IMG/VR virus record: IMGVR_UViG_2931680285_000001
Coordinates: 31,011 to 95,010 of that record
DNA from: a virus
Taxonomy: Duplodnaviria > Caudoviricetes
Strand: one strand, 5' to 3'
DNA length: 64,000 nucleotides
Part shown: one piece after another, positions 1 through 64,000 of the stretch
Position numbering within the stretch: the first letter of the stretch is position 1
Layout of the letters: each line of letters begins with the position of its first letter
Translations under genes and position numbers: made by a program
Notes under the pieces: model-generated
Told to the model about the DNA's origin: nothing
Seen by the model: only the letters and a program-made list of their open reading frames with translations
The model's database searches: none

Positions 1-525
1 GACTCGGTGCTTGCGCTCCATCCGCACTTCGAGCTTGTTCCTGACCGACTCGGCAGTCGTGTCCTCCACCGGGCGATGGGTCTCCAGGAGGGCCCGCGCG
101 TACTCCTCGGTCTGGAGCAGCACGTAGACGAGCATCGGGTGGTAGGCGATGATCCCTATGGCCTCAGCTTCGAGCCCCAAGTAGTGCGGCATGCCCGCGG
201 GCAAGAAGCGTGTGTGCGTCGTAAGCCACTCTTCCTTGGGTGACTCCCGGTTCAGCTCGACGAGGTAGTCCTCCAGCTCGGGGTCCGTGACCTCGTACCG
301 CCTCAGGAGAGCCTTCAGGTCGCCGACATTGCGTCGAAAGTTACTCTCCCCGCCTTCGATCCGAGCGAGCTTGGCCTCCGACATCTCCTTGAGGCCCCGG
401 ATGGCTTCCTTCCGGGTCATGCCCTTGACTCGCCCCGGTTCGACCGGCGGACAGTTCTCGCGAAGCGTCCTGAGCTGAATGCCGAGTTCCAGCCGCCGGC
501 CGCTGGGACCTACCTTCGCCGCCAC
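1..525 (-). CDS. XRE-family HTH + DUF5753 transcriptional regulator (WhiJ/Scr1-like), runs off the window edge
   Basis: Manual translation, not in the ORF track: GTG at 525 after GGGGAGG; MAAKVGPSGRRLELGIQLRTLREN...SEAKLARIEGG...YLGLEAEA...LLQTEEYARALL matches the Streptomyces XRE-DUF5753 pattern. Confidence 0.85.
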   Translation of the reverse strand, partial: MAAKVGPSGRRLELGIQLRTLRENCPPVEPGRVKGMTRKEAIRGLKEMSEAKLARIEGGESNFRRNVGDLKALLRRYEVTDPELEDYLVELNRESPKEEWLTTHTRFLPAGMPHYLGLEAEAIGIIAYHPMLVYVLLQTEEYARALLETHRPVEDTTAESVRNKLEVRMERKHRV

Positions 526-999
526 CTGCGCACCTCCCCATCCCTCTCGTGCATGCGCCATGCCAGGTTGAGCAGAGTCTGACACCTCGTGAGCATGTCG
601 CCCAACCCCCTGTGCATGCCACTGCATATTCCATTTCGGGCCTCTACTGAATTTTCAGCGGAGTCTCAGTTGCACACCAACCTGAGTGCCCGACAGGCTA
701 GTTCAGCAGGAAGTTGCACGGAACTCCGGCGAGCTTCACGAGGGTGGTTGCGCCCTCCTCAGGCGACGGGTTCCCTCCCCCCTCCCCCTGACGAAGCCGA
801 GGCCGAGATGAGCCAGAGCACCACCCGAGGTCGGCCGACCGCCGCACGGTGGATTCCGTCGGACTCGAACTTCGAGCGCGACACGAACGGCCCCTCCAAG
901 GCCAACCGCCCCGTCCACTCTCCCCCCGCCCAGGTCCTCAGCGCCTTCGTTGGATCCGCTGAACCGCGTCCCCTCAGCACGCGGCGAGGAGGGCCTGAA

Positions 1000-1578
1000 A
1001 TGCGGCTCGGCGTCGCCCTGACGGAGTACCTGGACCGGGCCGCGCACCTTTACGACGTGCCGCTGCACCCGCCCACCCCCGCATCACGCCAGGTCCACAG
1101 CACACCGTCGTGGATGGACGCGGAGCGGGAGTTCCACACGCGGTGGTGGCCGGAGCGGCTGGGCACCCTGCCAGATCCCTTCGTCCGGATCGCCGCCGCG
1201 CGTCGAGACGCCCTCACCCGGCGACTGGAGGAGATCGAAGCACGGCGCCGCGTCCCCCGCGTCTGCCTCTACGCCGCTGGTCCATCCAACCCTGGCCAGC
1301 GTGAAGCGCTGGACGGCGCCCGCGAGTTCGTCAACGCCAGGGGGTGGCGGATGAAGGGCGAGTGGAGCACCGACGTGTACGGCACCATCCCGGCTGACCG
1401 TGCGGGATGGAGCGAGATCGTACGCAAGATTCGAGGATGCTTCCTTGATGGCGTCGTGGTGCCGGCGTACGACGAGATCAGCCCCTACGCGGGCGAGTAT
1501 GAGGTCCAGCTCAGGCGGGTCGACAGCGTGGGCGGGTTCGTCGTCTTGGTGTCCCCGGAGACGGGAGGCACCCGATGA
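1000..1578 (+). CDS. Resolvase/serine-recombinase N-terminal-like domain protein, probably non-catalytic
   Basis: RVCLYA...Q...AREFVNARGW...D...DRAGWSEIVRKIRGCFLDGVVV resembles the resolvase fold, but YxRxS reads YAAGPS; GGAGG before ATG 1000. Confidence 0.5.
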   Translation: MRLGVALTEYLDRAAHLYDVPLHPPTPASRQVHSTPSWMDAEREFHTRWWPERLGTLPDPFVRIAAARRDALTRRLEEIEARRRVPRVCLYAAGPSNPGQREALDGAREFVNARGWRMKGEWSTDVYGTIPADRAGWSEIVRKIRGCFLDGVVVPAYDEISPYAGEYEVQLRRVDSVGGFVVLVSPETGGTR

Positions 1579-2000
1579 GCACCCTCACCCAGGTCAGCTT
1601 GACCAAGACGGCGGTGGCCGCCGGACGCTTCGAGGTCGCCATGACGCCCGGCCTGGGGCGACCGGCGCAGGCCCGGCGGATGATCGCCGCCCACGCCCGT
1701 CTCTGGCGGTTGCCCGACGTGGCCACGGACTCCGCGATGCTGATCGCCTCGGAACTCGTGACCAACGCCGTCGTCCACGGCAGGGGCAGCGTCGGCTTAC
1801 GCGTGGCCCTCGCAGACGGTGAGCTGCGCATCGAGGTCAGCGACGAAAGCTCCGTGGAGCCGCGGCTCAAGACCGCTGCCGACGACGACTTGAGCGGGCG
1901 CGGACTGTTCCTCGTGGCCGTGACCGCGCGAGACTGGGGCGTCATCAACAACGGTCGCACCGTCTGGGCTGTCCTGCCCGTGAAGGGCGGGGGTCGATGA
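1575..2000 (+). CDS. HATPase_c ATP-binding protein (anti-sigma-factor/RsbW-like)
   Basis: LIASELVTNAVVHG, IEVSD, SGRGLFLV, WG, GRTVWA motifs. Confidence 0.9.
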   Translation: MSTLTQVSLTKTAVAAGRFEVAMTPGLGRPAQARRMIAAHARLWRLPDVATDSAMLIASELVTNAVVHGRGSVGLRVALADGELRIEVSDESSVEPRLKTAADDDLSGRGLFLVAVTARDWGVINNGRTVWAVLPVKGGGR

Positions 2001-2434
2001 TGCTGCTCGCCAGTAGTGACGAGACCACCATGACGCGGCTCCTGGCCTGTCTCGCCCGTGACGTGGTCGCCGAGGGCGTCGGGGACGATCTCGTGGCGAC
2101 CCTCGACGAGATCTTGGTGACCGGTGGCGAACCGCCGGCCCCGTCCCGCGGTGGCCTGCTCTCCCGGCTCCCCTATCGTTGGCGGCGCGTGCACAAGAGC
2201 GGCGCCTCGTTCTCCGAGGGCGACGCAGCTCGACTGCTGTTCGAGCTCCAGCGGTCCACGAACTCCTTCATCGCCCTCGCGCGGCAGCGGATCCTGCCGG
2301 AGCCCACGGGCCTGTTTGACCAGTTGCGCGGGTTCCATGACGGCAAGGCGGAGCCGGGCGATCTGGCCGGCTACCTCCGCCGCTACGCCCTGGCCTTCGT
2401 CGAACTCCTTGACCTGCTGGGAGACGACGAATGA
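1997..2434 (+). CDS. hypothetical protein (DUF6415-like helical protein)
   Basis: ATGA overlap with upstream gene; C-terminal GYLRRYALAFVELLDLL. Confidence 0.55.
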   Translation: MMLLASSDETTMTRLLACLARDVVAEGVGDDLVATLDEILVTGGEPPAPSRGGLLSRLPYRWRRVHKSGASFSEGDAARLLFELQRSTNSFIALARQRILPEPTGLFDQLRGFHDGKAEPGDLAGYLRRYALAFVELLDLLGDDE

Positions 2435-2709
2435 CGCGTGCTCCCCTCCCGAACGTCGGACCGCGTCCCCCGACGGTCCGACCGCCCGTCCGGCGCCGAG
2501 AGAACACGCCCCTCCCCCTCCTCGCAGGGGCGAAGCGACTCGGTGCCGGACGCGGCACCCTCTTGATCCGCGCGATCGGCTCCCTGAGGGGAGCCCGGCG
2601 TCGCCCCAGCCCGTCCACTCTGCTCATGTACCGCATCGCACGAGCCGACGAAGCCGCGCTCGGCGCCTTATTCCAGAAGAAGCCCCGATCCGACCGAGGA
2701 GTCGCCCCC

Positions 2710-3567
2710 GTGACCGCGTTGTCCCTCCCCATCCGGCAGATCAGCCTTGCCGCTCGTGAACGCGAGGCGTTGATGGGCGTGGCGCAGGGCCTGGACGTCC
2801 CCGCTGTCGCCGCCTCGCTCGGGATCGCGGCGGGCACGGTCACCAGCTATTTGAAATCGGCGAAGGCCAAGCTCCACGGTGTCCGCGAGATCCCCTTCGC
2901 GCTTGCCGTCGCGTACGCCACCGACTCGATTCCCGCGCCCCGGCTCCGGGATGAGGTGCTCGACCTCCCGGTGGAGCAGAGCGAACTGATCCCGCTGCTC
3001 GCGCAGGGTATGAAGCCGGTGCAGATCGCGCGGAAGCTGAACCGCGTCAGCAAAGACGTCCGGCAATTCGCCGCAGAGCTGCTCGTTTCCCTGGGCGCCC
3101 GCAACTACGCCCACGTCGTCACCCTGGCCTGGGAGCACCGCCTCCTGACTGCCGCCGACGTGACCGCTTGGCTTGTTCCCTCCTCCCCGACGAGCCCGGC
3201 TGGCGAGCTGCGCGAGCGACTGGGCAAGATCATCGGCTGGGACATAACGGGGTCTGGACTGCCGGAGACCTTGACCATCGTCTCCATGGTCAAGGACCTG
3301 GTGCGCGAGGGCATCGGGCTCTACAACGAGGTGTCCCAGCTGACCTCGTCTATCCCCCGGGACTCCAAGGCGGCGCTCGAAGCAGCGGTGGTACTCGGCG
3401 ACATCCGCCGACTCAGGCACGTCCCGCGGCTCACCACGCAGGTCGACGCTGCCGAGTACGCGCAGAACGTCGCGCGCGAGGTGACCGCCCTCCTCCTCAT
3501 CCTGGGGATGGTGCAGCAGGAGCACGCGAGGCGGTCATCAGCAGACCGGGGCCTTCACCGCTCGTAA
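2710..3567 (+). CDS. Tandem LuxR-type HTH regulator with C-terminal helical domain
   Basis: LAAREREALMGVAQG...VAASLGIAAGTVTSYLKSAKAKL plus second HTH LLAQGMKPVQIARKL...LGARNYAHVV; GAGGA before GTG 2710 (ORF open from 2431). Confidence 0.75.
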   Translation: MTALSLPIRQISLAAREREALMGVAQGLDVPAVAASLGIAAGTVTSYLKSAKAKLHGVREIPFALAVAYATDSIPAPRLRDEVLDLPVEQSELIPLLAQGMKPVQIARKLNRVSKDVRQFAAELLVSLGARNYAHVVTLAWEHRLLTAADVTAWLVPSSPTSPAGELRERLGKIIGWDITGSGLPETLTIVSMVKDLVREGIGLYNEVSQLTSSIPRDSKAALEAAVVLGDIRRLRHVPRLTTQVDAAEYAQNVAREVTALLLILGMVQQEHARRSSADRGLHRS

Positions 3568-3718
3568 CGGCGTGAAGGCGGCGTCAGCGGGCGCCTCGGC
3601 CGCTCTCCGTGGGGGAAGGGCGGCCGACCCATTCCTTCCCCTGTCCCTGCGGGCTCGCCACCGGAGTCCAGGCAGGGCCCCCAACGTTCATCATCCAGTC
3701 CGACCACAAGGACCGCCC

Positions 3719-4162
3719 ATGCGAACGTCCACCGCCATCCTCATCTCTGCCGGCGTCAGCGCCATCGGCATCGCCTTCTCGCACGTCCAGCACAGGCAGC
3801 GCCTCGAACTGGGGACCGCCGAGCTCCACCAGAACATGCTGGCGGACACGCTGCGCGACCCCGACCTGCTGGAACTGTGGCGCACGAAGGACGAGACCCT
3901 GGAGAAGTTCAAGCGCTCCGTCGGCGCGAACCGGCAGCTCTCCTTCACCGCCCTGAAGTACCGCCTGGGCCTGCTCTCGCCCGAGACCCTGCGCGTCCAG
4001 ACCGACAGCCTGATGCACCGGCGCGGCGTCCGCGAGCACTGGGAGCAGCACCAGAGCTTCAGGATGGCCGAGGCAGGCAGCCGGCGGGATCGCGAATTCC
4101 TGACGGCCCTCGCCGCCTCGCACCAGGCGACCCAGGAGCTGGCGCCGCCGCCCGTCGGCTGA
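3719..4162 (+). CDS. DUF6082-like protein
   Basis: N-terminal hydrophobic segment, DPDLLELW, REHW motif; AAGGA RBS. Confidence 0.6.
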   Translation: MRTSTAILISAGVSAIGIAFSHVQHRQRLELGTAELHQNMLADTLRDPDLLELWRTKDETLEKFKRSVGANRQLSFTALKYRLGLLSPETLRVQTDSLMHRRGVREHWEQHQSFRMAEAGSRRDREFLTALAASHQATQELAPPPVG

Positions 4163-4275
4163 GCCTCCGTCTCCCCACAGTCAGCCCTCCGCGCGGCCTG
4201 CCCTCGACGGCGCCGTGCGGAGGGCCCCCAGCTCCGTTGCGGCCCGATGCAGGCCGTCTCGTCAGGGAGGTTGCA

Positions 4276-4437
4276 GTGACGCCTTGGGGTGCCGTCATCG
4301 CCTTGGGCCTGCTCGCCGCGTTCGCCTTTCTCGTCGAAGTCGGCCCTCGGCTACGTGGTCGGCCTCCCTCTGTCCCCCTTGAAGTGCCGCCCTCGACGGA
4401 CACCTGCGCGCGCAGCGAGCAACGAGAGGAGTCCTGA
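4276..4437 (+). CDS. small membrane protein (53 aa)
   Basis: GGGAGG RBS, GTG start, hydrophobic WGAVIALGLLAAFAFLV; stop 2 nt before next gene. Confidence 0.5.
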   Translation: MTPWGAVIALGLLAAFAFLVEVGPRLRGRPPSVPLEVPPSTDTCARSEQREES

Positions 4438-4439
4438 TC

Positions 4440-5090
4440 ATGTCCCCGTTCCCTTTGACGTACCAGGGCATGCCTGTGCCCCTGGTCGCCAGATGGACGA
4501 CAGAGCGAGACGTCACGCCTCTTGTCGTGGCCCGTGACTTCGGCATCGGCTTCCGCGATGACCACGACGATCACATCTCGCGCGACCGCTGGCACGTGCT
4601 GTGGAAGCGGTGGACGGTCAGCCGGGGGGTGGGCCAGCCGGTCCTCAGCGGAGGGCACCCCTCCCGGCAGCGGCGCGCGATGCTCGACATGCTCTGCCAG
4701 TTCTGCTTTCTGCCGGCAGAGGACACCATCCTCGGCACCCTGTTCCTCTTGGGCGATACCACCCGCTCGGGCCTCCGAGGCCCGGTAAGGGACGGCGAGA
4801 TCACTTCGACCCCTCCCGTGCACCTGGCATGTGCACTCTCGGCGGTCGAGCTTTCTCCCGACCGGCTCAAGGGTCTTACCGCCGCGCGAGTGAAGGCAGC
4901 GTTGCCATGGGGGGTGATCGGCACCCGATACAAGATCGCCAGGCCCTTTCCGGTCGCGGAGCCGGACCTGACGTCGATGAGCTACGACAACGACAACATC
5001 AGGTTCATGCTCGCCCAACAGGCGCTCGTGGAGCTCCATGGGTGCGAGCCGGTTGACCTCGTCGAGGAAGCCCGGAATGCCTGCCCCTGA
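4440..5090 (+). CDS. conserved actinobacterial mobile-element hypothetical protein (Cys/His motifs)
   Basis: VPLVARW, HPSRQRRAM, LCQFC, PPVHLACA; GAGGAG RBS. Confidence 0.6.
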   Translation: MSPFPLTYQGMPVPLVARWTTERDVTPLVVARDFGIGFRDDHDDHISRDRWHVLWKRWTVSRGVGQPVLSGGHPSRQRRAMLDMLCQFCFLPAEDTILGTLFLLGDTTRSGLRGPVRDGEITSTPPVHLACALSAVELSPDRLKGLTAARVKAALPWGVIGTRYKIARPFPVAEPDLTSMSYDNDNIRFMLAQQALVELHGCEPVDLVEEARNACP

Positions 5091-5733
5091 TTTCGCACCG
5101 CCCAGTGAGCGAGATGATCGCTCCCAGCTCCGACCTGTGACCGGTCCAGATGAGCCGCTGCTCGTCGTCCTCCGCCAGGAACTGCGCGACGGTACCTGGC
5201 GGGCGGGCACCGTCCGGACCCTTGCCGGGCTGCGAGACCGGTTCGGCACCGCGCAGCTCACTGTCCAGGCAGCGATCCGCGTGCTCCGCGGTGAGGGGCT
5301 GGTGGTGTTCGAGGGCTACAAGGCCGTACGAGCTGCCCGTCCTGGTACACGGCCCCCGATGGGCGCCCGCACCGTTTCCGACCTCATCGCCATGACGATC
5401 CGCAAGCGCATCGACGACCGCACGTATCCCCCGGACTCCCCCCTGCCCAGGCAGATGATCTTGGCCGACGAGTTCGACACTTCGCCGGCCACCGTCCGCC
5501 TGCCGATCACCCAGCTTCTCCTGGAGGGCCGACTTCGTCGGCACCTGCCGTACGAGACGCCGGGAACGTACGTCGTCAACCACGAACGGAAGCAACGCGA
5601 GGACCGTCTCTTCGCCACGCTGCTCCAGACCCTTCAGACCGACGGCTGGAGCCGCAGCGAGTTCCCCGACGCCGTCGCCCACGCGATGCACAACCTCCTG
5701 GGCGCTCCGCCCACGCCTGCGAGACCACGGTAG
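5077..5733 (+). CDS. Tandem GntR-type winged-helix protein
   Basis: LRDRFGTAQLTVQAAIRVLRGEGLV and IRKRIDDRTYPPDSPLP...LADEFDTSPATVR. Confidence 0.75.
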   Translation: MPAPDFAPPSERDDRSQLRPVTGPDEPLLVVLRQELRDGTWRAGTVRTLAGLRDRFGTAQLTVQAAIRVLRGEGLVVFEGYKAVRAARPGTRPPMGARTVSDLIAMTIRKRIDDRTYPPDSPLPRQMILADEFDTSPATVRLPITQLLLEGRLRRHLPYETPGTYVVNHERKQREDRLFATLLQTLQTDGWSRSEFPDAVAHAMHNLLGAPPTPARPR

Positions 5734-5757
5734 AACCCCCGTCCCGGAGAGAGCACA

Positions 5758-6648
5758 GTGAACGAACTGCGAGTCCTGACCTGGAACATCATGCGGGGGG
5801 AGAACCTGCGCCGCGTGATCAAGCACGTCAAGGACGTCCACCCGGACGTCTGGCTTGCCCAGGAGATTCAACCCAAGCACCACCGGCTTCTCGAACAGAA
5901 GACCGGTATGCGCTGCTACCCGGCGCCGCGCACCGCGAACAGCATCAACGACAACGCCATCTTCGTACGAGAGCGGGACGACAGCCCTCTCGTCGTGGAG
6001 GACGTCTTCGAGCACCCTCTCAACGGTTGGCACCCGCCCGCCAACGTGACCCTTGTTGACGAGCGCTTCCGCACGGAGCACGGCGCCCGCCCCCTCAGCC
6101 TGGTCAGTCACCACCTCTGCTATTTCTCCCCGGATCGACGGCTCGCCGAGGCTGAGTGGCTGACCACCCTGGCCAAGCCCGGCTGGCTGGCCTTCATCGG
6201 CGGGGACTTCAACAGCTACCCCGCCCGCGAGGCCCCGACCGACGAAACGTGGGCGGAAGTCCTGGCCGGGGACCACGCCGACCGCGCGTTCTACACCAAC
6301 CGGACCCTCCTCTTCGGCGAACGCCGGATCAGCGACGTACGCCCCCACAGCACGCTCACCTCGGCCGGATTCGTCGACCTGGCTCTGTGGGCACGCGACC
6401 GCATGGGGCAGCCCTTCGCCGCCGAGCCGACGGCTGGCCACATGAATTCCGCGAGGCAGGGCGGCCAGTGGCGGATCGACTGGAACATCGCCAGTCGCGA
6501 GCTCGCGCCGGCCGTGCTCGATGTCGCCGTCGGGGAAGAGATGAAGCACGTTTCGGACCATCTGCCGATCGTGACCCGCCTCGACCTGGACGCGGTCTTG
6601 GAGAGCATGCGCCCCGCTCTAACGGACTCCCTCGACGCCCAGGCGTAA
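5758..6648 (+). CDS. Endonuclease/exonuclease/phosphatase (EEP) family protein
   Basis: LRVLTWNI, PDVWLAQE, GGDFNS, RIDW, SDHLPI motifs. Confidence 0.9.
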   Translation: MNELRVLTWNIMRGENLRRVIKHVKDVHPDVWLAQEIQPKHHRLLEQKTGMRCYPAPRTANSINDNAIFVRERDDSPLVVEDVFEHPLNGWHPPANVTLVDERFRTEHGARPLSLVSHHLCYFSPDRRLAEAEWLTTLAKPGWLAFIGGDFNSYPAREAPTDETWAEVLAGDHADRAFYTNRTLLFGERRISDVRPHSTLTSAGFVDLALWARDRMGQPFAAEPTAGHMNSARQGGQWRIDWNIASRELAPAVLDVAVGEEMKHVSDHLPIVTRLDLDAVLESMRPALTDSLDAQA

Positions 6649-6730
6649 CAGATCCCAGCTCTCCGACGTACGGCGAGGGGAGAGGTTACGGATTGCGTCA
6701 ACCTCCCAGCGAATCGGCTTGGAGGAATGA

Positions 6731-7207
6731 GTGACGACCGCCACTGCTCCCCTCTTGCCGGCCACGGGCCGGGCCTTCTGGCAGGAATCCCTCTTCTCGA
6801 CCAACCCCGTCTCCCCGCCTGTCGGACAGAGGGACCAGCCGGACCATTCCCCATCGTCCTCTGAGCCTCAGGACCTCACGCACACGTGGTTGGTCGCGGC
6901 CGAGATCCAGGTCGAACCGCGAGTCGCGAGCATCGCCGACTTCAGGGGCTCGTTCAAGGCCACCGCCGGGCAGCGAGTGGAAGCGCTGGAGGTCTACTGC
7001 AAGGGCTGCCGCCGCCCGTACGACGACGTGAAGGGCCGGCCCTGCGAGGAGAAGGTGGATAACCGCCACTTGATCGGCGGGGACCAGTCCATCCGGAAGA
7101 AGCGGAAGCTGCCCCCGCCGCCGAAGGGCGTGCGGATCATCCCCGGTGAACGAATCCAGCGCCGGGGCATCGGCGCGTACATGGCTGGCGTCACCCGCCC
7201 GAGGTGA
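6731..7207 (+). CDS. hypothetical protein (CxxC)
   Basis: GGAGG RBS; YCKGCRRPY..C. Confidence 0.6.
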   Translation: MTTATAPLLPATGRAFWQESLFSTNPVSPPVGQRDQPDHSPSSSEPQDLTHTWLVAAEIQVEPRVASIADFRGSFKATAGQRVEALEVYCKGCRRPYDDVKGRPCEEKVDNRHLIGGDQSIRKKRKLPPPPKGVRIIPGERIQRRGIGAYMAGVTRPR

Positions 7208-7221
7208 CCCGCTCGTCGAGC

Positions 7222-7253
7222 ACGCGACAGTAGCCCCACCCCCCGCTCAGGGT
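7222..7253 (+). promoter_or_regulatory. bipartite promoter-like motif copy
   Basis: ACGCGACAGTAG-N14-CAGGGT, GTG 7 nt later. Confidence 0.7.
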
Positions 7254-7260
7254 GCGCGCC

Positions 7261-7599
7261 GTGAGCACACCACCTGAGTCCCCCTCGACAGATCGCCTCG
7301 TACGAGAAGCCGCCGGCCTGCTCCTCGCCGCGATCGGCACGCTGCTCGTCCTCTTCTCGCTCGGGCTCATTCACCCGGTCCTGGGCAGCACCGCCGCGAC
7401 GGCAGCCGCTCTCGGCCTCAGCTACTTCGTCCTGCACCCCCGTGGTCGAGGCGGGCGGATCGCGGCACGGGTGCTCACCGGGACCACATCTCTGGCCAGC
7501 GGCGTGACGGCCTTCCTGTATGTGCCGCCGCTCGCGTGGGTGGAGATCGGCGCGGCGGCTGTGGCCGTAGGAGCGTGGCTCGCCAGCGAGGGGGCCTGA
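7261..7599 (+). CDS. small multi-TM membrane protein upstream of portal
   Basis: several hydrophobic helices; TGATG coupling to portal. Confidence 0.65.
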   Translation: MSTPPESPSTDRLVREAAGLLLAAIGTLLVLFSLGLIHPVLGSTAATAAALGLSYFVLHPRGRGGRIAARVLTGTTSLASGVTAFLYVPPLAWVEIGAAAVAVGAWLASEGA

Positions 7600-10046
7600 T
7601 GCCGCGCGAGTTCCTGCCTGGGCTTCGTCGCCTCCTCACCTCCCGCCCGGCGCAGGTGGAGGTGGAGGAGAAGTCCGCGGCGATCGGATCGTCGTACGTG
7701 TCGATGACGTACGCCGGTACGACGACGGTGTGGGGCACGGAGAACCGCGGGGCCGGATGGGACCTGGACCGGGTCATCCAAGAGGGCTACGAACGGAGCG
7801 TCTGGACCTTCAAGGCCGTCGAGGCGATCTCCAAGCACCCCGGCGCCCTCAGCATCGAGATCGGACGCGGCGGCGATGACCGGCAGTTCGCCGAAACCCT
7901 CACGGACCATCCCCTGCTGCGCGTGCTGAACGTCCGGGCGAACCCTCTAGAGACGGCAGCCGTCTTCAAGAAGCGGCTCTCAGCGCAGTTCCTGCTCTCG
8001 AAGAAGGGCGCGTTCGTCGAGATCACCCGCTCGCGCGCGGGCATGATCACCCGGCTCGATCTGCTGCCGCCCAACCGGGTCGAGCCGATCCCTGACCCGC
8101 GCGGTGACTACCTCAGCCACTACCAGTTCACGACGTACGACGGCAGAATCCGCGAGCTCGATCCCAGCCGCGTCGTCTGGCTGCGCGACCCCCACCCGAC
8201 CGACCCCTACTGCGGCGTCACCCCGCTCGAAGCCGCCGGTCTGTCCGTCGACCTCGACATCAAGGCCCGGCTCTACAACATCGCCTTCATCGACAACGAC
8301 GCGAGGCCGAGCGGGATCGTGGCCATCGATGTCGACGGGCTGGACCAGCGGGAGATCGACCGCATCCAACAGCGTCTCGCACCCGGTGCGCAGCAGGCGG
8401 GCGAGACCGTGGTCGTCGGCAGCGGGCCGGGCGGCCTCAACTACGTGGACACCAGCACCCGGCCCCGGGACATGAACTACGAGTCCCTGGCCAAGGCGGC
8501 AAAGGACGAGATCTTGAGCGCCTTCGGGGTGCCGGAGAGCATCGTCGGAAACGCGTCCGAGAGGACTTACGCGAACGCGGACCGCGAGGAGTGGAACTAC
8601 TGGCAGCACACCGAGCTGCCGCACCTGGGCCTGATCGCGTCCGCCTTCGACTTCGATCTCGACGACGGCTGGTCGATCCGCTTCGACACTAGCGGGGTCG
8701 AGGCGTTGGAGTTCCCCAGGCGGCAGCGTCGGGCGGAGGCCCGGGAAGAGTGGAACGCCGGTTTGATCACGGCCGACGAGTACCGGGAGATCGCCGGTCG
8801 CCGGCCGTTCAATGTGCCTCACACCCGCGCCCTGTGGATCAGCCCCCAGAAGGCGCCCGTGCCTGCGAGCGAGGCTGACGCTGCCGCGCTCGGCGTTGCG
8901 CAGGACCCCGCAGCCGGTGGTACGCCGGGCCTGCCTGGGGCTGGAGGTCCGCCTGCACGGCCGTCGTCTGCCGGTGCCGGGTCGGCGGCTGCCGCTGTCG
9001 CCGAGCCCACTGGCGCCTCCGGGTCGTCAGCTGCCGAGGACGTGGCGGCGGCAAGGAGCATGCTGGATGCGCCCGCCCTCGGCTCGGCCGCCGAAGACGT
9101 AGTCGCAGCGCGCGAGAAGCACCCGCTTCGGATCGACGGCGAGGCGTCAGCCGACGTGGCGGCGGCCCGCTCCACCGCCACCGCAACGAGCTCGGGGGAC
9201 GCGGCGACGGATGTCGAGGCCGCGCGTACTCCGCTGGAGGGCAAGTCCGCCTCCGGCGGCGGCTACGAGGTCACGGACTCCGATTTCGACACGGCGGTCT
9301 CAGCGGTCACGGCCGTGCTCGCCGCGCTCCTGGCTCGCCAGGAAGGCGTGATCCGGGCCCGGCTGCGCTCTCCGAAGCTGCGCAAGCACACAAGGTACTG
9401 GTCCCCGGACGGAGACACCGATCTGCGCGGAGGGACGGCGGCGATCGACGGTCAGCGCGTCGTCGGTGCTGCCCGCTGGGAGGAGGAGGTGGCCTCCACC
9501 CTTGCTCCGGTCCTTCAGCAGACCGCGTCGTCCACCGCCCAGAAGGTGACCAAGCACCTGACGGGCGCTGGCAGCGTGCCGGCCGGTGCCGCCGCCGCTG
9601 CTCTCACCGCGGCTGCTGTGTCCGGGCGCGCCGTCCTCGCCCTGCTCGCGGATCTGGCTGACGCCCTGGACGCCGCCCAGAACGAGACGACGACCCTCGC
9701 CGATCTCGACGAGGTGATCACCAGCTTCTTCGCGGACCGCGCCGCGCCGTTCATCAGCCACATCGCCGAGTCCTCTGCGGTGACCACCGTGAACGGAGCT
9801 GCCGACGCTGCCGCCGAGAGCATCGGGCCATCAGTCCTGCGTACCTGGGTGACGAGGCGCGACGGCCGCGTACGGCCGCAGCACCAGCAGCTCGACGGAA
9901 TCACCCTGCCCACCGGCACCGCGTTCGAGGTGGACCGTGTCCGCCTGCGCTACCCCGGCGACCCATTCGCCCCAGCTGACCTCACCGCCAACTGCCGCTG
10001 CCGGCTGCGGTACCGCACCGGCCCTGCTCCGAGGGAGACCCCGTGA
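7599..10046 (+). CDS. Phage portal protein fused to C-terminal MuF (minor head) domain
   Basis: HPLLRVLNVRANP, GVTPLEAA, NDARPSGIV, ILSAFGVP, TYAN; C-terminal RTWVTRRDGRVRPQH...YPGDP...NCRC. Confidence 0.9.
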   Translation: MPREFLPGLRRLLTSRPAQVEVEEKSAAIGSSYVSMTYAGTTTVWGTENRGAGWDLDRVIQEGYERSVWTFKAVEAISKHPGALSIEIGRGGDDRQFAETLTDHPLLRVLNVRANPLETAAVFKKRLSAQFLLSKKGAFVEITRSRAGMITRLDLLPPNRVEPIPDPRGDYLSHYQFTTYDGRIRELDPSRVVWLRDPHPTDPYCGVTPLEAAGLSVDLDIKARLYNIAFIDNDARPSGIVAIDVDGLDQREIDRIQQRLAPGAQQAGETVVVGSGPGGLNYVDTSTRPRDMNYESLAKAAKDEILSAFGVPESIVGNASERTYANADREEWNYWQHTELPHLGLIASAFDFDLDDGWSIRFDTSGVEALEFPRRQRRAEAREEWNAGLITADEYREIAGRRPFNVPHTRALWISPQKAPVPASEADAAALGVAQDPAAGGTPGLPGAGGPPARPSSAGAGSAAAAVAEPTGASGSSAAEDVAAARSMLDAPALGSAAEDVVAAREKHPLRIDGEASADVAAARSTATATSSGDAATDVEAARTPLEGKSASGGGYEVTDSDFDTAVSAVTAVLAALLARQEGVIRARLRSPKLRKHTRYWSPDGDTDLRGGTAAIDGQRVVGAARWEEEVASTLAPVLQQTASSTAQKVTKHLTGAGSVPAGAAAAALTAAAVSGRAVLALLADLADALDAAQNETTTLADLDEVITSFFADRAAPFISHIAESSAVTTVNGAADAAAESIGPSVLRTWVTRRDGRVRPQHQQLDGITLPTGTAFEVDRVRLRYPGDPFAPADLTANCRCRLRYRTGPAPRETP

Positions 10047-10258
10047 TCTGGCCCACCGTCTGGTTCGTCTGGACCTGCATGTTCGCCGTCGCCGAGACCA
10101 TCGCCCTGGTCAACCGGCGCGAGGGCGACACCCTGAGCGAAACCGTCCGGGCTCTGTTCCACACCCGCACCTCCAAGGTCGGACGGGCGGCGTTCGCCGT
10201 CGGGTGGGCCGGATTCTCCGTCTGGTTCGCGGTACACATCCTCACCGAGACGATGTGA
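10043..10258 (+). CDS. small membrane protein
   Basis: two hydrophobic segments flanking GDTLSE; GTGA overlap with portal. Confidence 0.65.
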   Translation: MIWPTVWFVWTCMFAVAETIALVNRREGDTLSETVRALFHTRTSKVGRAAFAVGWAGFSVWFAVHILTETM

Positions 10259-10297
10259 GCCCGTCTCCGTAGAGGGCAGCCCCGCCGGACAGGCAGG

Positions 10298-10329
10298 CCG
10301 CGACGCTAGGCCGTCGCGCTCTGCATCGT
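10298..10329 (+). promoter_or_regulatory. bipartite promoter-like motif copy
   Basis: CCGCGACGCTAG-N14-CATCGT, ATG 6 nt later. Confidence 0.7.
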
Positions 10330-10335
10330 CCGCGC

Positions 10336-13300
10336 ATGCTGATGCGCACCGCCCCGACCGACCTGAGTCGCACCCTTGAGGCCAAGTCCGTACGACGGCC
10401 GTGGAACTCTGCCCTCCACCCTCGGGACTCGAAGGGCAGGTTCATCGAAACGGGAGGAATTGCCCGCCTTTGGTCGGGCAATCTCGCCCGCGTCGTGCGC
10501 GCCCTGCCTCGCGACCGCGTCCTCGTCCAGGACCGTGCGTCCGACGGCACCTACACGGGACGGCGGCACAGCACCAGCGCCAAGTGGATCACCATGGTGG
10601 CGCGCCCCGACGGCTCCGCGCCGACCGCGAACCAGAAGAAGGTCGAGCAGGAGGACGCCCGCCGGGGCGCCGACGACCGTCGCGGCCTCGGGCTGTCCCG
10701 CGACGACCACGGTGACCCGGACACGCCGGACGAGCCACACGACGTCGACGACGAGGGCAACGCGATCGGCGACGATGAGGGTGACGCGCCGGAGGACGAC
10801 GACCAGGACGAGCCGGAAGACGGCACCCACGACGTCGACACGGACACCCTGCCCAACCGGCAGGCTCTGCCCGGCAGCCGTTTCACGGACACGGCCGCCG
10901 TACGTCGGCACTTCCTGGAGCTGGCCGAGCAGCCCGGCACCAACTCGGCGGCCCTGCGACGTCTCGCGGGCGATGAGGACTTGCAGATCACGCCGACCGG
11001 CGGCCTGGTCACCACCCGCGACGACGCCAACGGCCGCTGGTACCTGACCGCGACCGGCACCGGCGGCTACCTCGACGTCGGCGACTTCTCCAGTCGCAGC
11101 GAGGCGGAGGCCGCCGCCGACTCCATCCACGAGAACGTCCGCAACGGCCACATCATGCCGGGCGAGTTCAACCAGCCCATCGACTTCTCCGACCCGAAGA
11201 TCGGGACCTGGCTCCAGGACTGGCGCTCCACCAAGGGCGAGGGCGCCGAGCAGGCGATCCGCCGTGCGGTCAGCGACTTCCGCGCCTCTCGCCACAAGGA
11301 GGGTTCCGCCTCGCGTCCGAAGCCGGTACGCCAGGCCGCTCAGCCGCGAGGCCGGTTCACCACCCTCCAGCAGGCGCGGGACAACTGGGCCCGGCGTGCC
11401 GCAGACCTGCGGGCCTCCGGAAGCGAACAGGACCGGGCTGCCGCTCGTGCTCTCGACGAGCTGATCAAGGAGCCGCGGCTCAAGCTCGTCGGCGACGGAC
11501 AGTTCGTCACCCACCGCGTGGACGGCGACTGGTACCTGCACGCGACCGGCACCGGACAGCAGATGGGGTGGTGGTTCGACAAGCAGGCGGACGCGAAGGG
11601 CTTCGCCGACCACATCGTTGGCACGCTGAAGGGCAAGGACGGCAAGCCGCTCGACTTCTCCGACCCCGCCTTCGCCGACTACCGGGGCACGTGGCGTTCG
11701 GACAAGGGCCGCGACTACCACCAGGAGTGGACCGCCGCTCGCGCCCTGTGGGACCAGGAGCACCCGCCCAAGCACAGCATCGCCACCGACCGGCTCGCCG
11801 AGACGCTGCGACGCCCGCCGTTCGGCGACCAGCCGACCCCGGACGACAAGGACGAACAGTCCGCTCCGCCGTCCCCGGCACCGGGCAACGACTCCGAGAA
11901 CGACGTCCCGGGGACCGACTCCGGCCAGTCCGAACCTGGCCCGGCAGGCGAGCAGCCGGAGCCGGAGCAGGCCCCCGATCCCGAGGAGGCACCGGAGGAG
12001 AGCGACGACCGGCCGGCAGGCGTGCCCGCCGACGCCGAGCCCGTCGACGGCGTGCCCGGGTACTGGGCAACGTCCTGGAACCCCGGCCCGGTCACCGTGT
12101 ACGGCCCGGACGGCAGCCGGATCGCGTCTGTCGAAGGCGGCTACAGCGACCGGCACGCGACCGTCGACGGCGTACGGCTCCCCATCGGCGGCCACCTCAC
12201 CATCGCTGACCAGATCATCGCCCGCCACCACCTGGCCACCACCGACCCGTCCCAGGCCGACCGCGTCCACCTCGCGTGGACCATGCACAAGACCAAGCGC
12301 GTGGTCGCCGTACGCGGCACCGTCAAGGACGATCCGACCGACGACCGCGCCGTCAACGCGGCCGGCAAGCTCGCCTGGTCCCCGGTGCAGAGCGCGCGGA
12401 TCACCGGCACCCAGTGGAAGCCGGAGACCCGCGACCGCAAGGCCGCCGACATCCTGGCCGCCTTCGTCCGCCAGGGCCGCAACGTCCGCTTCACGGACGA
12501 GACCACCCGCAAGTCCGATGCTCCAGAGCCGTCGCAGCCGCTCGACGAGGAGGACAAGAAGCTCCGCGTCATGTCCGAGACGGACCTGCGCGAGCACCGC
12601 ACCAACCTCCAGTTCCACGCCCAGACGGCACGGTCCCCGCGCAGCAAGCAGCAGGCCCTCAACTCCGTGCGCAAGGTGGAAGCGGAGCTGGAGCGCCGTC
12701 GCGCCGTCGCCGAGGACGGCGAGCAGAAGACCCCTCAGGAGCGTGCAGCGGCCCTGAGCGATGTCGACCTCGCCCAGGCCATCAGTAACTCCGAGCGCGA
12801 GCGCGGCACCTACGGCTCGCGTCGCGGCGACAAGCTCAACGATGACGAACGGGCGCTGTACGCGGACCGCCGCCGCCGCTCCACCGAGCGGATCTCGCGC
12901 GTCGCGGCCCCGCAGGACCTCGACGACGACGCCCTCACCTCGTACATCCAGGACCTGGACCGGCTGAAGCGAGCCCACGACCCGGGCGGTTCGACTCACG
13001 AGGAAGACGACCTTGCCCCCGAGCGCGACCTCTGGGACGACGTCTCTTCCCGGCTCGACGATGCCCTGAAGGAGCAGAGCGAGCGGCAGCTCCGCCAGAT
13101 CGAGCAGCGCCCTCCCGTGCAGGACCTCGACGACGAAGCCCTGGAGGCGGAGGCCGCCAGGCTCCCGGTACGCCTGCCGAAGCTGGACGAGGAGCAGAAC
13201 AAGATCCTCTCTGCCCGCCGCAGAGCGGTGTACGAGGAGCGTCAGAACAGGAAGGCGGGGGTCTACCGGCGCCGGCCCGAGCCCTCCGGCCTCGAAGACG

Positions 13301-16300
13301 GCGATCTCGTCAAGGAGTTCCGCGAGCTCCAGAAGAACCGCAACCTGACATCCGGAGCCGAGCGCGAGGCCCTGGAGGAGCGCCGGCGGGCCATCTTCGA
13401 CGAGCAGAACCGTCGCGGTGCGAAGGGCCACGAGGAGACCGTGCGGCGTGCCGAGACCCGCGAAGACCCGCTGAACGCGCACTACAACATCTCGGTCCGG
13501 GTCGACGGCAACTCTTACGGCGAGGTCTCGTACCACGAAACCGGCTCCACCTGGGCAGGCGGCCCCAAGGCCGGATGGAACGCGAAGACCGACCGGTACG
13601 GGGGCGGCCTGGGCTCCTTCCCGAGCATGGTCGAGGCCCTGGCCGCGCTCGTCGAGAACTACGACACCGACCCCAACACCGAGCCGGTCCGCCTGTACGG
13701 CCGGACCCACCAGGTATGGGTGCCGAAGATGTTCTTCGAGCTGTACCAGTCCTCCCGGCGCGCGGACTCCTTCCCGTCAGCGACCAAGGAACGCCAGACC
13801 CTCTACGGCCGGTTCAAGGGGCACGGCTACGGATGGTCGGACCGCACCAATCCGATCACCGGGAAGATCGGCAAGGGCGCCGTCCTGGAGATCCCTGAGG
13901 GACTGCTCGCCGAGTTCCAGCGGGTCACCGAGGAACTGTCCCGGGAAATGATGCTGCGGTCCACCGACCGCGAGCTGGACTCGTCGGACCGTTCCAAGGC
14001 CCGTACTCGACTGGCCGCGATCAACGCGGCGCTGCACGGCATCGACGCCGCGCGCACGAATGTACGAAAGGATGGCGGGGACGACGACCGCAAGGTCATC
14101 TCCGCCAAGGAGATCGAGGCGCAGCAGGCAGCCCTGCGCGCCGCACTGAGTACGGATGAGAGGGCTGAGGATGAGCATCTACAGCCAGGTGGCCAGGGAC
14201 CACTGGACGAAGCATCTGCCCAGGGAACTGGCGCAGATGGCCGACCCGGAGAAGTTCTTCCTGAGCAAGGGCAGGGAGATCGAGACGGCGATTCTGGTGG
14301 CCGAGGAGGCGCTGGAGAAGACCGTGCCGGCGGCGACGGAGTACGAGCAGCGGGCGGGTCAGCTCAGGCAGATCAGGGCGACCGCGACCGAGATGGTGCT
14401 GCGGGACCTGCTGCCGGAGCCCGAGCCGGAGACCGAGGAGCTGCCGACCCTCACGCCGGAGATGCGGGATCTGCTGGCGATGAAGGACGAGGTGTACGAC
14501 ATGTAGGCCGGTTCCGGCCGGACCCGGCCGACGCCGCGACCCGCGGGCCCGTTCAGCGTGCTGCCGCGAACGTCGAGGCGATCCGGGTCCTGAAGCGGCT
14601 GGAGCAGGAGAACCGTCCGGCCACCGAGCAGGAGAAGCGCACCCTCGCCCGCTGGAGCGGCTGGGGCTCGGTTCCGATCATGTTCGCGTCGGAGCCGAAC
14701 GAGAAGGAGCCGCGCTACCAGCAGGGTGGCGCGCGCTTCGGGAAGTTCACGCAGGACCACGCCCGCTGGGCGGAGTACACCGACCTGCGGGCCATGCTCT
14801 CGAACGAGCTGACGCCGCTGGAGTGGCAGCAGGCTCGACGCGGCACGCTGTCCATGCACTACACGCCTCAGGGCATCGCCGAGGCCATGTGGGACGGCCT
14901 CAAGGCCCTCGGGTTCGAGCGCGGCGACGTTCTGGAGGCCGGGTCCGGGTCGGGCACGTTCTTCGGTGTCTCCCCGCAGGACGCCCGCCTCACGGGCGTC
15001 GAGCTCGATCCGACCACGGCACGGATCGCGAAGGCGATCTACCCGGACGTCAACGTCCTGAACGAGAACTTCGCCGAGACGGACGCCCCGGCCGGAACCT
15101 TCGACGCGTCCATCGGCAACGTGCCCTTCGCCGCTGTCCCCTTCGGCGATAAGCGCTACCCGTCCGAGTCCCTGCACAACGGCTTCGTCACCAAGGAACT
15201 GGCACTGACCCGCCCCGGCGGCGTCACGCTCCTCATCACCTCGCGCCACACCCTGGACTCCAAGGGCGACAAGGCCCGCAAGCAGATCGCGAAGTACGGC
15301 GACCTCATTGGCGCCGTCCGCCTGCCGTCCGGCGTCTTCAGCGACGCCGGCACCAGCGTGGTCGCCGACGTCCTCGTCCTGCGTCGCCGTGCCGACGGCC
15401 AGGAGCCGGGAGACACCTCCTGGCTGAACGCGCCCGAGCGGAAGGTCGGGGACACCCGAGAGCACGTCAACGCCTACTTCGCTCAGCACCCTGAGCACAT
15501 CCTGGGCGACCTCACCACCGAGTCGTCGCCGTACGGCCCGCGCCTGACCGTCAAGGGCGATCCGGGCAAGGCGGCCGACCAACTCCGCGACGCCCTTCGC
15601 GACATCGCCGAGAAGGCCAAGGAGGACGGCCGCGGCTACGAGCCGCACCCCGACGGAGACGACCGCCTTCCCATCCACCTCCAGACCGCCCGCGAGAAGC
15701 ACGCCAACGACTGGACCGGCCGCCTCTACGAAGGCGACGACGGCCAGCTCTACCAGCACGTCAACGGCGGCAACCCCGTCGTAGTCGAGCCGTCCGACGG
15801 CCAGGCCGACCAACTCCGGGCCCTGATGCAGCTCCGCGACGTCGCCGCCGAACTGCGTGTCCTGGACCGCAAGCGGGAGGAGGACGAGCGGGCCGAGAAG
15901 CTGCGTGCCCAGCTTCGCGACCTGCACACCTCGTACGTGCAGCAGTACGGGCCGCTGTCCAAGCCGGGCCAGTTCCGCAGCATGAAGACCGGCGTCCGAG
16001 AGGACGGCACGGAGGAGCGCACCCCGACCGCCTGGGGCTACTTCCGCTCCGACCCCGACGCCGGGTCGGTCCTCGCACTGGAGCGCTGGGACGCGGACAA
16101 GCAGGAGCCGGTCCTCTCCCGCGTCTTCACCGAGCGGGCCGCCGCCCGTCGGCAGCCGCTCGACCAGACCGACGACCCGAAGACCGCCCTGTCCGCGGTC
16201 GTCGCCGCCACCGGCGAGGTCGACCTCGGCGAGATCGCCCGCCTGCTGAACACCGACCCGCAGGACGCCCTGCGGGCCCTGGGCACCGAGGTCTTCACCG

Positions 16301-19300
16301 ACCCGGTCACCGGGCGCCTGGAGCTGGCCGGCGCCTACCTCTCCGGCCCGGTCCGCGACAAGCTCGCCGACGCCCGCCGCGCCGCCGAACGCGATCCTGC
16401 GTTCCAGGTCAACGTCGCCGCGCTCGAAGCCGTCCAGCCCACTGACCGCACGATCGGCGAGTTCACGCCCGAGATGGGCGCGCACTGGACGCCGCCCGAG
16501 CTGCTTCAGGGGTTCCTGCGCGAGTACCTGGGCGACAAGACGCTCCGAGTCGCCCACGACGACCGCTACGGCTGGATGCTCTACACCGGCCAGGTCCCGA
16601 AGGCCAACAACGTCCTGCACGGCGTCGCGGCCAACGAGGAGAAGGGGACCAAGGGCAAGGGTGCGGTCGACATCGCCCGCGCGATCCTCGGCCACGGCTC
16701 GCTGACGATCTACCGCGACGACAAGCGGCGGGACGTCGACGAAGAAACGTCCCGCCTGGTGCGGCAGAAGGCCGACCAGATGCGGTCGGAGTTCGCGAAG
16801 TACGCCACGGCCAACGCCGACCGCCTCACCCGCCTGACCAACTCCTACAACACGATCATGAACGGGCACGTCGTCCGTTCGTACGACGGCATGAGCCCGT
16901 CCCTGGACGGCTTCACCCCGGACCGCGACCCGCACCCGTGGCAGCTGTCCGGCGCCGCCCGCATGCAGTTCGAGCGGTCGGTGATCCTCGCCCACGAAGT
17001 CGGCCTGGGCAAGACCTCCACCCTCGTCATGGGCACCCAGGCCCTCAAGGGCTCCGGACAGATCGAGAAGCCGTTCGCCGTCGTCCCCGACCACCTCGCA
17101 CAGCAGTGGTACGACGAGGCCCGCTACCTCTACCCCAACGCCGAGATCCACCTGATCACGTCGGCCGACCTCGCCGACGGCCGCCGCGACAGCACCCTGG
17201 AGTGGCTCCGCGCCAACAAGCCGGACCTCGTCATCTTCACCGAACCCGCTTTCGGGTCGATCAAGATGAGCCCGGAGGCGCAGGAGGAGTACGAGTTCCG
17301 CGAGCTGGAGGCTCTGCGAGAACAGCTCGACCGGCAGTACGAGGACGCCACCAACCCGAACCACCCGTTCATCGTCGCCAAGATCGAGCAGCGCATCGCG
17401 ACGGTCCAGAACAAGATCAGCAAGAACGCCGCGCCCATGCGCACCCCCGGCGCCACGTACTGGGACGACCTCGGGTTCGACTACGCCGTCGTCGACGAAG
17501 CCCACCGCTACAAGGGCGTCGGCTTCCGCTCCCGTGAGGGCGGCGGCGACCCCGCGTCCATCCGGGGCGTCGACCTCCACCAGAAGCTGACCGACCTGCA
17601 CCGGCGGCGCGCCGGCCGCGCCACCGTCACCCTGGCCACCGGCACGCCGCTGTCGAACTCGATCACCGAGCAGTACACGATGCTCGCCCTGGCCGCCCCC
17701 TGGGTCCTCGACTCCTACAAGGCCGGTGCCCCCGACCTGTGGGCCGCCACCTTCGGCCGCAAGACCCTCCGCGTCGAGAACGCGCCCGACGGCTCGGGCC
17801 TGCGGGTCGTCGAGCGGTTCAGCGAGTTCCACAACAGGCGCGCCATGAAGACCATGTGGGGCCTGGTCGCGGACACCAAGCGCGCCGACGACGTCGGCAT
17901 CCCCCGGCCCAAGATCAGGGGCGGGCAGCCGAACCTGGTCATGGTCGACCCGACCAAGGACCAGACCGCCCGGCTGAAGAAGCTGGTCGCCCGTGGCCGC
18001 GCGATCCACAACGGCGAGGTCGACCGCTCCCAGGACAACATGCTCGCCGTGTCCAACGAGGGCACATCCGTCGCCCTGGACCCGCGGCTCGTCGACGCCA
18101 AGGCCCCGGCCGGCAAGAAGCTCGCCGCCGTCGCCGCCCGCCACGTCGAGCGCTACCACCAGCACAAGGACCGGGTCTACAAGACCCACTACGGCAGCAC
18201 GGAGGACCACCCGGTCCCCGGCGCCCTCCAGATGATCTTCCTCAACGAGGGCGTCCCGGGCGGCAACAACCGAGGCGACTTCGACGCGTACGCCGAACTG
18301 AAGCGACTCATGGTCCAGGGCGGCATACCCGCCGACAAGATCGCCTTCGTCCAGGACGCCAAGAAGTCCGGCAAGCCCGAGCACCTGGCCGAGCTCTTCC
18401 GCCGCGCCCGGGACGGCGAGGTCTCCGTCCTCATCGGCTCCAGCAGCGTCGCCGGCACCGGCATGAACGCGCAGAACCGCATGGTCTCCCTCACCCACGT
18501 GGACCTGGACTGGGGCGCAGCGCAGATGGAGCAGCGCAACGGCCGCATCCTGCGCTACGGCAACCAGAACGACGAGGTCGAGGTCGACATCTTCGCGACC
18601 AAGGGCAGCCTCGACGGCTGGAAGGCCGGATTCGTCGCCTCCAAGGCGGAGGGCCTGGTCGACATCCAGCGCCCTGAGATGGCCGACAGCGACACCCGCG
18701 ACACCGTCACCGAACTCGACGTCGACTACCCCGACTACGAGACGATGGAAGCGGAGATCGGCGGCAACCCCTACATGAGCCAGCTCATGAAGGCCCGCCG
18801 TCAGCTGCGTGACCTGGAGATCGACCAGCACAACGAGGCCGCCGAACGCGTACGGCGCGCCGAGGCACTGGCAGAGCTGGAGCAGGAGACCGCCGACACC
18901 CGGGCCGGCATCACCCGCCGCGAGGCGGCGCTGCCCCGCATCCGCGACGTACGCGGGACCTTCAGCATGGCCATCGGCGGCATGCCCTACACGGAGCGCG
19001 CCGACGCGGCGGCGGCCCTGCACCGGCAGGTGACCACCCAGCTCCTGGACCACGCCCACGAGGGCGTGAGCCCGTGGAAGACCGTCGGCCAGCTCGGCGG
19101 CCTGGACGTCGCCGTGCGAACGGAACGGCGCGCGGACGGGAAGCTCGTCGCCCATGTCGGCTTCCCCGACCTCGCCCGTTCCAGCTTCGAGCGCACCCCG
19201 GACGACCTGAAGAAGCGCGGCGCCGGGTCGGGCATGATCACCCGGCTCGCCAACGCGTTGGAGAAGGCCCCCGCCCTCCAGGAGGCCGACCGGCGGCGGC

Positions 19301-22300
19301 TGCCGGAACTCGACGAGCAGATAGCCCTGCTCCAGTCCGCACAGACCGCTGCCGACCTCACCCCGCAGATCGAGCACGCCCGTGCCCGCGCCAACCTGCT
19401 CGACGACATCGTGGGACGGATCGCCGACCTCGACAAGCTGCCGGAGATCGACGAGGACGACCTCGACAAGAAGCTCACCGAGACCCAGCGGCGCAAGATC
19501 GTCGAGGAGCGTCGTACGGCCCGTGTACCCCTCCAGGGTGCCGTCGGTGCTGCCGTCCTGACCCTGGAGGAGTTCGACAAGAAGTTCCCCGAACCCGAGC
19601 GCCCGGAGCGCCCCCGCGACCGGGGGCAGGAGCAGGTACGGCTTCCGGCCGACGAGGTCGCTCAGGTCCTCGACGCGATCCGCCCCGAGGAGGGTGGTGC
19701 CGGCGAAAAGCCGACCGCCCCCGGGGACTCGGACGAGGAATCCCCGCAGCCCCTCGCGGAAGATCTCTCGGAGGAGTCCCAGACGGCAGCGGGCAGCGGT
19801 CTCATCGCGGGCCGCTTCCAGTTCGACGAGCCCGTCACCGACCTCGACGGCCAAGGGTGGTACGTCGGCAGCGAGAACGACGACGGCACCGTGAACGTCT
19901 CCAACGGCCCGAGCAGCGAGACGTTCCGGCCGGAGGAGCTGACCAGCGCCCGCCAGGACGCCCCGTCTGCCCCGAACGTGCCGGAGATAGCGCCTGAAGG
20001 ACCCGACGACACGGTCACGCTCGACCGCGACGATGTCGAGCAACAGCTCGAAGCCCTCCGCCCCGCAGGCGACCGCGCACCGTCCTCGATGAGCGAGCAG
20101 GAGATCACCGACGAGATCGTCTCCCTGATGGAACGGGAGATGCTGGAAGGTGAGCTGACCGGCGCCGACCGCACGCGAATGGCCGTCCTGGAAGCGGAGA
20201 ACGACCGCAGAGCCGGGCGCGCCCCGAAAGCTGAGCCCAAGAAGCCCACCCCCGACCCCGTCGATGACGGGGGCCTCTTCGACGTCGCCGCACCCGCCCC
20301 GCAGGAGCCGGCCGCCGCCGACCCGGACAACCCGCTCGACCAGCCCGACGATCTGTACGGCACGCCGGACATGTTCGCCGACCACGAGGGCCGGGACACG
20401 AGCCGCCTGCGCCCCGTGCAGATGCGCAGCCCGGAGAACCTGTCCGAGGGCGACCGGTACACCGACGCCGACGGTCGTACGCACACGGTGGCCGAACCGC
20501 CCAAGCGCACCGGCCGAGGCCGGGTTCGCATCGTGACGGAGGGCGGCGAGGAGCACTTCTACAGCAGGGATGCCGAGCTCCGGCTTCGCTACCCCGACGA
20601 GGAGATCGACGACGACGCCCAGGACTCGAACAGCCGGGATGCGTCCGACGAACCCGCCGCCGACGACGCCCAGGGCGGCGCCCCGAACAGCGACGAGAGC
20701 GACGAGAGCGACGAGAGCGACGAGGACGAACGACAAGGCCACCGTCGCCGTGACGGCGACCCCGACGGTGCCGCACCGGCCGATGCCCCGGCCGGTGGGT
20801 CCGGCGGTCCTTCGCAGCCGGACGTCGACCAGGACGAGGAGGACGACAGCAAGAACGAGGAGGACGGCGCCGACTCCGCAGAGAACAACGAGGAGGACGA
20901 CGAGCGGCGTCGCCGACGGCGTCGTGGTAACCGCCGGTCCGATGGCCGGGGTCCGAACGGGCCGGGTCTGCCGGGGCTTCCGGGCATCCCGCATCTGCCC
21001 GATGTCGACTCGCGTGCCCCCGAGGACGGTGGCACGGCTTCGGAAGGGCCATCCCCCCGCAGGGCGCCTCGCGACGTGCAGGGCCTGCGCGCAGCGTGGA
21101 GGCGCGGCGAGGGCCTGATCGCCGAGGAGAACACCCCGGAGCGGCGGGCATTCCTTGCCCAGCTCGCCGACAACCCCACGTTGTCGCTCTCCTCGGGAGG
21201 GGGGATCGCCACCTGGACCGACGACACCGCTCCCGATGGGATGCGACGCTGGCACTTCGCCCAGGCGCGCAACGGCGGCCGGTTCGGGGGGATCACCCTC
21301 ACCGCTCGTACCGCTGACGAGGCTCGGGATCTCGCGGACCTCTTCGAGATCATCACCAGTGCCGGCGGACAGCAGATCGACTGGCACCAGCCGCTCACGA
21401 CGAGTGCCGTCGCCGGGTGGAGCGACCGCGACGGGCGGACGCTGCCGGAGGCCCTGCGGCACCTGCGCGACCTGTACCAGGACGGCGACGAGCAGGAAGC
21501 GGGACTGGTCAAGCCCCTGATCACGCTGCCGGAGGACCTGACCGACTGGACCGACGAAGACCTCGCCGATGCGTGGGGAGCGGGCCTGTCCCCGGCCGAC
21601 CAGCAGCGCGTCACCGCGGAGATGGACCGGCGAGACGACGCCGACCAGCGTGTCCGTGACGCCCTCCCGGAGACTCCGGCCGCCGACGCTGACGAAGTGC
21701 GTCGCCGCGGTGAGGCGATGGACGCGGCGCTCGGGTTCTCTGGCGCCGACGCCACCCGCCGTCCGCTGACGCGCGAGGAGCGGATGCAGCAGGAGTTCGC
21801 GGACTGGGACGAGGCCCGCTACCAGGCCGCGATCGAGGCCACCAACGGCTACTTCTACAGCAAGAACAGCCGTCGTCTGCCGCGCGTGAACGAGCGCGAT
21901 CTGTTCTCCGGGGGCTCGCTCTCCAGGTTCGGTCGCTGGCGTGAGTACGCGAGCGAGGAGCTGATCGACTGGTACGACGCCAACGGAGGCCGCGTCACGT
22001 ACAACGCCTTCAAGGCCCAGCGGCGCGCCCACGAGAAGATCGAGCGGGAGCAGTACGAGGAGCAGCGGCGCAACGCGAGTCCCATCCCCGAAACCTCGCC
22101 GGCTTCGTCCAGCCCTTCTCCGGCCGAGGGGCCGCGCGCGTCCGACGCTGACACCAGCAGCCAGATCGATGTCGACGACATCAGCTTGGCGTCGGCTTCT
22201 CCGGGCCGGGAGAGCGAGGAGGAAGGTGCCGCGCGCTTCGGCGGCCCCGAGCAGGTGCGGGCCTTCGTCGAGCGCGCCCAGATACGTGAGGGCGGCGGCG

Positions 22301-25300
22301 ATGGCGTGTTCCAGGTGTGGATGGATGGCCGCAAGATCGGCCACGTCCGCCTCGTCGGCGGGAGCGCGGCCAAGGATTCCACCTGGGACAGCAGCCCCTC
22401 TCTCGTCCTTGGTGACGGTGGCATCACCCGTGCCGCGTCGAGGGACTTGGCCGTCGCTGCGCTCGTCGTGCGGGCTCTGCGTACTCCGGTCAGCGCTACC
22501 GACCCGAACGGGGACATCTGGGCGACCGTCAGGATGGATCTCGCCGGGCACTATCCGGAGCTTCCGGAGCTGCCCGCGCGGCTGGCCAAGGACCCGGCAG
22601 TGCGGGAGCGTTACGAGGGGATCGTCCAGCTCGTCGCGAACTTCCGCACCAGCGAGTTGGTCAGCGGCGACCTGCGCCAGGACATCGACCACGCCAAGGG
22701 CGAGTTCGAATGGCTGAGGGACGTCTTGTCCACGCTTCCGGCCAAGCAGCAGAACCGTGACGTGCTCAGGGATCTGGACCGGCGCGTTCTCCTGGCTTCA
22801 TGGCTCCGTGAGAGTCTGCCTCCCGAGGACCGCGATGAGGCGGGCCGCGCGCCCGACGGCCCCGGGGAGCCGGGCACCTCCCCGAGTAGCACGGACTTCC
22901 CCGGAGAGACTACGGGCACTTCGCCGACGGACTCTGACGCCCCTGCCGGCGACATCGGCGAGCAGCGCCACCCGTCCGCTGACAGGACAGGTCGCAGCCG
23001 TCCCGAAGCGGAGCAGGGAACCACGCCCGAAGCGGCGCGCGAGGAGAGCGGTCAGGACGCGCGTGCCCGCCAGGACGACGAGGCCGAGGATAGGACGGGG
23101 GGCTCGGAAGCGAAGCCCGCCGCCGATCCCGTGTCGAAGCCTGACGAGACCGAGGACCCGGGGGCCCGGCCCGAGCCGAGCGTCGAGCCGGAGCCGGTCG
23201 GTGGTCAGCCCGCTCATTGGGCCAGCATCGACCACCTGGCCCCAGGCGACATGGCTCGTATCGACGGGACCACCCGGCGCGGTCGTGCCACCACGCTCGC
23301 CGGGTACGTGCTCGACTATCCGGAGCGGGTCACTGTGACCCGCCGGGGCCGCACCGAGGAGATGTGGCGCATCCGGATCGGCGAGTCCCCGGACAGCCTT
23401 TCCGGCTCCCGCAGTACCGTCTACACGCCGCTCACTGCCACGGCTGCCCGCGCCGAGGCGCCCGAGTCGTCCGCGCCGGGTACCCCAGTGAGCGGCGCCC
23501 AGGGCGAGGTCGCCAGCGGCGATCTTCCGGACCGTATCGCCACCGACTCCACCGGGGCGGGTCTCTTCCCCGGCAGCCACGTAACCGGCGCCGATGGACG
23601 CGACGGCACGGTCACGGGCGTCACCGATACCACCGCCAATGTCCGGTGGTCTGACGGCGACACCGATACGGGCGTCGCACCGGCGTCCCTGACCGCTGAC
23701 GACGCGGACGACCGCCGCCCCGCCGGTTGGACCTCTACCGGCCAGCGGATTCGTCCGGGTCACCTCGTCGCTGACGACGGCGCGCTCCTCGGCCCCGTGG
23801 ACGAGGCCGACGGAGATCGCATCACGGTCACCACCGCTGACGGCACGGTCACCCGCGATGCCTCGCGCCTGAGCGTGGTCGGCGAAGTCCGCGACGAGAC
23901 CCCGCAAGAGGCGCCGGTCACAAGCGTCACCCCGCACACGGCTGGGGACACCTCCAAGGGCGACGTCATCGTCCTCGACCTCGACGGCTCCCTGATCACG
24001 GTGGAAGTCCGGGACGCGGACCGGGACGGCGACCGGGTCACCCTCGACTACGTCGACATCGCGACGGGCGAGCTCGGCGGTATCGAGATGGACGCCGCCA
24101 CCGTCATCTCGAAGGCCGAAGGCCCCGACGGCAGCACCCCGGCATTCAGCAACACCGTGCCGGAGGCCGAGGGCGACTTGACCGTGCACGAGCCGCCCGC
24201 CGTCCTCGACCCCGTCGCCGGTCCGACCGTCGATCCGGACCTCACGCCGGCAGACCGAGACGTGATCGCCGACCACGGCTCCGCGCCGGAGGACGACCCC
24301 GACGCGCAGCAGGCCGTCGCCCGTATCGGGGCCGATCTGCCTGTGACGGACACCCAGGCCAGCGCGCTTGCCGCCCAGCTCCGGGCCAACGGCAACCCCG
24401 CTACCCGAGACGGACGGGCGGCGCTGCGCGCCGCTGACCACCTGGACCCGGACAACGCTCCGGAAGGACTCGACCGTCCCCGGCCGTCCACCGCCGCCCA
24501 GGTCGGCGAAGGCGACGTCATCGCAATACCCGACGAGCGTCGCGACAACGAGGTCCGCACCTACCGCGTCCTCGACGTCGAGGAGGCTCCCGGCGGCATG
24601 CGGAGTCTCTTGCTGGAGGACGAGGACCGGCAGTGGAAGCGTCGCATGGTCCCCGCCAGCATGCCCGTGTGGCAGTTGCCGGAGCCCACCCGCGCCGACG
24701 ACAGCACCACCCCGGCCGCTACAGCACCGGAGACCCCTGCTCCGCGCGAGCCGAACCCCCCGCTGGCGTCTGTACGCCGCCAGATCATCGCCGAGCACGG
24801 CCGCATGATGGCCCTCCGCATCGTCGACGAGGCGGTGGCCGGCACGGAGCAGCCCGGGAGCGTCCACGCACTGCGCGAGCAGATCTCGCTTCGGCTCACG
24901 CCGGACGCTCTTCGCGATGCCCGCGAGCAGGCCCGCCGAGAAGCCGGCGCCGCGCTGGACGCCGCCGGGATCACGGGCCGGGACCGAGTTTCAGCTCAGC
25001 AGGCCCTTCGCCGTGCGCGGGACAAGGCTCACGACCGGACCGTCCGCGCCGCGCTCCGCACCATCAACGATCTCGAACCCCTCCCCGGTGAGCCTGACGA
25101 GGACCTGGCGCAGCGGGTCGCAGGTCTCCTCCGCCTCATCCCCGTCCCCGACGAGCCCGCGCCCGTCCGGCGCCGCAGCGCCCCGTCCGCGCCCGGCACC
25201 CGCGCCCAGGGCGGTGGGTCTTCGGAGGCGACGGGGCACGCCGATGACGCCGTGACGTCGCTGCTCCAGCACCTTCAGGACGGCGGCGTTGATCCGGCAG

Positions 25301-26646
25301 ACCTCGATGCGCTGGCCGCATACCTGGCGCGTCAGCTCGACAACGGCAGGCAGGGGACGGCAGAGCGGATCGTCCGCCGTGCCGCGCCGGATGCCTCGAA
25401 GCAGCCAGGACTCCTCGCCCGGGCCATGGGACTGCTCTGGCGCCTGGGCCGTCGGCTCGTCGAGCTGGTGAAGGCCGCGGCCCGGAAGATCGCCGAGCTG
25501 TGGCGCAGCAGCCGTGACCGTTTGTCCCGTCTTCGGGCCTTCCTGAACCGCATGGTGACCCGTGTACGGGACTGGCCCGAGTCCCGGCGTCTGGCCCGCC
25601 TCCATGCCGCGCTGGATCTGCCGGACGTCGAGGGTGACTCGCTGGCCTCCCGCGTGTTCCAGTGGGCCAACTTGCTTCCGGAACCCGGTCAGTTCGGCCG
25701 TAGGGAGCGCAGTGCGTCGTGGTGGAAGCCGACCACGTGGGCGCAGCTTGCCGCTGGTCGGCTGCCCGGCCGTGCCACCGGCCGCCGCTCCGCGCCCGAC
25801 CGGGCTTCCGACAACGGGCCGGGACTCGCCGCCCTGCGGCACCTCGCGGCCGTACGTGCTGCTGGCGCGGACGTCGACCGGGACGTGACCCGCCGCCTGT
25901 CCACCCTGCTGGGCGACGACTTCGGCGACGACCCGCACAGCACGCTCCAGCACGCGGACGACTACCTGACGGCCGCGGAGCACCGTCTGCTCAACCTTCA
26001 GGCGGCCCGGACCACGGCGCTGGACCCCGACGTCGAGGTAGAGATCGCTGCCGCGCGGATGGAGGTCGCCACCGCACGGCGCGAGTGGGAGGACCTGCGG
26101 CGCCAGTACGCCGCAGCGGTTCCCGAAGCGGTCGCCGGGGCGTTGGCCGGCATACGGGACCTCGGCCCTGAGGGCACGGCGGGGTTCGTGTTCGGTCCCG
26201 ACACCGTTCCTGATGCCGAGCGCGCCGTCCGCAGGGTGCAGCGGCTTCTTCCTCGGGACTGGCTGAGCAATCCGGGTGTGCGACGTCTGACCGCGACCAG
26301 CGGAGACGGCGGCCAGTACGAGCCCGGCGTCGGCCGCGCCACGGTCGCTGACCTCGGAGACGAAGGCAACGGCACGGCCGCTCACGCTCTGGGACAGCAC
26401 CTGGTCGCGCACATCCCGGACCTGGAAATGGCGGCGCAGATGTACTGGTTCACGCGGACGCACTCGGGCCGCCCCGGTGCCCGCGTCCGCAACGCCTCGG
26501 GGCTCAGCCGTCTCCTGGCCGAGCAGCAGACGCAGAGGACCACGGGTGACACCATCGCTCGCTCGATGCAGGCCATGTTCACCGGGGACTGGTACGAGGA
26601 CGACGACTTGAGGGCGTTCCTCCTTGGCCTGCTGGCCACCCGATAG
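10336..26646 (+). CDS. Giant (5436 aa) polyvalent DarB-like protein: N6-adenine DNA methyltransferase + SNF2-type helicase with long N- and C-terminal extensions
   Basis: MTase motifs VLEAGSGSG (~14932) and IGNVPF (~15115); helicase motifs HEVGLGKT (~16993), VDEAH (~17494), ATGTP, EQRNGRILRYGN; N-terminal WNSALHPRDSKGRF. Confidence 0.85.
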   Translation: MLMRTAPTDLSRTLEAKSVRRPWNSALHPRDSKGRFIETGGIARLWSGNLARVVRALPRDRVLVQDRASDGTYTGRRHSTSAKWITMVARPDGSAPTANQKKVEQEDARRGADDRRGLGLSRDDHGDPDTPDEPHDVDDEGNAIGDDEGDAPEDDDQDEPEDGTHDVDTDTLPNRQALPGSRFTDTAAVRRHFLELAEQPGTNSAALRRLAGDEDLQITPTGGLVTTRDDANGRWYLTATGTGGYLDVGDFSSRSEAEAAADSIHENVRNGHIMPGEFNQPIDFSDPKIGTWLQDWRSTKGEGAEQAIRRAVSDFRASRHKEGSASRPKPVRQAAQPRGRFTTLQQARDNWARRAADLRASGSEQDRAAARALDELIKEPRLKLVGDGQFVTHRVDGDWYLHATGTGQQMGWWFDKQADAKGFADHIVGTLKGKDGKPLDFSDPAFADYRGTWRSDKGRDYHQEWTAARALWDQEHPPKHSIATDRLAETLRRPPFGDQPTPDDKDEQSAPPSPAPGNDSENDVPGTDSGQSEPGPAGEQPEPEQAPDPEEAPEESDDRPAGVPADAEPVDGVPGYWATSWNPGPVTVYGPDGSRIASVEGGYSDRHATVDGVRLPIGGHLTIADQIIARHHLATTDPSQADRVHLAWTMHKTKRVVAVRGTVKDDPTDDRAVNAAGKLAWSPVQSARITGTQWKPETRDRKAADILAAFVRQGRNVRFTDETTRKSDAPEPSQPLDEEDKKLRVMSETDLREHRTNLQFHAQTARSPRSKQQALNSVRKVEAELERRRAVAEDGEQKTPQERAAALSDVDLAQAISNSERERGTYGSRRGDKLNDDERALYADRRRRSTERISRVAAPQDLDDDALTSYIQDLDRLKRAHDPGGSTHEEDDLAPERDLWDDVSSRLDDALKEQSERQLRQIEQRPPVQDLDDEALEAEAARLPVRLPKLDEEQNKILSARRRAVYEERQNRKAGVYRRRPEPSGLEDGDLVKEFRELQKNRNLTSGAEREALEERRRAIFDEQNRRGAKGHEETVRRAETREDPLNAHYNISVRVDGNSYGEVSYHETGSTWAGGPKAGWNAKTDRYGGGLGSFPSMVEALAALVENYDTDPNTEPVRLYGRTHQVWVPKMFFELYQSSRRADSFPSATKERQTLYGRFKGHGYGWSDRTNPITGKIGKGAVLEIPEGLLAEFQRVTEELSREMMLRSTDRELDSSDRSKARTRLAAINAALHGIDAARTNVRKDGGDDDRKVISAKEIEAQQAALRAALSTDERAEDEHLQPGGQGPLDEASAQGTGADGRPGEVLPEQGQGDRDGDSGGRGGAGEDRAGGDGVRAAGGSAQADQGDRDRDGAAGPAAGARAGDRGAADPHAGDAGSAGDEGRGVRHVGRFRPDPADAATRGPVQRAAANVEAIRVLKRLEQENRPATEQEKRTLARWSGWGSVPIMFASEPNEKEPRYQQGGARFGKFTQDHARWAEYTDLRAMLSNELTPLEWQQARRGTLSMHYTPQGIAEAMWDGLKALGFERGDVLEAGSGSGTFFGVSPQDARLTGVELDPTTARIAKAIYPDVNVLNENFAETDAPAGTFDASIGNVPFAAVPFGDKRYPSESLHNGFVTKELALTRPGGVTLLITSRHTLDSKGDKARKQIAKYGDLIGAVRLPSGVFSDAGTSVVADVLVLRRRADGQEPGDTSWLNAPERKVGDTREHVNAYFAQHPEHILGDLTTESSPYGPRLTVKGDPGKAADQLRDALRDIAEKAKEDGRGYEPHPDGDDRLPIHLQTAREKHANDWTGRLYEGDDGQLYQHVNGGNPVVVEPSDGQADQLRALMQLRDVAAELRVLDRKREEDERAEKLRAQLRDLHTSYVQQYGPLSKPGQFRSMKTGVREDGTEERTPTAWGYFRSDPDAGSVLALERWDADKQEPVLSRVFTERAAARRQPLDQTDDPKTALSAVVAATGEVDLGEIARLLNTDPQDALRALGTEVFTDPVTGRLELAGAYLSGPVRDKLADARRAAERDPAFQVNVAALEAVQPTDRTIGEFTPEMGAHWTPPELLQGFLREYLGDKTLRVAHDDRYGWMLYTGQVPKANNVLHGVAANEEKGTKGKGAVDIARAILGHGSLTIYRDDKRRDVDEETSRLVRQKADQMRSEFAKYATANADRLTRLTNSYNTIMNGHVVRSYDGMSPSLDGFTPDRDPHPWQLSGAARMQFERSVILAHEVGLGKTSTLVMGTQALKGSGQIEKPFAVVPDHLAQQWYDEARYLYPNAEIHLITSADLADGRRDSTLEWLRANKPDLVIFTEPAFGSIKMSPEAQEEYEFRELEALREQLDRQYEDATNPNHPFIVAKIEQRIATVQNKISKNAAPMRTPGATYWDDLGFDYAVVDEAHRYKGVGFRSREGGGDPASIRGVDLHQKLTDLHRRRAGRATVTLATGTPLSNSITEQYTMLALAAPWVLDSYKAGAPDLWAATFGRKTLRVENAPDGSGLRVVERFSEFHNRRAMKTMWGLVADTKRADDVGIPRPKIRGGQPNLVMVDPTKDQTARLKKLVARGRAIHNGEVDRSQDNMLAVSNEGTSVALDPRLVDAKAPAGKKLAAVAARHVERYHQHKDRVYKTHYGSTEDHPVPGALQMIFLNEGVPGGNNRGDFDAYAELKRLMVQGGIPADKIAFVQDAKKSGKPEHLAELFRRARDGEVSVLIGSSSVAGTGMNAQNRMVSLTHVDLDWGAAQMEQRNGRILRYGNQNDEVEVDIFATKGSLDGWKAGFVASKAEGLVDIQRPEMADSDTRDTVTELDVDYPDYETMEAEIGGNPYMSQLMKARRQLRDLEIDQHNEAAERVRRAEALAELEQETADTRAGITRREAALPRIRDVRGTFSMAIGGMPYTERADAAAALHRQVTTQLLDHAHEGVSPWKTVGQLGGLDVAVRTERRADGKLVAHVGFPDLARSSFERTPDDLKKRGAGSGMITRLANALEKAPALQEADRRRLPELDEQIALLQSAQTAADLTPQIEHARARANLLDDIVGRIADLDKLPEIDEDDLDKKLTETQRRKIVEERRTARVPLQGAVGAAVLTLEEFDKKFPEPERPERPRDRGQEQVRLPADEVAQVLDAIRPEEGGAGEKPTAPGDSDEESPQPLAEDLSEESQTAAGSGLIAGRFQFDEPVTDLDGQGWYVGSENDDGTVNVSNGPSSETFRPEELTSARQDAPSAPNVPEIAPEGPDDTVTLDRDDVEQQLEALRPAGDRAPSSMSEQEITDEIVSLMEREMLEGELTGADRTRMAVLEAENDRRAGRAPKAEPKKPTPDPVDDGGLFDVAAPAPQEPAAADPDNPLDQPDDLYGTPDMFADHEGRDTSRLRPVQMRSPENLSEGDRYTDADGRTHTVAEPPKRTGRGRVRIVTEGGEEHFYSRDAELRLRYPDEEIDDDAQDSNSRDASDEPAADDAQGGAPNSDESDESDESDEDERQGHRRRDGDPDGAAPADAPAGGSGGPSQPDVDQDEEDDSKNEEDGADSAENNEEDDERRRRRRRGNRRSDGRGPNGPGLPGLPGIPHLPDVDSRAPEDGGTASEGPSPRRAPRDVQGLRAAWRRGEGLIAEENTPERRAFLAQLADNPTLSLSSGGGIATWTDDTAPDGMRRWHFAQARNGGRFGGITLTARTADEARDLADLFEIITSAGGQQIDWHQPLTTSAVAGWSDRDGRTLPEALRHLRDLYQDGDEQEAGLVKPLITLPEDLTDWTDEDLADAWGAGLSPADQQRVTAEMDRRDDADQRVRDALPETPAADADEVRRRGEAMDAALGFSGADATRRPLTREERMQQEFADWDEARYQAAIEATNGYFYSKNSRRLPRVNERDLFSGGSLSRFGRWREYASEELIDWYDANGGRVTYNAFKAQRRAHEKIEREQYEEQRRNASPIPETSPASSSPSPAEGPRASDADTSSQIDVDDISLASASPGRESEEEGAARFGGPEQVRAFVERAQIREGGGDGVFQVWMDGRKIGHVRLVGGSAAKDSTWDSSPSLVLGDGGITRAASRDLAVAALVVRALRTPVSATDPNGDIWATVRMDLAGHYPELPELPARLAKDPAVRERYEGIVQLVANFRTSELVSGDLRQDIDHAKGEFEWLRDVLSTLPAKQQNRDVLRDLDRRVLLASWLRESLPPEDRDEAGRAPDGPGEPGTSPSSTDFPGETTGTSPTDSDAPAGDIGEQRHPSADRTGRSRPEAEQGTTPEAAREESGQDARARQDDEAEDRTGGSEAKPAADPVSKPDETEDPGARPEPSVEPEPVGGQPAHWASIDHLAPGDMARIDGTTRRGRATTLAGYVLDYPERVTVTRRGRTEEMWRIRIGESPDSLSGSRSTVYTPLTATAARAEAPESSAPGTPVSGAQGEVASGDLPDRIATDSTGAGLFPGSHVTGADGRDGTVTGVTDTTANVRWSDGDTDTGVAPASLTADDADDRRPAGWTSTGQRIRPGHLVADDGALLGPVDEADGDRITVTTADGTVTRDASRLSVVGEVRDETPQEAPVTSVTPHTAGDTSKGDVIVLDLDGSLITVEVRDADRDGDRVTLDYVDIATGELGGIEMDAATVISKAEGPDGSTPAFSNTVPEAEGDLTVHEPPAVLDPVAGPTVDPDLTPADRDVIADHGSAPEDDPDAQQAVARIGADLPVTDTQASALAAQLRANGNPATRDGRAALRAADHLDPDNAPEGLDRPRPSTAAQVGEGDVIAIPDERRDNEVRTYRVLDVEEAPGGMRSLLLEDEDRQWKRRMVPASMPVWQLPEPTRADDSTTPAATAPETPAPREPNPPLASVRRQIIAEHGRMMALRIVDEAVAGTEQPGSVHALREQISLRLTPDALRDAREQARREAGAALDAAGITGRDRVSAQQALRRARDKAHDRTVRAALRTINDLEPLPGEPDEDLAQRVAGLLRLIPVPDEPAPVRRRSAPSAPGTRAQGGGSSEATGHADDAVTSLLQHLQDGGVDPADLDALAAYLARQLDNGRQGTAERIVRRAAPDASKQPGLLARAMGLLWRLGRRLVELVKAAARKIAELWRSSRDRLSRLRAFLNRMVTRVRDWPESRRLARLHAALDLPDVEGDSLASRVFQWANLLPEPGQFGRRERSASWWKPTTWAQLAAGRLPGRATGRRSAPDRASDNGPGLAALRHLAAVRAAGADVDRDVTRRLSTLLGDDFGDDPHSTLQHADDYLTAAEHRLLNLQAARTTALDPDVEVEIAAARMEVATARREWEDLRRQYAAAVPEAVAGALAGIRDLGPEGTAGFVFGPDTVPDAERAVRRVQRLLPRDWLSNPGVRRLTATSGDGGQYEPGVGRATVADLGDEGNGTAAHALGQHLVAHIPDLEMAAQMYWFTRTHSGRPGARVRNASGLSRLLAEQQTQRTTGDTIARSMQAMFTGDWYEDDDLRAFLLGLLATR
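14171..14506 (+). CDS. Nested out-of-frame gene (111 aa, TnpV-like helical protein) inside the giant ORF
   Basis: +1 frame has near-uniform G/C third positions and reads MSIYSQVARDHWTKHLPRELAQMADPEKFF...YEQRAGQLRQIRATATEMVLRDLL; the host frame here is a G/R/A/D-rich linker. Confidence 0.65.
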   Translation: MSIYSQVARDHWTKHLPRELAQMADPEKFFLSKGREIETAILVAEEALEKTVPAATEYEQRAGQLRQIRATATEMVLRDLLPEPEPETEELPTLTPEMRDLLAMKDEVYDM

Positions 26647-26657
26647 AAGGGGTAACG

Positions 26658-26891
26658 ATGTTGGTCACTGGTCGCTTTGATGATGGTTCCGCCTATCAGG
26701 TGCGGGTCACCGGAGACGCGGAGCGGCCGGTGATCGGCTCCGTGCGTGCGGCTGCGCTCGTCGAACTGCACGCGGGCAAGCCGATCCTGCTCACGCCCAC
26801 CGGGCCCCAGCGCACCGTCGCCGGGAACGACGTCCAGTCGGTGCGCGCCGTGCTCGGGCGGCACACCACCGTGCTCGACTCCGCGCCGTAA
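26658..26891 (+). CDS. hypothetical protein
   Basis: AAGGGG RBS directly after giant gene. Confidence 0.6.
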   Translation: MLVTGRFDDGSAYQVRVTGDAERPVIGSVRAAALVELHAGKPILLTPTGPQRTVAGNDVQSVRAVLGRHTTVLDSAP

Positions 26892-26908
26892 GGAGGTCCC
26901 TGGTGAGC

Positions 26909-26940
26909 GCAGGACACTAGGGGGCGGCCGTCCTCACCCT
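26909..26940 (+). promoter_or_regulatory. bipartite promoter-like motif copy (variant)
   Basis: GCAGGACACTAG-N14-CACCCT, GTG 7 nt later. Confidence 0.6.
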
Positions 26941-26947
26941 GCCCGGC

Positions 26948-27529
26948 GTGATCAGATACGGATTCGCGATCAAGGCGCTCCCAAAAAGCGGCAAGCCGTT
27001 CGGCGACGAGGAGGACCAGGACGACACCCCTGAGCTGGAAAACGGCCCGCTTCCCGAGGACGGCGCGCCAGCGTCAGCCGGGGCCGCCGTGTCCGAGCCG
27101 AATGCTTCGTCATCGGGTGTGGAGGGCGACACAGAGGCAGCCGAGGAGCCGCCGCTCGACGAGACCGGACCCGAGCCGGACGATCGCTCCTCGTCGACGG
27201 ACGGTGATGCCGCAGCCGGTCCCGAGAGCGACGCGCGCCCCTGGTCGGGCGATCCGTACGATGAAGGCGACGAGACGGACCCCGCCGATGCCTTCGCCGC
27301 GTACAAGGGCCCAGGCGGCGAGGAGGCATGGCTCGATCAGGCTCCGGACGGCACACTGACGGGGTGGGTCAGGGATGAGACTGGCCAGGTGTGGCGGTAC
27401 ACAGATCCGAGCGTGTGGGCCATCGACGTCGACGACGCCCCGATGACCCGCACCCACAGTCAGGCCACCGCCGGGCCGCCGCCGGACGAGCACGGCGGCC
27501 AAGACCCCCTGTTCCCGCCGACGCGATAG
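26948..27529 (+). CDS. acidic hypothetical protein
   Basis: acidic disordered N-half, Trp-rich C-terminal domain. Confidence 0.6.
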   Translation: MIRYGFAIKALPKSGKPFGDEEDQDDTPELENGPLPEDGAPASAGAAVSEPNASSSGVEGDTEAAEEPPLDETGPEPDDRSSSTDGDAAAGPESDARPWSGDPYDEGDETDPADAFAAYKGPGGEEAWLDQAPDGTLTGWVRDETGQVWRYTDPSVWAIDVDDAPMTRTHSQATAGPPPDEHGGQDPLFPPTR

Positions 27530-27541
27530 GAGCCCTCAGCA

Positions 27542-27754
27542 GTGCAGCTCAACCGCCAGACCGCCTGGAAGCTGATGCAGGAGGGGAAGGACGCGTTCGC
27601 GCAGGGAGACCCGGGCGACGCCTGTCCCTACGACGCCCGCAGCGCCGACGCCGAGCAGCAGTTCGGCGCCTGGTACTGGAGCCGCGGATGGTCCGATGCT
27701 CGCACTGCCGCCGAAGCCGCCGTCCCGGAGTCAGACGTCGAAGTGGCTCGGTAG
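27542..27754 (+). CDS. Rmf/CrpP-fold small protein
   Basis: EGKDAFAQG...CPY...WSRGW pattern; AGGAG RBS. Confidence 0.6.
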   Translation: MQLNRQTAWKLMQEGKDAFAQGDPGDACPYDARSADAEQQFGAWYWSRGWSDARTAAEAAVPESDVEVAR

Positions 27755-27760
27755 AAGGGC

Positions 27761-28105
27761 TCACGCAGCCGGGGAGTGCCCGGCCGCCATGAACCCCTTC
27801 CCGTCGGGCGCCCGCCGCAAAAGACCGCTCTCCTCCAGGCGCAGCACGCACACCGCCAGGCTCATCGCCTCCCGCACCGTGCCGATCAGCAGGAGCTCGC
27901 CGATCTCCTGCAGACGGGCAGGCGCGCCGGGCACGGTCCCGAGCATGCGCTTCACATCCTCGGTGTACGTGTACGAGGCGTTGATCTCGTGCTCCGTGAG
28001 CATGTCCTGCCAGTGGAAGCCGTCTTCGGCGGGCTCCTGGCTGCTGAGCTCGTCCCAGTCGCTGGGCTCGGGGGCGGTGTCGAGGCGGAGCATGTGCAAG
28101 CTCAT
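27761..28105 (-). CDS. hypothetical acidic protein (antisense moron)
   Basis: GAAAGG RBS before ATG 28105; GC3-biased codons. Confidence 0.6.
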   Translation of the reverse strand: MSLHMLRLDTAPEPSDWDELSSQEPAEDGFHWQDMLTEHEINASYTYTEDVKRMLGTVPGAPARLQEIGELLLIGTVREAMSLAVCVLRLEESGLLRRAPDGKGFMAAGHSPAA

Positions 28106-28282
28106 GGTCGGGGTGGCCTTTCGGGTACGGGCGGACGGGTGCACACCATCGGAGCCGGTGCTTCTCGCACCGGGCTCGGGCGTGTCCAGTTGTTGCGATC
28201 CTCGGCCCGTACAGGCCGCCACTGCGGGGCTCGCCCCGCTGCGCACAGCCTAGTACGCGCAGGCCCGCGACGGCGGCGCACC

Positions 28283-28314
28283 GCAGGACAGTAACCAGGC
28301 CGGCACTGCACGGT
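28283..28314 (+). promoter_or_regulatory. bipartite promoter-like motif copy (variant)
   Basis: GCAGGACAGTAA-N14-CACGGT upstream of protease. Confidence 0.55.
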
Positions 28315-28354
28315 CCGCGGCGGCCATTCGTCCAGCCGCCGAAGGAACACCACT

Positions 28355-30283
28355 GTGCCGACCGCGCCCGCGCCCCGCGCGCCTGCGTCACGTAAGGGCA
28401 TCTGCCGCGCCATTTTCGCCGTGACCGGAGTCGTCGACGAGGTCGCCGACTTGATCGTTCCGGGAGCTTTCGCGCACACCCTGGCGACCAGACCTGTGAA
28501 AACGGTTTGGCACCACGCGTGGACGGACCCCATCGGCGTGGTTCTGGAGATCACCGAGTGGCGACCGGGCGATGCGCGGTTCGCCTCGATTCCGAACTGG
28601 CCGGCGGAGGCCGGGGCGCTGGTCGCGACCATCCAGTTCAACCTGAGGACCCAGCGGGGCCGCGACGTCTACGAGCAGGTCCGCCAGTGGCACGAGCACG
28701 GCGAAGCCCAGTTCAGCATCGGCTACCGCGTGCCCCCGAGCGGAGCCACGAAGCGGTCGGACGGGGTTCGGGTGATCCACAAGCTCGACCTCTACGAGGT
28801 CTCCCCCGTCCTTCATGGCGCGCACCCGATGACCCGGTCCTTGGAGGTCAAGGCCGATGGTGGCGCCACGGAGTTGGAGCACAAGACGACAGCGGGCGGG
28901 CACCTCGACTTCAAGGCCGCCGAGCGGCAGGTTGGTCGCGGGGCGATGGTCGCGCTGTACGTGCCTGGCGAGATCGCGGGCAGGATCGCCCACCCGGACG
29001 GCACCTTTGCACGGGACCTGCACATCACGCTGGCCTATCTCGGCGACGCCGAGCGGCTTCCCGGCCACCCTGACGACCTCGCCGACCTCGTGGCCGCAGC
29101 CCTTGAAGGCGCGAGCCCCGTGGAGGGGAAGATCGGGGGGATCGGCCGGTTCCCGGACACGGGCGACGGCGAGCCGGTCTTCGTGCCGGTCGACGTGCCG
29201 GGGTTGGCGTCGCTGCGCCAGCGGATCGTGGACGCGATCGAGTCGTCCCCGCTCGCTTCCTCGCTGAACGTCGACCACGACTTCACGCCGCACATCACGC
29301 TCGGGTACGGCCTGCCGCTGGACACCGTGCCCACCCCGTCCATCCCGGTCGCCTTCGACACCGTGCACGTCGTACGAGGACCGGACTCGACTCCCATCCG
29401 CTTGCTCGGCCCTCTCACTGCCGATGCTCACACCGAGCCGACCGTGACAGAGCCACGTTTCGCCTCTCCGGCCCCAGCTGAGGAGAAGTCCGCGCACCAG
29501 GCCGTCCGCCAGGCTCTGGCTGCGCCCCGCTGGGCCCGCGCGAGCGCCCACGCCGCCGTCCTCGAAGCCAAGTCCCGTATCCCCACAGGAGTTCCCGTGT
29601 CGCCTCTCCAGCCTCTTCCCGCCTCCTACGAGGACATCCGCGAGCAGGTCAGCGATGCCGTCCACGGCCTGCTCGCCTCTGAGGACGGCACCTGGTGCTG
29701 CGTCGAGGCGACCTACCCGGACCGGGTCATCGTCTCCGTCCACCAGGGTGACTCGGGCGCTCGAACCTACGCCGTCCCGTACAGCATGTCCGGCACGGAG
29801 ATAGCCCTCGAAACGCCCCAGCCCGTCGCGCTGGCCACCGTGGTGATCCCCGACGAGGGATCGGTACGCCCTGCCGACAGCGCCGAGACAGCCGACAGCC
29901 TCCTCGTCCGCCCCACCCTGCGCGCGCTCGCGGAGGCGACCTCCCGCGTCCAGGCCGCGGACGCCTCTGAGCAACTGGAGCCCGTACGGGCCTCGGTGAG
30001 CAGCCTCCTCAGCGCCCTGTCCGCCAAGGGCCTCGACCTCACCGCCGAGGACGATGAGGAAGGCCCTGTCGGGGAACGGCTCCCCGCCAGCGGCTCGGCA
30101 GCCGTGGCCGGCAACGGCATCGACCTGTGGGACGACCCATACGACGAACCTCACGATGTCGACGAGGACGAGGACGAGTCCGAGAACGGCGACAACGCCG
30201 AGGAAGAGGTCGACGAGATGGGCGCGACCGTTCATCTCGACGCGACAGAGGTAAAGGCGCGCCTGGCCGCGATCCAGCTCTAG
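28355..30283 (+). CDS. HK97-type prohead protease fused to 2H phosphoesterase (2'-5' RNA ligase/Acb1-like) domain and acidic C-terminus
   Basis: VDEVADLIVPGAF, VWHH, PIG, FSIGY, LYEVSPV; two HxT motifs LHITLAYLG (29021) and FTPHITLGY (29291). Confidence 0.85.
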   Translation: MPTAPAPRAPASRKGICRAIFAVTGVVDEVADLIVPGAFAHTLATRPVKTVWHHAWTDPIGVVLEITEWRPGDARFASIPNWPAEAGALVATIQFNLRTQRGRDVYEQVRQWHEHGEAQFSIGYRVPPSGATKRSDGVRVIHKLDLYEVSPVLHGAHPMTRSLEVKADGGATELEHKTTAGGHLDFKAAERQVGRGAMVALYVPGEIAGRIAHPDGTFARDLHITLAYLGDAERLPGHPDDLADLVAAALEGASPVEGKIGGIGRFPDTGDGEPVFVPVDVPGLASLRQRIVDAIESSPLASSLNVDHDFTPHITLGYGLPLDTVPTPSIPVAFDTVHVVRGPDSTPIRLLGPLTADAHTEPTVTEPRFASPAPAEEKSAHQAVRQALAAPRWARASAHAAVLEAKSRIPTGVPVSPLQPLPASYEDIREQVSDAVHGLLASEDGTWCCVEATYPDRVIVSVHQGDSGARTYAVPYSMSGTEIALETPQPVALATVVIPDEGSVRPADSAETADSLLVRPTLRALAEATSRVQAADASEQLEPVRASVSSLLSALSAKGLDLTAEDDEEGPVGERLPASGSAAVAGNGIDLWDDPYDEPHDVDEDEDESENGDNAEEEVDEMGATVHLDATEVKARLAAIQL

Positions 30284-30350
30284 CGCGATCCAGCTCCACG
30301 GTCCCTCGAACCCTCCACTGAAAGGAGTTTCCGCAGGTCAGACCCTTTCG

Positions 30351-30382
30351 ACGCGACATTAGGGGCCTCCTCTCTCTCCAAT
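30351..30382 (+). promoter_or_regulatory. bipartite promoter-like motif copy (weak -10)
   Basis: ACGCGACATTAG-N14-TCCAAT upstream of capsid gene. Confidence 0.5.
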
Positions 30383-30467
30383 ACCCGGCGTTGTCGGGTC
30401 GTCCCGGTGCTGGCCGGGCGAGCGACGCACGTCAACCGCCCCCCAGCACGTGGAGAGAGCAGCCGAG

Positions 30468-31772
30468 ATGGCTGAGAGCAAGTCCCTGATCAACAACCTC
30501 CGCCAGCAGCTCGCCGAGAAGTCGGCGGAGGCCGAACGAATCAGCCGCACCTTCAAGGTCGAGGACAACGGCGGCTTCGTCGTTTCGACCGAGCAGGCCA
30601 CGGCCTTCAAGAAGATCTCCAACGAGGCAATGGAGCTCAAGCAGCTCCTCGCCGACGCGGAGGGTATGAGCGAGGTGAAGCAGTACCTCGACGAGCCCGA
30701 CGGCCCGTCCTCCGCCGGGCAGTTCTACGGCCAGCAGCCCGCGCACGGCGGCATGGAGGGCAAGAGCCTCGGTGACCTGTTCGTCGAGAGCGACGCGTAC
30801 AAGAACGCGGCCCAGGCCGGCTTCCGTGACCGCCCGTATGTGAGGGCGGAGATGGAGGGGAAGTCGATCTTCAGCCTGTCTGGCGGCACCGTCACGCACC
30901 AGACGCTCGGGTCCGCGCAGAACCTCGGGATCGCCGAGCGCGAGTACCGCAAGATGCACATTCGGGATCTCTTCCCGAAGAGCTCCACCAAGCAGTCCGT
31001 CCTCTACGGAGCCCGCGAGACCGGGTGGACCAACAACGCCAAGCAGGTGAAGGAACGTTACGGCGCCGACGGCTCCAGCCCGGCGACCGGAGCGGACACC
31101 GACACCTGGGGCCGCGCACCGCGATCGAAGCTGGCCCTAGTGCCTGTCATGTACCCGATCAGCGAAATTGCCCATCTGCTCGACGCGCATAAGAATATTC
31201 TTTCCGACGAGCCGCGACTGAAGACATTCATTAACTCTCGAATGGTTGAGGGTGTGAAGTATCAGGAGGACTGGGACCTCCTGCACTCTGTCGGTGACGG
31301 CCAGTCCCTGACGGGCATCTTCAACACGCCCGGGGTCCAGCAGTACCGAGGGCTCGCGACCGACAAGTACAGCGTGCAGATACGCCGCAGCATCACCAAG
31401 GCGCTGCTAGCCGAGTACGACCCCACGGGCATCGTCCTGTCTCCGACGATGTGGGAGCACGTGGAGGTGGAGGAGGACGACACGGGCGCTTTCCGCGTCG
31501 CCCTCCAGATCGCGGTCGGCGCGACCAAGCGCGTCTGGAGGCTGGACGTCGTCGAGACGACCGCGATGGCCGACGAGCAGTTCCTCGTGGGCGCCTTCGG
31601 TCTCGGCGCCCAGCTCCACGACCGGGAGTCCGTCTCTGTCACGGTCAGCACCGAGAACGGCGAGAACGTGGAGAAGGGCTTGGTGACGTTCCGAGCGGAC
31701 GAGCGGGTCGCGCTCGAAATCCCTCGCCCGGAGAGCTTCGTGATCGGCACCTGGACCGCTCCCGCCGGCTGA
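30468..31772 (+). CDS. Major capsid protein (HK97 fold)
   Basis: KSLGDLFVES, IRDLFP, IAHLL, GDG..LTGI, RVWRLDVVET, FRADERVALEIPRPESFV. Confidence 0.9.
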   Translation: MAESKSLINNLRQQLAEKSAEAERISRTFKVEDNGGFVVSTEQATAFKKISNEAMELKQLLADAEGMSEVKQYLDEPDGPSSAGQFYGQQPAHGGMEGKSLGDLFVESDAYKNAAQAGFRDRPYVRAEMEGKSIFSLSGGTVTHQTLGSAQNLGIAEREYRKMHIRDLFPKSSTKQSVLYGARETGWTNNAKQVKERYGADGSSPATGADTDTWGRAPRSKLALVPVMYPISEIAHLLDAHKNILSDEPRLKTFINSRMVEGVKYQEDWDLLHSVGDGQSLTGIFNTPGVQQYRGLATDKYSVQIRRSITKALLAEYDPTGIVLSPTMWEHVEVEEDDTGAFRVALQIAVGATKRVWRLDVVETTAMADEQFLVGAFGLGAQLHDRESVSVTVSTENGENVEKGLVTFRADERVALEIPRPESFVIGTWTAPAG

Positions 31773-31784
31773 TCCCACCCGACA

Positions 31785-31820
31785 GAGGGGGCGCCGCACG
31801 GACTTCGTTGGCGCCCCCTC
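31785..31820 (+). terminator. stem-loop after capsid gene
   Basis: GAGGGGGCGCC...GGCGCCCCCTC inverted repeat. Confidence 0.65.
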
Positions 31821-31860
31821 CTCGAACTCGCCCACATCAGCAACTCACAGGGGAACGCGC

Positions 31861-32136
31861 GTGTCGATCACCGCACTTGATGGCCTCGAAGCCGAACTCG
31901 CCGCTCTTCCGCAGGCATCGACTACTCGGAAGGGCCCGCCGTGCACCGTCGGGGCGACCCTGTCCAGCATCGCCCCCGAGACCGCAGAGACGCTGCGCCG
32001 AATACTCGACACCGCCACCGTGACCTCGACCGCCATCGCGGCCGTCCTGAGCCAGCACGGTCCCGCCGTCGCCTCGAACACCGTGGCGCGGCATCGGCGC
32101 CGGGGCCAGCCGAACGGGTGCAGGTGCCCCCGATGA
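31861..32136 (+). CDS. small Cys/His protein, possibly Zn-binding/HTH
   Basis: CTVG...HRRRG..CRC; ATGA-coupled to phosphoesterase. Confidence 0.6.
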   Translation: MSITALDGLEAELAALPQASTTRKGPPCTVGATLSSIAPETAETLRRILDTATVTSTAIAAVLSQHGPAVASNTVARHRRRGQPNGCRCPR

Positions 32137-33380
32137 CCCTCTCGCAGGACCTCACCGCACTGCTCCAGCCGGTCACCTCCGCCCAAGCCCGACCGAGCGA
32201 AGTGCTGCACCCTGCCGCGCCCGCTCCCCGCGGGTGGGAGGCGGGTGTGCGCTACGAGCCCGGCGGCACGATGGTCGTCACCGCCCCGCCGACCGAGCAC
32301 CCTCCCAGCAATGCGGATGACTGGCAGACCCGAGTCGAAGACCTCGGGCTCGCCATCCCGGACGGCTGGCGTGTACGCCTCGTCGAAGCACGTCACGACC
32401 CGGCAGCCTGGCACCGAGACAAGCAGGGAGACGACGCTGTCACCCGGCCCGTATGGAGATGCCGGTACGTAATCGAGCCCGCTTCCCCGTCGTGGATGTC
32501 CGCAGACGATGTCGATGCGCTCGTACGCGATGCGCTTCGCCGTCGCCGGAAGTCCCGTCCGAATGCTGATGCCGGCGAGCGTGCCCTCGTCGTGGTCTAC
32601 GCCGACGCCCAGGCCGGCAAGGTCGGCAAGGATGGCGGAACGCCAGAGCTGGTCCGACGAGTTGCCGACCGACTCGACCGACTCGACGACCACGTCCGCG
32701 ACTTGAAGGCCATCGGCCAGGGACCGACGGCCGCCTACTGGATGGACGCCGGAGACTGCGTCGAGAACTACGAGAACACCGGCCAGCAGGCGTACACCAA
32801 CGACCTGGCCATGACGGAGATGATCCGCGTACACAGACGGATCACCTTCGAGGGCCTGGACCGACTGGCCGGAAGGTTCGACCGGGTGGTGGCCGCTACC
32901 TGTGGCTCCAACCACGGCCGGGTGCGCCGCGGCCGGGAAGCTGTCGGCCCGCCGAGCGACGACTGGGGCATCGAGGTGATGTCGCAGGTCGCCGACGCCT
33001 ACGCCCGCAACGTCGACGCCTTCGGACACGTCTCCTTCGTACTGCCGGAGAAGTGGCGCGAGACCGTGAGCCTGGACGTCGCCGGAACCACGGTCGGGCT
33101 CGCCCACGGGCACCAGTATCCCCGCCCCGACAAGGCCGCCGACTGGTGGCGCTCTCAGTCCTTCGGACGGCAGGCCGTCGCCGACGCCGCCATCCTCGTC
33201 ACCGGCCACTTCCACCACTTCCGGGCTCAGCAACTCGGGTCTGGGCGTCTGTGGATTCAGGCCCCGACGCTCGACAACGGATCCGACTGGTACACGGCCC
33301 GCTCAGGCGAGGTCTCGACCTCCGGGCTCTTGGTATTCAGCGTCGGCCCCACCGGCTGGGACCACCTCCGCCTGCTTTGA
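32133..33380 (+). CDS. Calcineurin-like metallophosphoesterase / nuclease
   Basis: YADAQAGK, AGDCVE, GSNHG, AHGH, TGHFH motifs. Confidence 0.8.
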   Translation: MTLSQDLTALLQPVTSAQARPSEVLHPAAPAPRGWEAGVRYEPGGTMVVTAPPTEHPPSNADDWQTRVEDLGLAIPDGWRVRLVEARHDPAAWHRDKQGDDAVTRPVWRCRYVIEPASPSWMSADDVDALVRDALRRRRKSRPNADAGERALVVVYADAQAGKVGKDGGTPELVRRVADRLDRLDDHVRDLKAIGQGPTAAYWMDAGDCVENYENTGQQAYTNDLAMTEMIRVHRRITFEGLDRLAGRFDRVVAATCGSNHGRVRRGREAVGPPSDDWGIEVMSQVADAYARNVDAFGHVSFVLPEKWRETVSLDVAGTTVGLAHGHQYPRPDKAADWWRSQSFGRQAVADAAILVTGHFHHFRAQQLGSGRLWIQAPTLDNGSDWYTARSGEVSTSGLLVFSVGPTGWDHLRLL

Positions 33381-33392
33381 GCGCCGGGACGG

Positions 33393-33424
33393 ACGCGACT
33401 CAAGGCTCCCTCCCCGCGCACCCT
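33393..33424 (+). promoter_or_regulatory. bipartite promoter-like motif copy
   Basis: ACGCGACTCAAG-N14-CACCCT. Confidence 0.65.
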
Positions 33425-33454
33425 TCTACCCCCACCACCTGAAGGAAGGACCGC

Positions 33455-33919
33455 ATGGGTCTGTATCGCAAGGACGGCAGCCGCATCACCAAGGCGGCTC
33501 TCCCCGTCACACTCCTCGACGACCCGCTCGTCACCGTCACAGCGGACATCTACCAGTCGGAGCCGTACGGGCGAGGAGACATGCAGCCGGAGGGCTCGAA
33601 GCGTTTCCTGCTCTACCCCGCAGGATGCGTCGTGCGGCGTTCCGTACTCGACCGGCTGTTCACCCCCGCCGCGATCTCCAGCATCAGCCCGGCCAAGGGA
33701 CCGGCCACCGGTGGCACCGTCATCACAATCAAGGGCGACGCCCTGGACGGCGTCACTGCCGTCTCCTTCGGAGGTAAGCCCGGTACCGAACTTCGAGTTC
33801 GTTCGGCCACGGAACTCTCGGTGAAGACGCCCAGCGCCACTTCCGGTGCCGTCACCGTCGACCTCGCGGACGACGCCGGCGCCGTATCCAAGGCCAACGC
33901 CTACACCTACGAGGCGTAG
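33455..33919 (+). CDS. IPT/TIG (Ig-like) domain protein, likely virion decoration
   Basis: ISSISPAKGPATGGTVITIKG...VSFGG...YTY. Confidence 0.85.
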   Translation: MGLYRKDGSRITKAALPVTLLDDPLVTVTADIYQSEPYGRGDMQPEGSKRFLLYPAGCVVRRSVLDRLFTPAAISSISPAKGPATGGTVITIKGDALDGVTAVSFGGKPGTELRVRSATELSVKTPSATSGAVTVDLADDAGAVSKANAYTYEA

Positions 33920-33922
33920 CCG

Positions 33923-33946
33923 CCGGGGGCCCGATCGGGCCCCCGG
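33923..33946. terminator. perfect 24-bp palindrome
   Basis: CCGGGGGCCCGATCGGGCCCCCGG directly after stop codon. Confidence 0.6.
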
Positions 33947-33950
33947 TTCC

Positions 33951-33982
33951 ACGCGACACAAGCCAGGCAGAAGCGGCAGGGT
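33951..33982 (+). promoter_or_regulatory. bipartite promoter-like motif copy
   Basis: ACGCGACACAAG-N14-CAGGGT. Confidence 0.7.
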
Positions 33983-34015
33983 GCGCGCGATCGGATCGAC
34001 CGCTTGAGGAGACCC

Positions 34016-34480
34016 ATGGCCACCACCCGCACTCGCAAGACCGCGCCCAAGACGGCTGACGCCAGCCCGACCGGCGACGCGGCCACCAAGCCCGCCACCG
34101 CGCCGGAACCGGCTGCCATCCCGGACGCCGCCCCTCTTGAGCCGCCGCTCGTCGAGGAGGCACCGGAGCCCCCGGCACCGGACCCCTACGTCACCCCGAC
34201 CGAAGTCATCCCCGACGACCAGCACCTAGCGGAGGTCATCCTCGACGACGCGACGGGCCAGCCGCCCGCTGACCTCGACAAGGTCTTCGTGCCGCTCACG
34301 CCCCTCGGGTCCGCGCTCTCGTGCACGATCCGGCTGGTCGAGCAGACGTACCTCGGCCCCCATCGCACCCCCGTCGTACGTCTCCTCCAGCCCAAGGGCG
34401 CCGTGGTCTCCGAGAACATCGCCACCCGCATCCTCAGGCGCCTCGAAGAGCAGGCGGGCAGCACCGTCACGAACGCGTAG
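34016..34480 (+). CDS. hypothetical virion-associated protein
   Basis: GAGGAG RBS; Pro-rich N-terminus. Confidence 0.65.
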   Translation: MATTRTRKTAPKTADASPTGDAATKPATAPEPAAIPDAAPLEPPLVEEAPEPPAPDPYVTPTEVIPDDQHLAEVILDDATGQPPADLDKVFVPLTPLGSALSCTIRLVEQTYLGPHRTPVVRLLQPKGAVVSENIATRILRRLEEQAGSTVTNA

Positions 34481-34489
34481 GCGGCCCGG

Positions 34490-35353
34490 ATGTCGGTCTA
34501 CGACCACAGGCCCCTGTGGGCCGGGGCGCACTGCGACCCGGCCCTCGCCGGGGGAACGGTCAGTCGTCTCGATCTCTACGCCTCCCCGGACCGGTCCGGG
34601 GAGCCCACCGCCTCCGTCTCCCCTGCCGTCCGGCTCCGGACAGGCATCTATCGATTCGTCCTTCCGTCCCTTCCGGCCGGCAGGTATTGGGGAACAGTCA
34701 CCTTCACCCCGAACTCAGCCGCGCGGGCCGTGACCGACACCTCCGTGATGCTCGACCTGCCGACCGGGCAGGGACTCGTGGCATCACCCGAAGCCGTCGC
34801 CGATGCCCTCGGCCTTCCACTGCCGCTGACACCCGCGCAGCGCACGACGTACGAGATGGAGATCCGCGACGCGCAGGCCGACGTATCCGCCTACCTCAAT
34901 CGGCCTATCGTCCCGACGCTGACCACCCTCCGCGGACTCCGTCCTCACGGATCCGGGGACCTGGACGACGCAGCCACGTGGGCACTCGATCTCGACGACA
35001 TCGCCTTGGTCGAGTCCTACCGCGCCGCTCCGGACGGCACGTACGACGTGGACCTCCTCGTCGGGCTTCACGGTGCCCACGAGGAAGCCGTCGTGCGGTA
35101 CGTCGTCGCGCACGCCGCCGAAGCCATCCGGCAGCGCCCCGACAGCAACGGCGCGGCGGGGCGCCGGGTGTCCTCGGTAAGCGCCGAGGGGCAGTCCGTC
35201 TCGTACGAGTCGACGCCGGCCACCGGGCAGGCCGGTGCGCCCCCGGTGATCGGGAGCCTCAACCGGCTTCGCCGTCTGACCTTCCAGCCTGTCCGCCGTC
35301 CAGCTCGCGCCCCGTGGCCGTACTCCTCCAGCCGCACCCGCCCGTGGTTCTGA
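34490..35353 (+). CDS. head-tail adaptor/connector
   Basis: position; ASPEAVADALG, DAQADVSAYL, SVSAEGQSVSY. Confidence 0.65.
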   Translation: MSVYDHRPLWAGAHCDPALAGGTVSRLDLYASPDRSGEPTASVSPAVRLRTGIYRFVLPSLPAGRYWGTVTFTPNSAARAVTDTSVMLDLPTGQGLVASPEAVADALGLPLPLTPAQRTTYEMEIRDAQADVSAYLNRPIVPTLTTLRGLRPHGSGDLDDAATWALDLDDIALVESYRAAPDGTYDVDLLVGLHGAHEEAVVRYVVAHAAEAIRQRPDSNGAAGRRVSSVSAEGQSVSYESTPATGQAGAPPVIGSLNRLRRLTFQPVRRPARAPWPYSSSRTRPWF

Positions 35354-35366
35354 CGAAAGGAGGACC

Positions 35367-35699
35367 GTGGCCGTCGTACTGCCCAACCGGATACTGACCC
35401 TGTGCCCGCTCACCCACCCCTGGGAGCGGGATGCGAACGGTGTCCCCGTCCCACCGAACCCCTATACCGCCCCGGCACCGCGAGGCACGTGGCCCGGCGG
35501 CGCCGCCGAACAGCCCGACGCCGCATGGTCCCTGCGTCTGGACCCTGCTGCCTGGCCGGTAGAGCCCGGCGACATCGTCCGTGACGAGACGGGAACGACG
35601 TGGACCGTGGCGACAGCCCGCCTCCACCGGGTCCCTGGCTGCCCGGCCGTCGACTACGTCCAGGTGAGCGCGACGCTGAACCCGCCGAAGGTGCCCTGA
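35367..35699 (+). CDS. head-tail stopper/closure protein
   Basis: position; DANG near N-terminus, VEPGDIV..G..W.V pattern. Confidence 0.6.
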   Translation: MAVVLPNRILTLCPLTHPWERDANGVPVPPNPYTAPAPRGTWPGGAAEQPDAAWSLRLDPAAWPVEPGDIVRDETGTTWTVATARLHRVPGCPAVDYVQVSATLNPPKVP

Positions 35700-36229
35700 T
35701 GGCGAAGTTCACCGTCAATCCGGCACTCGAAGCCATGCTCGCGCGGATGGTCGCCCCGCACGTGCAGCGCATCGCCTTCCAGGTCGAGATCGAGGCGAAG
35801 CGACTGGCGCCGGCGACGAAGCGATGGATCACGATGGCCGACGATCAGGTGCGCCCGACGCACGCCAAGATGCAAGGCCAGCTCGTACCGGCCAACCTCC
35901 GTTTCTCCGTCCCGTCGATGGACTGGGACCGACAGCACCGAGGAGTGGGCCGTGCCACGTACATGAAGTCGCCGCGCGACCAGACCTCCCGGGCGGTCGC
36001 GAACCTGAAGAACTGCCGCTGCACCGTCTCCCTCGATCCCGAGGGCATCGCGCGGAACATCACTACCGGCCAGCCGGTCATCTCGGGGAAGAAGGTCACC
36101 GTCACCGTGACCGCCCGAACCCCCATGGTGGTCGAAGCCGAGGTCGGAACCGTCTACCCGGATGGCCTGACCGCCGAGGGGACGCACTTCATGGCCCGCG
36201 CTGCCGCCGCCGTCGCCGCCCGAACGTGA
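35699..36229 (+). CDS. neck/tail-completion (HK97 gp10-like) protein with MuF-like insert
   Basis: AKRLAP...EVGT...HFMARA frame; insert KRWITMADDQVRPTH...NCRC. Confidence 0.6.
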   Translation: MAKFTVNPALEAMLARMVAPHVQRIAFQVEIEAKRLAPATKRWITMADDQVRPTHAKMQGQLVPANLRFSVPSMDWDRQHRGVGRATYMKSPRDQTSRAVANLKNCRCTVSLDPEGIARNITTGQPVISGKKVTVTVTARTPMVVEAEVGTVYPDGLTAEGTHFMARAAAAVAART

Positions 36230-36244
36230 GCACCCCGAAGGACC

Positions 36245-36276
36245 ACGCGACGCTAGGTGACTCGACCACCCATGGT
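36245..36276 (+). promoter_or_regulatory. bipartite promoter-like motif copy
   Basis: ACGCGACGCTAG-N14-CATGGT, ATG 7 nt later. Confidence 0.7.
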
Positions 36277-36283
36277 GCGCGCC

Positions 36284-36490
36284 ATGACGACCAAGACCAC
36301 CAAGACCCCGCCCACGAGCCCGGAGGCCGACGCCACGGCCACCGCCACGCAGGCCCGGCCGACTGAGCTGATCACCCTCTCCCACCACTTGAACATCAGC
36401 GGCACCGAGTACCAGCCGGGCTCCCGAATCCGGGTCGACGCCGACTACGCCCGCCGCCTCCGCCGGCAGGGCTACGTAGCCCGCGGCTGA
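36284..36490 (+). CDS. small hypothetical protein
   Basis: YQPGSRIRV...ARRL...GY; TGATG coupling. Confidence 0.6.
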   Translation: MTTKTTKTPPTSPEADATATATQARPTELITLSHHLNISGTEYQPGSRIRVDADYARRLRRQGYVARG

Positions 36491-36912
36491 TGGGCCTCAA
36501 CCTGGCCTCGGCTGACCCCGTCTCGGCACTGCTGCCATGGCTCCAGCAGCACCCGGCGGTGACGGCGGCCCTCAGCGGCCCTGACCGCGTGTCCGGCATT
36601 GCCGAGGCCCCGTGGCCGCACCTGCGTGTGAGCCACGGGCCGGGCGGGGACCTGCGGACTCTGACCTGGGCCACCGAGCCGGAGGTCACGCTGGAGGTGT
36701 ACGGCGACCCGGGCGGATGGCCAGGACAGGCCGAGCTCCGCCGCATCCTGCTCACCTGCGCGATCGCCGCTGCTGAGCTGCCCGAAGCGCCGCACCGCAC
36801 CGGACAGCCTGTCGTCAGCGGCGTTCGTCCGTCCGGAACGCTGGTGTGGTCGCCGCTTGTCGACGGTCAACCGCGATGGGTGATGGGCCTGTTGATCTGC
36901 ATGCACCCTTGA
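36490..36912 (+). CDS. tail terminator-like protein
   Basis: position before major tail gene; PHLRVS..GG, VTLEVYG. Confidence 0.6.
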   Translation: MGLNLASADPVSALLPWLQQHPAVTAALSGPDRVSGIAEAPWPHLRVSHGPGGDLRTLTWATEPEVTLEVYGDPGGWPGQAELRRILLTCAIAAAELPEAPHRTGQPVVSGVRPSGTLVWSPLVDGQPRWVMGLLICMHP

Positions 36913-36980
36913 GAAGGAAGTGACCGTACTGAGGCGCCTCGGCGGGCGGGCTCTGAGGGCCCGCTCGCCGAAGCCGTGGT

Positions 36981-37226
36981 TCAAACCTGCTGCCGGCTGT
37001 CCTCGACAGCCCTTTCAGCCAGGTCGTCGACGGGCGGGGGGACCTCGGGGCCAAAGCTCCGCGCGACCCGGAGGAGGGCACGATGGATCTTCGGGGACCA
37101 GAACGCCCAGGCCAGCTTGCCAAGGGGCGGTCCGAAGATCACCGCGGCAATGCCGAGGACGATGGCGACGGGGCCGCTCTCGGGAACGACATCCATCAGG
37201 GCATGGGGCAGGGTCGGCTTCTGCAT
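36981..37226 (-). CDS. small membrane protein (antisense insert)
   Basis: GGAG RBS; one TM helix. Confidence 0.5.
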   Translation of the reverse strand: MQKPTLPHALMDVVPESGPVAIVLGIAAVIFGPPLGKLAWAFWSPKIHRALLRVARSFGPEVPPPVDDLAERAVEDSRQQV

Positions 37227-37274
37227 GAGTTCTCCGTGGGGTTGGCCTGGGTCAGCCAGCCCCGTGGACGGAGG

Positions 37275-38006
37275 TCAGGCAGCCAAGGCGAGTTCGAACG
37301 GGTCGCGGAAGGACGCGCCTGCCGTCGGAGGGCGCGGAACGATCGCGCACCTGAGGCGGGTGAGGCCACACGGGCTGCACTCATGGACGAAGGGGCCGTG
37401 TTCGTCGAGAACGCTCAGCACGCCCAGCTGAAGCAGGACGGCGTTCTCCAGGAGGTCGGCCCACGCCTCGTGGGCGCGCGCCTCCCTCGCCATACCCGTC
37501 AGGGCGTCGTGCAGGGCCTCATGGGCAGCGGCCAGCCGCTGCGCCGCGCGTTCGCGTGCATCGCCGAAGGACGGCTCGTTGCCAGAAAGGGTTCCCTGCA
37601 CTCCCCATTCGGGCGCCAGGCCGGGAACACCGTTGAACCTAGGGCGATCTTGAGCAGGGAATTCAGGCCCAACAGCCCTACGGGCCTCCATCGCCTCGGC
37701 GAGCGCCCTACCGAAGCGTCCAGCTCTGTCGATCCGATGTGCTTCCTCGCGGTGTCGCCTGGCCTGAGCTAGGAAGACCACCTGGTTGCTCTTGCCGGAC
37801 CCGGCACTCCACATGATCAAGTCGGCAGACGATCCGGTTCCCGCGCCCCAGACCCTCGGGATGACCTGCTGAACAGTGTCGATCTCATCCACGAGGACAG
37901 CCATGGCAGACGCGTAGCTCGCCTCCACCAACTGACTTCCCTCGTCTGCCGTCACGGCACGAACTCTACTCCGCGTCCCCACGGGCGCGGCCGACTTGCG
38001 CCCCAT
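37275..38006 (-). CDS. hypothetical protein (antisense insert; start uncertain)
   Basis: long open frame with helical segments and C-terminal HECSPC..C. Confidence 0.4.
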   Translation of the reverse strand: MGRKSAAPVGTRSRVRAVTADEGSQLVEASYASAMAVLVDEIDTVQQVIPRVWGAGTGSSADLIMWSAGSGKSNQVVFLAQARRHREEAHRIDRAGRFGRALAEAMEARRAVGPEFPAQDRPRFNGVPGLAPEWGVQGTLSGNEPSFGDARERAAQRLAAAHEALHDALTGMAREARAHEAWADLLENAVLLQLGVLSVLDEHGPFVHECSPCGLTRLRCAIVPRPPTAGASFRDPFELALAA

Positions 38007-38032
38007 CGCGGTCAGCATCCGCCGTGACGAGC

Positions 38033-38064
38033 ACGCGACGCTAAGCATCTGCGCTCCCCAAGGT
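38033..38064 (+). promoter_or_regulatory. bipartite promoter-like motif copy
   Basis: ACGCGACGCTAA-N14-CAAGGT. Confidence 0.7.
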
Positions 38065-38101
38065 GCCGGGCCCGACTACCGGACCCAGGGAGCAGCACCT
38101 C

Positions 38102-38686
38102 ATGGCTGGCGAGACCGCCAACAACAACCAGATCCTCATCCCGTCCCTCACCCGCGTTTGGCTCGCCCTCGTCGGCACCGCCGCGCCGGCCGACGCCACC
38201 GTGGCGATGCCCGCCGGATGGCGCGCTGTGGGTCTCACCACGGAGGATTCGCTCAAGTTCAACTCGGAGCCCAACTTCGAGCAGGTGCGCAGCGCGCAGA
38301 GCAGCTACCCGACCCGCACCTTCCAGACGCAGGACGCCTCGACGATCGAGGTGGACCTCCAGCAGTGGAGTGGTGACAACTTCCGGGCGGTGTACGGCGG
38401 CGGTGAGATCACCGAGATCACGGCCGCCGACACGAAGAAGCACTACCGCTTCACGCCGCCCAGGATCGGTGGCCGCACCGAGGTTGCCGCGTGCATCGAG
38501 GTGATCGACGGCGGCAAGCACTACCGGTACATGATTCCGCGCTCGATGCAGATGGAGGGCGTGAGCAAGGACCTCGCCAAGACGAAGGAATCGGTCCTCC
38601 CTCTCCGTCTCGCCGTGCAGGGCGGCGACGAGACCGACGCCTGGTACGTGATCACGAACGACCCCGCTTTCGCCCCGGCTGCTTGA
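38102..38686 (+). CDS. Major tail (tube) protein
   Basis: VWLALVGTAAP...W..VGLTTEDSL...VRSAQS; position. Confidence 0.8.
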   Translation: MAGETANNNQILIPSLTRVWLALVGTAAPADATVAMPAGWRAVGLTTEDSLKFNSEPNFEQVRSAQSSYPTRTFQTQDASTIEVDLQQWSGDNFRAVYGGGEITEITAADTKKHYRFTPPRIGGRTEVAACIEVIDGGKHYRYMIPRSMQMEGVSKDLAKTKESVLPLRLAVQGGDETDAWYVITNDPAFAPAA

Positions 38687-38700
38687 CCTCTCGCGGCAGC

Positions 38701-38732
38701 GCGCGACGCAAGCCAGTCCGGCTTGCCAGTGT
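38701..38732 (+). promoter_or_regulatory. bipartite promoter-like motif copy
   Basis: GCGCGACGCAAG-N14-CAGTGT. Confidence 0.65.
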
Positions 38733-38783
38733 CCGCGCGCTGCCGCACCCCGCGACTCAGCACGCACACGAGAGGCCCGCACC

Positions 38784-39302
38784 ATGTCCTTCGTCATCGA
38801 CCTCGACGCCGCCGCGCGCCGCGAGGCCAAGCACCCGCACGGCATCCCGGTCGTGTTCGGCGGCGAGCAGTTCCTGTACCCGGCCGAACTGCCGGCGAAG
38901 GCCCTCGACCCGCTCCTCGCCGACGAGCTCGACCTCGTCGGTCTGCTGCGCGACATCTTCGACGCGAGCGAGAACCCGACCGCCGCCACCATCATCGACC
39001 TCCTGTTCAAGCGCTCGCGGCTGCCGCGCCAGTTCGTCGAGGCGATCTACCAGGTGCACCGAACCCTGCTGGGCGCGGAGCAGTACGCGCGGTTCGAGGA
39101 TCTGAACCCGTCGGTCGCCACGTACGTCCGCGTCACCGTCGCCCTCGTCAAGGTGTACGGCCTGGACCTGGGAAAGTCCTTCGGGCTGGTCAGCTCCTCC
39201 GAGACCGATGGGGAGACGTCGAGTCCGACCTCGCACGCTTCTACCGCATCGATGCCCGCGGAATCTGGCGCGAGCCCGGAGAACCCGGCTTCCTCGGACT
39301 GA
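38784..39302 (+). CDS. Tail assembly chaperone (gpG-like)
   Basis: between tail tube and tape measure genes; contains slippery site. Confidence 0.8.
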   Translation: MSFVIDLDAAARREAKHPHGIPVVFGGEQFLYPAELPAKALDPLLADELDLVGLLRDIFDASENPTAATIIDLLFKRSRLPRQFVEAIYQVHRTLLGAEQYARFEDLNPSVATYVRVTVALVKVYGLDLGKSFGLVSSSETDGETSSPTSHASTASMPAESGASPENPASSD

Positions 39303-39592
39303 GGCGCCTGACCGTCCTGGTCGACGGCCTCCCCGAGGACTCCCGCACCCGATCCGGCCCGATCGACGGCTGGACCAAGGAGACCGAACTCCTCGCGCAG
39401 CTGATCGAAGAGGTCAGCATCCTGGCGGCCGACCGGCGACGAGCAGAGCCGACGTCCATCCCTCGCCCGTACAACCCTGCCGACACCGCCTCGAAGCGGG
39501 CCGGCAGCCCGCCGCAGCAGTCCTCCCCGGGCACGGGGCACAAGACGATGCTCGCGGCGGCGATGCAGAGAGGTATGGTCCGCAGTGCCTGA
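39170..39592 (+). CDS. Tail assembly chaperone -1 frameshift extension (gpGT-like; full CDS 38784-39592)
   Basis: G GGA AAG at 39170-39176; -1 frame reads LLRDRWGDVESDLARFYRID...LPEDSRT...W. Confidence 0.8.
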   Translation, partial: GKVLRAGQLLRDRWGDVESDLARFYRIDARGIWREPGEPGFLGLRRLTVLVDGLPEDSRTRSGPIDGWTKETELLAQLIEEVSILAADRRRAEPTSIPRPYNPADTASKRAGSPPQQSSPGTGHKTMLAAAMQRGMVRSA

Positions 39593-42500
39593 GGGCCTTC
39601 AGGCTGGCCGCCTGGACGTGCCGGTCGTCGCCGACCTCAACGGCTTCGCCCGCACGCTGCGCAGAAAGGTCGAGGCCGCCGCCGAAGGCTTGGCCGTCAA
39701 GGTCAAGATCAAGGTCGACGCCAAGCACCTCCGCAGGAAGCTCGACGACGCCGTCAAGGAGGCGTCGAAGGGGCTCTCCGCGAAGGTCAAGGTCAAGCTC
39801 GACGACCGGCGGCTTCGCGCCGAGCTGGACACCATCGTCCAGCAGGTCGGCGACACCGACGTCCGCGTCCCGGTCACCGCCGACGACGAAGCGGACGGCG
39901 GGCGTCGGGGCGGCCTGCTGGACCGAATCCGCGCGCTGATCCAGGGTGCGCAAGGGGAGGCCGACCGCACCCCGGTCGACGTACCGGTCCAGATGCGGAT
40001 GCCGCGTGGCCGGGGTTCACTGCGGACGCTGCTCTTCGGCTCCCTCCTTTCCGTCGCTCAGCCCGCAGTGGCCGCGCTGGGCCAGTACGCGGCGGGACTG
40101 ACCGCGCTGGTCTCGGCCGCCGCGCCGGCCGTCGGCGTCCTTGGGGCACTCCCCGGCCTCATCACCGCAACCGGCACAGCGGCTATCGGCACGGTGGTGG
40201 CCTTCAAGGGCTTTGGGGAGGCCCTGAAGCAGACCTTCAAGGCCCAGCAGCAGGCAGCGGCCGACGGCAAGGTCACCGAGGCCCAGCAGAAGGCCCTGGA
40301 GCAGGCTCTCGACGGCTTGTCGGGCTCCGCCCGCAAGTCAGTCTCAGCCGTCGCGTCCCTGAGCGGCGCTTGGCGCGAAATGCGCCAATCAGTGCAGGAA
40401 CGTTTCTTCTCGCAGATCTCGGACGAGATCAAGCCCCTGTCGAGCTCGGTGCTCCCACTGCTGAAGTCCGCGCTCGGCGACAGCGCAGGGCAGATGGGCA
40501 ACCTGGCCAAGCGCGGTGCCGAGTTCATGCAGTCGGGTCCGTTCCGCGCCGACTTCAAGAAGATCGCCTCAAGCAACAGCACCGTGGTCGGCCACATGGC
40601 CGACAGCCTCGCGAACCTCGGCCGCGCCGGCGTCGACCTCCTCGTCACCGCGGGTCCGCTCACCGAGTGGGTGGGCGACGGCATCGAGTCGCTGACCGCG
40701 CACGCGCGAGCGTCCGTTCAGGCCGGTCGCGAGACAGGGGCGCTGGCACGCTTCTTCGACAACGCGCGGGAGAAGTCGGCACAGCTCGGCCGCTCGACCT
40801 GGAACCTGGTCAAGGGCCTGGGCGGCGTCGGCAGGGCCGCGCAGGACACCGGCAACGCTCTCCTCGATGGCTTCGAGGGCACCACCCTGCGCTTCAGGAG
40901 GTGGGCGAACTCGGCCAAGGGCCAGCTGTCGATGAAGCAGTTCTTCAGCGACGCCGCCCCCACGTTCCACGAACTCAACCGCCTGGTCGCCGACTTCGTA
41001 CGGGGCCTGGGGCGCGCCGCGAAGGACAACGGCGTCACGGACCTCATCCGGCAGATCCGTGTCGAGCTGATGCCGGCCCTGGGCACCTTCTTCGACTCGC
41101 TCGGCCAGTCGATCGGGCCCGCAGTGATCAGCCTGGTCTCGAACCTGGCCACCGCGATCGGGAACTTGTCGTCCGCCGGGACTGGCCTCGGCGTTCTCCT
41201 CATGGCCTTCAACGGCCTGCTCCACGCATTCAATGCGCTCACCGATGCCTTCCCCCTGCTGAACACGGGCCTCGCCGTCCTCCTGGGCACGGTGCTCGCG
41301 CTCAAGGTCATCTCCGGTGTCACGAGCATGCTGAGAGGTTTCGGCACGTCCGTCCTGGCGGCCGCGCAGTCCGCTGCTTCGCTGGGCACGGTCATGCGAG
41401 GGACGCCCGGTGCTGTCGGGCCGTCGGTGACCTTGTGGCAGCGGATGGGAGCCGCGTACCGCACCGCCTCCGCCGACGGCGGTCGCCTGACCGGAACGCT
41501 GCGCGGCATCGGCGCGGCGAACCGGGTCGCCTCCACCGCCATCGGCGGCATGACCTCCGCACTCGGCGGCCCCCTCGGCATCGCGATAGCCGGTGTGACG
41601 ATCGGGCTTGGACTGCTCGCGGCGAAGCAGGAGGCCGCTGCCCGTGCGGCAGCCGCGCACGAAGAGCGGATCAGCTCCCTGGCGCAGGCCCTCGCGGACT
41701 CCAACGGCCAGATCGACGCGAACGTCCGCGCTCAGGCGGCGCAGTACCTCCAGGACGTGAAGCTGTCCGACGGCAAGGGCAAGCTCGTCGACACCCTCCG
41801 CTCGGCCGACGTCACCCTCAAGCAGGTCACCGACGCCTACCTCGACCAGGGCGGCTCGATCGAGGGCCTGGAGACGAAGCTGCGCGGCCTGGCCAAGGAG
41901 ACCGAGCACTACGTGTCGATGGGTCCCAAGGCCGACGTCCTGAAGATGACCCCCCAGGGCGAGAGGTACCAGGCCGCGGCCGACGCCCTGAAGGGCATGA
42001 GCGGTGAACTGGACAAGTCGAAGGCCAAGGCCAAGGAACTGAACGAAGCCGTCAACGGGACGGCGAGCACCGGTTCATCCGCCTACGACAGGCTCCAGTC
42101 CGCCGTCCAGGGCTACAGCGACAAGACGAAGAGCGCCGACGAGCGCACCGCCAGCCTGCGCCGCGCGCTCGACGCCCTCAACGGCAACGCGCAGAGCTTC
42201 CACGACGCCTCCGCGCAGCTCAACTCGGTGATGCTCCAGATCGACGAGACGATGAAGGGCAACATCGACCGCGCCGAAGGGTGGGGCGCGGCCCTCGTCG
42301 ACAACGACGGTCTGGTGAACACCAGCACCCGCAACGGTCAGACCCTCAACTCCCAGCTCACCGAACTGCGCGACTCGATGCTCGCCGTCGCAACCCGCGC
42401 TCAGGAGGCGTCCGAGCAGGGCATGATGCCCATGTCCGAGGCGATGGACAAGAGCCAGGCAGCCATGGAGCGCGCCCGCGCCAAGGCCATCCAGCTCGCT

Positions 42501-43625
42501 ATGGACATGAACGTCCCCGAGGCTCAGGCGAAGGCCCTCGCGGACCAGATGGGTCTGGTGCCCGAGACCATCACCACGCTGATGACCACCAAGGGCATCC
42601 CGGAGTCCACCGCTCAGATCCTCGGGCTGCGCTCGAAGCTCGAAAGCCTCGGTGCCGGCAAGTCGATCACGGTCAAGGCGCCGACCGCGGAGGCCCGTAA
42701 GCAGCTCGAACTCCTTGGGTTCTCCGTGCAGAACATGCCTGGCGGGAAGAACGTGCGGATCACCGCACCGACGAAGGGCGCCCGTGCCGACATCGGGGCG
42801 CTGGCCACGGACATCGCGAACGCCCCGAACAGGAAGAACGTGACGGTCAACGCGATCATCACGAAGGCGACCGGCGACCTCACCGCGATCCGGAACAAGG
42901 TCGCCGAACTGCCGCCCGGCAAGAAGCTGGTGATGGAGGCACCGACCGCGACGGCACAGCAGATGATCAAGGACCTGGGGTTCAAGGTCCGGGACCTCAA
43001 GGGCAAGAAGGTCGAGATCAGCGCGCCCACGGGGTCGGCGGTCTCGAACGTCGAGGCTATCCAGCGGAAGATCAACAGCCTCACCGGCAAGACGGTGAAC
43101 GTGACCGTGAAGTATTCGACGATGGGCAAGCCGTACGTCTCCGAGCACGCGGACGGCGGGATCGTGAAGTACGCCAACGGCGGCATCCGGCTGCTCGGTA
43201 ACCGCATCAAGGCGTTCTCGAACGGCAGCGAACGGCACGTCGCGCAGATCGCTCGCGCGGGCGAGATGCGGCTATGGGCGGAGCCGGAGACTTACCCCGG
43301 CGAGGCGTACATCCCCCTGGCGCCGTCGAAGCGAAAGCGCTCGGAAGAGATCTTGGGCACGGTGGCCGGGTACTTCGGCGGCACGGTGGTCTACCCCGGT
43401 CGGAACACCCAGCAGTTCGCGGACGGCGCGGTGCGGCTCCACCAGTCCGCCCGGCCCGCTCCCGCCGCTCGCGCCACGTCCTCCGCCGGCCCCGCACCTG
43501 CGCTCGTCGGCGGAGACCTGAACCTGACCATGACGAACGGGGCCACCACCCCGGGAGAGGCGCTGAACGACGCGCTCTTCGAGCTGCGCCGGATCAGGCG
43601 AGGAGGTGCGTATGCCTCCGGCTGA
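39585..43625 (+). CDS. Tape measure protein
   Basis: 1346 aa Ala/Gly/Leu-rich helical; C-terminal ADGG...WAEPET..EAYIPL. Confidence 0.9.
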   Translation: MPEGLQAGRLDVPVVADLNGFARTLRRKVEAAAEGLAVKVKIKVDAKHLRRKLDDAVKEASKGLSAKVKVKLDDRRLRAELDTIVQQVGDTDVRVPVTADDEADGGRRGGLLDRIRALIQGAQGEADRTPVDVPVQMRMPRGRGSLRTLLFGSLLSVAQPAVAALGQYAAGLTALVSAAAPAVGVLGALPGLITATGTAAIGTVVAFKGFGEALKQTFKAQQQAAADGKVTEAQQKALEQALDGLSGSARKSVSAVASLSGAWREMRQSVQERFFSQISDEIKPLSSSVLPLLKSALGDSAGQMGNLAKRGAEFMQSGPFRADFKKIASSNSTVVGHMADSLANLGRAGVDLLVTAGPLTEWVGDGIESLTAHARASVQAGRETGALARFFDNAREKSAQLGRSTWNLVKGLGGVGRAAQDTGNALLDGFEGTTLRFRRWANSAKGQLSMKQFFSDAAPTFHELNRLVADFVRGLGRAAKDNGVTDLIRQIRVELMPALGTFFDSLGQSIGPAVISLVSNLATAIGNLSSAGTGLGVLLMAFNGLLHAFNALTDAFPLLNTGLAVLLGTVLALKVISGVTSMLRGFGTSVLAAAQSAASLGTVMRGTPGAVGPSVTLWQRMGAAYRTASADGGRLTGTLRGIGAANRVASTAIGGMTSALGGPLGIAIAGVTIGLGLLAAKQEAAARAAAAHEERISSLAQALADSNGQIDANVRAQAAQYLQDVKLSDGKGKLVDTLRSADVTLKQVTDAYLDQGGSIEGLETKLRGLAKETEHYVSMGPKADVLKMTPQGERYQAAADALKGMSGELDKSKAKAKELNEAVNGTASTGSSAYDRLQSAVQGYSDKTKSADERTASLRRALDALNGNAQSFHDASAQLNSVMLQIDETMKGNIDRAEGWGAALVDNDGLVNTSTRNGQTLNSQLTELRDSMLAVATRAQEASEQGMMPMSEAMDKSQAAMERARAKAIQLAMDMNVPEAQAKALADQMGLVPETITTLMTTKGIPESTAQILGLRSKLESLGAGKSITVKAPTAEARKQLELLGFSVQNMPGGKNVRITAPTKGARADIGALATDIANAPNRKNVTVNAIITKATGDLTAIRNKVAELPPGKKLVMEAPTATAQQMIKDLGFKVRDLKGKKVEISAPTGSAVSNVEAIQRKINSLTGKTVNVTVKYSTMGKPYVSEHADGGIVKYANGGIRLLGNRIKAFSNGSERHVAQIARAGEMRLWAEPETYPGEAYIPLAPSKRKRSEEILGTVAGYFGGTVVYPGRNTQQFADGAVRLHQSARPAPAARATSSAGPAPALVGGDLNLTMTNGATTPGEALNDALFELRRIRRGGAYASG

Positions 43626-44553
43626 GGGCGAGTGGACCCTGTCGTACGGAGGGAACGGGATCATGCCGGGGGCGACGCTCACGTTCGGCTCGCTCCGTAC
43701 GGGGTACTACCTGCTGGACGAGGTCGACATCGCCTACGGCGACATCGACTCCGGGGACGTGCCGATGCCGCGACAGGACGGCGTCCGCTTCGGTCTCGAC
43801 TACCGGCCCGGCGCCACTCTGACGTTCGAGATCGGTGTCGACGCCGTAGACCGGGCCAGCACCCGCCTGGGCCGCCACGGCGCCGTGCTCGACCGTGTAT
43901 CCCTGCTCGCACAGGCATGGGACGCCGAGGCCGTACGCTCCCGCTTCGCGACTCCGGCCGTGCTCTCGACGACGCAGGGCGGGCGCTCGCGCAGGTTCTT
44001 CGGCAGGCCCCGGAAGTTCGCCCCGGCGGCCTCCCGACTGACCCGGCAGGGCTATACCCCGGTCGTCGCGAGCTTCGTGTCCGTGGACGGGATCGCGTAC
44101 GACGACGTCGAGCAGGTAGCCCGGGTCGACCTCAACCCTGCGCCGCACCGCGGCCTGGCCGGCCCGCTCACGACGCCGCTCACGATGACGGGGACGGCGT
44201 CGAGTCGCACGCCGGGCGAGATCGTGTTGGGCGGCAACCGCCCGACCTGGCCGGTGATCACGATCCGGGGTCCGATCAGCCAGCCCGTGGTCGAGGTCAT
44301 CGGCCGATGGAAGCTCGGCCTGAACCTGGCCCTCGGGGCCGGTGAGTACGTCGTCATCGATCCTCGCCCGTGGGCGCGCACGGCTCTGCGCAACGGTGGC
44401 GCCTCGGTTGCCGGAGCGATCACCCGGGGTTCACCGCTCATGCCGCAGATGCGCCTGCCCCCGGGGCGTCTGGACATCGTGCTGCGCGGCGCGGACGCCA
44501 CCGGCACCGCGCACATGACGGTCGCGTGGCGCAACGCCTTCTCGTACATGTAG
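43612..44553 (+). CDS. distal tail / minor tail protein
   Basis: follows tape measure; GNRPTWPVITIRGPISQP, LPPG. Confidence 0.75.
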   Translation: MPPAEGEWTLSYGGNGIMPGATLTFGSLRTGYYLLDEVDIAYGDIDSGDVPMPRQDGVRFGLDYRPGATLTFEIGVDAVDRASTRLGRHGAVLDRVSLLAQAWDAEAVRSRFATPAVLSTTQGGRSRRFFGRPRKFAPAASRLTRQGYTPVVASFVSVDGIAYDDVEQVARVDLNPAPHRGLAGPLTTPLTMTGTASSRTPGEIVLGGNRPTWPVITIRGPISQPVVEVIGRWKLGLNLALGAGEYVVIDPRPWARTALRNGGASVAGAITRGSPLMPQMRLPPGRLDIVLRGADATGTAHMTVAWRNAFSYM

Positions 44554-44567
44554 GCGGCGCATCGAGC

Positions 44568-44599
44568 CCGCGACACAAGGGGGCCGTCGCGAACACCGT
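44568..44599 (+). promoter_or_regulatory. bipartite promoter-like motif copy
   Basis: CCGCGACACAAG-N14-CACCGT. Confidence 0.65.
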
Positions 44600-44639
44600 C
44601 TGCCCCTGAACGTAAGCAACATGATCAGGGAGGTAGACG

Positions 44640-45617
44640 GTGGCGTGGGATTCCGTGCCGTGGTTCACCGAAGGCGGCGCCGAGCACTCCAGCGAAGTGG
44701 CTAGGCTGCTGGCCTACGCCGCATTCGCCGGCGGGGAGGGCATCGTCGGTTCGGGTGACCTTCAGGTCCGGGCGCTCTCGTCGCCCGCGGCTGCGGTGAA
44801 CGTCTACCCGGGGGCGTGCGCGATCCTAAACAGGGCGCCGGGCGGCCGGTATCAGGCGTACGCCGCGCGTCTCCCGAGCGCGGACCAGGTGCCGGTTGCC
44901 GCGACCGGCGCAGCCAAACGCTCCGATCTGGTGGTGGCCCGGATCGAGAACCCGTATTCGGCCGGAGAGACGTGGCCGCTGCCCGGAGACCCAACGGTCG
45001 GCCCGTACATCTACACCCGGATCGTCTCGAACGTTCCAGCGACGACCACGAGCGTCCGGCAAGTCCGTCCCAACGACTCGTCGATCACCCTCGCTCGCAT
45101 CGACATCCCCGCGAACACGTCCTCCATCACCCAGGCGATGATCAAGGACCTGCGCGAGATGGTGGCTCCCCGCGCTCGGCGACGTCTCTACACGTCCTCG
45201 CCGAGCGGAGACCAGAACTGGGCCGGCAACAGCAAGGGACAGTGGGTCGCGTGGCCGCCGGCCGCCCGCTGGACGGTCGAGGTGCCGCCCTGGGCGACGA
45301 AAGCCCGGATCATGCTCACGGTCGCGGGGGTGCAGGTGATGCGCGGCGGCGTATGGGGCTCGTCGGCGTGGAAGCTCGGCTCGCTCCAGGGCGAGTCGGT
45401 CACGCTCGACACCGGCGCCGGAGACGGCTCCCAGCGCATCCACCTGATCTCGGCTGACACCATCTCCATCCCCTCGTCCATGAGGGGAACGGTCCAGACC
45501 CTGTCCGGGATGATCTCGCTCGACGACGACAACGCTGGCGTCTTGCAGGCCGACGTCGCCACGACCTGTGTGCTCGACGTCGACTGGGCGGAGGACCCGA
45601 CCGAGGACGAAACCTGA
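44640..45617 (+). CDS. minor tail protein
   Basis: RSDLVVARIENP, LARIDIPANTSSITQAMIKDLR pattern seen in actinophage minor tail proteins. Confidence 0.75.
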   Translation: MAWDSVPWFTEGGAEHSSEVARLLAYAAFAGGEGIVGSGDLQVRALSSPAAAVNVYPGACAILNRAPGGRYQAYAARLPSADQVPVAATGAAKRSDLVVARIENPYSAGETWPLPGDPTVGPYIYTRIVSNVPATTTSVRQVRPNDSSITLARIDIPANTSSITQAMIKDLREMVAPRARRRLYTSSPSGDQNWAGNSKGQWVAWPPAARWTVEVPPWATKARIMLTVAGVQVMRGGVWGSSAWKLGSLQGESVTLDTGAGDGSQRIHLISADTISIPSSMRGTVQTLSGMISLDDDNAGVLQADVATTCVLDVDWAEDPTEDET

Positions 45618-46813
45618 TGGCCTGGCGGTACATCGCGCAGCGCGCGCTGCCGGAGGCGATCCTCGACTGGGATGTGCCCCTCAGCCTGTCCTCGAACCCG
45701 AGGAGAGAGCTGTCCGGCCCCGGTTCGCTCACCGGCACCATCGAGCCGGAGTACGCCCGAATGCGAGGTGCGGACGGGCAGCCGATCCTCCAGGAATGGG
45801 CGACGAAGCTGTACCTCGAAGTCGACGGGCATATCCGCTGGGGCGGCATCGTCACGAAGACGAGCTACGAAGGCTCGAAGGCAACCATCCAGGCCGAAGG
45901 GCTGTCCTGCTACCCGCACGGCATCCCGTACGAGAGCTACATGATCTCCGGGCAGCTCATCACCCCGAAAGACCCTTTTGCCGGAAAAGATAAAAACCAT
46001 GACGGCTGGGTCGACGGCAAGAAAGGAACCCAACGCGTTCCTCCGCCACCAAAGCCCTATGGCGGTCCGCGAATTGACGCATTCGACGCCTTCCGGAACA
46101 TCTGGGCGCACGTCCAAAGCCGCCCGTACGGGAACATCGGCCTCACCATCGACCAGCACGACCACGGCGAGAAACTCGGTGCCGCAGACGGAAGTTCACC
46201 GTGGGAGCTGGCGTGGTGGGACAACCCCGACTGCGGCTCCACGCTCGACACCCTCACTCGCACCATCCCCTTTGACTGGCGCGAGGACCATTCCTGGGCC
46301 ACCTCGGACGGCAACGAGATCTCACACCGCCTCCGCCTCGGCCGACCCCGCCTCGGCGGGAAGCGGCACGACCTGCGGTTCGCCGGCGACGAGAACATAG
46401 TCGCCATCGCCCGGCCGGAAGGCATGGGAGACGACTACGCCAACGAAGTCGTAGTCCTAGGCCGCGGTGAGGGTCGCAAGATGGCCCGCGCGCAGATCGC
46501 GCGTTTCGACGGACGACTCCGCCGAGTCACCACGGTCACCGACAAGACGCTGGTCTCCCCCACCGCGCTCCGCCGACGGGGCGAACTGGAGCTTGCTGGA
46601 CGGACAAAGGCCCTTCAGATTCCGTCCATCCAGATCGTCGACCACCCCAACGCGAGGTTCGGCTCCTGGGCACTCGGTGACGACATCCGCGTGCAGGTCC
46701 ACGTCCCCTGGGTCGGTGACCTCGACGTCTGGCACCGGATCGTCGCCGACGAGATCAGCGCCGACGGCACCGTCACCTTGACCCTCCGCCGTTCCGACTC
46801 CTTCCACTACTGA
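45617..46813 (+). CDS. minor tail / hub protein (Gp37-like)
   Basis: LSGPGSL, IRWGGIV, YANEVVVLGRGEG, LGDDIRV. Confidence 0.75.
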   Translation: MAWRYIAQRALPEAILDWDVPLSLSSNPRRELSGPGSLTGTIEPEYARMRGADGQPILQEWATKLYLEVDGHIRWGGIVTKTSYEGSKATIQAEGLSCYPHGIPYESYMISGQLITPKDPFAGKDKNHDGWVDGKKGTQRVPPPPKPYGGPRIDAFDAFRNIWAHVQSRPYGNIGLTIDQHDHGEKLGAADGSSPWELAWWDNPDCGSTLDTLTRTIPFDWREDHSWATSDGNEISHRLRLGRPRLGGKRHDLRFAGDENIVAIARPEGMGDDYANEVVVLGRGEGRKMARAQIARFDGRLRRVTTVTDKTLVSPTALRRRGELELAGRTKALQIPSIQIVDHPNARFGSWALGDDIRVQVHVPWVGDLDVWHRIVADEISADGTVTLTLRRSDSFHY

Positions 46814-48312
46814 GTTCCAACGACCTCCGGCACCCTCTGGTCCAGCGCGTCTCGGACGAGGCCGCGCAGCCGCCTCCTCTCCGCCTCCACCCGAGCCCTC
46901 TGCTCGTGGTTCAAGAGGCTGTTCCGCGCCATCAGGACGTCGTCGATCTCGACGAGGAGAGCTTCCCGTAGATCGACGAGGGCCCCGGCGCGGTCTTCGG
47001 TGAGCACCACCTCCGCCCACTCTCCCGACAGGTCGCGCAGGAGCGCGGGCGCGTGCGGCCTGCCTGTAACCCTCGCGTGCAGCTCAGCCAACTCGGACCT
47101 GACCCTGGCGACGCCGCTCGCCATCTTGTCCAAAACGGCCCGCTCCTCCACGCGAGCGAGCTCACCGGCAACGCCGAGCGGCGCGTGCTGGACATGGACC
47201 CCTTGGAGAAGGGACTTCTTCGGGTCGGTGTGGGTGACGTGCGCGAGGGTCGCGGTGACCACTTGCTCAGGCAAGAGGACTCCGCGTTCGCACGCTGCCA
47301 GGACATGGTCGAGAGCCGCGCAGTGCCCGAAGTTGGTGAGCAGTTTGGCCGCCGCCCCGACACGCTCGCTGCCGTGAGATGCCACAACGCTGACGGGGAA
47401 CAGCTTCCCCGGTTTCATGGACCTCCCGGGCTTCTGCTGTCGAATCCAGGCGGTCATGGGGTCGATCTCGGCAATTTCGTCCCAGGTCCTCTGGACTGAC
47501 CGGTCTCCTGGGTAGAACCCGACCTTGCGCACGGCGCCGTCCGGTCCGGGGAAGAGTCGGACACGGCGGCTGGGCCAGGTGAGCAGATCCAAGCGCCCCG
47601 TGATCGGCCGCGCAGCGTGCGCGGGACCAGGGCTGGGCCGCTCCCAGGCTGGCGTGTCGCCGGGTGTCCGGGGAGCAGGCGGCAGCGAGAGCAGCAGCAT
47701 GTCCTTGACCGTGCCGGAAATCGTGAAGTGCGCGTGGGTGACCTGCGCGAGCATCCCCACCCGGTTTCCGGCCTTCCCGCGCGGGTCGTCGGGATGCGGG
47801 GTCTTCATGCCGGCGACGTCGTACCCGAGCATGACGAGGGCGGCGAGGAAGGCGTGGACGGGGGTCATGGGCGGGTGCTCGTCCACACCTCGCGCGAGTC
47901 GCCCATCGAAGAAGCCGCCCCCGCGTCCATAGCGGGAGATGTTGAGCACGCCGACGCTTTGAGTCGGTCGGGTCACGGCAGCGCACTGGAGGAACGGGTA
48001 CTCCGGGTGGAAGACGTCGAACCTGTCCTGCCACTGCTCGAAGTAGGCCAGGATGGGCGCGGTGTCCAAGGCGGGTGCCGTCCAGGCCCGATCCCACTGC
48101 GCCGTCGTGGTCGGTCCGGCGGCAGCGTCGTAGAGGGCAGCGATCAGCCGGAAGACGACCACTCCTTCCAGACCGCTGTGGGCGAGGTGAAGTTCCTCGG
48201 CCCGGTCGAACAGCTCGATCAGTCCGACCTCGCGAGCCTCGCCCGACCGCAGGTCCATCACGCTGATCCAAGGGTGAGTAAGCAGGTCCAGTTCCTGCCG
48301 TCCGCCGGTCAT
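46807..48312 (-). CDS. cas8e: Type I-E Cascade large subunit Cas8e (Cse1/CasA), orphan
   Basis: DLLTHPWISV, VGLIELF, FRLIAAL, DRFDVFHPEYPFLQ, YDVAGMKT..DDPR, LLLSL, DTPAWER, RLDLLTWPSRRVRL, DPMTAW: ordered actinobacterial Cse1 motifs. Confidence 0.88.
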   Translation of the reverse strand: MTGGRQELDLLTHPWISVMDLRSGEAREVGLIELFDRAEELHLAHSGLEGVVVFRLIAALYDAAAGPTTTAQWDRAWTAPALDTAPILAYFEQWQDRFDVFHPEYPFLQCAAVTRPTQSVGVLNISRYGRGGGFFDGRLARGVDEHPPMTPVHAFLAALVMLGYDVAGMKTPHPDDPRGKAGNRVGMLAQVTHAHFTISGTVKDMLLLSLPPAPRTPGDTPAWERPSPGPAHAARPITGRLDLLTWPSRRVRLFPGPDGAVRKVGFYPGDRSVQRTWDEIAEIDPMTAWIRQQKPGRSMKPGKLFPVSVVASHGSERVGAAAKLLTNFGHCAALDHVLAACERGVLLPEQVVTATLAHVTHTDPKKSLLQGVHVQHAPLGVAGELARVEERAVLDKMASGVARVRSELAELHARVTGRPHAPALLRDLSGEWAEVVLTEDRAGALVDLREALLVEIDDVLMARNSLLNHEQRARVEAERRRLRGLVRDALDQRVPEVVGTQ

Positions 48313-48638
48313 CCGTTCACATCCGCTTCCTGGTCCTCCAGGTCACGACGCTCGGCCAGGACGCGCTCGATGCCCTCCTCGGCCTCCGCGCGTAGGTGCT
48401 CCAGGACGTGCTCCTGGCTGAAGTTCTCGTCGAGGGCGTTCCACTGGGCTTCCACGCCGTCATCGGCGGAAGCCCCCAGCAGATCGACCAGGGCCTCCTG
48501 GCGGAGCACGATATTGGCGTGCCCTGCGTGAGCCGCAGGGCCGACGGTCAGACGTTCGTCCTCGTCGACGTAGAGCACAGGATCTTCTGCTGGCGAAGCG
48601 ACAAGAGCCGCGAGAGCCGCAATCGTGAGCTTGGGCAT
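48309..48638 (-). CDS. small highly acidic protein (109 aa), coupled to cas8e
   Basis: GGGAGG RBS; MPKLTIAAL...; ATGA overlap with cas8e start. Confidence 0.75.
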   Translation of the reverse strand: MPKLTIAALAALVASPAEDPVLYVDEDERLTVGPAAHAGHANIVLRQEALVDLLGASADDGVEAQWNALDENFSQEHVLEHLRAEAEEGIERVLAERRDLEDQEADVNG

Positions 48639-48715
48639 CGTGTGGGTGGTTCCTCCCTCTGCGGTGGGCGACGCACCACGAACTGGGGCATCGACAGGCC
48701 GCCTGGGCATCCACC

Positions 48716-48771
48716 AGGCGCATCCCCACACACGCGGGGAGCAGCAGAATCCCCGCGTGCGCGGGGAGGAA
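48716..48771 (-). CRISPR. two abutting type I-E CRISPR-like repeats with no spacer
   Basis: minus strand TTCCTCCCCGCGCACGCGGGGATTCTG (48771-48745) then CTGCTCCCCGCGTGTGTGGGGATGCGCCT (48744-48716); 27-nt period; 7-bp stems with 4-nt loops. Confidence 0.75.
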
Positions 48772-48862
48772 TCACAAGCCGATCGTACGGCCAAGGCCAG
48801 GTCGTGCGCCAGGAATCCGGATCGCCATCACCCCATGGGGACGCTGCCGCCCCAGGGCCGAC

Positions 48863-48894
48863 ACGCGACGCTAAGAACACCTCCTGTGCATGGT
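48863..48894 (+). promoter_or_regulatory. bipartite promoter-like motif copy
   Basis: ACGCGACGCTAA-N14-CATGGT, ATG 7 nt later. Confidence 0.7.
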
Positions 48895-48901
48895 CCGCAG
48901 C

Positions 48902-51900
48902 ATGGTGAAGATCCTCGACCCCGGGCCTGGTGGAGACCTGGCACGGCTCCTTGCCTCGTACGACAAGCGGCTCCAGGCGCTGGAACGGACGTCGCAGGCC
49001 GCGTACTCCTCCATCGAGGGCGGCTCGATGGACATCTACGACGAGACCGGCGAGCTGCGCGGCTCGGTCGGCGTCCAGCCAGACGGCGGCGTCGCCCTGG
49101 TCGCCGTGAACACCCCGCCGCCGCCGACCCCGACGCCCCCGTCGGTGGAGCCGGTCCTCGCCGGACTCGTCGTCGGGTGGGACGGCCAGTGGGACGACTC
49201 CTACACCACCCCGACGGACTTCTCGCTCGTCCAGGTCCACATCGGACCGTCGCCTGACTTCCTCCCGGACCTGAGTACCCACGTCGCGACGATCACGGCG
49301 CCCCTCGGCGGTACCGTCACCATCGCAGTCGACGGCTACACCCCTGTGTGGGTGCGGCTGATGGCAGCGAATACGGCGACGACCACAGGCCCGGCATCAG
49401 CGGCCGTGCAGGGAACCCCTCGACAGGCCGTCGAGCAGGACCTGATCGACGGCATCGTCACCGAGACGAAGCTGGCCCGGGACGCGGTCACCGAGACGAA
49501 GATCGCGCTGGGAGCGGTCGGGGCCACTGCTCTGGCGGCCGGCGCTGTTCTGGAGGACAAGCTCGCCAAGGCCGCCGTCACCCTGGACAAGATCGCCAAG
49601 GGTGCGGTGACCATGAACGCCTTGGGCGGGTCACTCGCCGACGGCGTGACCCAGAGGTACGTCGACGCGATGGCCGACCCCGCGGCGTGGCAGGTCCTCA
49701 ACCAGGCACCCGGAGCCCAGTTCGAGCACCTGCCCCTGGCGGATGCTCCGACGGGCCAGAGCGTCGGCCGCGCGACCGGGTACCTGGTGGTTCGCGGCAC
49801 CGTGCAGATCCCGTACGACCCCGATGTCCTGTACCGGATATCCGCCAGGGCCCGCACCACCAGCGGCTCAGCATCGGGCACCGACGCCCTGTACGTGGGC
49901 GCGCTCGGCATCGCCGCCGACGGAGTCACCCTCGTTTCCCGCCACGGGGCCAATACGTACAGCTCAGCCCACTACGTAGCCGCCTCGAACACGGTCCAAC
50001 CCGTCGGGGGTAACTGGACCACCTACATCGGCTACCTGCGTGGACGCGCGGCTCCCGACGGCCTCGGAACGCCTGGCGTCGCAGCCGATCCGCGTGCCCC
50101 TGGCGTTGTGCACGACGCCGTACGGTTCATCTCGCCGATCCTGTACCTGAACTACGGCAGCGGACAGTCCAGCGCCAGCGGCGTGATGGAGCTCGACGCC
50201 GTCACGGTCGAAGTCCTCAAGACCGGCGTGGTGGACTCGACGAACCTGGTCGTCGGATCGGTGACGACGGCAGCACTCGCCACCGATGCGGTCACGGCCG
50301 GGAAGATCGCTGCGGACGCGATCGGGGCCCGGGAGATCCAGGCCGGTGCCGTCACCGCCTTCGAATTGGCTGCCGGGTCCGTCTCTGCCGAGAAGCTGAC
50401 CGCGCTCGCCGTGACCGCCGACAAGATCGCGGCCAACGCGGTGACGGCCGAAAAGCTGACCGCCTTGTCGGTGACGGCCGAAAAGCTGGCTGCCCTGTCG
50501 GTGACGGCCGAGAAGATCGCGGCGTTGTCGGTGACGTCGGACAAGCTGGCCGCGAACTCGGTGGTGGCCTCCAAGATCTCTGCGGGCGCGATCGAAGCCA
50601 CCCACGTCAAGGCCGGAGCACTCACGGCCGATCGGCTCGCGCTCGGTGCTGACGGGAACATCATCGCCGACCCGGGCTTCGAGGGCGCCGTCACCGATCA
50701 GCGTGTGGCCACGGCCGCGAACTGGTCGATCACGACGGGGAACAACTCGCCGCGCGCCGTTAGGGTCGACGCGATCAGCGCGACCGCCGCTACCCGGGCG
50801 CTCACGCTTGCCGACCTGCCCGCGGTCCCCAACCAGCGGATGTGGTTCGGCGTCGACTATCTCGCCTCCGCCGACTGGGCCGGGTCCAGGATCAGCATCT
50901 ACGCCGAATGGCTCGGCGCAGATAGCGCGGTCATCGGCACGAGCGTCGTGACCACAGGCGACGGTGCCGCCGTACGCGGCACGTGGCAGCGCCTCACAGG
51001 AGTACCCGCAGAGGCCGCGCCTGCGAACACGACCCGGGTCCGCATCCGTATCGCGTCCGTCTCAGGGACAGCCGGTGGTGTCGCCTTCGACAACGTCTCC
51101 GCCCGCGTCGTGGTCTCCAGCGGAGCGGCTGGAGCTCGCGCGGAACTCTCTCCGCAGGGCCTTCAACTCTTCGACGACGCAGGCGACGAGGCCGTCGCCC
51201 TCATGACGGGTCGGCCCAACTACCTGTCGCTGTCCAACGGTGGCGTCGCTGTGGCCACGATCGACGAGACCGGCAACGCAGGATTCGGTGACCTCGCCGT
51301 GGCCGGCAAGCTCACCATCGGCGGTGACCCGATCGAACAGCACCTGACCCTGGGAGCCCGAGGCCTCGTCGCAATCGACTACCAGGCGAGCGCCGTCTCT
51401 GCCAGCACTACGGACTACGGCTTCGTGGAGCTCGCCTTCGAAGCCGAGGGCCCTCGCATGTACCGGGTGGTACTCGACTGCTACGCCGACCCGAGCGTGG
51501 CCGGCGGTGAACTCGTCCTCACGTTGCGGGATGGCGGCGCCTCGACGCCAACGATCTCGTCGAACCAGATCCAGTCCGCGATCTACCCCATCGCGGGGGC
51601 CGGGTATCACCGTGTTCGTCTGGAGACCGTCCGGTCCGGCTGGTCATTCGGTGTCGGACTGCGGCGGCTGCTCACCACGTTTCGTGTCCAGTCCGGCCCG
51701 GCGGGGCAGACCGTCCGGCTGTTCGGTGGCTCGAACCACCCGGGGGTCTTCTACATAGAGGACGTCGGACCGTACATCCCGGAGACCGGCCAGTACAACA
51801 CGGGCGGCGGCACGGCCACTCCTCCGGTTCAGCGGTACGTCAAGACGTACCCGGCCACGTGGTCGGGGTCCTACGCCAACCGCAGCTCGTACAACAGCTA

Positions 51901-52309
51901 CTACGGCAACAAAGCCATGCAGGGCTACTACAGCTCCACCAACGGAATGCAATCGAGCCTCATCGGCTTCTCCTCCGCGCTCGCCACGGATCTGACCGGC
52001 GCCACGATCAACAAAGCGGAGATTTACCTCTATTTCGACCATTGGTACAGCAACGCGGGTGGCAAGGCGGTCATCAAGGCCCACAAGCACACCAGCCGTC
52101 CGTCAACGTTCTCCTGCGACGCCGAGGCCATGACCGTCGACTGGGGCAAGAACGTCGGCAAATGGGTGGATATAACCGGCGTGTTCGACAGCACGAGCTG
52201 GCGAGGTATCGCCCTCGACCCCAACAACTCCAGCACCACGTACTACGGCCGCGCCCGCGGCTACGGCGAGACCTACCCGCCTCAACTGCGGGTCACCTAC
52301 ACCAAGTGA
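48902..52309 (+). CDS. tail fiber / host-specificity protein
   Basis: N-terminal FN3-like region, 10-aa VTAEKLAALS repeats, carbohydrate-binding-like domains, C-terminal PQLRVTY. Confidence 0.8.
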   Translation: MVKILDPGPGGDLARLLASYDKRLQALERTSQAAYSSIEGGSMDIYDETGELRGSVGVQPDGGVALVAVNTPPPPTPTPPSVEPVLAGLVVGWDGQWDDSYTTPTDFSLVQVHIGPSPDFLPDLSTHVATITAPLGGTVTIAVDGYTPVWVRLMAANTATTTGPASAAVQGTPRQAVEQDLIDGIVTETKLARDAVTETKIALGAVGATALAAGAVLEDKLAKAAVTLDKIAKGAVTMNALGGSLADGVTQRYVDAMADPAAWQVLNQAPGAQFEHLPLADAPTGQSVGRATGYLVVRGTVQIPYDPDVLYRISARARTTSGSASGTDALYVGALGIAADGVTLVSRHGANTYSSAHYVAASNTVQPVGGNWTTYIGYLRGRAAPDGLGTPGVAADPRAPGVVHDAVRFISPILYLNYGSGQSSASGVMELDAVTVEVLKTGVVDSTNLVVGSVTTAALATDAVTAGKIAADAIGAREIQAGAVTAFELAAGSVSAEKLTALAVTADKIAANAVTAEKLTALSVTAEKLAALSVTAEKIAALSVTSDKLAANSVVASKISAGAIEATHVKAGALTADRLALGADGNIIADPGFEGAVTDQRVATAANWSITTGNNSPRAVRVDAISATAATRALTLADLPAVPNQRMWFGVDYLASADWAGSRISIYAEWLGADSAVIGTSVVTTGDGAAVRGTWQRLTGVPAEAAPANTTRVRIRIASVSGTAGGVAFDNVSARVVVSSGAAGARAELSPQGLQLFDDAGDEAVALMTGRPNYLSLSNGGVAVATIDETGNAGFGDLAVAGKLTIGGDPIEQHLTLGARGLVAIDYQASAVSASTTDYGFVELAFEAEGPRMYRVVLDCYADPSVAGGELVLTLRDGGASTPTISSNQIQSAIYPIAGAGYHRVRLETVRSGWSFGVGLRRLLTTFRVQSGPAGQTVRLFGGSNHPGVFYIEDVGPYIPETGQYNTGGGTATPPVQRYVKTYPATWSGSYANRSSYNSYYGNKAMQGYYSSTNGMQSSLIGFSSALATDLTGATINKAEIYLYFDHWYSNAGGKAVIKAHKHTSRPSTFSCDAEAMTVDWGKNVGKWVDITGVFDSTSWRGIALDPNNSSTTYYGRARGYGETYPPQLRVTYTK
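50260..50640 (+). repeat. 30-bp (10-aa) tandem coding repeats
   Basis: GTGACGGCCGA(A/G)AAG repeated at 30-nt period. Confidence 0.8.
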
Positions 52310-52317
52310 GGAACCCA

Positions 52318-52671
52318 ATGCCCGTCTGCTCGCTCCTCGACGAGCACAACTACCTCGTCCGCAACGCCACCTTCGCCGCCCGGGTGCGCACCGCCTTCAC
52401 CCGTGTCGCGCGCGAAGTCCTGGCCGAGGACCCCACCACGGCCGGGTACCCGCTGCGCGTTTCTCTCGCCCGCAGCGTCCTCAACCCCAGCGACTTCACC
52501 AGCCCGGGCCTCGCGCCCGCCATCGCCGCCGATCCGATCGTCTCCGCCACGGCAGCCGCCGGCCACGATCCCGCCGACACGGACAGCGCCCAGGCCGCCG
52601 TCAGCGACGAGCAAATCCTCACCGCCGTCCGCGATGCCTGGAACAGCACGGCCGGGATCACCCCGGCATGA
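52318..52671 (+). CDS. hypothetical tail-associated protein
   Basis: GAGGA RBS; F.ARV...SDEQILTAVRDAWN. Confidence 0.65.
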   Translation: MPVCSLLDEHNYLVRNATFAARVRTAFTRVAREVLAEDPTTAGYPLRVSLARSVLNPSDFTSPGLAPAIAADPIVSATAAAGHDPADTDSAQAAVSDEQILTAVRDAWNSTAGITPA

Positions 52672-52680
52672 CGCAGCAGG

Positions 52681-52711
52681 ACGAGACGCAAGTCCGCGCA
52701 GGGTGCACCGT
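52681..52711 (+). promoter_or_regulatory. bipartite promoter-like motif copy (13-nt spacer)
   Basis: ACGAGACGCAAG-N13-CACCGT. Confidence 0.5.
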
Positions 52712-52792
52712 ACGTCCTGCGGGGAGCCGCGGGCCCGTTCCAGGCCCCGGCTCCCGCGCACCCACACTCGATCGATAGCCCAGGGAGTGCCA

Positions 52793-53209
52793 GTGGCAGG
52801 GCTCGTGTCGGCAGCACCCCTGCTCGCCCCCCTCTTCGGAATGATCGGCGTCCTCGGAGGCGCCTGGCTCGCCTATCGGCAGACCAAGCGGAAGAACGAC
52901 ACCGACGCGACCACCAGCGCGGTCAAGACCGTGACGGACGGATTCACCAGCCTGCTGGAGCAGCAGAGGGCCGTAGCCACCCAGACCCTGGACCGGATGG
53001 CCTCGCTGGAAGCGAAGTACTCCGACCTCGAACGCCGCGTCGAGGACCTACAGGAGGAGCAGCGCCAGTGGCGTCGATGGAAGGCGAGCGCGATCGAGTA
53101 CATCCACGACCTGCGTGGTCTCGTACGAACTGCGCTGGGCCGCACGGCCCCGGAGCCGCCTGCCGAGATCGCGGCGGACGTCGAGCAGCGCGAGACCGCA
53201 CGACCCTGA
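52793..53209 (+). CDS. membrane-anchored coiled-coil protein (lysis-associated)
   Basis: N-terminal TM, coiled coil, YIHDLR...PEPP. Confidence 0.7.
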   Translation: MAGLVSAAPLLAPLFGMIGVLGGAWLAYRQTKRKNDTDATTSAVKTVTDGFTSLLEQQRAVATQTLDRMASLEAKYSDLERRVEDLQEEQRQWRRWKASAIEYIHDLRGLVRTALGRTAPEPPAEIAADVEQRETARP

Positions 53210-53211
53210 GC

Positions 53212-53243
53212 ACAAGACGCAACCGTGTCCCGTCGTCCACGCT
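53212..53243 (+). promoter_or_regulatory. bipartite promoter-like motif copy (variant)
   Basis: ACAAGACGCAAC-N14-CACGCT. Confidence 0.5.
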
Positions 53244-53282
53244 CGCGCCCTTCCATCTCCATCATCGGAAAGGGCACACACC

Positions 53283-53603
53283 ATGTCGCTCGTCGACTCC
53301 CTCACCACCGGCGCCCAGGTCGGCGCCCTCCTGCCGCTGCTGACCGCGATCGTGCAGCGACCCGTCTGGTCGCCCCAGGTCAAGAAGATCGTCGCTGTCG
53401 TCCTCGCGCTCGTCGCCGGCGTCGTGACGGTCGCGGCGTCGGGTGGCTGGCAGCAGTTCCAGCACGGCTCGCTCACCTTCGCCACGATCATCGCCGTCCT
53501 CACCGTGTCGCAGAGCACCTACGACCTGCTGTGGAAGCCGACCCGGATCGCTCCGGTGATCGAACGCGCCACGACTCCCGCCAGCGCGAACGCCCCCGAG
53601 TAG
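53283..53603 (+). CDS. holin
   Basis: LLPLLTAIVQRPVWS..VK.IVAVVLA, three TM segments, YDLLWKP. Confidence 0.75.
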   Translation: MSLVDSLTTGAQVGALLPLLTAIVQRPVWSPQVKKIVAVVLALVAGVVTVAASGGWQQFQHGSLTFATIIAVLTVSQSTYDLLWKPTRIAPVIERATTPASANAPE

Positions 53604-53900
53604 GTCAGCGCGCGGGCCCGCCCAGGGCCGGCGGGTACCATTCGCTTTCAGGTGGCCGCCTCGCCGCCGATCTCACTGCGTTGAGGACTGCCTGTCGGTG
53701 CCTGGGAAGCCTTTCTTCTCCCGGGTCGGGCCGACGGGACAAACAGCCCGAGACCACGGCGCGCCGCGCAGGCGCGCAGGGCCGGGGAGCGGCTGCTCCT
53801 GCGATGAACCGGCACACGGAGTGGGGTCGGTTGCGAGGCGGCCACCGCCACTATCCCGAGCCGTATCTCGGGGCCGCCGCGACCAGGAGGAATCGTAGGG

Positions 53901-54731
53901 ATGGCCGAGCAGCCGCCTGCCGAGCAGGTATCGGCACAGGCCGAACGCCTGACGAAGATGACCCACCAGGCGTTCTACGACGCCTGGGTGTCCTTCGTCC
54001 GAGGCGAGACGGATCGTCGGGTCTCCCGCGATGTCCAGGCCGCGGCCTTCTGCGCTGCTGCGGTGGCCAGCCGCACCTTGGCCACAGCAAATCGCGCAGC
54101 CCGCGAGTTCAAGACGCTCCTGCCCAAGAGCCCGGACGAGACGAAGCGCGAGTACCAGGCCCGCATCAACACCTTCCGCGATCAGCTCAGGGCTGCCCGC
54201 CAGCCCGTAGAAGCCGCGGTCGAGGACCTGGCGCTCGACGAGGCCGAGTTCCTGCTCCAGCTCGACGACGAGGCGTTCGTCGAGGAGTGGCGCCAGTTCG
54301 TGGCGGACAGCGCCGGTCGTGGTCCGCGCGCCGGCCGCGACCTCGTACAGGGCCTCGCCTTCCGCAACCCTGAGGTCGCCCCGCGCACCTTCGCTCTTGC
54401 CGAGCGCATGATGAGCAACCCGCTCGCCTTCCTGCCGAAGGTGGAGGGCGAGTCGCGCAAGGCCCAGGAAGCCCGGGCATCGCAACTGTGCTCCCGACTC
54501 GAAGCCGAGTTGCGCTTCCTGCGGTACTCCCTGGACTACGCGGAGGCGCGCTGGGGCCGGTTGCCCTCGGCACCGAACCATCGGCTTCAGGCGATGCGGT
54601 TGCTCGCCGAGAACCACCCGGAGGAGTTCTCGCGGTTGCTCCACGCTGTCCGCGCCGACTCGCACCAGGCGCGCAAGGAGGCGCGCGAGCAGCGCCGCTT
54701 CGAGCGCCGGCACCCGCAACCGGCTTCCTGA
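53901..54731 (+). CDS. hypothetical helical protein with internal duplication
   Basis: AGGAGG RBS; two ~80-aa related units. Confidence 0.75.
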   Translation: MAEQPPAEQVSAQAERLTKMTHQAFYDAWVSFVRGETDRRVSRDVQAAAFCAAAVASRTLATANRAAREFKTLLPKSPDETKREYQARINTFRDQLRAARQPVEAAVEDLALDEAEFLLQLDDEAFVEEWRQFVADSAGRGPRAGRDLVQGLAFRNPEVAPRTFALAERMMSNPLAFLPKVEGESRKAQEARASQLCSRLEAELRFLRYSLDYAEARWGRLPSAPNHRLQAMRLLAENHPEEFSRLLHAVRADSHQARKEAREQRRFERRHPQPAS

Positions 54732-54744
54732 TCACCACGCGTAC

Positions 54745-54784
54745 ACCGAAGGGGCGCGCCCGCGATGAGGCGCGCCCCTTCGGT
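54745..54784. terminator. 16-bp stem terminator between convergent modules
   Basis: ACCGAAGGGGCGCGCC-N8-GGCGCGCCCCTTCGGT. Confidence 0.75.
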
Positions 54785-55253
54785 ATGTCCGCCTGGTTCG
54801 GGATGCGCAACCGACCCGGGACGCCCTCTTGCGGAATGGAGCGCAACGCGCCCGTTCTCGCAGGTCAGGTGGTTGCGCGCAACTGGTTGCTCTTGGGGTG
54901 GGCGGCTGATGGTGGCGCCGAGTTGCCGAGAGCCGGTACGGGGGCGCATCGGCGCGCCTCTGTCATCGGCCCGGTTGAGCGCGCCCGCCCGCGCCTGAAC
55001 GCTCGGGATCGCTCGGGCGCGTGCCGGCCGCCGCGTCGGGATCGCCCGCCTGGCCCCGGTTGCGGTGCGAACGGGCGGAGTGCGCTCCGGTGCGCAGCGA
55101 GCAGGGAACTCGGGCGCGCCCGGTGAGCAACCGTGCCTCGGGGCGCGCGGGCGGGGACGGCTGAGGCGCGCGCCTGCACGATCCGTAGATCACGAGGCGC
55201 GCGCCTCAGGTTCGACCGGCGCTCGCGGGTGCGCCGAGGTGTTGCGTGCCGGG

Positions 55254-56864
55254 TCAGTCGGTGGCGGCCAGGTCGGCGTGCAGGGGCGCGAAGAGTTGCG
55301 CAATCTTCAGCTCCGGGGTGCCTGCGCGGCGGTACGCGTCGGCAATGCCCTGGTGCCCGTCCGTCTCCAGAAGGTCGGCGACTTGGTGCCGGTGCCGGGC
55401 AACGTAGTTGCGCAGCCTCGTCATCGTCACGGCGCCCTCGGACGCGAGGGAGGCAAGATGGTCGTCACGGGTGATCCCGAGGGTGCGCGCCTGGATCTCC
55501 GCCTCGGTGAGCAGGACGGTCATGACGCGGTCGACTTTGCTTGCCTGCGCGGGGCGGGGAACGCGGGTGGGCAGGTCCTGCGGTTCCTCGGCCTCGCTGA
55601 TCTCTTCGAGCGGTTCGAGTCCCGGCTCCGGCTGCTGCGGGTCCGGGGGCGGCGGCACCGAGTCGTCCGGCTCGGGTTCGGGCTCGTCGGACGTGGTGCT
55701 CGACGAGCCCTGCTCGGGCCCACCCAGGGTTTGCTCGATGTCGCCGGTCTCGGAGGTGGCTCCTGTGGCCTGCTGACCCGCTTCGGCCTGAGCCTGCTCG
55801 GCCTTCGTCTTCAGGTGCTCAAGGGACCGGTCTATGAGGTCATCGGCACTCATGGTTCCCCATCCCGTCTGCGTCGTGACCGCTCCGAGGGTGAGGCGGC
55901 CGTGCTGCTCGCGGAGCACGCGCAGCTCCGCCTCCGGGTTGTTCGGGTGCATGAGCGCGCGCCGGATCATCTCGGCTGCTTGCTCGCTGGTCAGGGATGG
56001 TGCTTGCTGCGGGGCGGGCGATCCGGGCAGGGGTTCGCCCAGGGTGGCGTCGGGACGCAGTTCGGAGACGGACCGGGAGTCGGCCGCGTCCTGAAGCCCG
56101 AGGCGGCGCAGCAGGGCGTCCACCGTGAAGTCCGGGAACCGCTGGGTCTCGCCCGGTCGGATGTCCATGTGGAGGCTGCGGACTCCGGTGAGCCACGCGT
56201 CGCCGATGGCGTGCAGGTCCACGATTGCGTCGACGGCGGCGGGGAGGTTGCGCTCCGCCTTGATCTTGCGGGTGGTGTTCCGGGTGGGCTTGTCGTTTTC
56301 GAAGGCGGTGACGATCTCGGTGCGGGCGAGCAGGAGGCAAGGGCCCTGGTGGCGGCGGATCTGCCACAGCACCTCGCCCCAGCGGTCCTTGGCCCGGTTC
56401 CACAGGTCGGAGTCGACGACGACGGGGTCGTCGAGAGTGGGGATGCGAGAGCGGTTGCGTTCGGCCTTGCGGATGGCCCTGTTGCGGGCGTACCTCGCGA
56501 CCTCGTCGCTGAGCATGTCCCACAGGGCGGTCATGGTGTCGATGACCAGGAGGTTGGGCTTGCCGTCGGTTCGGGGCTGGTGGTTGACCCACCGGATCGC
56601 GTCGAGGATGTCCTGGTAGGAGCCGTCGTGCTCGACGATCTCGTAGTCGGCTCCAGGGACGCGGCCGTAGTAGTCGGCCGTGCCTTCCGTGCCGCCGATC
56701 TCGATCCAGAAGGATCGGCCGACGAGGTCGGAGCCGGTGCCGCGTGCGGCCTCGAAGCTCTTCCCGGTCTTCTCCAGCCCGGTCAACAGGACGAGCGGCG
56801 GGTTGGGCATGCCGGTCGGCCGGCGGCTCCTGCGGGTGCGCTGCGGCGTGGTGATTCCAGCCAT
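55254..56864 (-). CDS. AAA ATPase, Sak4/RecA-like recombination protein with C-terminal extension
   Basis: Walker A LLTGLEKTGKS, Walker B LLVIDT; GAAAGG RBS. Confidence 0.7.
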   Translation of the reverse strand: MAGITTPQRTRRSRRPTGMPNPPLVLLTGLEKTGKSFEAARGTGSDLVGRSFWIEIGGTEGTADYYGRVPGADYEIVEHDGSYQDILDAIRWVNHQPRTDGKPNLLVIDTMTALWDMLSDEVARYARNRAIRKAERNRSRIPTLDDPVVVDSDLWNRAKDRWGEVLWQIRRHQGPCLLLARTEIVTAFENDKPTRNTTRKIKAERNLPAAVDAIVDLHAIGDAWLTGVRSLHMDIRPGETQRFPDFTVDALLRRLGLQDAADSRSVSELRPDATLGEPLPGSPAPQQAPSLTSEQAAEMIRRALMHPNNPEAELRVLREQHGRLTLGAVTTQTGWGTMSADDLIDRSLEHLKTKAEQAQAEAGQQATGATSETGDIEQTLGGPEQGSSSTTSDEPEPEPDDSVPPPPDPQQPEPGLEPLEEISEAEEPQDLPTRVPRPAQASKVDRVMTVLLTEAEIQARTLGITRDDHLASLASEGAVTMTRLRNYVARHRHQVADLLETDGHQGIADAYRRAGTPELKIAQLFAPLHADLAATD

Positions 56865-56955
56865 GGTGGTGCCTTTCGGGTCGGTATCCGGGCTGCTCTC
56901 CCGGATGTTGCGACGGGTACGCCCCTAAGATCGCGGCGTGACGTCTGCTGTACTA

Positions 56956-56985
56956 ATTTTACCTGGGGTGATCGCCCTTCTTCAA
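56956..56985 (-). promoter_or_regulatory. sigma70/HrdB-type promoter
   Basis: minus strand TTGAAG-N18-TAAAAT upstream of the AAA gene. Confidence 0.6.
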
Positions 56986-57118
56986 GGCGGGCGGAGGGTC
57001 AGATGCAGCTCCGCGAGGCACCGTCGCCCGCCCGTCGGCCCACCGTGGCCGCTCATGACTGCGGCGGGCGCCCCGAAGAGGGTGCGCCCGCCGCGTCGTA
57101 CGTCGTTCTCAGCGAAGG

Positions 57119-58072
57119 TCAGGAGGACGACTCCGTCGCCTTGGCCAGCTCGTCTATGTTGACGCCCCCGCCCTGCTCCTTCAACTTCTCCGCCCTGTAG
57201 CGGGCCTCGAAGCGGGGCCCGACGTTCTTCCGCCCGTTCTGCGGGGTGTGACCCAGGCGGCGTCCGAGCTGCGAGGGGTTGAGATCTCCGAACCGTCCGA
57301 AGCGGGACTCCTCGTTCTTGTCGCGGGCGTCCTTCCAGATCGCGTACAGCTGCTCCTCGGTGAGCGTGGCGTCGCTGTCGTCGTCCTGCTCGTCGTCCTC
57401 GTTAGGGCCGCTCTCGTCGTCCTCCTTGGAGGTGTCACGCTCCTCCTCGGTCTCGGGTACGACCGGCTCGGCGGTCTCGGCGGCGTCCTCGCTGACCGCG
57501 GGGGCGGGCGGGGCGGCGGTCGCCTCGTCCTGGGCGACGCAGGTGCCGTCAGGGTCCACCCAGTCCGATCCGGCTCCGTGAGCGCGGACGAACCCGGAGA
57601 TGTGCAGCCCGAAGCTACCGCCGAGGGGGACCATCGCGGCCACAGCGGATCCGATGCCGTAGACCCAGGCACGGTTCTCGTTGAGCACCTGGGGTGCCTG
57701 GCCACTGCCGAACCATGTGGCGAGTGCGGCCATGGCGTGGCCGACGTTGGCCGCGATCGAGATGGTGAGCAGGAATCCGAAGATCAGCCAGAGCGACCAG
57801 TAGTAGCCGGTCTCGTTGCCATCGGCATCGCGGCGCCGGATGGTCGTGACCGCGCCCGCGTTGAAGGCGAGGAGGGTTTCGAGGGAGACGGCCATCGCGC
57901 CGGCGGCGATCGTGGGGAAGCCTACGAGCGTTCCGGCCCAGTGGAGCTGGTAGAGGCTGGCGATCATCATGCCGAATCCGGCGCCTGCGGCGCCGAAACG
58001 CAACCGCTTGTGCCAGTCGCGTAGTTCGCGTTCTCCCTGGGTGACGGCACGCGCAGCAGGCAGCTTGGACAT
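57119..58072 (-). CDS. DUF2637/Spd-like membrane protein with C-terminal HTH
   Basis: four TM segments, SIAANVGH, AAMVP; acidic linker; SQLGRRLG. Confidence 0.6.
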   Translation of the reverse strand: MSKLPAARAVTQGERELRDWHKRLRFGAAGAGFGMMIASLYQLHWAGTLVGFPTIAAGAMAVSLETLLAFNAGAVTTIRRRDADGNETGYYWSLWLIFGFLLTISIAANVGHAMAALATWFGSGQAPQVLNENRAWVYGIGSAVAAMVPLGGSFGLHISGFVRAHGAGSDWVDPDGTCVAQDEATAAPPAPAVSEDAAETAEPVVPETEEERDTSKEDDESGPNEDDEQDDDSDATLTEEQLYAIWKDARDKNEESRFGRFGDLNPSQLGRRLGHTPQNGRKNVGPRFEARYRAEKLKEQGGGVNIDELAKATESSS

Positions 58073-58203
58073 GGGTGTTCCTTCGCTTCGGGTCGGCCCG
58101 AGATGCCTATGCTCATCGGCTCTCGGTTGCCCAAACCCTATAGCGTCACCCCCTGCTGCGCTTCAGGTATGCCTTGGGCATGTACCAGAGGCGTCGGGGT
58201 CGT

Positions 58204-59001
58204 TCACCAGTCGAGGGCCTGCCGGGGCTGGCGCCGGTCCTTGCCGACGACCTTCATCAGGTAGGCGCGGTCCTCGATGCGGGAGAGCAGCCGCTCGCCG
58301 AGGATGGCCTTGATCGCGTCGCGGCGGAGGTTGGTGGAGTACGCCGTGGGCTTGCCTGCGGCGATGCGGGAGCCGACCAGGTCGGTGGTCTCCCGGCGTA
58401 CGAAGTCGGTCTGGACTCCGTCCATCTCGCCGCACAGCTCGTCGAGGATGAGCAGGTCGGGCTCTTCGACGAACCGCTTGCGGACGTCGTACTTGCTCAT
58501 GCCGTTCGGCCCGCCGTCGGGGCGGCGCCAAGCCAGGTAGGTGGAGTGCTGCACCAGTCGGACGAACAGGCCCCGCTCACTGGCCTCGTTGCCGAGCGCG
58601 AGGATGCCGGTGGTCTTCCCCGAGCCGACGTTGCCCGCGACGACGAAGTTCATGGTGCTGGGCCGGGCATGGGTCTTCTTGGCCGCGACCAGGCTGTCGA
58701 GCCAGCCCTTCAACCGGTCCGGTCCCTGGTTCTCGTCGAGGTCTGCGAGGCGCCACTTCAGGTAGTCGTCGTGGTCGGCGGCGAGGACGCTGTTGCGCCA
58801 CGCCAGGGCTCGCGCGTGTGCCTGCGGGACGGCGACGTCCTCCCACAGTCCGCCGTCGTCGTGCCCGGAGGCGTTCACTCCGAGCTGGGAGAGGTCGGCG
58901 CCGCCGCGCTTGAGGGCGGCGAGCATGCGGTCGCTGACGATGTTGCCCAGGGGCATCGGCTCCCGTCCGCCGCGGTGCCGCTCGATGGTCATGGTGCTCA
59001 C
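58204..59001 (-). CDS. DnaC/IstB-like ATPase (helicase loader)
   Basis: GNVGSGKT, LLILDELC, STNL, GERLLSRI, G.DRR. Confidence 0.85.
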   Translation of the reverse strand: MSTMTIERHRGGREPMPLGNIVSDRMLAALKRGGADLSQLGVNASGHDDGGLWEDVAVPQAHARALAWRNSVLAADHDDYLKWRLADLDENQGPDRLKGWLDSLVAAKKTHARPSTMNFVVAGNVGSGKTTGILALGNEASERGLFVRLVQHSTYLAWRRPDGGPNGMSKYDVRKRFVEEPDLLILDELCGEMDGVQTDFVRRETTDLVGSRIAAGKPTAYSTNLRRDAIKAILGERLLSRIEDRAYLMKVVGKDRRQPRQALDW

Positions 59002-59016
59002 TGCGGGCTCCTCTCG

Positions 59017-60045
59017 TTAGGCGGGGACGACGCTGAAGACGGGTTCGTCGAGAGCGGGGGCGGGCGGCGGGTCGTCGCTGCCGATGGGGCCCCAGGTGGC
59101 CGTGTCGTTGTAGGGCGCGGGTCGCCCGCCGTACCGCACCGGCATCGGGGCGTTGTTGCGTTCGTCGCTCAGCGCCCGCTGGAAGTGAGGAGCGTTCGGC
59201 CAGTGCACCCCGGTGCGCTGGAACGCCTTGGCCACCTGCTGCTTCTCGTAACCGGCTTCGAGGGCCTGCTCGCTGAGCTTGAGCAGACCGAAGTACCAGC
59301 CGGACTTCTTGGGTCCTGCGTACGGGCCGAGGTGCTTGGTGGCGTGGTCGTAGTACCAGGCGGCGACTTCCTGCGCCGGGGTCTTCCTCTTCGGCTCGGG
59401 GGACTCGCCGTTCGCAGAGCCCTCGTCCGGCTTCTTCTTCGTGGCGCGCGGCGTGGCGGGCCTGCGCTTCCTCTGCCCGGCGGCGGCGCGGGCCGCCGGG
59501 GGCAGGGGCCGCTTCGCCTCCTTGGCCGGGACCTCTTCGGTGTCGACCTCCGGCTCGGGGGCAGGCGTCTGCTCGCCGTCAGCCGGGGCGTCGTCGGCGC
59601 CCGGCACTGTGCCGGCCGTGATCCCGTCCGGCCCGTAGGTGTCGTCGGGGTAGCGGACCTGCCACGAGCCGTCCTGCTGCTCGACGACGGGGATCGTCAG
59701 GTCCTCGCCGAAGATCTCGTAGTCGCGGGCCCACTGCTCCATGGGGTACTCGCTGATCGCCGCACCCATGACGGTCTTGCCGTCGCGGAAGCGGCGCCGT
59801 TCCAGGCGGTAGTAGCCGTACTTGGCGAGCTGGTGAAGCGACTTCCGGATGGCGTCGCGGCCTTCGCGCCCTTCGCCTCGGGAAAGCTGTTCGCTGCGCA
59901 CCTGCCAGCTCTCGTGCTGGTCCAGGCAGTACGTCAGGATGCCGAGGGAGCGGTAGCTGAGGTTGGTATCGCGGACGGTCTCGGACTCGACCTCGACGTG
60001 GTACTTCCGACGGGGGCTACGCCGGAGGGCGCTGCGGTCGATCAC
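59017..60045 (-). CDS. phage replication initiator (N-terminal wHTH)
   Basis: VRDTNLSYRSLGILTY...EGRDAIRKSLHQL..YGY; upstream of DnaC-like gene. Confidence 0.7.
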   Translation of the reverse strand: MIDRSALRRSPRRKYHVEVESETVRDTNLSYRSLGILTYCLDQHESWQVRSEQLSRGEGREGRDAIRKSLHQLAKYGYYRLERRRFRDGKTVMGAAISEYPMEQWARDYEIFGEDLTIPVVEQQDGSWQVRYPDDTYGPDGITAGTVPGADDAPADGEQTPAPEPEVDTEEVPAKEAKRPLPPAARAAAGQRKRRPATPRATKKKPDEGSANGESPEPKRKTPAQEVAAWYYDHATKHLGPYAGPKKSGWYFGLLKLSEQALEAGYEKQQVAKAFQRTGVHWPNAPHFQRALSDERNNAPMPVRYGGRPAPYNDTATWGPIGSDDPPPAPALDEPVFSVVPA

Positions 60046-60329
60046 GCTGCCGCCCCGTTCGTCTGGTCCAGGGTGCGGAAGTGGGTGTGCCAGGTCTTAC
60101 GGCCCTTGGAGCCCATCTCGTAGACACGGCGGGACTCGGCCATCTTGGCCTTTCGCAGGTCCGACAGTGGCTTGCGCGCCTGGTGGTTGGTCAGGGTGCA
60201 GGCGTCGGCGGCGTCCTGGACGGTGACCCACTCGCCACCGCCTTCGATCACGAGGAAGCAGTAGAGACGGAACGCGCGGTCGGATATGCCCCCGCCGAGG
60301 GCAGGGCTGATCTGGGCGTGGCTGGACAA
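60042..60329 (-). CDS. small wHTH protein
   Basis: TTG start after GAAGGA; ISDRAFRLYCFL...LSDLRKA; overlaps start of initiator gene. Confidence 0.6.
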   Translation of the reverse strand: MSSHAQISPALGGGISDRAFRLYCFLVIEGGGEWVTVQDAADACTLTNHQARKPLSDLRKAKMAESRRVYEMGSKGRKTWHTHFRTLDQTNGAAA

Positions 60330-60397
60330 GGAGAAGGTCCTTCGAAGCGGGGCCCGGCCACTGTGAGCGCGGCCGGGCTGCTGGGGCTGGCGGTCGG

Positions 60398-60964
60398 CTA
60401 CTGCTGCTCGGGCGCGGGGAGCATGGGCACCCCGTTGAGCAGGCTGCGGAGCTGACCGCTGGCGTACGCCGCCTCCAGGACCTCCTGGCCGCCGTCCTTC
60501 CACTTGGTGCTGATCGACCCGGTGGCCTTCCCACCCGGGATGTACCGGAGGCCGGGGATGGGCTCTCCGGTGAGCTTGTCGACCACGATGCCGGTCGTCT
60601 TGTCGTAGACCGCACGCTTGAGCATGGCGTCGCGGAAGGCGGGCCGGACCTGGATGATCACCTCGCATTCACCGCAGTCATCGGCGAAGGCCGCGAACTT
60701 CTCCTCGTCCGCCACCTCGTACTTGCCCCTGGAGACAGAGACAGTGTGCGTGGCGATCGGAACTCCGCCGATCCTCACGTCGATGGACTTGATGCCGCTG
60801 TCAGGGTCCGCGTAAGCGGCGAGGAGCGGGGCCTTGACGGCGTCCGCCTTCTCGTCGATCAGGGGCACGACGCGGGTCCTGAAGTGCTTGGCGAAGGCCG
60901 AGAGCAGGGCAGCGTCCCCAAGGGACAGGGGGGTCTCCGTCGTCTGGCCAGCGTCGTTCGACAT
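60398..60964 (-). CDS. hypothetical phage protein
   Basis: AAAGGA RBS; VDKLTGEPIPGL motif. Confidence 0.7.
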   Translation of the reverse strand: MSNDAGQTTETPLSLGDAALLSAFAKHFRTRVVPLIDEKADAVKAPLLAAYADPDSGIKSIDVRIGGVPIATHTVSVSRGKYEVADEEKFAAFADDCGECEVIIQVRPAFRDAMLKRAVYDKTTGIVVDKLTGEPIPGLRYIPGGKATGSISTKWKDGGQEVLEAAYASGQLRSLLNGVPMLPAPEQQ

Positions 60965-61578
60965 GGCAGTCCTTTCTCACCCCAGGTACGCCCAGGGCTT
61001 CTTCGGGTCGGTTCCCGGGCGGGGTGCTGGGGCGTCGCCCCTACGTACGTATGGGGCGGAAATCCGTTACACCTAGGCCCAGATAGCTGGGTCGCTCTCC
61101 CAGCTAGAAAAATAGTACAGCACCCGTCACCCGGTGTGTAGTGGGGACTCTTGTTTCGGAGTTCGAGCGGGGGCGCCGTCGGCGGCACAGAGGTGTCCTT
61201 CGCCTTCCGAGGCACCCCCGGCTCAGTCACCTGGGACGGCGACCTCTGGTGGCCATCAGCCGACGCGACCAGACGACCAGCGACTGAACCGCCCTCGTCG
61301 ACACTCCTGGCCCGCTTCGCCGGCTGTGCCCACGCGACGACGTAACCGGCCGGCGTCTCTTACCTTCCGCCCGGCTCGCCTGCCCATGGTGACGTCGCCA
61401 CAGGCAGACGAGCCCCGGCACTGCCCCATCCGGAACGAGGGCGGTGCCGGGTCGGCGGCGAGCGCGGCCCGGCCATGACGGCATGTCCTGCGTGCGAGGC
61501 AGGGCGCCGCGGTTGAAGTCCGCGGGCTCGCAGACCGCGCCCGCCGCCGGCATCACCCCCGCTGCCGGAAGGACCCCG

Positions 61579-62223
61579 ATGGCTGTGCCCGCCCCCCGCT
61601 ACACCACCTACATCCCCCTCGCCGACCTGGCCCCGAGCCCCGGCAACCCCAAGAAGCACGAGATCGAGCGAATCATCGAATCGATCCAGACCCACGGCTT
61701 CCTGGACCAGCCGATCGTCGACGAGCGCACCGGCCTGGCCATCGGCGGCCACGGCCGCCGGGAGTCCCTGCACGAGATGCAGCACCGGGGCATGCCGACA
61801 CCTGACGGCATCCTCGTCGACGACGATGGCGGTTGGCTCGTGCCTGTCCAACGCGGCTGGGCCTCTCGCAACGACACCGAGGCCAAGGCCGTGATCATCA
61901 AGCTCAACCGCATCACCCAGGACGGCGGCTGGGAGCCCCGCGCGCTCGCCGCGTTCTTCGAGGACATCGTCACCGCCGAGCCCGATCTCTACGACTCCCT
62001 CGCCATCCCCGACGAGGAACTGGAGACCCTGCTGCGCCAGGTCGACCCCGAGACCCTGCCCGGCGCCATCCACGACAGCGACACCCAGCCCCCCACTCTC
62101 CACCTACCCGACGACGGCTACGGCACGGAAGCCGAACTCAGCCCTGACGACGAGGGACGACCCCAGGTGACCACCTGCCCGGCCTGCGGCCACCACTTCA
62201 CGCCCGGTCGCAAGGACGCCTGA
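61579..62223 (+). CDS. ParB/Srx-like N-terminal domain protein with C-terminal Zn ribbon
   Basis: L.PSPGNPKKH..IIESIQTHGF.QPIVD...GHGR; CPACGHHF. Confidence 0.75.
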   Translation: MAVPAPRYTTYIPLADLAPSPGNPKKHEIERIIESIQTHGFLDQPIVDERTGLAIGGHGRRESLHEMQHRGMPTPDGILVDDDGGWLVPVQRGWASRNDTEAKAVIIKLNRITQDGGWEPRALAAFFEDIVTAEPDLYDSLAIPDEELETLLRQVDPETLPGAIHDSDTQPPTLHLPDDGYGTEAELSPDDEGRPQVTTCPACGHHFTPGRKDA

Positions 62224-62225
62224 GC

Positions 62226-62867
62226 ATGTCGAACCGCCGCAAGCCACGTCGTCCCGGGGCCGGCAGGCCCACCCTCCTGTCCCCCGAAGTCGAAAGCCGA
62301 ATCCTGGCCGCTTCCCGGTCCGGCATCGCGGTCGAGCTCGCCGCCGAGGCCGCTGGCATCAGCGCCGCCACGTACTGGAGGTGGATGGCCCGAGGCCGCG
62401 CCGAAGCCGCCGCCCGCGACGAAGGGCAGAAGCCCAACCGCGATGAAGACCCCTACGTCGAGCTGTTCGAGCGGGTACGCACGGCCCGCGCGATGGCCGC
62501 CGCTCGCGCCATGGCCAATATCAGAAGGGTCGCCGACGGCGGGATCGTCACCAAGACCACCACCCGCAAGTACCGCGACCCCGAGACCGGACAGATCGTC
62601 GAGGAGGTCACCGAAGACCGGACCGCCCCGGACTGGCGCGCGGACGCGTGGTACCTGGAGCGCCAGCACCGTCACCATTACGGCAAGGACGCAGCCCTAG
62701 CCGTCGAGATCACCGGCCTCGCCGACTCCGAGCCTTCGCCGGAGGAACACGTGGACCTCGGCGCCCTCGCCGAACGGCTGAACAAGACGCTCTTCGCCGT
62801 CGAGTACCCCGACCGGCCCGCGTTGGAGGACGGCACCGTCGTCGACGCCGAGGTGATCGACGGATGA
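62226..62867 (+). CDS. terminase small subunit-like HTH protein
   Basis: GRPTLL, AAEAAGISAATYWRW, DWRADAWYLER. Confidence 0.65.
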   Translation: MSNRRKPRRPGAGRPTLLSPEVESRILAASRSGIAVELAAEAAGISAATYWRWMARGRAEAAARDEGQKPNRDEDPYVELFERVRTARAMAAARAMANIRRVADGGIVTKTTTRKYRDPETGQIVEEVTEDRTAPDWRADAWYLERQHRHHYGKDAALAVEITGLADSEPSPEEHVDLGALAERLNKTLFAVEYPDRPALEDGTVVDAEVIDG

Positions 62868-62890
62868 TCCGCTGCTCCTCAAGCGGCAGG

Positions 62891-62922
62891 ACGCGACACT
62901 AGGCCCGCTCTGCCCTCACGGT
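62891..62922 (+). promoter_or_regulatory. bipartite promoter-like motif copy
   Basis: ACGCGACACTAG-N14-CACGGT. Confidence 0.7.
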
Positions 62923-62959
62923 GCTCCCTCCCTGACCCCAGCCTCTGGAGGGCACCACC

Positions 62960-64000
62960 ATGAAGATCGTCACCCGCGCCGAGTGGGGCGCCAAGCCCTG
63001 GGCCGGGACGCCCAACAGCGTCCCGCTCAGCGCCCGCACCGAGTTCTTCATCCACTACGACGGCGGCACCCCGGTCTCCCGTACCGGCTTCGCGATCATG
63101 CGCGCCATCGAGGCCGAGCACCGCGCTAACGGCTGGTCCGGCGTGGGCTATCACTTCGTCGTCGACCAGGCGGGCACGATCTACGAGGGCCGCGGATGGG
63201 GCCTTCAGGGCGCTCACTGCCCCGACCACAACGTGAGCGGGATCGGCGTCCAGATCGCGATCGGCGGCAGCCAGGAGCCCAGCGCGAAGGCCCTGGCTGC
63301 CGCCCGCGCCCTGTACGAGGAGGCGTGTCGGAAGACGGGCCGGACCCTGGCGAAGAAGGGCCATAAGGACGGCTTCGCCACGGCGTGCCCCGGACCGGCG
63401 CTGTACTCCTGGGTCCGCGCTGGGATGCCGGCCGGGGACTACAAGCCCGCCCCGTCGCCCGGTGGGGACACCGGCACGAGCACTGGCTCGATCGCCCGCT
63501 ACCAGACCACCATCAACGGACTCGTCTACGGCTACGGTGCCCGTGGAGCCCACATCACCCGGACCGGCGAAGCTCTCGTCAAGCGCGGTTTCGGCAAGCG
63601 GTACACGTCCGGCCCCGGCCCGACCTGGACCGACGTCGACACCCTCAACTACCGCGACTACCAGCTGTCCATCGGCCTCAAGGGCAAGGCGGCAGACGGC
63701 ATTCCGGGTCCGGATTCCCTCAGGAAGCTCCTCGGCTCCCTCCCGTCCGCTGCCAAGCCCATGCCGCCCTTCCCCGGCACCTCCTACTTCGGGCCCGGAA
63801 AGAACAACGCGCATATCACCATGCTCGGCAAGCAGCTCGTCGCCCGCGGCTTCGGCAAGCACTACGCCTCCGGGCCCGGCTCGAAGTGGTCAGAGGCCGA
63901 CCGCAAGAACCTTCGCGACTTCCAGCTCTCGCGCCCGGACCTGCGCGGCGACGCCGACGGCCTCCCTGGCCCGAAGACCTGGCGCGCGCTCTTCTCCTGA
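62960..64000 (+). CDS. Endolysin: N-acetylmuramoyl-L-alanine amidase (PGRP/Amidase_2) with two peptidoglycan-binding domains
   Basis: IVTRAEWGA, IHY, VGYHFVV, YEGRGW, GAH, GHKD..TACPG; ADGIPGP and ADGLPGPKTW. Confidence 0.92.
   Translation: MKIVTRAEWGAKPWAGTPNSVPLSARTEFFIHYDGGTPVSRTGFAIMRAIEAEHRANGWSGVGYHFVVDQAGTIYEGRGWGLQGAHCPDHNVSGIGVQIAIGGSQEPSAKALAAARALYEEACRKTGRTLAKKGHKDGFATACPGPALYSWVRAGMPAGDYKPAPSPGGDTGTSTGSIARYQTTINGLVYGYGARGAHITRTGEALVKRGFGKRYTSGPGPTWTDVDTLNYRDYQLSIGLKGKAADGIPGPDSLRKLLGSLPSAAKPMPPFPGTSYFGPGKNNAHITMLGKQLVARGFGKHYASGPGSKWSEADRKNLRDFQLSRPDLRGDADGLPGPKTWRALFS

Follow-up and report, generated by a model that had tools for sequence, protein, structure and literature searches.

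The Rz/Rz1 spanin genes of phage lambda and the comS gene of Bacillus subtilis are described cases in which one gene lies within another on the same strand. Rz1 is a complete gene embedded in the +1 frame of Rz; the products of the two genes work together, and the part of Rz that Rz1 overlaps is folded and constrained. The comS gene consists of 46 codons that lie out of frame in srfAB, is confined to Bacillus, and is functionally unrelated to the surfactin synthetase. To our knowledge, there are very few same-strand overlapping genes of at least 100 codons with strong evolutionary support in bacteria. The DarB protein of phage P1 is an anti-restriction protein that is packaged in the virion, and TnpV, a protein of Tn4451-type transposons and Firmicute conjugative elements (PF14198), was once likened to an excisionase. 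Polyvalent proteins with a dyad of DNA methylase and SNF2 helicase were described by Iyer et al. 2017 (PMC5512222), where the prototype is a 12,242-aa protein from a Streptomyces viridifaciens plasmid. The main text of that article mentions TnpV, overlapping, and frameshift nowhere. In the literature searched, no nested gene was described for polyvalent or DarB-like genes, a point on which the supplementary domain tables of PMC5512222 could bear.

The locus analyzed here is part of a window of 64,000 nucleotides, the whole stretch of viral DNA under analysis (positions 31,011 to 95,010 of IMG/VR record IMGVR_UViG_2931680285_000001). A giant ORF of 5436 aa (10336-26646) contains, in its +1 frame, a complete ORF of 111 aa that runs from ATG 14171 to TAG 14504-14506, and this ORF was found as a reading of the letters alone (the sequence-only reading) had claimed. 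On the evidence of the sequence and of its homologs, we put the probability of true dual coding of 14171-14506 at about 0.8. The coordinates of the features are given in Table 1.

Table 1. Features of the giant gene and its predicted nested gene, in positions of the 64,000-nucleotide window.
Feature	Positions	Strand	Basis
Giant ORF, 5436 aa, DarB-like polyvalent protein, prophage head module	10336..26646	+	ORF list, Pfam, neighbors
N-terminal module, 1278 aa, no known family, no stop of its own	10336..14169	+	Pfam/NCBIfam empty; GC3 ~0.9 in giant frame
Shine-Dalgarno-like purine tract (GAGAGGG...GAGG) inside giant ORF, predicted to serve nested gene	14158..14170	+	Sequence
Low-complexity linker, 112 codons, giant residues 1279-1390, N-terminal module to methylase module	14170..14505	+	Peptide, GC3, dN/dS, model
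Predicted nested TnpV-like gene, 111 aa, ATG to TAG	14171..14506	+	+1 frame; codon signal, homologs, AlphaFold2 model, dN/dS
Conserved methylase-module N-terminus (RFRPDPAD...ANVEAIRVLK...ARWSGWG, then GSGSG and NVPF methylase motifs)	14509..15405	+	Invariant alignment columns
SNF2-type helicase core	16966..18615	+	Pfam/NCBIfam matches, residues 821-1370 of segment from 14506

The arrangement resembles Rz/Rz1 in that a whole ORF lies in another ORF, on the same strand and in a different frame, and both frames are conserved. It differs from Rz/Rz1 in that the host frame encodes a disordered spacer that drifts in sequence (dN/dS of 1.13, pLDDT of 20-25). In addition, the embedded gene also occurs free-standing, and the pair is conserved across phyla. 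The embedded gene looks like the older coding frame. Like comS in srfAB, the small gene carries a separate start codon within a giant multidomain gene, with which it shares the strand but not the frame; unlike comS, the TnpV-like genes have 84-200 codons, occur in several phyla, and hold a fixed place before one domain. In view of its head-module position and its domain pair, the product of the giant gene may, like DarB, be packaged in the capsid and protect incoming DNA from restriction. As the polyvalent proteins are portrayed in the main text of PMC5512222, the window gene is like them in being giant and multidomain, in encoding an N6-methylase with an SNF2 helicase after it, and in being borne by a phage or plasmid. 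The prototype is probably the giant CDS of 12,453 aa at locus L017, on the S. viridifaciens plasmid pKVP1, where the nested gene is present as well.

In the window, one polypeptide was found to combine an N6-adenine methylase with an SNF2 helicase C-terminal to it, as in the described dyads. The helicase core matched SNF2-rel_dom (27.9 bits), ResIII, and Helicase_C (23.9 bits) in Pfam, with both of these scores exceeding the cut-offs, and a DrmD/DpdE-like C-terminal helicase in NCBIfam. The methylase matches were weak (Pfam Eco57I, E=0.08; NCBIfam Erm, E=2e-5), and the GSGSG and NVPF motifs were invariant in the methylase-module alignment. When the methylase module of locus L027 was used as a tblastn query, it matched 1264 plasmid records, and the matches included plasmid genes whose annotation reads N-6 DNA methylase or SNF2-related. 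No Pfam or NCBIfam match was obtained for the 1278-aa and 2048-aa flanking modules, and no Pfam match for seven N-terminal modules of relatives. The last ~100 aa of the N-terminal module are conserved among Streptomyces relatives, and AlphaFold2 placed helices at residues 12-96 of the modeled segment. The setting is that of a phage or conjugative element: the giant gene lies between an upstream portal (E=4.8e-50) + MuF gene and a downstream S78 prohead protease + 2H gene and capsid gene, and its relatives on plasmids adjoin T4SS or partition genes.

The codon signal changes frame at the nested ORF. In a frame plot, the giant-frame GC3 was 0.74-0.97 in all 120-nt windows over 12800-16069 except for the four that start at 14150, 14240, 14330, and 14420, where it was 0.41-0.49, and in these same four windows the third position of the +1 frame had a GC content of 0.90-0.97. 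The atypical third positions of the giant frame and the typical GC3 of the +1 frame, both claimed from the letters alone, were thus recovered. The small ORF had GC1/2/3 values of 0.65/0.38/0.96. Among the 43 same-strand alternative-frame ORFs of at least 80 codons within the giant ORF, 14171-14506 was the only one with a GC3 of its own of 0.94 against a giant-frame GC3 of 0.40; the values for the runner-up were 0.86 and 0.84. All 14 of the 90-codon windows with a giant-frame GC3 below 0.65 start at 13996-14386. The DNA is 70% GC, and the length of the small ORF by itself is not unusual.

The giant-frame peptide across the overlap is rich in G, D, R, and A and contains no stops, which fits the low-complexity linker that had been described. 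In the AlphaFold2 model, in which the overlap corresponds to residues 101-212, the block means of pLDDT were 20-25 over residues 101-210. All of residues 91-223 had a pLDDT below 50 and were predicted as coil with no secondary structure, and the methylase flank was folded, with a pLDDT of 84-94 at residues 230-320. The conserved N-terminus of the methylase module begins at 14509, in agreement with the proposed position of the small ORF just 5′ of the MTase domain.

The purine-rich element that had been noticed before the ATG is made up of GAGAGGG at 14158-14164 and GAGG at 14167-14170, the latter abutting ATG 14171. Four close relatives (78-82% identical) have a GTG start where the window has ATG 14171, and the upstream ATG 14156 is not used. 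The conserved N-terminus of the small family coincided with a start codon in 48 of 48 loci (31 ATG, 16 GTG, and 1 TTG). An SD-like 4-mer was present 5′ of the nested start in 45/48 loci, compared to a background rate of 0.17, and an SD-like 5-mer in 36/48, compared to a background of 0.06.

The start site also bears on programmed frameshifting, in which the small frame would be a domain joined to one of its neighbors, either by a +1 shift from the N-terminal module or by a -1 shift into the methylase module. The frames are one base apart on one mRNA, and mobile elements often use frameshifting. However, the conserved N-terminus always falls at a start codon that is preceded by an SD-like motif, a small-frame TGA is located 8 codons 5′ of ATG 14171, and there are free-standing homologs of the same length. 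The small frame had no X_XXY_YYZ heptamer in 15 of the 17 loci scanned, and none was conserved; there was no homopolymer run near the small start in 16/17 loci, and no Rfam match at E≤0.1 within 13500-15200. Frameshifting would also make an open giant frame across the entire small gene needless, and we regard it as quite improbable.

If the window were instead occupied by three ordinary genes (N-terminal, TnpV-like, and methylase-helicase), then the 5436-codon ORF would be a high-GC artifact, owing its openness across the small gene to a chance lack of stops in the -1 frame of that gene. At 70% GC and a GC3 of 0.96, stops seldom arise in a frame whose codons begin at third positions of the small gene. 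This was quantified as P(open), the chance of a stop-free giant frame under a synonymous-codon null. P(open) came to 0.29-0.37 for the window, and many Streptomyces loci had values of 0.4-0.7, which is compatible with three genes. An open giant frame is not improbable in the window alone (P ~0.3), and the case for dual coding rests on comparing it with the other loci. P(open) was 0.001-0.04 in Microbacterium, Arthrobacter, and Ruania, 0.001 in a 47% GC actinobacterium, and 0.013 in Brucella, and for the low-GC plasmids it was 4e-12 in Clostridium, 7e-6 in Listeria, and 1e-14 in Campylobacter. Multiplying the largest P values, one per cluster for 15 clusters (40% identity), gave 10^-11.7 when the three low-GC loci were left out and 10^-42 when they were included.

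The giant frame (frame 0) was free of stops across the small gene in 44 of the 45 loci where a methylase module follows, including loci in DNA of 25-47% GC, where the chance of this is 1e-14 to 1e-3. The exception is L021, which has a separate methylase gene whose own ATG overlaps the small-gene stop. Nesting is therefore not obligatory, and separate genes really do exist in a relative; however, L021 is the sole locus with separate genes, and there the giant frame is closed by 9 stops.

The modules on either side of the overlap also speak against three genes. No stop codon terminates the N-terminal module, either in the window or in any of the 12 plasmid loci with a giant CDS. On the 3′ side, the first giant-frame ATG, GTG, or TTG is found 174 nt past the small stop, with none between the small start and that point. 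Given this lack of a canonical start, the RFRPDPAD...WSGWG N-terminus of the methylase module can be made only from upstream. In six loci that are annotated as separate genes, the methylase frame is open for 700-950 nt 5′ of the annotated start; it extends across the small gene in full, and its beginning, which precedes that gene, encodes a conserved leader peptide. The possibility of two genes flanking the small one, which the sequence-only reading had raised against itself, is thus at odds with the absence of an upstream stop, the absence of a methylase start, and an openness that is conserved far beyond the null. As judged from these comparisons, the giant ORF is not two genes, and selection keeps the giant frame stop-free across the small gene. 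We consider three ordinary genes to be highly improbable.

Nesting was observed well beyond the window. The small ORF is in the +1 frame in 12/12 Streptomyces plasmid loci with a giant CDS, and +1 nesting was also found in Clostridium, Listeria, Campylobacter, Pseudomonas, and Brucella plasmids. In Clostridium and Listeria, the nested TnpV ORFs lie inside annotated SNF2-related CDSs, 5′ of the same methylase module. Free-standing annotated homologs were seen in Nocardioides, Pimelobacter, Microbacterium, Micromonospora, Arthrobacter, Ruania, and S. microflavus, which bears out the statement that such proteins are found beside actinobacterial SNF2/MTase genes. Whether nested or free-standing, the small gene was directly 5′ of the methylase-helicase module in the loci found. 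A methylase-module homolog on the Agrobacterium Ti plasmid had no nested ORF, and a tblastn search of the Brucella nested protein against plasmids returned only itself. The arrangement is ancient and spans phyla. The same frame relation in dozens of independent records rules out a sequencing or assembly error (two compensating indels).

These counts cover 20 of the 22 plasmid matches; the other two, H6 and H17, look like near-duplicates of H5 and H16. The duplicate loci L029, L056, and L057 are not counted. L023, which ends at the contig end, enters only the tally of 12 loci without a readable methylase motif and supports none of the claims. Of the 1264 plasmid records from the L027-module search, five were inspected.

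The prediction that gene callers would miss the small gene was borne out by the records, as it is unannotated in 12 of the 12 Streptomyces plasmid records with a giant CDS. PGAP omits it at these 12 loci and at the Brucella, Clostridium, Listeria, and Campylobacter loci. At seven other loci (Ruania, Nocardioides, Pimelobacter, Microbacterium, Micromonospora, Arthrobacter, and a Pseudomonas aeruginosa plasmid), it is the N-terminus of the methylase-helicase that PGAP trims. Annotation pipelines forbid long same-strand overlaps, and this overlap is consequently invisible in the records examined.

In terms of selection, the overlap, summed over 51 close pairs, gave a dN/dS of 0.50 when read in the small frame and of 1.13 when read in the giant frame; these pooled figures are descriptive rather than formal tests, as the pairs and loci are mutually related. 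In the closest pairs, the differences at small-frame codon positions 1, 2, and 3 were 0.026, 0.030, and 0.056 per site. The small protein is thus fast-evolving, and given a dN/dS of 0.50 and near-equal differences at the three codon positions, purifying selection on it is only moderate. Both frames were conserved, as the proposal of two expressed frames had implied, and codon usage and amino-acid selection follow the small frame.

Moderate selection, and the fact that the small gene is unannotated in the 12 plasmid records, would also be in keeping with a giant protein that alone is made, the TnpV-like frame being a silent relic of an ancestral operon that was captured when the flanking genes fused. 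A relic would be expected to lose its start, its SD motif, its open frame, and its GC3 bias, yet all four have been retained at 22-40% small-protein identity. The Clostridium nested ORF still matches the full PF14198 profile with 86.1 bits, and the small-frame dN/dS is under half that of the host frame. Under the reverse null, in which the giant-frame peptide is fixed, the probability of an open +1 frame was 0 in 20000, 0.008, and 0.0004 in the three low-GC loci. A silent relic is in our view improbable.

The AlphaFold2 model of the 111-aa protein, built from a 20-sequence alignment, had a pLDDT of 89.6 and helices at residues 3-15, 17-21, 26-49, 58-80, and 96-109, in accord with the helical product that had been predicted. 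The +1 frame has many homologs: a profile search at E≤0.001 yielded 1296 cluster representatives, of which the best 150 are all small proteins (90-303 aa). The nearest clusters in the protein atlas were auto-named "TnpV protein family" (scores of 0.90-0.92). One relative matched phrog_24764 (PHROGs, unknown function) with E=6.7e-4, which was the only PHROGs match. The model had no Foldseek match at E≤0.001 in PDB or BFVD, and tblastn of the window protein found no match in 50,697 phage records.

A resemblance to TnpV had been put forward in the sequence-only reading, and the data support a distant relationship and a shared nested position but not membership in PF14198. The window protein had no Pfam match at E≤0.1 and none in NCBIfam, and neither it nor the relatives in the two sets below reached the PF14198 gathering threshold of 27 bits. 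Five of 10 relatives matched PF14198 below the threshold at 14-25 bits (best 24.6), and in a second set of relatives, 22/76 matched at E≤0.01 (best 1e-05). The hhalign comparison of the 76-sequence family profile with the Clostridium plasmid TnpV gave a probability of 42% and E=2.6e-4 over 82 columns, in an alignment that pairs the N-terminal YG...(H)W/L...P motif and the C-terminal AEE.VL.E.V helix. A six-frame search with PF14198 was silent in the window's own genome and equally silent in 14 control genomes, so that its silence carries no information. The window protein is like TnpV in being a small (~110-120 aa), helical mobile-element protein, and true TnpV is likewise nested in the +1 frame at the equivalent place in plasmids of Clostridium and Listeria, where the Listeria nested ORF scores 29 bits. 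The window protein differs from canonical TnpV in missing a ~25-residue N-terminal extension. By these profile comparisons, the 111-aa protein family appears to be a distant relative of TnpV that lies outside Pfam membership, and we propose that the protein belongs to a divergent actinobacterial branch of the TnpV family.

From the evolutionary evidence, we infer that both products are translated. In the dual-coding model, ribosomes that start at ATG 10336 would read through the overlap in frame 0 and make a disordered spacer of 112 residues, the sequence of which would be free to drift as long as it remains stop-free. This spacer would join two parts of a DarB-like polyvalent protein of the anti-restriction type, namely the N-terminal module of 1278 aa and the N6-methylase/SNF2-helicase dyad. 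Other ribosomes would initiate internally in the +1 frame, at the SD-like site and ATG 14171, and produce the mostly helical 111-aa protein that ends at TAG 14506. A single mRNA region of a gene in the prophage head module would thereby yield two proteins. Because the small gene is always directly 5′ of the methylase-helicase module, whether nested or free, the small protein may be a dedicated accessory of that module, such as a chaperone, adaptor, or regulator. This role is drawn from the conserved linkage only, and we hold it tentatively, at somewhat less than even odds.

It is also conceivable, though rather unlikely in our estimation, that the nesting is itself a device. TnpV would then be an obligatory accessory, acting as a chaperone, a packaging or transfer adaptor, or an inhibitor of the methylase-helicase dyad, and its synthesis would be set by the traffic of ribosomes in the giant frame. 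Ribosomes that cross the linker would open or occlude the internal Shine-Dalgarno site, and the amount of small protein would be coupled to the amount of giant protein. The dual-coding module would predate the spread of these elements among Bacillota, Actinomycetota, Pseudomonadota, and Campylobacterota, and would have been kept since then. If this is true, few of the same-strand gene overlaps known in bacteria would rival the pair in age and length.

The locus suggests a simple route to gene overlap, in which two genes fuse across a third that is then read in the alternative frame as a disordered spacer. Its relatives provide a clean natural data set for selection on two frames, including L021, the locus that undid the nesting. 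The findings also connect TnpV, an orphan family, with a single defined partner, namely the dyad of methylase and helicase in polyvalent proteins of the anti-restriction type, and this makes the function of TnpV testable.

A 111-codon ORF (P0001) that starts at ATG 14171 lies open in the +1 frame relative to the giant methylase-helicase ORF, as the sequence-only reading had proposed, and the purine-rich element described there consists of GAGAGGG and GAGG immediately 5′ of the ATG. When the overlap is read in the giant frame, it gives the expected low-complexity linker, a peptide rich in G, D, R and A. The reported third-position shift was also reproduced: in the 120-nt windows starting at 14150-14420, GC3 is 0.41-0.49 in the giant frame and 0.90-0.97 in the +1 frame, while outside those four windows giant-frame GC3 is 0.74-0.97 throughout 12800-16069. 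Because 43 same-strand ORFs of at least 80 codons occur in alternative frames within the giant ORF, the length of the nested ORF is uninformative by itself. Among these 43, only P0001 combined an own GC3 of 0.94 with a host-frame GC3 of 0.40, and in a scan of the giant ORF all 90-codon windows with a host GC3 below 0.65 overlapped it.

Coordinates of the nested gene, the giant gene and its neighbours in the window, and the corresponding genes of the un-nested locus L021
Feature	Location	Coordinates	Strand	Remarks
Nested gene P0001	window	14171-14506	+	+1 frame of giant ORF
Giant ORF	window	10336-26646	+	single ORF, 5436 codons
Portal gene with MuF-like C-terminal domain	window	7536-10046		836-aa single ORF directly 5′ of giant gene; Phage_portal E=4.8e-50
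Peptidase_S78 prohead protease fused to 2H phosphoesterase / 2′-5′ RNA ligase-like domain	window	28355-30283		3′ of giant gene
L021 small gene	S. microflavus plasmid NZ_CP108576.1	5995-6483		TGA overlaps ATG of next gene
L021 methylase-helicase gene	S. microflavus plasmid NZ_CP108576.1	6483 onward		9,682 codons

In the window (69.6% G+C), the giant gene is part of a prophage head module, given the portal/MuF gene upstream and the S78 protease and major capsid genes downstream; the Phage_Mu_F match in the portal ORF (E=1.5e-5) was under the cut-off. The middle of the giant protein is an SNF2 helicase with SNF2-rel_dom, ResIII and Helicase_C matches, preceded by an N6-methylase-like region with weak Eco57I and Erm matches and invariant GSGSG and NVPF motifs. 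The gene carries the methylase-helicase dyad that is a feature of 'polyvalent proteins' (Iyer et al. 2017, PMC5512222). No published description of the nested gene was found in the literature searched, which included a term search of PMC5512222.

A tblastn search of plasmids with P0001 returned 22 actinobacterial records, and 20 of 22 plasmid loci were fetched. PGAP annotates a giant CDS of 3,400 to 12,453 codons in 12 Streptomyces loci; in all 12 the small-ORF match lies inside this CDS and in its +1 frame, and in all 12 it is unannotated, so that gene callers do miss the small gene as anticipated. At every nested ORF, an ATG or GTG preceded by a GGAGG-like sequence coincides with the family's conserved N-terminus, and the ORF closes with a stop codon of its own. 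A few codons further on, and in the giant frame, lies the beginning of the methylase module's conserved N-terminus (RFRPDPAD...ANxxAIxVLK...WSGWG). After the small start in the window, the giant frame offers no ATG, GTG or TTG until 174 nt past the small stop, a position within the conserved region, which implies that the methylase module would be made only by ribosomes arriving from upstream. The possibility that the giant ORF is really two genes flanking the small one does not hold, as the module has no start ahead of its conserved N-terminus. An assembly error is excluded because the same arrangement recurs in many independent records.

Six loci are annotated as two genes. At these loci the methylase frame is open for 700-950 nt 5′ of the PGAP start, runs through the entire small gene, offset from it as in the giant-CDS loci, and opens ahead of the small gene with a short, conserved leader peptide; to judge from these frames, PGAP shortened the methylase gene. 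Comparison of the loci shows the giant ORF to be genuine rather than artefactual.

Conserved leaders of 40-70 aa open the methylase-helicase ORF in L004, L014, L016, L018, L019 and L020 (e.g. L020:5808-6000), which are non-Streptomyces actinobacterial plasmids. They contain one or two Q..L(D/S)L(W/F) motifs (e.g. QGEFDLWG, GQLSFDDFW), which resemble the bacterial beta-clamp-binding motif QL[SD]LF. PGAP places the start of these genes too far 3′ and so omits the leader. Among 45 loci, the nested stop is TAG in 38 (14504-14506 in the window), TAA in 5 and TGA in 2; TGA is the usual stop of high-GC actinobacteria. On two linear plasmids, too, the nested gene lies in a giant CDS: 10,905 codons, 'UvrD-helicase domain-containing', in S. 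chartreusis (L015), and 12,453 codons, 'DUF6349 family', in S. viridifaciens (L017). The latter may be the 12,242-aa polyvalent prototype cited in PMC5512222. In three truncated remnants (L002, S. hirsutus plasmid, 9001-9330; L034; L054), the small gene and the first methylase-module codons (RFRPDPAN...) give way to an IS5 transposase or a stop, which shows that the small gene is able to outlast the giant gene.

The giant frame is stop-free across the small gene in 44 of the 45 loci with a methylase motif after it, which bears out its conservation. Seven of 12 homologues without the motif are closed; the five open ones are three truncated remnants, one homologue at a contig end and one upstream tandem copy. 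The chance of such openness, P(open), was calculated per locus with the small protein fixed and synonymous codons drawn from the codon usage of the methylase gene. The window had a value of 0.29-0.37, and Streptomyces loci had 0.07-0.73 (0.31-0.73 among the plasmid loci), so any one high-GC locus is uninformative. Lower values were obtained for Arthrobacter (0.035-0.046), L025 (0.028), Ruania (0.012-0.036), Microbacterium (0.001-0.002) and the actinobacterial contig L027 (47% GC; 0.001). Loci were grouped into 15 clusters by single linkage at 40% identity, and multiplying the largest value per cluster gave 10^-11.7 when three low-GC plasmids were left out and 10^-42 when they were included; these figures are only approximate because the loci are related.

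L021 is the only locus with truly separate genes, and its sequence makes it a natural un-nested control: the giant frame has 9 stops across the small gene, and third-position T is 0.17 in the small gene vs 0.016 in the big gene.

The N-terminal methylase module of L027 matched 1264 plasmid records, among them Campylobacter (209), Agrobacterium (159), Rhizobium (81), Rhodococcus (58), Enterococcus (50) and Listeria (33). Five of the 1264 were inspected, together with one Brucella plasmid found via the L027 small protein. Clostridium botulinum plasmid p05/025 (25% GC) has a 118-codon +1 ORF inside an annotated SNF2-related CDS; it is a full-length TnpV (PF14198, 86.1 bits, E=2e-24), with a P(open) of 4e-12 for the giant frame and 0 in 20000 for the +1 frame given the giant peptide. 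Listeria pLM6179 (38% GC) has a nested 114-codon TnpV (29 bits; P(open) 7e-6), and a Campylobacter coli plasmid (28% GC) has a nested 158-codon ORF, without a Pfam match, immediately 5′ of the methylase motif (P(open) 1e-14). In a Pseudomonas aeruginosa plasmid the open methylase frame crosses an annotated 101-aa gene (P(open) 0.05). In the Brucella pseudintermedia plasmid a 105-codon +1 ORF lies within a 4953-codon 'PLxRFG' CDS (P(open) 0.013), and host GC3 falls there from ~0.68 to 0.40-0.44. The one Agrobacterium Ti plasmid inspected had no nested ORF. On these reading frames, nesting spans phyla.

Programmed frameshifting linking the small frame to its neighbour is highly improbable: a slippery heptamer is absent in 15 of 17 loci and none is conserved, the junction lacks a homopolymer run in 16 of 17, and frameshifting would leave the openness of the giant frame over the entire small gene unexplained. 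Rfam found no element at the nested region.

Nei-Gojobori counts summed over 51 close pairs from 26 Streptomyces loci gave, in the overlap, a dN/dS of 0.50 for the small frame and 1.13 for the giant frame; in the giant-frame flanks it was 0.38 on the N-terminal side and 0.21 on the methylase side. The small frame had less synonymous divergence (0.23) than the flanks (0.34-0.39), which would follow if the other frame constrains some silent sites. AlphaFold2 of giant residues 1179-1690 predicted folded flanks and an overlap (model residues 101-212, within a low-pLDDT segment at 91-223) with pLDDT 20-25 and without secondary structure. The dN/dS contrast and the predicted coil indicate that the amino-acid information lies in the small frame and that the giant frame needs only a stop-free spacer. 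That the small frame is a silent relic is unlikely, because a relic would lose its start, SD-like site, open frame and codon bias, all of which are kept at 22-40% identity. The SD-like site precedes the nested start in 45 of 48 loci vs a background of 0.17.

The 111-aa peptide belongs to a family with many homologues. Six-frame searches found it in 27 of 401 genomes sampled from the same genus and in 7 of 401 from the whole phylum (the window's own genome is included in both). A search with the family profile against 1.84 billion representatives gave 1296 clusters at E<=0.001, of which 751 reached E<=1e-10; the best 150 of the 1296 matches are all small proteins of 90-303 aa. The product is predicted to be helical (AlphaFold2 helices 3-15, 17-21, 26-49, 58-80 and 96-109; 20-sequence alignment; pLDDT 89.6, with 93-98 for residues 1-80), and Foldseek returned no known fold for this model at E<=0.001. 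The association with SNF2/methylase genes given in the sequence-only reading holds: in Nocardioides, Pimelobacter, Microbacterium, Micromonospora, Arthrobacter and S. microflavus, annotated free-standing homologues directly precede such genes.

The TnpV likeness stands as that of a distant, divergent actinobacterial branch and not as membership of PF14198. A Pfam search with P0001 gave no match; PF14198 was the sole recurrent family in two sets of relatives (5/10 and 22/76), with every score under the 27-bit cut-off; aligning the family profile with a true TnpV in hhalign gave a probability of 42% (E=2.6e-4); and the nearest protein-atlas clusters carry the automatic name TnpV family. For these reasons the protein is labelled TnpV-like. 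A subfamily of 171-174 aa with a conserved C-terminal extension (L045-L048; genomes G706, G627, G730 and G672) has no methylase module after the small gene, and its -1 frame has 2-6 stops. L024, L043 and L044 (genomes G295, G553 and G639) have two tandem TnpV-like paralogues ~600 nt apart: the upstream copy (107 aa) has no methylase module after it and a closed -1 frame in two of the three loci, and the downstream copy (90 aa) is nested and preceded by a leader no longer than 288 nt.

In summary, the nested ORF is confirmed and the comparative evidence supports a dual-coding overlap, with both frames predicted to be translated. Two ribosome populations would use one transcript: those translating the long frame from 10336 would yield a fused N-terminal-module/linker/methylase-helicase protein, and those initiating internally at 14171 would yield the TnpV-like protein. 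The arrangement probably arose from an operon of a leader or N-terminal gene, tnpV and a methylase-helicase gene, whose outer genes may have been fused by reading tnpV in the -1 frame, L021 representing the un-nested state. Because the small gene is found immediately ahead of the methylase module whatever the architecture, we infer that the small protein may serve this module. Embedded same-strand genes are known from Rz/Rz1 and comS/srfAB, and the nested TnpV-like gene, as predicted here, adds to this class of overlapping genes a new member for which the comparative support is unusually strong.

Follow-up and report, generated by a model that had tools for sequence, protein, structure and literature searches.

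What does a Streptomyces prophage do with a lone gene for the large subunit of a CRISPR effector complex? As part of Cascade, canonical Cas8e recognises the PAM and brings in Cas3. In the 64-kb stretch of prophage-bearing DNA analysed here (the window), a cas8e gene lies antisense between two tail genes, preceded in transcript order by two type I-E-like repeat hairpins and a gene for a 109-aa acidic protein (orf109). We read this cassette as a phage counter-defence moron against type I-E CRISPR-Cas, combining a repeat mimic, a candidate anti-CRISPR (Acr) protein and a viral Cas8e, and we put the probability of this reading at about 0.5.

An insertion between two tail genes

The cassette occupies a segment of about 2.05 kb. 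In two related prophages (L078 in genome G013 and L079 in genome G022) the homologous tail genes, with 72-76% nucleotide identity to those of the window, are adjacent with a gap of only about 47-65 nt, and the cassette is an insertion relative to both. A CGCGAC(G/A)(C/T)TAA motif sits in this short spacer in L078 and L079, and the same motif is found in the window immediately upstream of the start of the fibre gene. At the other end, the minor tail protein gene converges with cas8e and overlaps it by 7 nt at the cas8e stop. All parts that the initial annotation of this DNA had placed on the minus strand between the tail genes were present at their positions (Table 1). The ATGA said to couple the two reading frames could likewise be read from the sequence, the TGA stop of orf109 overlapping the ATG of cas8e as in translational coupling. 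A consensus scan of the cassette, not tuned to Streptomyces, gave no sigma-70-type promoter and no terminator.

Table 1. Features of the cassette and its flanks, in window coordinates.
Feature	Positions	Strand	Evidence
Minor tail protein gene, flanking	45617-46813	+	phrog_1885, E 5.9e-63
Inserted cassette (moron)	46814-48860	-	Comparison with two related prophages; right-hand boundary approximate
Solo Cas8e/Cse1 homologue, 501 aa	46807-48312	-	PF09481, TIGR02547, PADLOC Cas8e, AlphaFold2, Foldseek
orf109, small acidic protein, 109 aa, pI 4.19	48309-48638	-	Sequence; actinobacterial and phage small-protein family
Ribosome-binding site GGGAGG, 13 nt 5' of orf109 ATG	48652-48657	-	Read from sequence
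Third hairpin CGCCTGG-N7-CCAGGCG, directly 3' of repeat 2	48700-48720	-	Read from sequence
Repeat 2, full-length I-E-like, CTGCT-CCCCGCGTGTGTGGGG-ATGCGCCT	48716-48744	-	Covariance model, 25.4 bits, E 9.2e-5
Repeat 1, I-E-like hairpin CCCCGCGCACGCGGGG	48749-48771	-	Covariance model, 21.1 bits, E 0.0017
Tail or tail-fibre gene, divergent from cassette	48890-52309	+	phrog_38009, E 1.7e-36; phrog_892, E 1.5e-31

The Cas8e homologue by profile and predicted fold

The earlier assignment of the 501-aa product to Cse1/Cas8e was borne out by profile searches and by structure prediction. Pfam CRISPR_Cse1 (PF09481) matched with an E value of 1.1e-43 and 150.5 bits (cut-off 24.7), residues 9-297 aligning with profile positions 1-275 of 450, TIGR02547 casA_cse1 scored 80.4 bits (cut-off 70.05), and four PADLOC Cas8e models matched as well. 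These HMMs cover only about the N-terminal 300 residues, the C-terminal 200 lying below HMM detection. The AlphaFold2 model (pLDDT 91.1, pTM 0.91) has C-terminal helices at 388-416, 429-437, 441-461 and 469-490; its top Foldseek matches were the Cse1 structures 4h3t, 3wvo and 4an8, and all 23 matches at E<=0.001 were Cse1 or Cascade entries. The C-terminal third, which had been thought divergent, is so in sequence but is predicted to fold as a normal Cse1 helical bundle. By HMM and predicted fold, the phage protein is thus a full-length Cas8e/Cse1 of two domains, globular at the N terminus and a four-helix bundle at the C terminus.

With canonical Cas8e/Cse1 (4h3t, 3wvo, 4an8, 5u07) it shares the fold in both domains (TM 0.73-0.76) and, by HMM and sequence, the N-terminal domain. 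It differs in being solo, with no Cse2, Cas7, Cas5, Cas6 or Cas3 in the genome, and in lying across a long branch of the tree. The PAM-reading elements of Cas8e are named in the relevant part of a review (PMC6546366), there without residue numbers transferable to the phage protein.

Searches (tblastn) with 15 Streptomyces Cas reference proteins gave nothing except the solo cas8e, either in the window or in the whole 8.75-Mb genome, and the statement that the 64 kb hold no other cas genes was upheld. The type I-E operon context (cse2, cas7e, cas5e, cas6e, cas3) is accordingly lacking for the phage cas8e in window and genome alike. No other I-E cas gene and no I-E array were found in the lysogen genome, so that there is no target in this host, which counts against the anti-I-E reading.

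Solo Cas8e form a clade on mobile elements

Solo Cas8e from Streptomyces plasmids and plasmid-like elements form a clade of which the phage protein is a member. In a quick tree, 14 solo proteins and two Cas8e of Cas3-less operons formed one clade (SH-aLRT 100, branch length 1.16), with 27 other Cas8e outside it, 11 of these from loci confirmed as canonical. None of the 13 solo loci, the window included, contained other cas genes when searched by tblastn with the 15 reference proteins. Three solo copies are carried on PLSDB plasmids, ParA/ParB, DUF2637 and TcpC adjoin the cas8e at one solo locus, and the neighbours of solo genes also include an Mrr-type nuclease and helicases. The initial annotation had allowed that homologues might occur only as decayed remnants of cas operons; instead, members of the clade are intact genes at 35-50% identity, with pairwise dN/dS values of 0.27, 0.375 and 0.60.

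The solo clade is only about 30% identical to canonical Streptomyces Cas8e. The most conserved Cse1 residues are retained; of the 97 columns conserved in canonical Cas8e, 53 are kept in the solo clade and 44 changed or relaxed, and other residues are conserved specifically within the clade. Given an identity near 30% and 44 of 97 columns altered, a fit into host Cascade is not assured. A C-terminal extension, missing from the phage copy, is found in 11 of the 12 other solo loci, and another part of it has a stand-alone homologue with HTH_23/HTH_17 matches, which points to DNA binding in these relatives and perhaps to another role. In a genus sample, canonical Cas8e was present in one of six carriers of a solo cas8e (G027), against 94 of 401 genomes with any Cas8e match; the solo gene is thus not enriched alongside its supposed target. 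Low identity to canonical Cas8e together with closer kinship to Cas8e of Cas3-less operons, the extension of the relatives and the 1/6 co-occurrence argue against a simple subunit swap.

The solo clade has its nearest relatives among Cas8e encoded in Cas3-less plasmid Cascade operons (L010, L017, L018), which run Cas8e-Cse2-Cas7-Cas5-Cas6 without Cas3, Cas1 or Cas2. Solo proteins show 34-42% identity to these Cas8e, compared with about 30-35% to canonical ones; the operon Cas8e have clade-specific residues in common with the solo copies and are likewise carried on mobile elements. The rest of Cascade is kept in these operons, whereas none of it stands beside a solo cas8e. At the three operon loci, members of the orf109 family were not found and the covariance model described below gave no I-E-like repeat (0/3 at E of about 0.002 or less); an I-E array was not found on two plasmids carrying such operons.

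The small acidic partner

The orf109 product contains 25 D/E against 7 K/R residues, and its family matched no Pfam family. Its structure model (pLDDT 84.6) had no Foldseek pdb match at E<=0.001; the best VIA match had a Z of 4.2 and the best BFVD match an E value of 0.023. Identity with Cas11/Cse2 was considered and rejected, as hhalign of the orf109 family against a Cse2 alignment gave a probability of 0.5% and no Pfam match was obtained. Members of the family lie directly upstream of a solo cas8e in 6 of 13 loci, and three further pairs are implied by consecutive accessions (two) or equally long contigs (one). Of the 20 places where the family occurs in the genus sample, 16 have no cas8e nearby. 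Taken alone, orf109 says little about the function of the cassette, since it resembles no known fold or family and its dN/dS (0.75-1.03) is compatible with weak constraint.

Repeat-like hairpins in the leader

A covariance model of 10 actinobacterial I-E repeats was run over the whole window with filters off. Repeats 2 and 1 were the best two of 52 matches, the next unrelated one scoring 14.2 bits. Repeat 2 matches model positions 1-29, has a stem at 48739-48724 with one G:U pair, and resembles an I-E repeat also beyond the hairpin, in its flanks (CTGCT before the stem, ATG..CC after it). Repeat 1 is matched at 48766-48749, at positions 6-23 only, with a stem at 48766-48751 and flanks unlike the repeat consensus. 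The two stems are 27 nt apart from start to start and separated by 11 nt, which leaves no spacer. For the 33 nt after repeat 2, only short matches of 8-14 nt, none convincing, were obtained in 26 canonical I-E loci, and no convincing match elsewhere in its own genome. In the minimum-energy fold the two repeats pair with each other in one hairpin of 16-17 bp (z -3.06; 0 of 200 shuffles fold as well), a pairing that would hide Cas6e-type hairpins.

Four of the 13 solo loci, namely the window, L004, L008 and L054, have I-E-like repeats (E of about 0.002 or less) near the cas8e, and by the same model the other nine have none. The L008 repeat (28.9 bits) is a near-complete I-E repeat and L004 has two repeats at a 25-nt interval; L054 has a mini-array just 3' of its solo cas8e, with units of about 65 nt and compensatory stems, the two spacer-like stretches of which resemble each other and so look like a tandem duplication. 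Repeats also precede orf109-family genes without cas8e, at L062 (27.5 bits, a near-complete I-E repeat), L058 (22.8 bits), L063 (17.9 bits) and gp106 of Streptomyces phage Gilgamesh (24.4 bits, E 1.5e-4), in all four on the strand of the gene and 50-190 nt upstream. The L058 and Gilgamesh leaders have the layout of the window, with two hairpins that have TTCT after the first and ATGCGCC after the second. This recurrence of repeat and small ORF, including in an isolated phage, fits a Racr/acr-type locus. The synteny looked for was thus found in pairs, Cas8e with orf109 and repeat with orf109 both recurring on mobile elements, but all three parts in order only in this window.

Proposed action and alternative explanations

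If the cassette acts against type I-E systems, we infer an action by way of Cas6e binding, entry into Cascade, lost Cas3 recruitment and inhibition. The cassette would be expressed as a single minus-strand transcript. Its two leader hairpins may act in a Racr-like manner, being bound or cut by host Cas6e and titrating Cas6e and Cas7e off real crRNAs; they might also make downstream expression depend on the host I-E machinery. The orf109 protein would be a candidate anti-CRISPR or would work together with the viral Cas8e, and the latter would occupy the place of the large subunit in host Cascade and yield a defective complex. The defect would probably lie in Cas3 recruitment, given the kinship of this clade with Cas8e from operons that lack Cas3. 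The anti-I-E function had been put forward in the initial annotation, and it keeps in its favour a real full-length solo Cas8e, intact relatives and a recurring combination of repeat and ORF, while low identity, the small number of hosts with a target, the extension of the relatives, the nine solo loci without a repeat, the alternative pairing of the hairpins and the negative promoter and terminator scan weigh on the other side.

One alternative, rather doubtful in our view, is that the Cas8e-like protein and orf109 have been exapted for a role outside CRISPR. They would then form a stand-alone DNA-binding or regulatory module for mobile-element maintenance, exclusion or another defence, and the hairpins would be an ordinary cis-acting leader RNA, for instance an RNase III site, attenuator or stabiliser. 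The lack of a canonical I-E system in most carriers fits such a role, as do the HTH-linked extension, the ParA/ParB, Mrr-type nuclease and helicase neighbours, the long duplex that the hairpins can form and the 16 of 20 orf109-family places with no cas8e nearby. Less easily accommodated are the I-E likeness of repeat 2 outside its hairpin, the near-complete repeats of L062 and L008, and a Cas8e with a complete predicted fold that keeps the most conserved Cse1 residues.

It is unlikely, though conceivable, that the element hijacks rather than inhibits Cascade, its large subunit (at some loci with crRNA-like RNAs) re-tasking host Cas5/6/7/11. The outcome would be a Cas3-blind DNA-binding complex serving the element, for example by silencing genes of the host or of rival elements, and it would resemble the working of the Cas3-less plasmid operons. 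The grouping of the solo clade with Cas8e from operons lacking Cas3, Cas1 and Cas2, the two operon-bearing plasmids on which no I-E array was found, the L054 mini-array and the spaced L004 repeats agree with this idea; the spacerless repeat pair of the window, the 33 nt without a convincing match, the duplication-like stretches of L054 and the fact that no target was found do not.

Quite improbable as a whole would be a dedicated large-subunit replacement system carried by mobile elements of Streptomyces, in which a solo Cas8e of Cas3-free descent blinds or re-aims host Cascade and the leader hairpins are a Cas6e-operated switch. With such a switch, orf109 and Cas8e would be made, or their mRNA stabilised, only in hosts expressing the I-E machinery. 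Unlike steric Acr proteins, such a counter-defence would sense the host and swap a subunit.

An inert remnant, a decaying piece of a cas operon and array acquired by the phage, is very improbable: there is a single cas gene and the window repeats are degenerate when compared with those of arrays (21-25 bits with a model built from true repeats), but the 501-aa ORF is intact and confidently modelled, its clade consists of intact genes with dN/dS below 1, and its partner gene is conserved. The cassette also has translational coupling and a ribosome-binding site, and Gilgamesh has a homologous leader.

Relation to known systems

The cassette has features of two known kinds, Racrs and viral cas-derived Acrs. 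Racrs are repeat mimics found clustered with acr genes (Camara-Wilpert et al. 2023, PMC10651486). Both cassette hairpins are repeat-like by the covariance model and, as in Racrs, look like a repeat in sequence and hairpin, stand in a viral genome without a spacer and adjoin candidate anti-CRISPR genes; they sit on a prophage without an array, outside any CRISPR-Cas locus. A Racr is a stand-alone small RNA gene, whereas the cassette hairpins are a tandem pair in the 5' leader of a protein-coding operon and can pair with each other. Racrs are expected to have a promoter just upstream and to inhibit interference after binding and processing by Cas6; for the cassette, the consensus scan, which is not tuned to Streptomyces, gave no sigma-70-type promoter.

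Among viral cas-derived Acrs, AcrIB3 is homologous to Cas5 and AcrIB4 to the C-terminal domain of Cas8b (Katz et al., preprint, 10.1101/2023.06.24.545427); the same report describes Cas5 and Cas8b homologues acting as Acrs and counts 358 orphan viral cas genes, and its main text makes no mention of I-E, Cse1 or Streptomyces. Like these, the phage Cas8e is encoded on a (pro)phage away from any CRISPR-Cas locus, belongs to a clade that branches separately from genuine operon copies (but here also includes the Cas8e of Cas3-less operons), and is proposed to act by making Cascade faulty as one of its subunits. Whereas the match of AcrIB4 is confined to the last 90 residues of Cas8b, the phage Cas8e, a candidate Acr, is of type I-E and full length; its clade spans plasmids too, and a conserved small partner and repeat mimics are coupled to it.

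Cracrs are phage-borne I-E repeat-like units, sometimes arrayed and co-encoded with Acr proteins (candidate ones in the cassette), and need a 21-24-nt spacer-like part matching a cas promoter (Liu et al., preprint, 10.1101/2024.10.29.618823). A crRNA-like regulatory RNA more generally would need a spacer-like segment between repeats that is complementary to a cas promoter or a CreT-type target. With only 11 nt between the stems the cassette repeats have no room for a spacer, and the search for a target gave only 8-14-nt matches in the 26 loci; a Cracr or crRNA-like regulatory RNA was therefore rejected.

A literature search found no published account of such a cassette, though supplementary tables, e.g. 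Table S3 of 10.1101/2023.06.24.545427, may list such genes. If its function is confirmed, the orf109 family would be a new candidate AcrIE family and the solo Cas8e a natural case of large-subunit replacement in Cascade. Type I-E systems now serve as endogenous genome-editing tools in Streptomyces, and a confirmed function would provide the first inhibitors for them. What is described here is a conserved mobile-element clade of full-length solo Cas8e, linked to a partner family and to repeat-mimic RNA elements, with the repeat and small-gene module found also in an isolated Streptomyces phage.

An antisense cassette between two tail genes

The genome that carries the window (8.75 Mb, 99.99% complete) has Streptomyces as its relatives, and the window, which is part of its contig C5, is filled almost entirely by a prophage. 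All structural genes of the prophage are on the plus strand, and the minus-strand cassette sits within 46813-48890. Its placement in antisense between two tail genes, with two ATGA-joined ORFs, as described in the initial annotation, agrees with this layout and with the related prophages in G013 and G022 (genomes of the 401-genome genus sample), which hold homologues of both tail genes (72-76% nucleotide identity) with a gap of only ~47-65 nt containing a short motif. In the window this motif is found just before the fibre gene. Since the tail genes are nearly adjacent in these two prophages, the cassette is a moron of about 2.05 kb, and it was inserted into the phage recently. A scan for promoters and terminators, with a consensus not tuned to Streptomyces, gave 0 and 0 sites.

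Positions of prophage and cassette features, and of features in related sequences. Coordinates refer to the window unless a comparison locus (L) is named; P, relatives from protein searches.
Feature	Position or locus	Strand	Remark
Portal	7536-10046	+	
5436-aa ORF	10336-26646	+	between portal and protease; good codon bias, GC3 0.88
Prohead protease, capsid		+	
Tape measure	39585-43625	+	
Minor tail proteins	up to 46813	+	
501-aa Cas8e-like ORF	48312-46807	-	
orf109	48638-48309	-	stop overlaps ATG of 501-aa ORF as ATGA
GGGAGG site		-	between third hairpin and orf109
Third hairpin	48720-48700	-	
Hairpin of repeat 2	48739-48724	-	
Hairpin of repeat 1	48766-48751	-	first in transcript order
Tail or tail-fibre gene	48890-52309	+	
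Replication genes and endolysin	from 62960		
Cas3-less operon	L017 (NZ_CP117710.1) 8995-13608		
Cas3-less operon	L018 (NZ_CP023976.1) 8995-13708		
Cas3-less operon	L010 7583-12309		
C-terminal extension with ~45-aa motif	P0003-P0008; L002-L005, L007-L009, L014-L016, L054		

The 501-aa protein is a solo Cas8e

The identification of the 501-aa protein as Cse1 was borne out by both HMM and predicted fold. It matches Pfam CRISPR_Cse1 (E 1.1e-43), TIGR02547 (above cut-off) and four PADLOC Cas8e models, all confined to residues 9 to ~300 (profile positions 1-275 of 450). The AlphaFold2 model (43 sequences; pLDDT 91.1, pTM 0.91) ends in four long helices, and when it was queried with Foldseek against the PDB, every one of the 23 matches at E<=0.001 was Cse1 or Cascade, with TM values of 0.73-0.76 across ~520-570 alignment columns for the best (4h3t, 3wvo and 4an8). 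The C-terminal third, which had looked divergent by eye, thus proved divergent in sequence, where HMM coverage stops near residue 300, but not in predicted fold, where the helical bundle of Cse1 is retained. A loop near residues 131-140 (GRGGGFFDG), modeled with low confidence, includes a Phe that is near-invariant across the family.

The lack of other cas genes noticed in the window extends to the whole genome: Pfam searches for Cse1, Cas7e, Cas6e, Cas1, Cas5, Cse2 and Cas3_HD returned only the solo cas8e, which was also the sole tblastn match to a set of 15 Cas reference proteins from Streptomyces. Repeat cores showed no array-like clustering across the genome.

Spacer-less repeat-like hairpins

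A covariance model of type I-E repeats (10 repeats from five actinobacterial arrays; the repeat model) was applied to the entire window without filters. There, the two I-E-like repeats of the initial annotation came out as the top two of 52 matches, repeat 2 over its full length (25.4 bits, E 9.2e-5) and repeat 1 with the hairpin only (21.1 bits, E 0.0017), while the next unrelated match scored 14.2 bits. Repeat 2 has the layout CTGCT-stem-ATGcgCC; the repeat of a Streptomyces plasmid array, for comparison, is CTGCTCCCCGCACCCGCGGGGATGGTCC. When a fuzzy pattern was run on both strands of the whole genome, only 13 sites were found at <=4 substitutions and 91 at 5, and both window repeats, 27 nt apart, are among these sites. 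The stems are separated by only 11 nt and there is therefore no spacer, as had been proposed.

In the minimum-energy fold of the free RNA, repeats 1 and 2 are paired with each other as one 16-17-bp duplex, with GCAC and GUGU as complementary loops. This fold has a z-score of -3.06, and 0 of 200 shuffles folded as well. An Rfam search of 46000-49500 at E<=10 gave no CRISPR-DR family, just two chance matches (mir-622 and ctRNA_p42d). A reading as Cracr was rejected, since neither 26 canonical I-E loci nor the genome itself contained a convincing protospacer for the 33 nt that follow repeat 2.

Solo Cas8e proteins group with Cas3-less Cascades

A word-indexed protein search returned 17 relatives of the window Cas8e; P0002 (50% identity) and P0003 (51%) were nearest, and a group at around 40% came next. 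Among viruses, no relative was found in INPHARED phages (tblastn) or in IMG/VR. Genome, plasmid and genus searches yielded 12 further solo loci (L002-L009, L014-L016 and L054; sequence context is short for L004, L007 and L015), in which tblastn with Cas reference proteins detected no other cas gene. Three are PLSDB plasmids, from S. clavuligerus (pSCL3), S. anulatus and S. californicus, and the solo gene of L003 is surrounded by a helicase, an Mrr-type nuclease, ParA/ParB, DUF2637 and TcpC.

Three other loci (L010, L017 and L018) carry operons of Cas8e-Cse2-Cas7-Cas5-Cas6 without Cas3, Cas1 and Cas2. The two complete Streptomyces plasmids among them, L017 and L018, yielded no I-E array. On both plasmids ParB and a DUF3440 protein adjoin the operon and cas6e is unannotated; in L018 it seems split. 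In a quick maximum-likelihood tree (IQ-TREE), 14 solo proteins and two Cas8e of Cas3-less operons formed one clade (SH-aLRT 100, branch length 1.16), separate from a further 27 Cas8e, of which 11 belong to loci with confirmed canonical status. The window Cas8e grouped with P0002 and P0003. The solo group retains 53 of the 97 canonical-conserved columns, and many residues conserved within it are shared by the Cas3-less operon proteins. Pairwise dN/dS values of solo genes were 0.27, 0.375 and 0.60, and are rough because they were derived by NG86 from few pairs of high-GC genes. The Streptomyces I-E CAST was rejected as an explanation of the Cas3-less relatives, since it retains Cas3 and TnsBC (10.1101/2024.11.13.623437).

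Among the 12 other solo loci, 11 encode a protein with a C-terminal extension that contains one or more copies of a ~45-aa motif (AFG..TL..LA.HP.C.V.Y.TLR.R...G...EEAATTP; about three times in P0003, by eye). The extension is absent from L006, as it is from the window protein. Outside the motif, the L004 extension is homologous in part to a stand-alone protein of locus L089 with HTH_23/HTH_17 matches. For the extension of the plasmid copies neither a Pfam family nor a protein-atlas match was found.

A Cas8e match of some kind was present in 94 of the 401 genus-sample genomes (own genome counted) and a solo copy in six (G000, G027, G061, G138, G189 and G357), with solo and canonical-type Cas8e together only in G027. 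In many Streptomyces genomes (e.g. G353:C2, G288:C8, G002:C1) the matches lie within open frames of ~1050-1800 aa, consistent with Cas3-Cas8e fusions.

The orf109 family and its hairpin leader

The acidic orf109 matched no family in Pfam, NCBIfam or PADLOC. In an iterated search of the solo loci, the orf109 domain was encoded immediately ahead of the cas8e-like gene at 6 of 13 (the window, L002, L003, L005, L014 and L054); at three of the six it forms the C-terminal part of a 230-340-aa protein. Judged from consecutive accession numbers, family members also adjoin P0003 and P0072 (a cluster member of P0003), and equal 2399-nt contigs, the one basis here, suggest such a pairing for P0002. When 1.84 billion representatives were searched with a profile, 51 proteins were found at E<=0.001, most of 82-111 aa; 2 of 50 aligned rows (orf109 and 49 found proteins) had Pfam matches, each marginal and to a domain of unknown function. 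Within the genus sample, 19 of the 401 genomes have family genes, at 20 places in total; four of these places are beside a solo cas8e, and family genes without cas8e have unrelated enzymes or hypothetical proteins as neighbours.

The orf109 model (pLDDT 84.6) shows a small alpha/beta unit and, at the C-terminus, a long helix; Foldseek found no pdb match for this model (pdb_via_wide best Z 4.2; BFVD best E 0.023), and the protein atlas offered just unnamed small actinobacterial clusters. An assignment as Cse2 was rejected (hhalign probability 0.5%). The dN/dS values of two orf109 pairs were 0.75 and 1.03.

Repeat-model matches were also present at other solo loci. L004 has two (22.2 and 16 bits, 54 nt apart) that precede the cas8e-like gene by 1.3 kb on the same strand, and L008 one (28.9 bits) on the opposite strand, 5 kb upstream. 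L054 has matches of 24.3 and 17.7 bits and a third copy by eye; these units of ~65 nt (11091-11250), the first 99 nt past the solo cas8e stop, have stems CTCCGC/GCGGAG, a compensatory change from CCCCGC/GCGGGG. Two stretches between the units resemble each other. L054 has two more matches (30.1 and 16.9 bits), the stronger a near-complete I-E repeat at 12212-12240, 1.1 kb beyond the units. The repeat model gave nothing comparable in nine solo loci or the three Cas3-less loci.

We also scanned 97 kb of loci that were meant as a control. Matches at E<0.03 occurred at three sites only (27.5, 22.8 and 17.9 bits), each on the same strand as, and 50-190 nt upstream of, an orf109-family gene that lacks cas neighbours over a distance of about 8 kb. 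In phages, orf109 as query found nothing, and only the family member P0030 recovered gp106 of Streptomyces phage Gilgamesh (MN234216.1, L091 2375-2767), a 91-aa member of the family. In the 220-nt intergenic gap after gp107 there is a two-hairpin I-E-like leader, with a match of 24.4 bits (E 1.5e-4) ~90 nt upstream of gp106. The leaders of the window, Gilgamesh and L058 (an orf109-family locus of G067 without cas8e) share one plan, with two hairpins, TTCT after the first and ATGCGCC after the second; the hairpin spacing is 42-47 nt in L058 and Gilgamesh versus 27 in the window. The matches at the control sites and in Gilgamesh make the I-E-like hairpin leader with an orf109-family gene a module that recurs across phages and other variable regions. 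The orf109-family gene also recurs in a pairing with solo cas8e, and the window unites both combinations. Of the loci compared, only the window has the full order of repeat, ORF and cas8e.

By eye, gp106 and the L058 protein are ~80% identical, and L058 may therefore be a prophage related to Gilgamesh. A DpdA homologue (7-deazapurine-in-DNA system; L088 10587-11951, minus strand) lies 2.3 kb from the repeat and orf109-family module of G067.

A candidate counter-defence against type I-E

We favour a reading of the cassette as a candidate anti-I-E counter-defence, with a probability of about 0.5, because all three parts are tied to I-E components by independent comparisons, the cassette is a recent phage insertion, and two such kinds of counter-defence have been published. 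Repeat-mimic RNAs are reported to cluster with acr genes (PMC10651486), and Cas homologues to enter Cascade as faulty subunits (10.1101/2023.06.24.545427). The viral Cas8e would similarly enter Cascade and be unable to call Cas3, as its kinship with Cas3-less Cascades suggests.

Several observations weaken the anti-I-E reading. The identity of solo Cas8e to canonical Cas8e is low, an alternative RNA fold is possible, and most relatives have the extra C-terminal extension, part of which is homologous to an HTH protein. A less probable alternative is a DNA-binding module exapted from Cas8e, the leader hairpin being an ordinary one. A further weakness is that the lysogen and five of the six carrier genomes have no I-E system. 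Hijacking of host Cascade to serve the element itself appears unlikely, and it is very improbable that the cassette is an inert remnant.

Literature searches turned up no paper on solo cas8e genes carried by mobile elements. The main text of 10.1101/2023.06.24.545427 mentions neither I-E, Cse1 nor Streptomyces, although its supplementary table might include genes of this kind. Repeat-mimic RNAs and Cas-homologue inhibitors are known already, and the cassette would combine variants of both kinds.

A fusion protein in the head module

Elsewhere in the prophage, a 642-aa protein (28355-30283, plus strand) matches a head maturation protease with residues 17-174 and PHROG 'RNA ligase' families with residues 188-345, and on account of these two distinct matches it is regarded as a fusion within the head module.

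What the first reader, a model, noticed from the sequence alone, without database searches (positions are those of the whole stretch)
48690..48771. Tandem zero-spacer CRISPR repeats in the leader of the cas8e operon
Seen: repeats at 27-nt period rather than the ~61 nt of a normal I-E array. Stems are TCCCCGC-GCAC-GCGGGGA (perfect) and TCCCCGC-GTGT-GTGGGGA (one G:U). A third hairpin CGCCTGG-N7-CCAGGCG follows, then the RBS of the acidic ORF. Inference: host Cas6e could cut these to give a Racr-like decoy, or a handle plus the ~32 nt downstream (GGTGGATGCCCAGGCGGCCTGTCGATGCCCCA) as a guide. Cleavage could instead act as a switch that senses host CRISPR and controls expression of the downstream genes. 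I found no long match to that segment elsewhere in the window.
Basis: partly seen in the sequence, partly recalled or inferred. Interest (0 to 1): 0.85.

Follow-up and report, generated by a model that had tools for sequence, protein, structure and literature searches.

The report
Spacerless CRISPR repeat pair in prophage
A prophage carries two back-to-back copies of its host genus's CRISPR repeat in front of a stray Cas8e gene, most likely as an RNA decoy against CRISPR immunity, but nothing here shows that it is expressed or active.

Summary
On the minus strand, 48771-48716 carries two type I-E CRISPR repeat copies at a 27-nt period with no spacer. Repeat 1's 20-nt core is identical to array repeats in congeneric genomes: it matched with at most 1 mismatch in 124 of 400, against 1 of 401 for the backward control. 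A covariance model of bona fide repeats ranks the two copies first and second in the window, in sense orientation. They lie in the non-coding leader of a prophage moron encoding a 109-aa acidic protein and a full-length orphan Cas8e.

The closest known kind is a Racr-like repeat decoy, in a doublet form that the published Racr search discards by design.

Evidence against or missing:
- The lysogen has no detectable type I-E genes.
- No RNA data exist.
- Repeats accompany only 1 of 15 other homologous cas8e loci.
- The guide reading found no target.
- The ribosome-site switch reading gets no support from folding.
- An 18-bp helix between the two repeats is predicted to outcompete the Cas6e hairpins.

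Verdict: a real feature and a new variant of a known kind. Function is inferred only.

The parts
48743..48771 (-). Repeat 1: type I-E CRISPR repeat copy. The 20-nt core CTCCCCGCGCACGCGGGGAT (48768-48749) is identical to array repeats of congeners. The first 3 nt and the last 6 nt diverge.
   Evidence: Covariance model 26.3 bits, E 4e-5, model positions 5-23.
48716..48744 (-). Repeat 2: full-length I-E repeat copy, 22 of 29 positions identical to the genus consensus. It has a GTGT loop, one G:U pair in the stem, and the handle ATGCGCCT.
   Evidence: 23.1 bits, E 4e-4, model positions 1-29. The GTGT loop is a natural variant: it occurs in the G072 arrays, and the exact core occurs once in G319.
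48700..48720 (-). Third hairpin, CGCCTGG-N7-CCAGGCG. It overlaps the handle-like 3' end of repeat 2.
48639..48889 (-). Non-coding leader and divergent intergenic region between the cassette and the tail-fibre gene. No promoter was identified.
   Evidence: The sigma-70-type scan found 0 sites. Codon-position GC is non-coding. The 171-nt leader folds at -85.9 kcal/mol, z = -3.06. A 249-nt contig from a root-metagenome run covers 48595-48843 with 4 differences.
48651..48657 (-). Ribosome-binding site GGGAGGA of the acidic ORF.
48309..48638 (-). 109-aa acidic protein: pI 4.2, 25 D/E against 7 K/R. It is joined to the cas8e gene by an ATGA overlap.
   Evidence: Weak match to phrog_23596. Homologues lie upstream of cas8e-like genes in L002, L003 and L208.
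46807..48312 (-). Orphan Cas8e/Cse1 homologue, 501 aa.
   Evidence: PF09481 1.1e-43 and TIGR02547 80.4 bits. AlphaFold model pTM 0.81; Foldseek top hits are Cse1 structures 4h3t, 3wvo and 4an8. It is the only Cse1 in the genome.

Best explanation
The doublet is a phage-borne mimic of the type I-E CRISPR repeat of the host genus: a Racr-like RNA decoy in tandem form. It would be transcribed as the 5' leader of a moron operon that also encodes an acidic protein and an orphan Cas8e.

Inferred mechanism. In a host with a type I-E system, Cas6e would bind and cut at the 3' base of each hairpin and stay bound. Each transcript would then take up two Cas6e molecules and release a 27-nt spacerless 'crRNA' that cannot guide anything. 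The two proteins translated from the same mRNA would add protein-level interference.

Shown here: the sequence identity to real repeats, the sense orientation, the non-coding position in an inserted mobile cassette, and the Cas8e fold.

Inferred only: transcription, Cas6e binding and cutting, and any inhibition.
For: - Repeat 1's core equals real array repeats: at most 1 mismatch in 124 of 400 congeners, against 1 of 401 for the control. Exact 61-nt-period arrays were read in G054 and G209.
- The model scores favour the minus strand, which is the cassette's strand.
- The hairpin and the GGGG/AU cleavage junction are kept while the handles are degenerate. In the Racr paper the stem-loop was essential and handle changes were tolerated (PMC10651486, passage read).
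- The cassette is an insertion between two tail genes that are adjacent in phage Gilgamesh.
- Racr candidates cluster with acr genes and one is co-transcribed with acrIC5. Two I-E Racrs were validated (PMC10651486, section 10 read, passage).
- The G:U pairs of repeat 2 and of the inter-repeat helix become C.A mismatches on the plus strand: -39.1 against -33.0 kcal/mol.
- A second orphan cas8e locus (G061) has a solitary I-E repeat (24.6 bits) and three hairpin repeats within 1.3 kb downstream.
- A near-identical leader occurs in a root-metagenome run of a different study.
Against: - The lysogen has no detectable type I-E machinery, so nothing can process the leader in this cell. The Pfam searches have a sensitivity caveat: the E. 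coli control did not ring for Cas7e or Cas6e.
- No promoter-like site was found, and no RNA run is listed.
- At equilibrium the two repeats pair with each other in an 18-bp helix. It is 12.4 kcal/mol more stable than the two Cas6e-type hairpins, whose predicted probability is about 4e-8.
- The two copies score like degenerate or terminal repeats (23-26 bits), below most array repeats (28-49 bits).
- 14 of 15 other loci with a homologous cas8e gene have no repeat scoring 20 bits or more.
- No spacerless doublet was found in IMG/VR, and the junction was not found in the metagenome contigs.
- None of 274 unique spacers from the arrays I had fetched targets the window.
Confidence: 0.45

Rival explanations
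1. Passenger or relic. A fragment of a CRISPR array, including one of the short-period irregularities that arrays contain, was picked up by recombination. It persists in the leader with no CRISPR-related function.
For: Compact doublets fitting the same pattern occur in 14 of 400 other congeners (control 3 of 401). I ran the model on 10 of these 14 genomes. In 7 the doublet lies inside or at the edge of a real array. Repeats are absent from 14 of 15 other loci with a homologous cas8e gene. The handles are degenerate.
Against: The 20-nt core is perfect although the adjacent Cas8e is only about 35% identical to canonical Cas8e, so the two did not decay together. The doublet is in sense orientation and sits exactly in the leader. 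All four core differences of repeat 2 keep a hairpin.
Confidence: 0.2
2. Cas6e-responsive leader. Cutting by the host's Cas6e removes the structured 5' part and changes the stability or translation of the cassette mRNA, so the operon responds to the presence of type I-E immunity.
For: The repeats lie in cis, upstream of the coding genes. The leader is unusually structured (z = -3.06). In the minimum-energy fold, UUCCU just 5' of repeat 1 pairs with AGGAA of the ribosome site.
Against: Ensemble folding gives the same ribosome-site accessibility (0.39-0.49) for the full leader and for RNAs that start after repeat 1 or repeat 2. There is no conservation and no data.
Confidence: 0.12
3. A generic long RNA hairpin. 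The 18-bp helix between the two repeats would act as a 5' stabiliser, an RNase III site or a transcription block, and would be CRISPR-like by descent only.
For: The helix is predicted at -39.1 kcal/mol with pair probability 0.999. The four transitions in repeat 2 close the two central mismatches that two identical repeats would have, and the other two changes keep wobble pairs (read).
Against: Three of the four changes fall in the loop, which is the variable part of natural repeats, and the GTGT loop is a natural variant. No special selection is therefore needed. No U-tract follows the helix.
Confidence: 0.1
4. A crRNA-like guide (Cracr/CreR type). The handle of repeat 2 plus the downstream ~32 nt would load host Cascade and direct it to a promoter.
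For: The handle ATGCGCCT keeps 5 of 8 consensus positions. CreR-like mini-arrays do exist upstream of canonical cas8e in 3 of 23 Streptomyces loci. Viral I-E Cracr arrays are described in the preprint 10.1101/2024.10.29.618823 (sections 7 and 8 read).
Against: There is no spacer between the repeats and no downstream repeat. The 32-mer matches only itself in the genome. It matches 23 canonical loci at chance level (5 sites against 1-13 in shuffles). It shares at most 6 nt with the CreR-like spacers.
Confidence: 0.05
5. A DNA operator pair. Each repeat is a palindrome, and the two could bind a dimeric repressor that controls the divergent promoters.
For: Homologous loci L002 and L003 carry an inverted repeat (TTTTAAGAA...TTCTTAAAA) at the equivalent position.
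Against: Exact identity to CRISPR repeats is not expected for an operator. The cassette encodes no DNA-binding regulator.
Confidence: 0.04

Closest known systems
Racr / viral solitary repeat units (Camara-Wilpert et al. 2023, PMC10651486; includes RacrIE1 and RacrIE2)
   Same: A CRISPR repeat mimic lying in an intergenic stretch of a prophage, with the hairpin conserved and the handle degenerate, next to candidate anti-CRISPR genes.
   Different: There are two copies with no spacer, not one. SRUFinder discards candidates that have a partial repeat within 100 bp (section 30). The doublet is embedded in an mRNA leader rather than being a stand-alone small RNA. The current host has no cognate system, and no activity has been tested.
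acrIC5-racrIC1 bicistronic locus (same paper, section 10)
   Same: The repeat mimic and the protein genes are in one transcription unit.
   Different: There the repeat lies 11 nt downstream of the acr gene. Here it lies upstream, and co-transcription is only inferred.
Cracr arrays and CreR/CreA crRNA-like RNAs (preprint 10.1101/2024.10.29.618823)
   Same: Phage-borne, multi-repeat, type I-E, with non-canonical spacing.
   Different: Cracrs carry 21-24-nt spacer-like segments that match cas promoters. Here the spacer length is zero and no target was found.
AcrIF3, a mimic of a Cas8f domain (named in the review PMC11656645, passages read)
   Same: A large-subunit-like protein encoded by a mobile element.
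   Different: The protein here is a full-length, sequence-recognisable Cas8e, not a small structural mimic. Its role is untested.
Irregular short-period repeats inside bacterial type I-E arrays
   Same: Two or more repeat hairpins at 21-33-nt period, for example G103, G338 and G237.
   Different: Those lie within long arrays next to cas genes. This one is isolated, in a prophage, in a genome with no array.

Membership tests
Type I-E CRISPR repeat (Streptomyces type, consensus CTGCTCCCCGCGCACGCGGGGATGGTCCC) | 7-bp stem, 4-nt loop, conserved CUCCCC...GGGGAU core | tested here: met
   Repeat 1 matches the core at 20 of 20 positions. Repeat 2 matches at 16 of 20 and keeps the hairpin. Covariance model 26.3 and 23.1 bits.
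Type I-E CRISPR repeat (Streptomyces type, consensus CTGCTCCCCGCGCACGCGGGGATGGTCCC) | Conserved 8-nt 5'-handle part (ATGGTCCC) | tested here: not met
   ATTCTGCT matches at 4 of 8 positions and ATGCGCCT at 5 of 8.
CRISPR array or mini-array | Repeats separated by spacers of about 32 nt (61-nt period) | tested here: not met
   The period is 27 nt, so the 29-mer equivalents overlap by 2 nt.
Racr / solitary repeat unit | Matches a known repeat, lies in an intergenic stretch of a mobile element, and is not next to cas effector genes that could use it | tested here: met
   The only cas gene in the genome is the adjacent orphan cas8e.
Racr / solitary repeat unit | Solitary: no other full or partial repeat within 100 bp (SRUFinder rule) | tested here: not met
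   The second copy starts 27 nt after the first. The rule was read.
Racr / solitary repeat unit | Promoter within 250 bp and expression as RNA | tested here: inconclusive
   The sigma-70-type scan found 0 sites, but it does not cover Streptomyces promoters. No RNA run is listed.
Racr / solitary repeat unit | Host carries the cognate CRISPR-Cas subtype | tested here: not met
   Not met in this lysogen. The subtype is common in the genus: Cas8e in 93 of 400 genomes and repeats in 124 of 400.
Racr / solitary repeat unit | Binding and processing by Cas6, and inhibition of interference | not testable with these tools
   Needs biochemistry and genetics.
Cracr / CreR-like crRNA-like RNA | A spacer-like segment between repeat-like units, with at least 9 PAM-proximal matches to a cas or creT promoter or to a CreR spacer | tested here: not met
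   There is no inter-repeat segment. The downstream 32-mer gives chance-level matches only.
Intrinsic terminator | GC-rich hairpin followed by a U-tract | tested here: not met
   0 terminator-like sites in 46600-49100.
Cas8e/Cse1 (adjacent gene) | Pfam/TIGRFAM match above the cut-off and a Cse1 fold over the full length | tested here: met

The most novel reading that the evidence does not exclude
The leader, the acidic protein and the orphan Cas8e form one Cas-derived counter-defence module that the host's own CRISPR nuclease arms. Cas6e would cut the leader and so be trapped on two dead-end hairpins. The same cut would release the mRNA for a dominant-negative Cas8e that poisons Cascade. This would be the first case of a mobile element recruiting a whole Cas effector subunit together with repeat RNA as an anti-CRISPR. 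A 2024 review calls the apparent lack of such recruitment an enigma (PMC11656645).
Probability: 0.12. Interest if true: 0.85.

Novelty: new variant of a known kind. Interest (0 to 1): 0.6.

Why it matters
If active, this shows that viral repeat mimics also come as spacerless multimers inside mRNA leaders. The published Racr search removes that form by design, and the Cracr search requires spacer matches, so current censuses may undercount them.

It also ties an RNA decoy to a clade of orphan Cas8e genes carried by Streptomyces prophages and linear plasmids. I found no paper on that clade in two full-text searches. This bears directly on the open question of why mobile elements seemed not to recruit Cas proteins as inhibitors (PMC11656645).

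If it is inactive, it is a small example of array fragments moving into phages.

Tried and rejected
**Guide reading.**
- The 24 nt after repeat 2's handle were compared with 23 canonical cas8e loci (88.7 kb). Five sites had 15 or more of 20 scored positions, against 1-13 such sites in 20 shuffles.
- The 32-mer was compared with the whole genome. It matches only itself; the next best match is 18 of 19, E 0.13.
- The CreR-like spacers of L025, L027 and L028 share at most 6 nt with the leader.

**Ribosome-site switch.** The mean unpaired probability of GGGAGGAA is 0.39-0.49 for six different 5' ends, including RNAs cut after repeat 1 and after repeat 2. There is no difference.

**Searches for the doublet elsewhere.**
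- A loose pattern found 118 stretches in IMG/VR, and 80 loci were returned. None is a true doublet.
- A stricter pattern found 0.
- The junction 23-mer found 0 in the metagenome contigs.

**Searches for relatives of the Cas8e-like protein.**
- None in IMG/VR and none in the metagenome contigs.
- Two weak hits (24-26% identity) in the GenBank phage collection.
- The cassette DNA found no leader match in 60 relatives.

**Protospacers.** I took 320 spacers (274 unique) from the arrays I had fetched. The best match to the window is 18 contiguous nt of 32. This is a small sample.

**Rfam.** 0 hits at gathering threshold. In E-value mode there are only chance hits, E of 2.3 or more.

**Expression.** No RNA holder is listed for the stretch.

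**Other negatives.**
- The Protein Atlas search for the acidic ORF gave best scores of 0.81-0.84, which are leads only.
- A sigma-70 promoter and an intrinsic terminator were considered and dropped.
- Translation of the repeats from the TTG at 48794 was considered and dropped. The 161-aa frame is open, but its codon-position GC is non-coding.

**Rows dropped.** Before I left out loci L190, L192, L193, L197, L205 and L207. By eye their hairpins lacked I-E flanks, or they were duplicates.

**Limits.**
- The gene contexts of L191, L194 and L201 were not examined.
- Not every one of the 15 other loci with a homologous cas8e gene was checked to be truly orphan. I checked L003 and L208-L210, and L187 in part.
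- Supplementary tables of the Racr and Cracr papers were not seen. They may list Streptomyces type I-E candidates.

Full report
**What is there.** Read on the minus strand, the window has two copies of a type I-E CRISPR repeat. Repeat 1 is TTC-CTCCCCGCGCACGCGGGGAT-TCTG. Repeat 2 follows immediately: CTG-CTCCCCGCGTGTGTGGGGAT-GCGCCT. After them come a third hairpin (CGCCTGG-N7-CCAGGCG, 48720-48700), a GGGAGGA ribosome site (48657-48651) and an ATG at 48638. The two units are 27 nt apart. As 29-mers (48771-48743 and 48744-48716) they overlap by 2 nt, so there is no spacer.

**Setting.**
- The window lies in an 8.75-Mb, 72.7% GC genome, 99.99% complete.
- PHROG matches identify a siphovirus-type prophage on the plus strand: head protease, major head protein, tape measure, distal tail protein, two minor tail proteins and a tail fibre.
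- Between the last minor tail gene (45617-46813) and the fibre gene (48890-52309), on the opposite strand, sit a 109-aa acidic ORF (48638-48309; pI 4.2; 25 D/E against 7 K/R) and a 501-aa ORF (48312-46807). An ATGA overlap joins them.
- The 501-aa protein is a Cas8e/Cse1: PF09481 1.1e-43, TIGR02547 80.4 bits against a cut-off of 70.
- Its AlphaFold model (pLDDT 76, pTM 0.81) matches solved Cse1 structures over the whole length. The top hit is 4h3t at E 3e-21 and TM 0.73; 3wvo and 4an8 follow.
- In Streptomyces phage Gilgamesh the homologous minor tail gene is followed 54 nt later by the next structural gene. The cassette is therefore an insertion, a moron.
- The 156 nt upstream of the ATG are open in frame, but GC2 (0.79) exceeds GC3 (0.67), so they are non-coding.

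**Are these real CRISPR repeats?** Yes.
- The 20-mer of repeat 1, allowing one mismatch, occurs in 124 of 400 sampled genomes of the same genus, mostly in 61-nt-period arrays. The backward control occurs in 1 of 401.
- Arrays read from G054, G209, G115 and G285 give the consensus CTGCTCCCCGCGCACGCGGGGATGGTCCC.
- I built a covariance model from 14 array repeats. It places the two copies first and second in the whole window, both on the minus strand: 26.3 bits (E 4e-5, model positions 5-23) and 23.1 bits (E 4e-4, positions 1-29). The plus strand scores 17 and 14 bits, and the next site elsewhere 13 bits.
- Most array repeats in other genomes score 28-49 bits. These two therefore resemble degenerate or terminal repeats: the hairpin and the GGGG/AU junction are kept, while the 8-nt handle part is not (4 of 8 and 5 of 8 positions).
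- Repeat 2 differs from repeat 1's core by four transitions. Three are in the loop (GCAC to GTGT) and one turns a G-C pair into G:U.
- The GTGT loop is a natural variant. It occurs in the arrays of G072 and in solitary copies in G061, G285 and G310. The exact repeat 2 core occurs once more, as a solitary copy in G319.

**The host cannot use them.**
- The genome has one Cse1 hit, the window's own, and none for Cas7e, Cas6e or Cas1. Those searches have a caveat: the E. coli control did not ring for Cas7e or Cas6e.
- I therefore also ran tblastn with the ORFs of two canonical operons, L011 and L012. I labelled them by size and order from recall of the usual I-E gene order: cas3, cas8e, cas11, cas7, cas5, cas6e, cas1, cas2. 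Only the cas8e ORFs hit, and they hit the window's gene.
- No other I-E-like repeat is in the genome.
- Type I-E is nevertheless common in the genus: Cas8e in 93 of 400 genomes.

**Structure.**
- The 171-nt leader folds at -85.9 kcal/mol, z = -3.06 against shuffles.
- The fold does not show two Cas6e-type hairpins. Repeat 1 pairs with repeat 2 in an 18-bp helix (-39.1 kcal/mol) that beats the two local hairpins (-26.7). The local pairs have a probability of about 4e-8.
- Two of repeat 2's transitions close the mismatches that two identical repeats would have, and two keep wobble pairs.
- On the plus strand the wobbles become C.A mismatches (-33.0 kcal/mol). This, like the model scores, points to the minus-strand RNA.
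- Whether co-transcriptional folding or Cas6e binding favours the local hairpins cannot be computed here.
- The minimum-energy fold pairs UUCCU, 5' of repeat 1, with the ribosome site. In the ensemble, however, the site is equally accessible (0.39-0.49) whether the RNA is whole or starts after either repeat. The ribosome-site version of the 'switch' gets no support.

**Guide reading.** This reading fails.
- There is no third repeat.
- The 32-mer after the handle matches only itself in the genome.
- It matches 23 canonical cas8e loci at chance level.
- Streptomyces type I-E loci do carry CreR-like mini-arrays: two repeat-like units with a 20-nt spacer AGCCTTAGGGGCGT..., about 650 nt upstream of cas8e and antisense to it, in 3 of 23 loci. 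The leader shares at most 6 nt with those spacers.
- By the criteria of the Cracr preprint (sections read) it is therefore not a Cracr.

**Conservation.**
- The Cas8e-like protein belongs to a clade 34-51% identical to it. In the contexts I checked, this clade lies on mobile DNA.
- In L003 the neighbours are ParA, ParB and a helicase.
- On linear plasmids of S. anulatus, S. clavuligerus (pSCL3) and S. californicus no other cas gene is annotated within 7 kb.
- Most members carry one to three copies of a C-terminal ~45-aa module that the window's protein lacks.
- A small ORF always precedes the gene. It is homologous to the window's acidic ORF in L002, L003 and L208.
- Of 15 other loci, only G061 has I-E-like repeats nearby. 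It has three hairpin repeats at a 62-nt period directly after the gene, with a C-G to U-A double change in the stem, and a solitary repeat (24.6 bits) 1.2 kb downstream.
- L002 and L003 have a different inverted repeat in the equivalent leader position.
- A 249-nt contig from a root-metagenome run of another study covers 48595-48843 with four differences. One is a C-to-U change in repeat 1's loop. It is too short and too similar to be informative about selection.

**Doublets elsewhere.**
- A two-hairpin pattern with 5-20 nt between the hairpins matches 14 of 400 other congeners (control 3 of 401).
- I ran the model on 10 of these 14 genomes. In 7 the doublet lies inside or at the edge of a long array. 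Two are 3-4-repeat mini-arrays ending in a 33-nt-period pair, and one is an inverted pair.
- IMG/VR holds 8 contigs with the exact 20-mer. Read, they carry one or more further I-E-like repeat copies near it, at normal or shortened spacing. L180 has three repeats at a 49-50-nt period. No spacerless pair was found there.

**Comparison with what is known.**
- The nearest kind is the Racr: a viral solitary repeat unit that binds Cas6 and Cas7 and blocks Cascade assembly. Two I-E examples were validated, and Racr candidates are frequent neighbours of acr genes (PMC10651486; outline, sections 9, 10 and 30, and passages read).
- The present element differs in four ways. It is a spacerless pair, it lies in a protein-coding leader, it is next to a whole Cas8e gene, and its current host lacks the system.
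- The Racr pipeline discards any candidate with a partial repeat within 100 bp, so this form could not have been counted.
- A 2024 review notes that Cas proteins, unlike repeat RNAs, 'apparently were not' recruited by viruses as inhibitors (PMC11656645, passages read).
- Two full-text searches for orphan or phage Cas8e found nothing relevant, and one for spacerless repeats found nothing relevant.

**Verdict.** The feature is real and CRISPR-derived. The best reading is a Racr-like tandem decoy co-transcribed with two candidate protein inhibitors (confidence 0.45). The rivals are a functionless passenger (0.2), a Cas6e-responsive leader (0.12), a generic long hairpin (0.1), a guide (0.05) and an operator (0.04). 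Every functional step is inferred.

Noticed in passing
L025:844-923, L027:805-880, L028:786-861 (minus strand of each locus): CreR-like mini-arrays lie about 650 nt upstream of, and antisense to, canonical Streptomyces cas8e genes. Each has two repeat-like units around a conserved 20-nt spacer, AGCCTTAGGGGCGT.... They occur in 3 of 23 loci scanned.
   Followed up: partly
window 46807-48312; L002-L010, L187-L189, L208-L210: A clade of Cas8e genes on Streptomyces linear plasmids and a prophage. No other cas gene is nearby in the loci whose neighbours I checked (L003, L208-L210). Most members carry 1-3 copies of a C-terminal ~45-aa module (consensus ...YTLxQLAxHPxCVVxYPTLRxRV...EEAATTPG) with no Pfam match. 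The window's protein lacks it.
   Followed up: partly
L187:11695-11837 and 12812-12840: In G061 the orphan-clade cas8e is followed by three 62-nt tandem units. Each holds a CTCCGCGC(G/A)AGCGGAG hairpin, and their 'spacers' resemble each other. A solitary I-E repeat follows right after the next small ORF.
   Followed up: partly
L002:~2060-2110, L003:~9430-9480: An inverted repeat, GAGTTTTAAGAAT...GACTTCTTAAAACTCG, lies in the leader of the small-ORF/cas8e-like pair. It is a likely operator, at the position where the window has CRISPR repeats.
   Followed up: no
L180:4114-4241: An IMG/VR contig has type I-E repeats at a 49-50-nt period, so the spacers are about 20 nt. It resembles the published viral Cracr arrays.
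   Followed up: no
L200:~1496-1580 (G103): Four I-E hairpins at a 21-nt period lie inside an otherwise regular 61-nt array. Spacerless units can therefore arise within arrays.
   Followed up: no
L006:3394-3900: An array of a 37-nt repeat at a 73-74-nt period (not type I-E) lies about 6 kb upstream of an orphan-clade cas8e.
   Followed up: no
window 10336-26646: A single 5436-aa open frame with coding-type GC3 (0.88) lies upstream of the head genes of the prophage.
   Followed up: no
window 28355-30283: A 642-aa protein whose N-terminal part matches head maturation protease PHROGs and whose middle part matches PHROGs annotated as RNA ligase. It looks like a fusion.
   Followed up: no
L225:4038-4063 (G319:C19): A solitary copy of the exact repeat 2 core, with canonical CTG and ATGG flanks, lies on a 2-Mb chromosomal contig. 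Its context was not examined.
   Followed up: no
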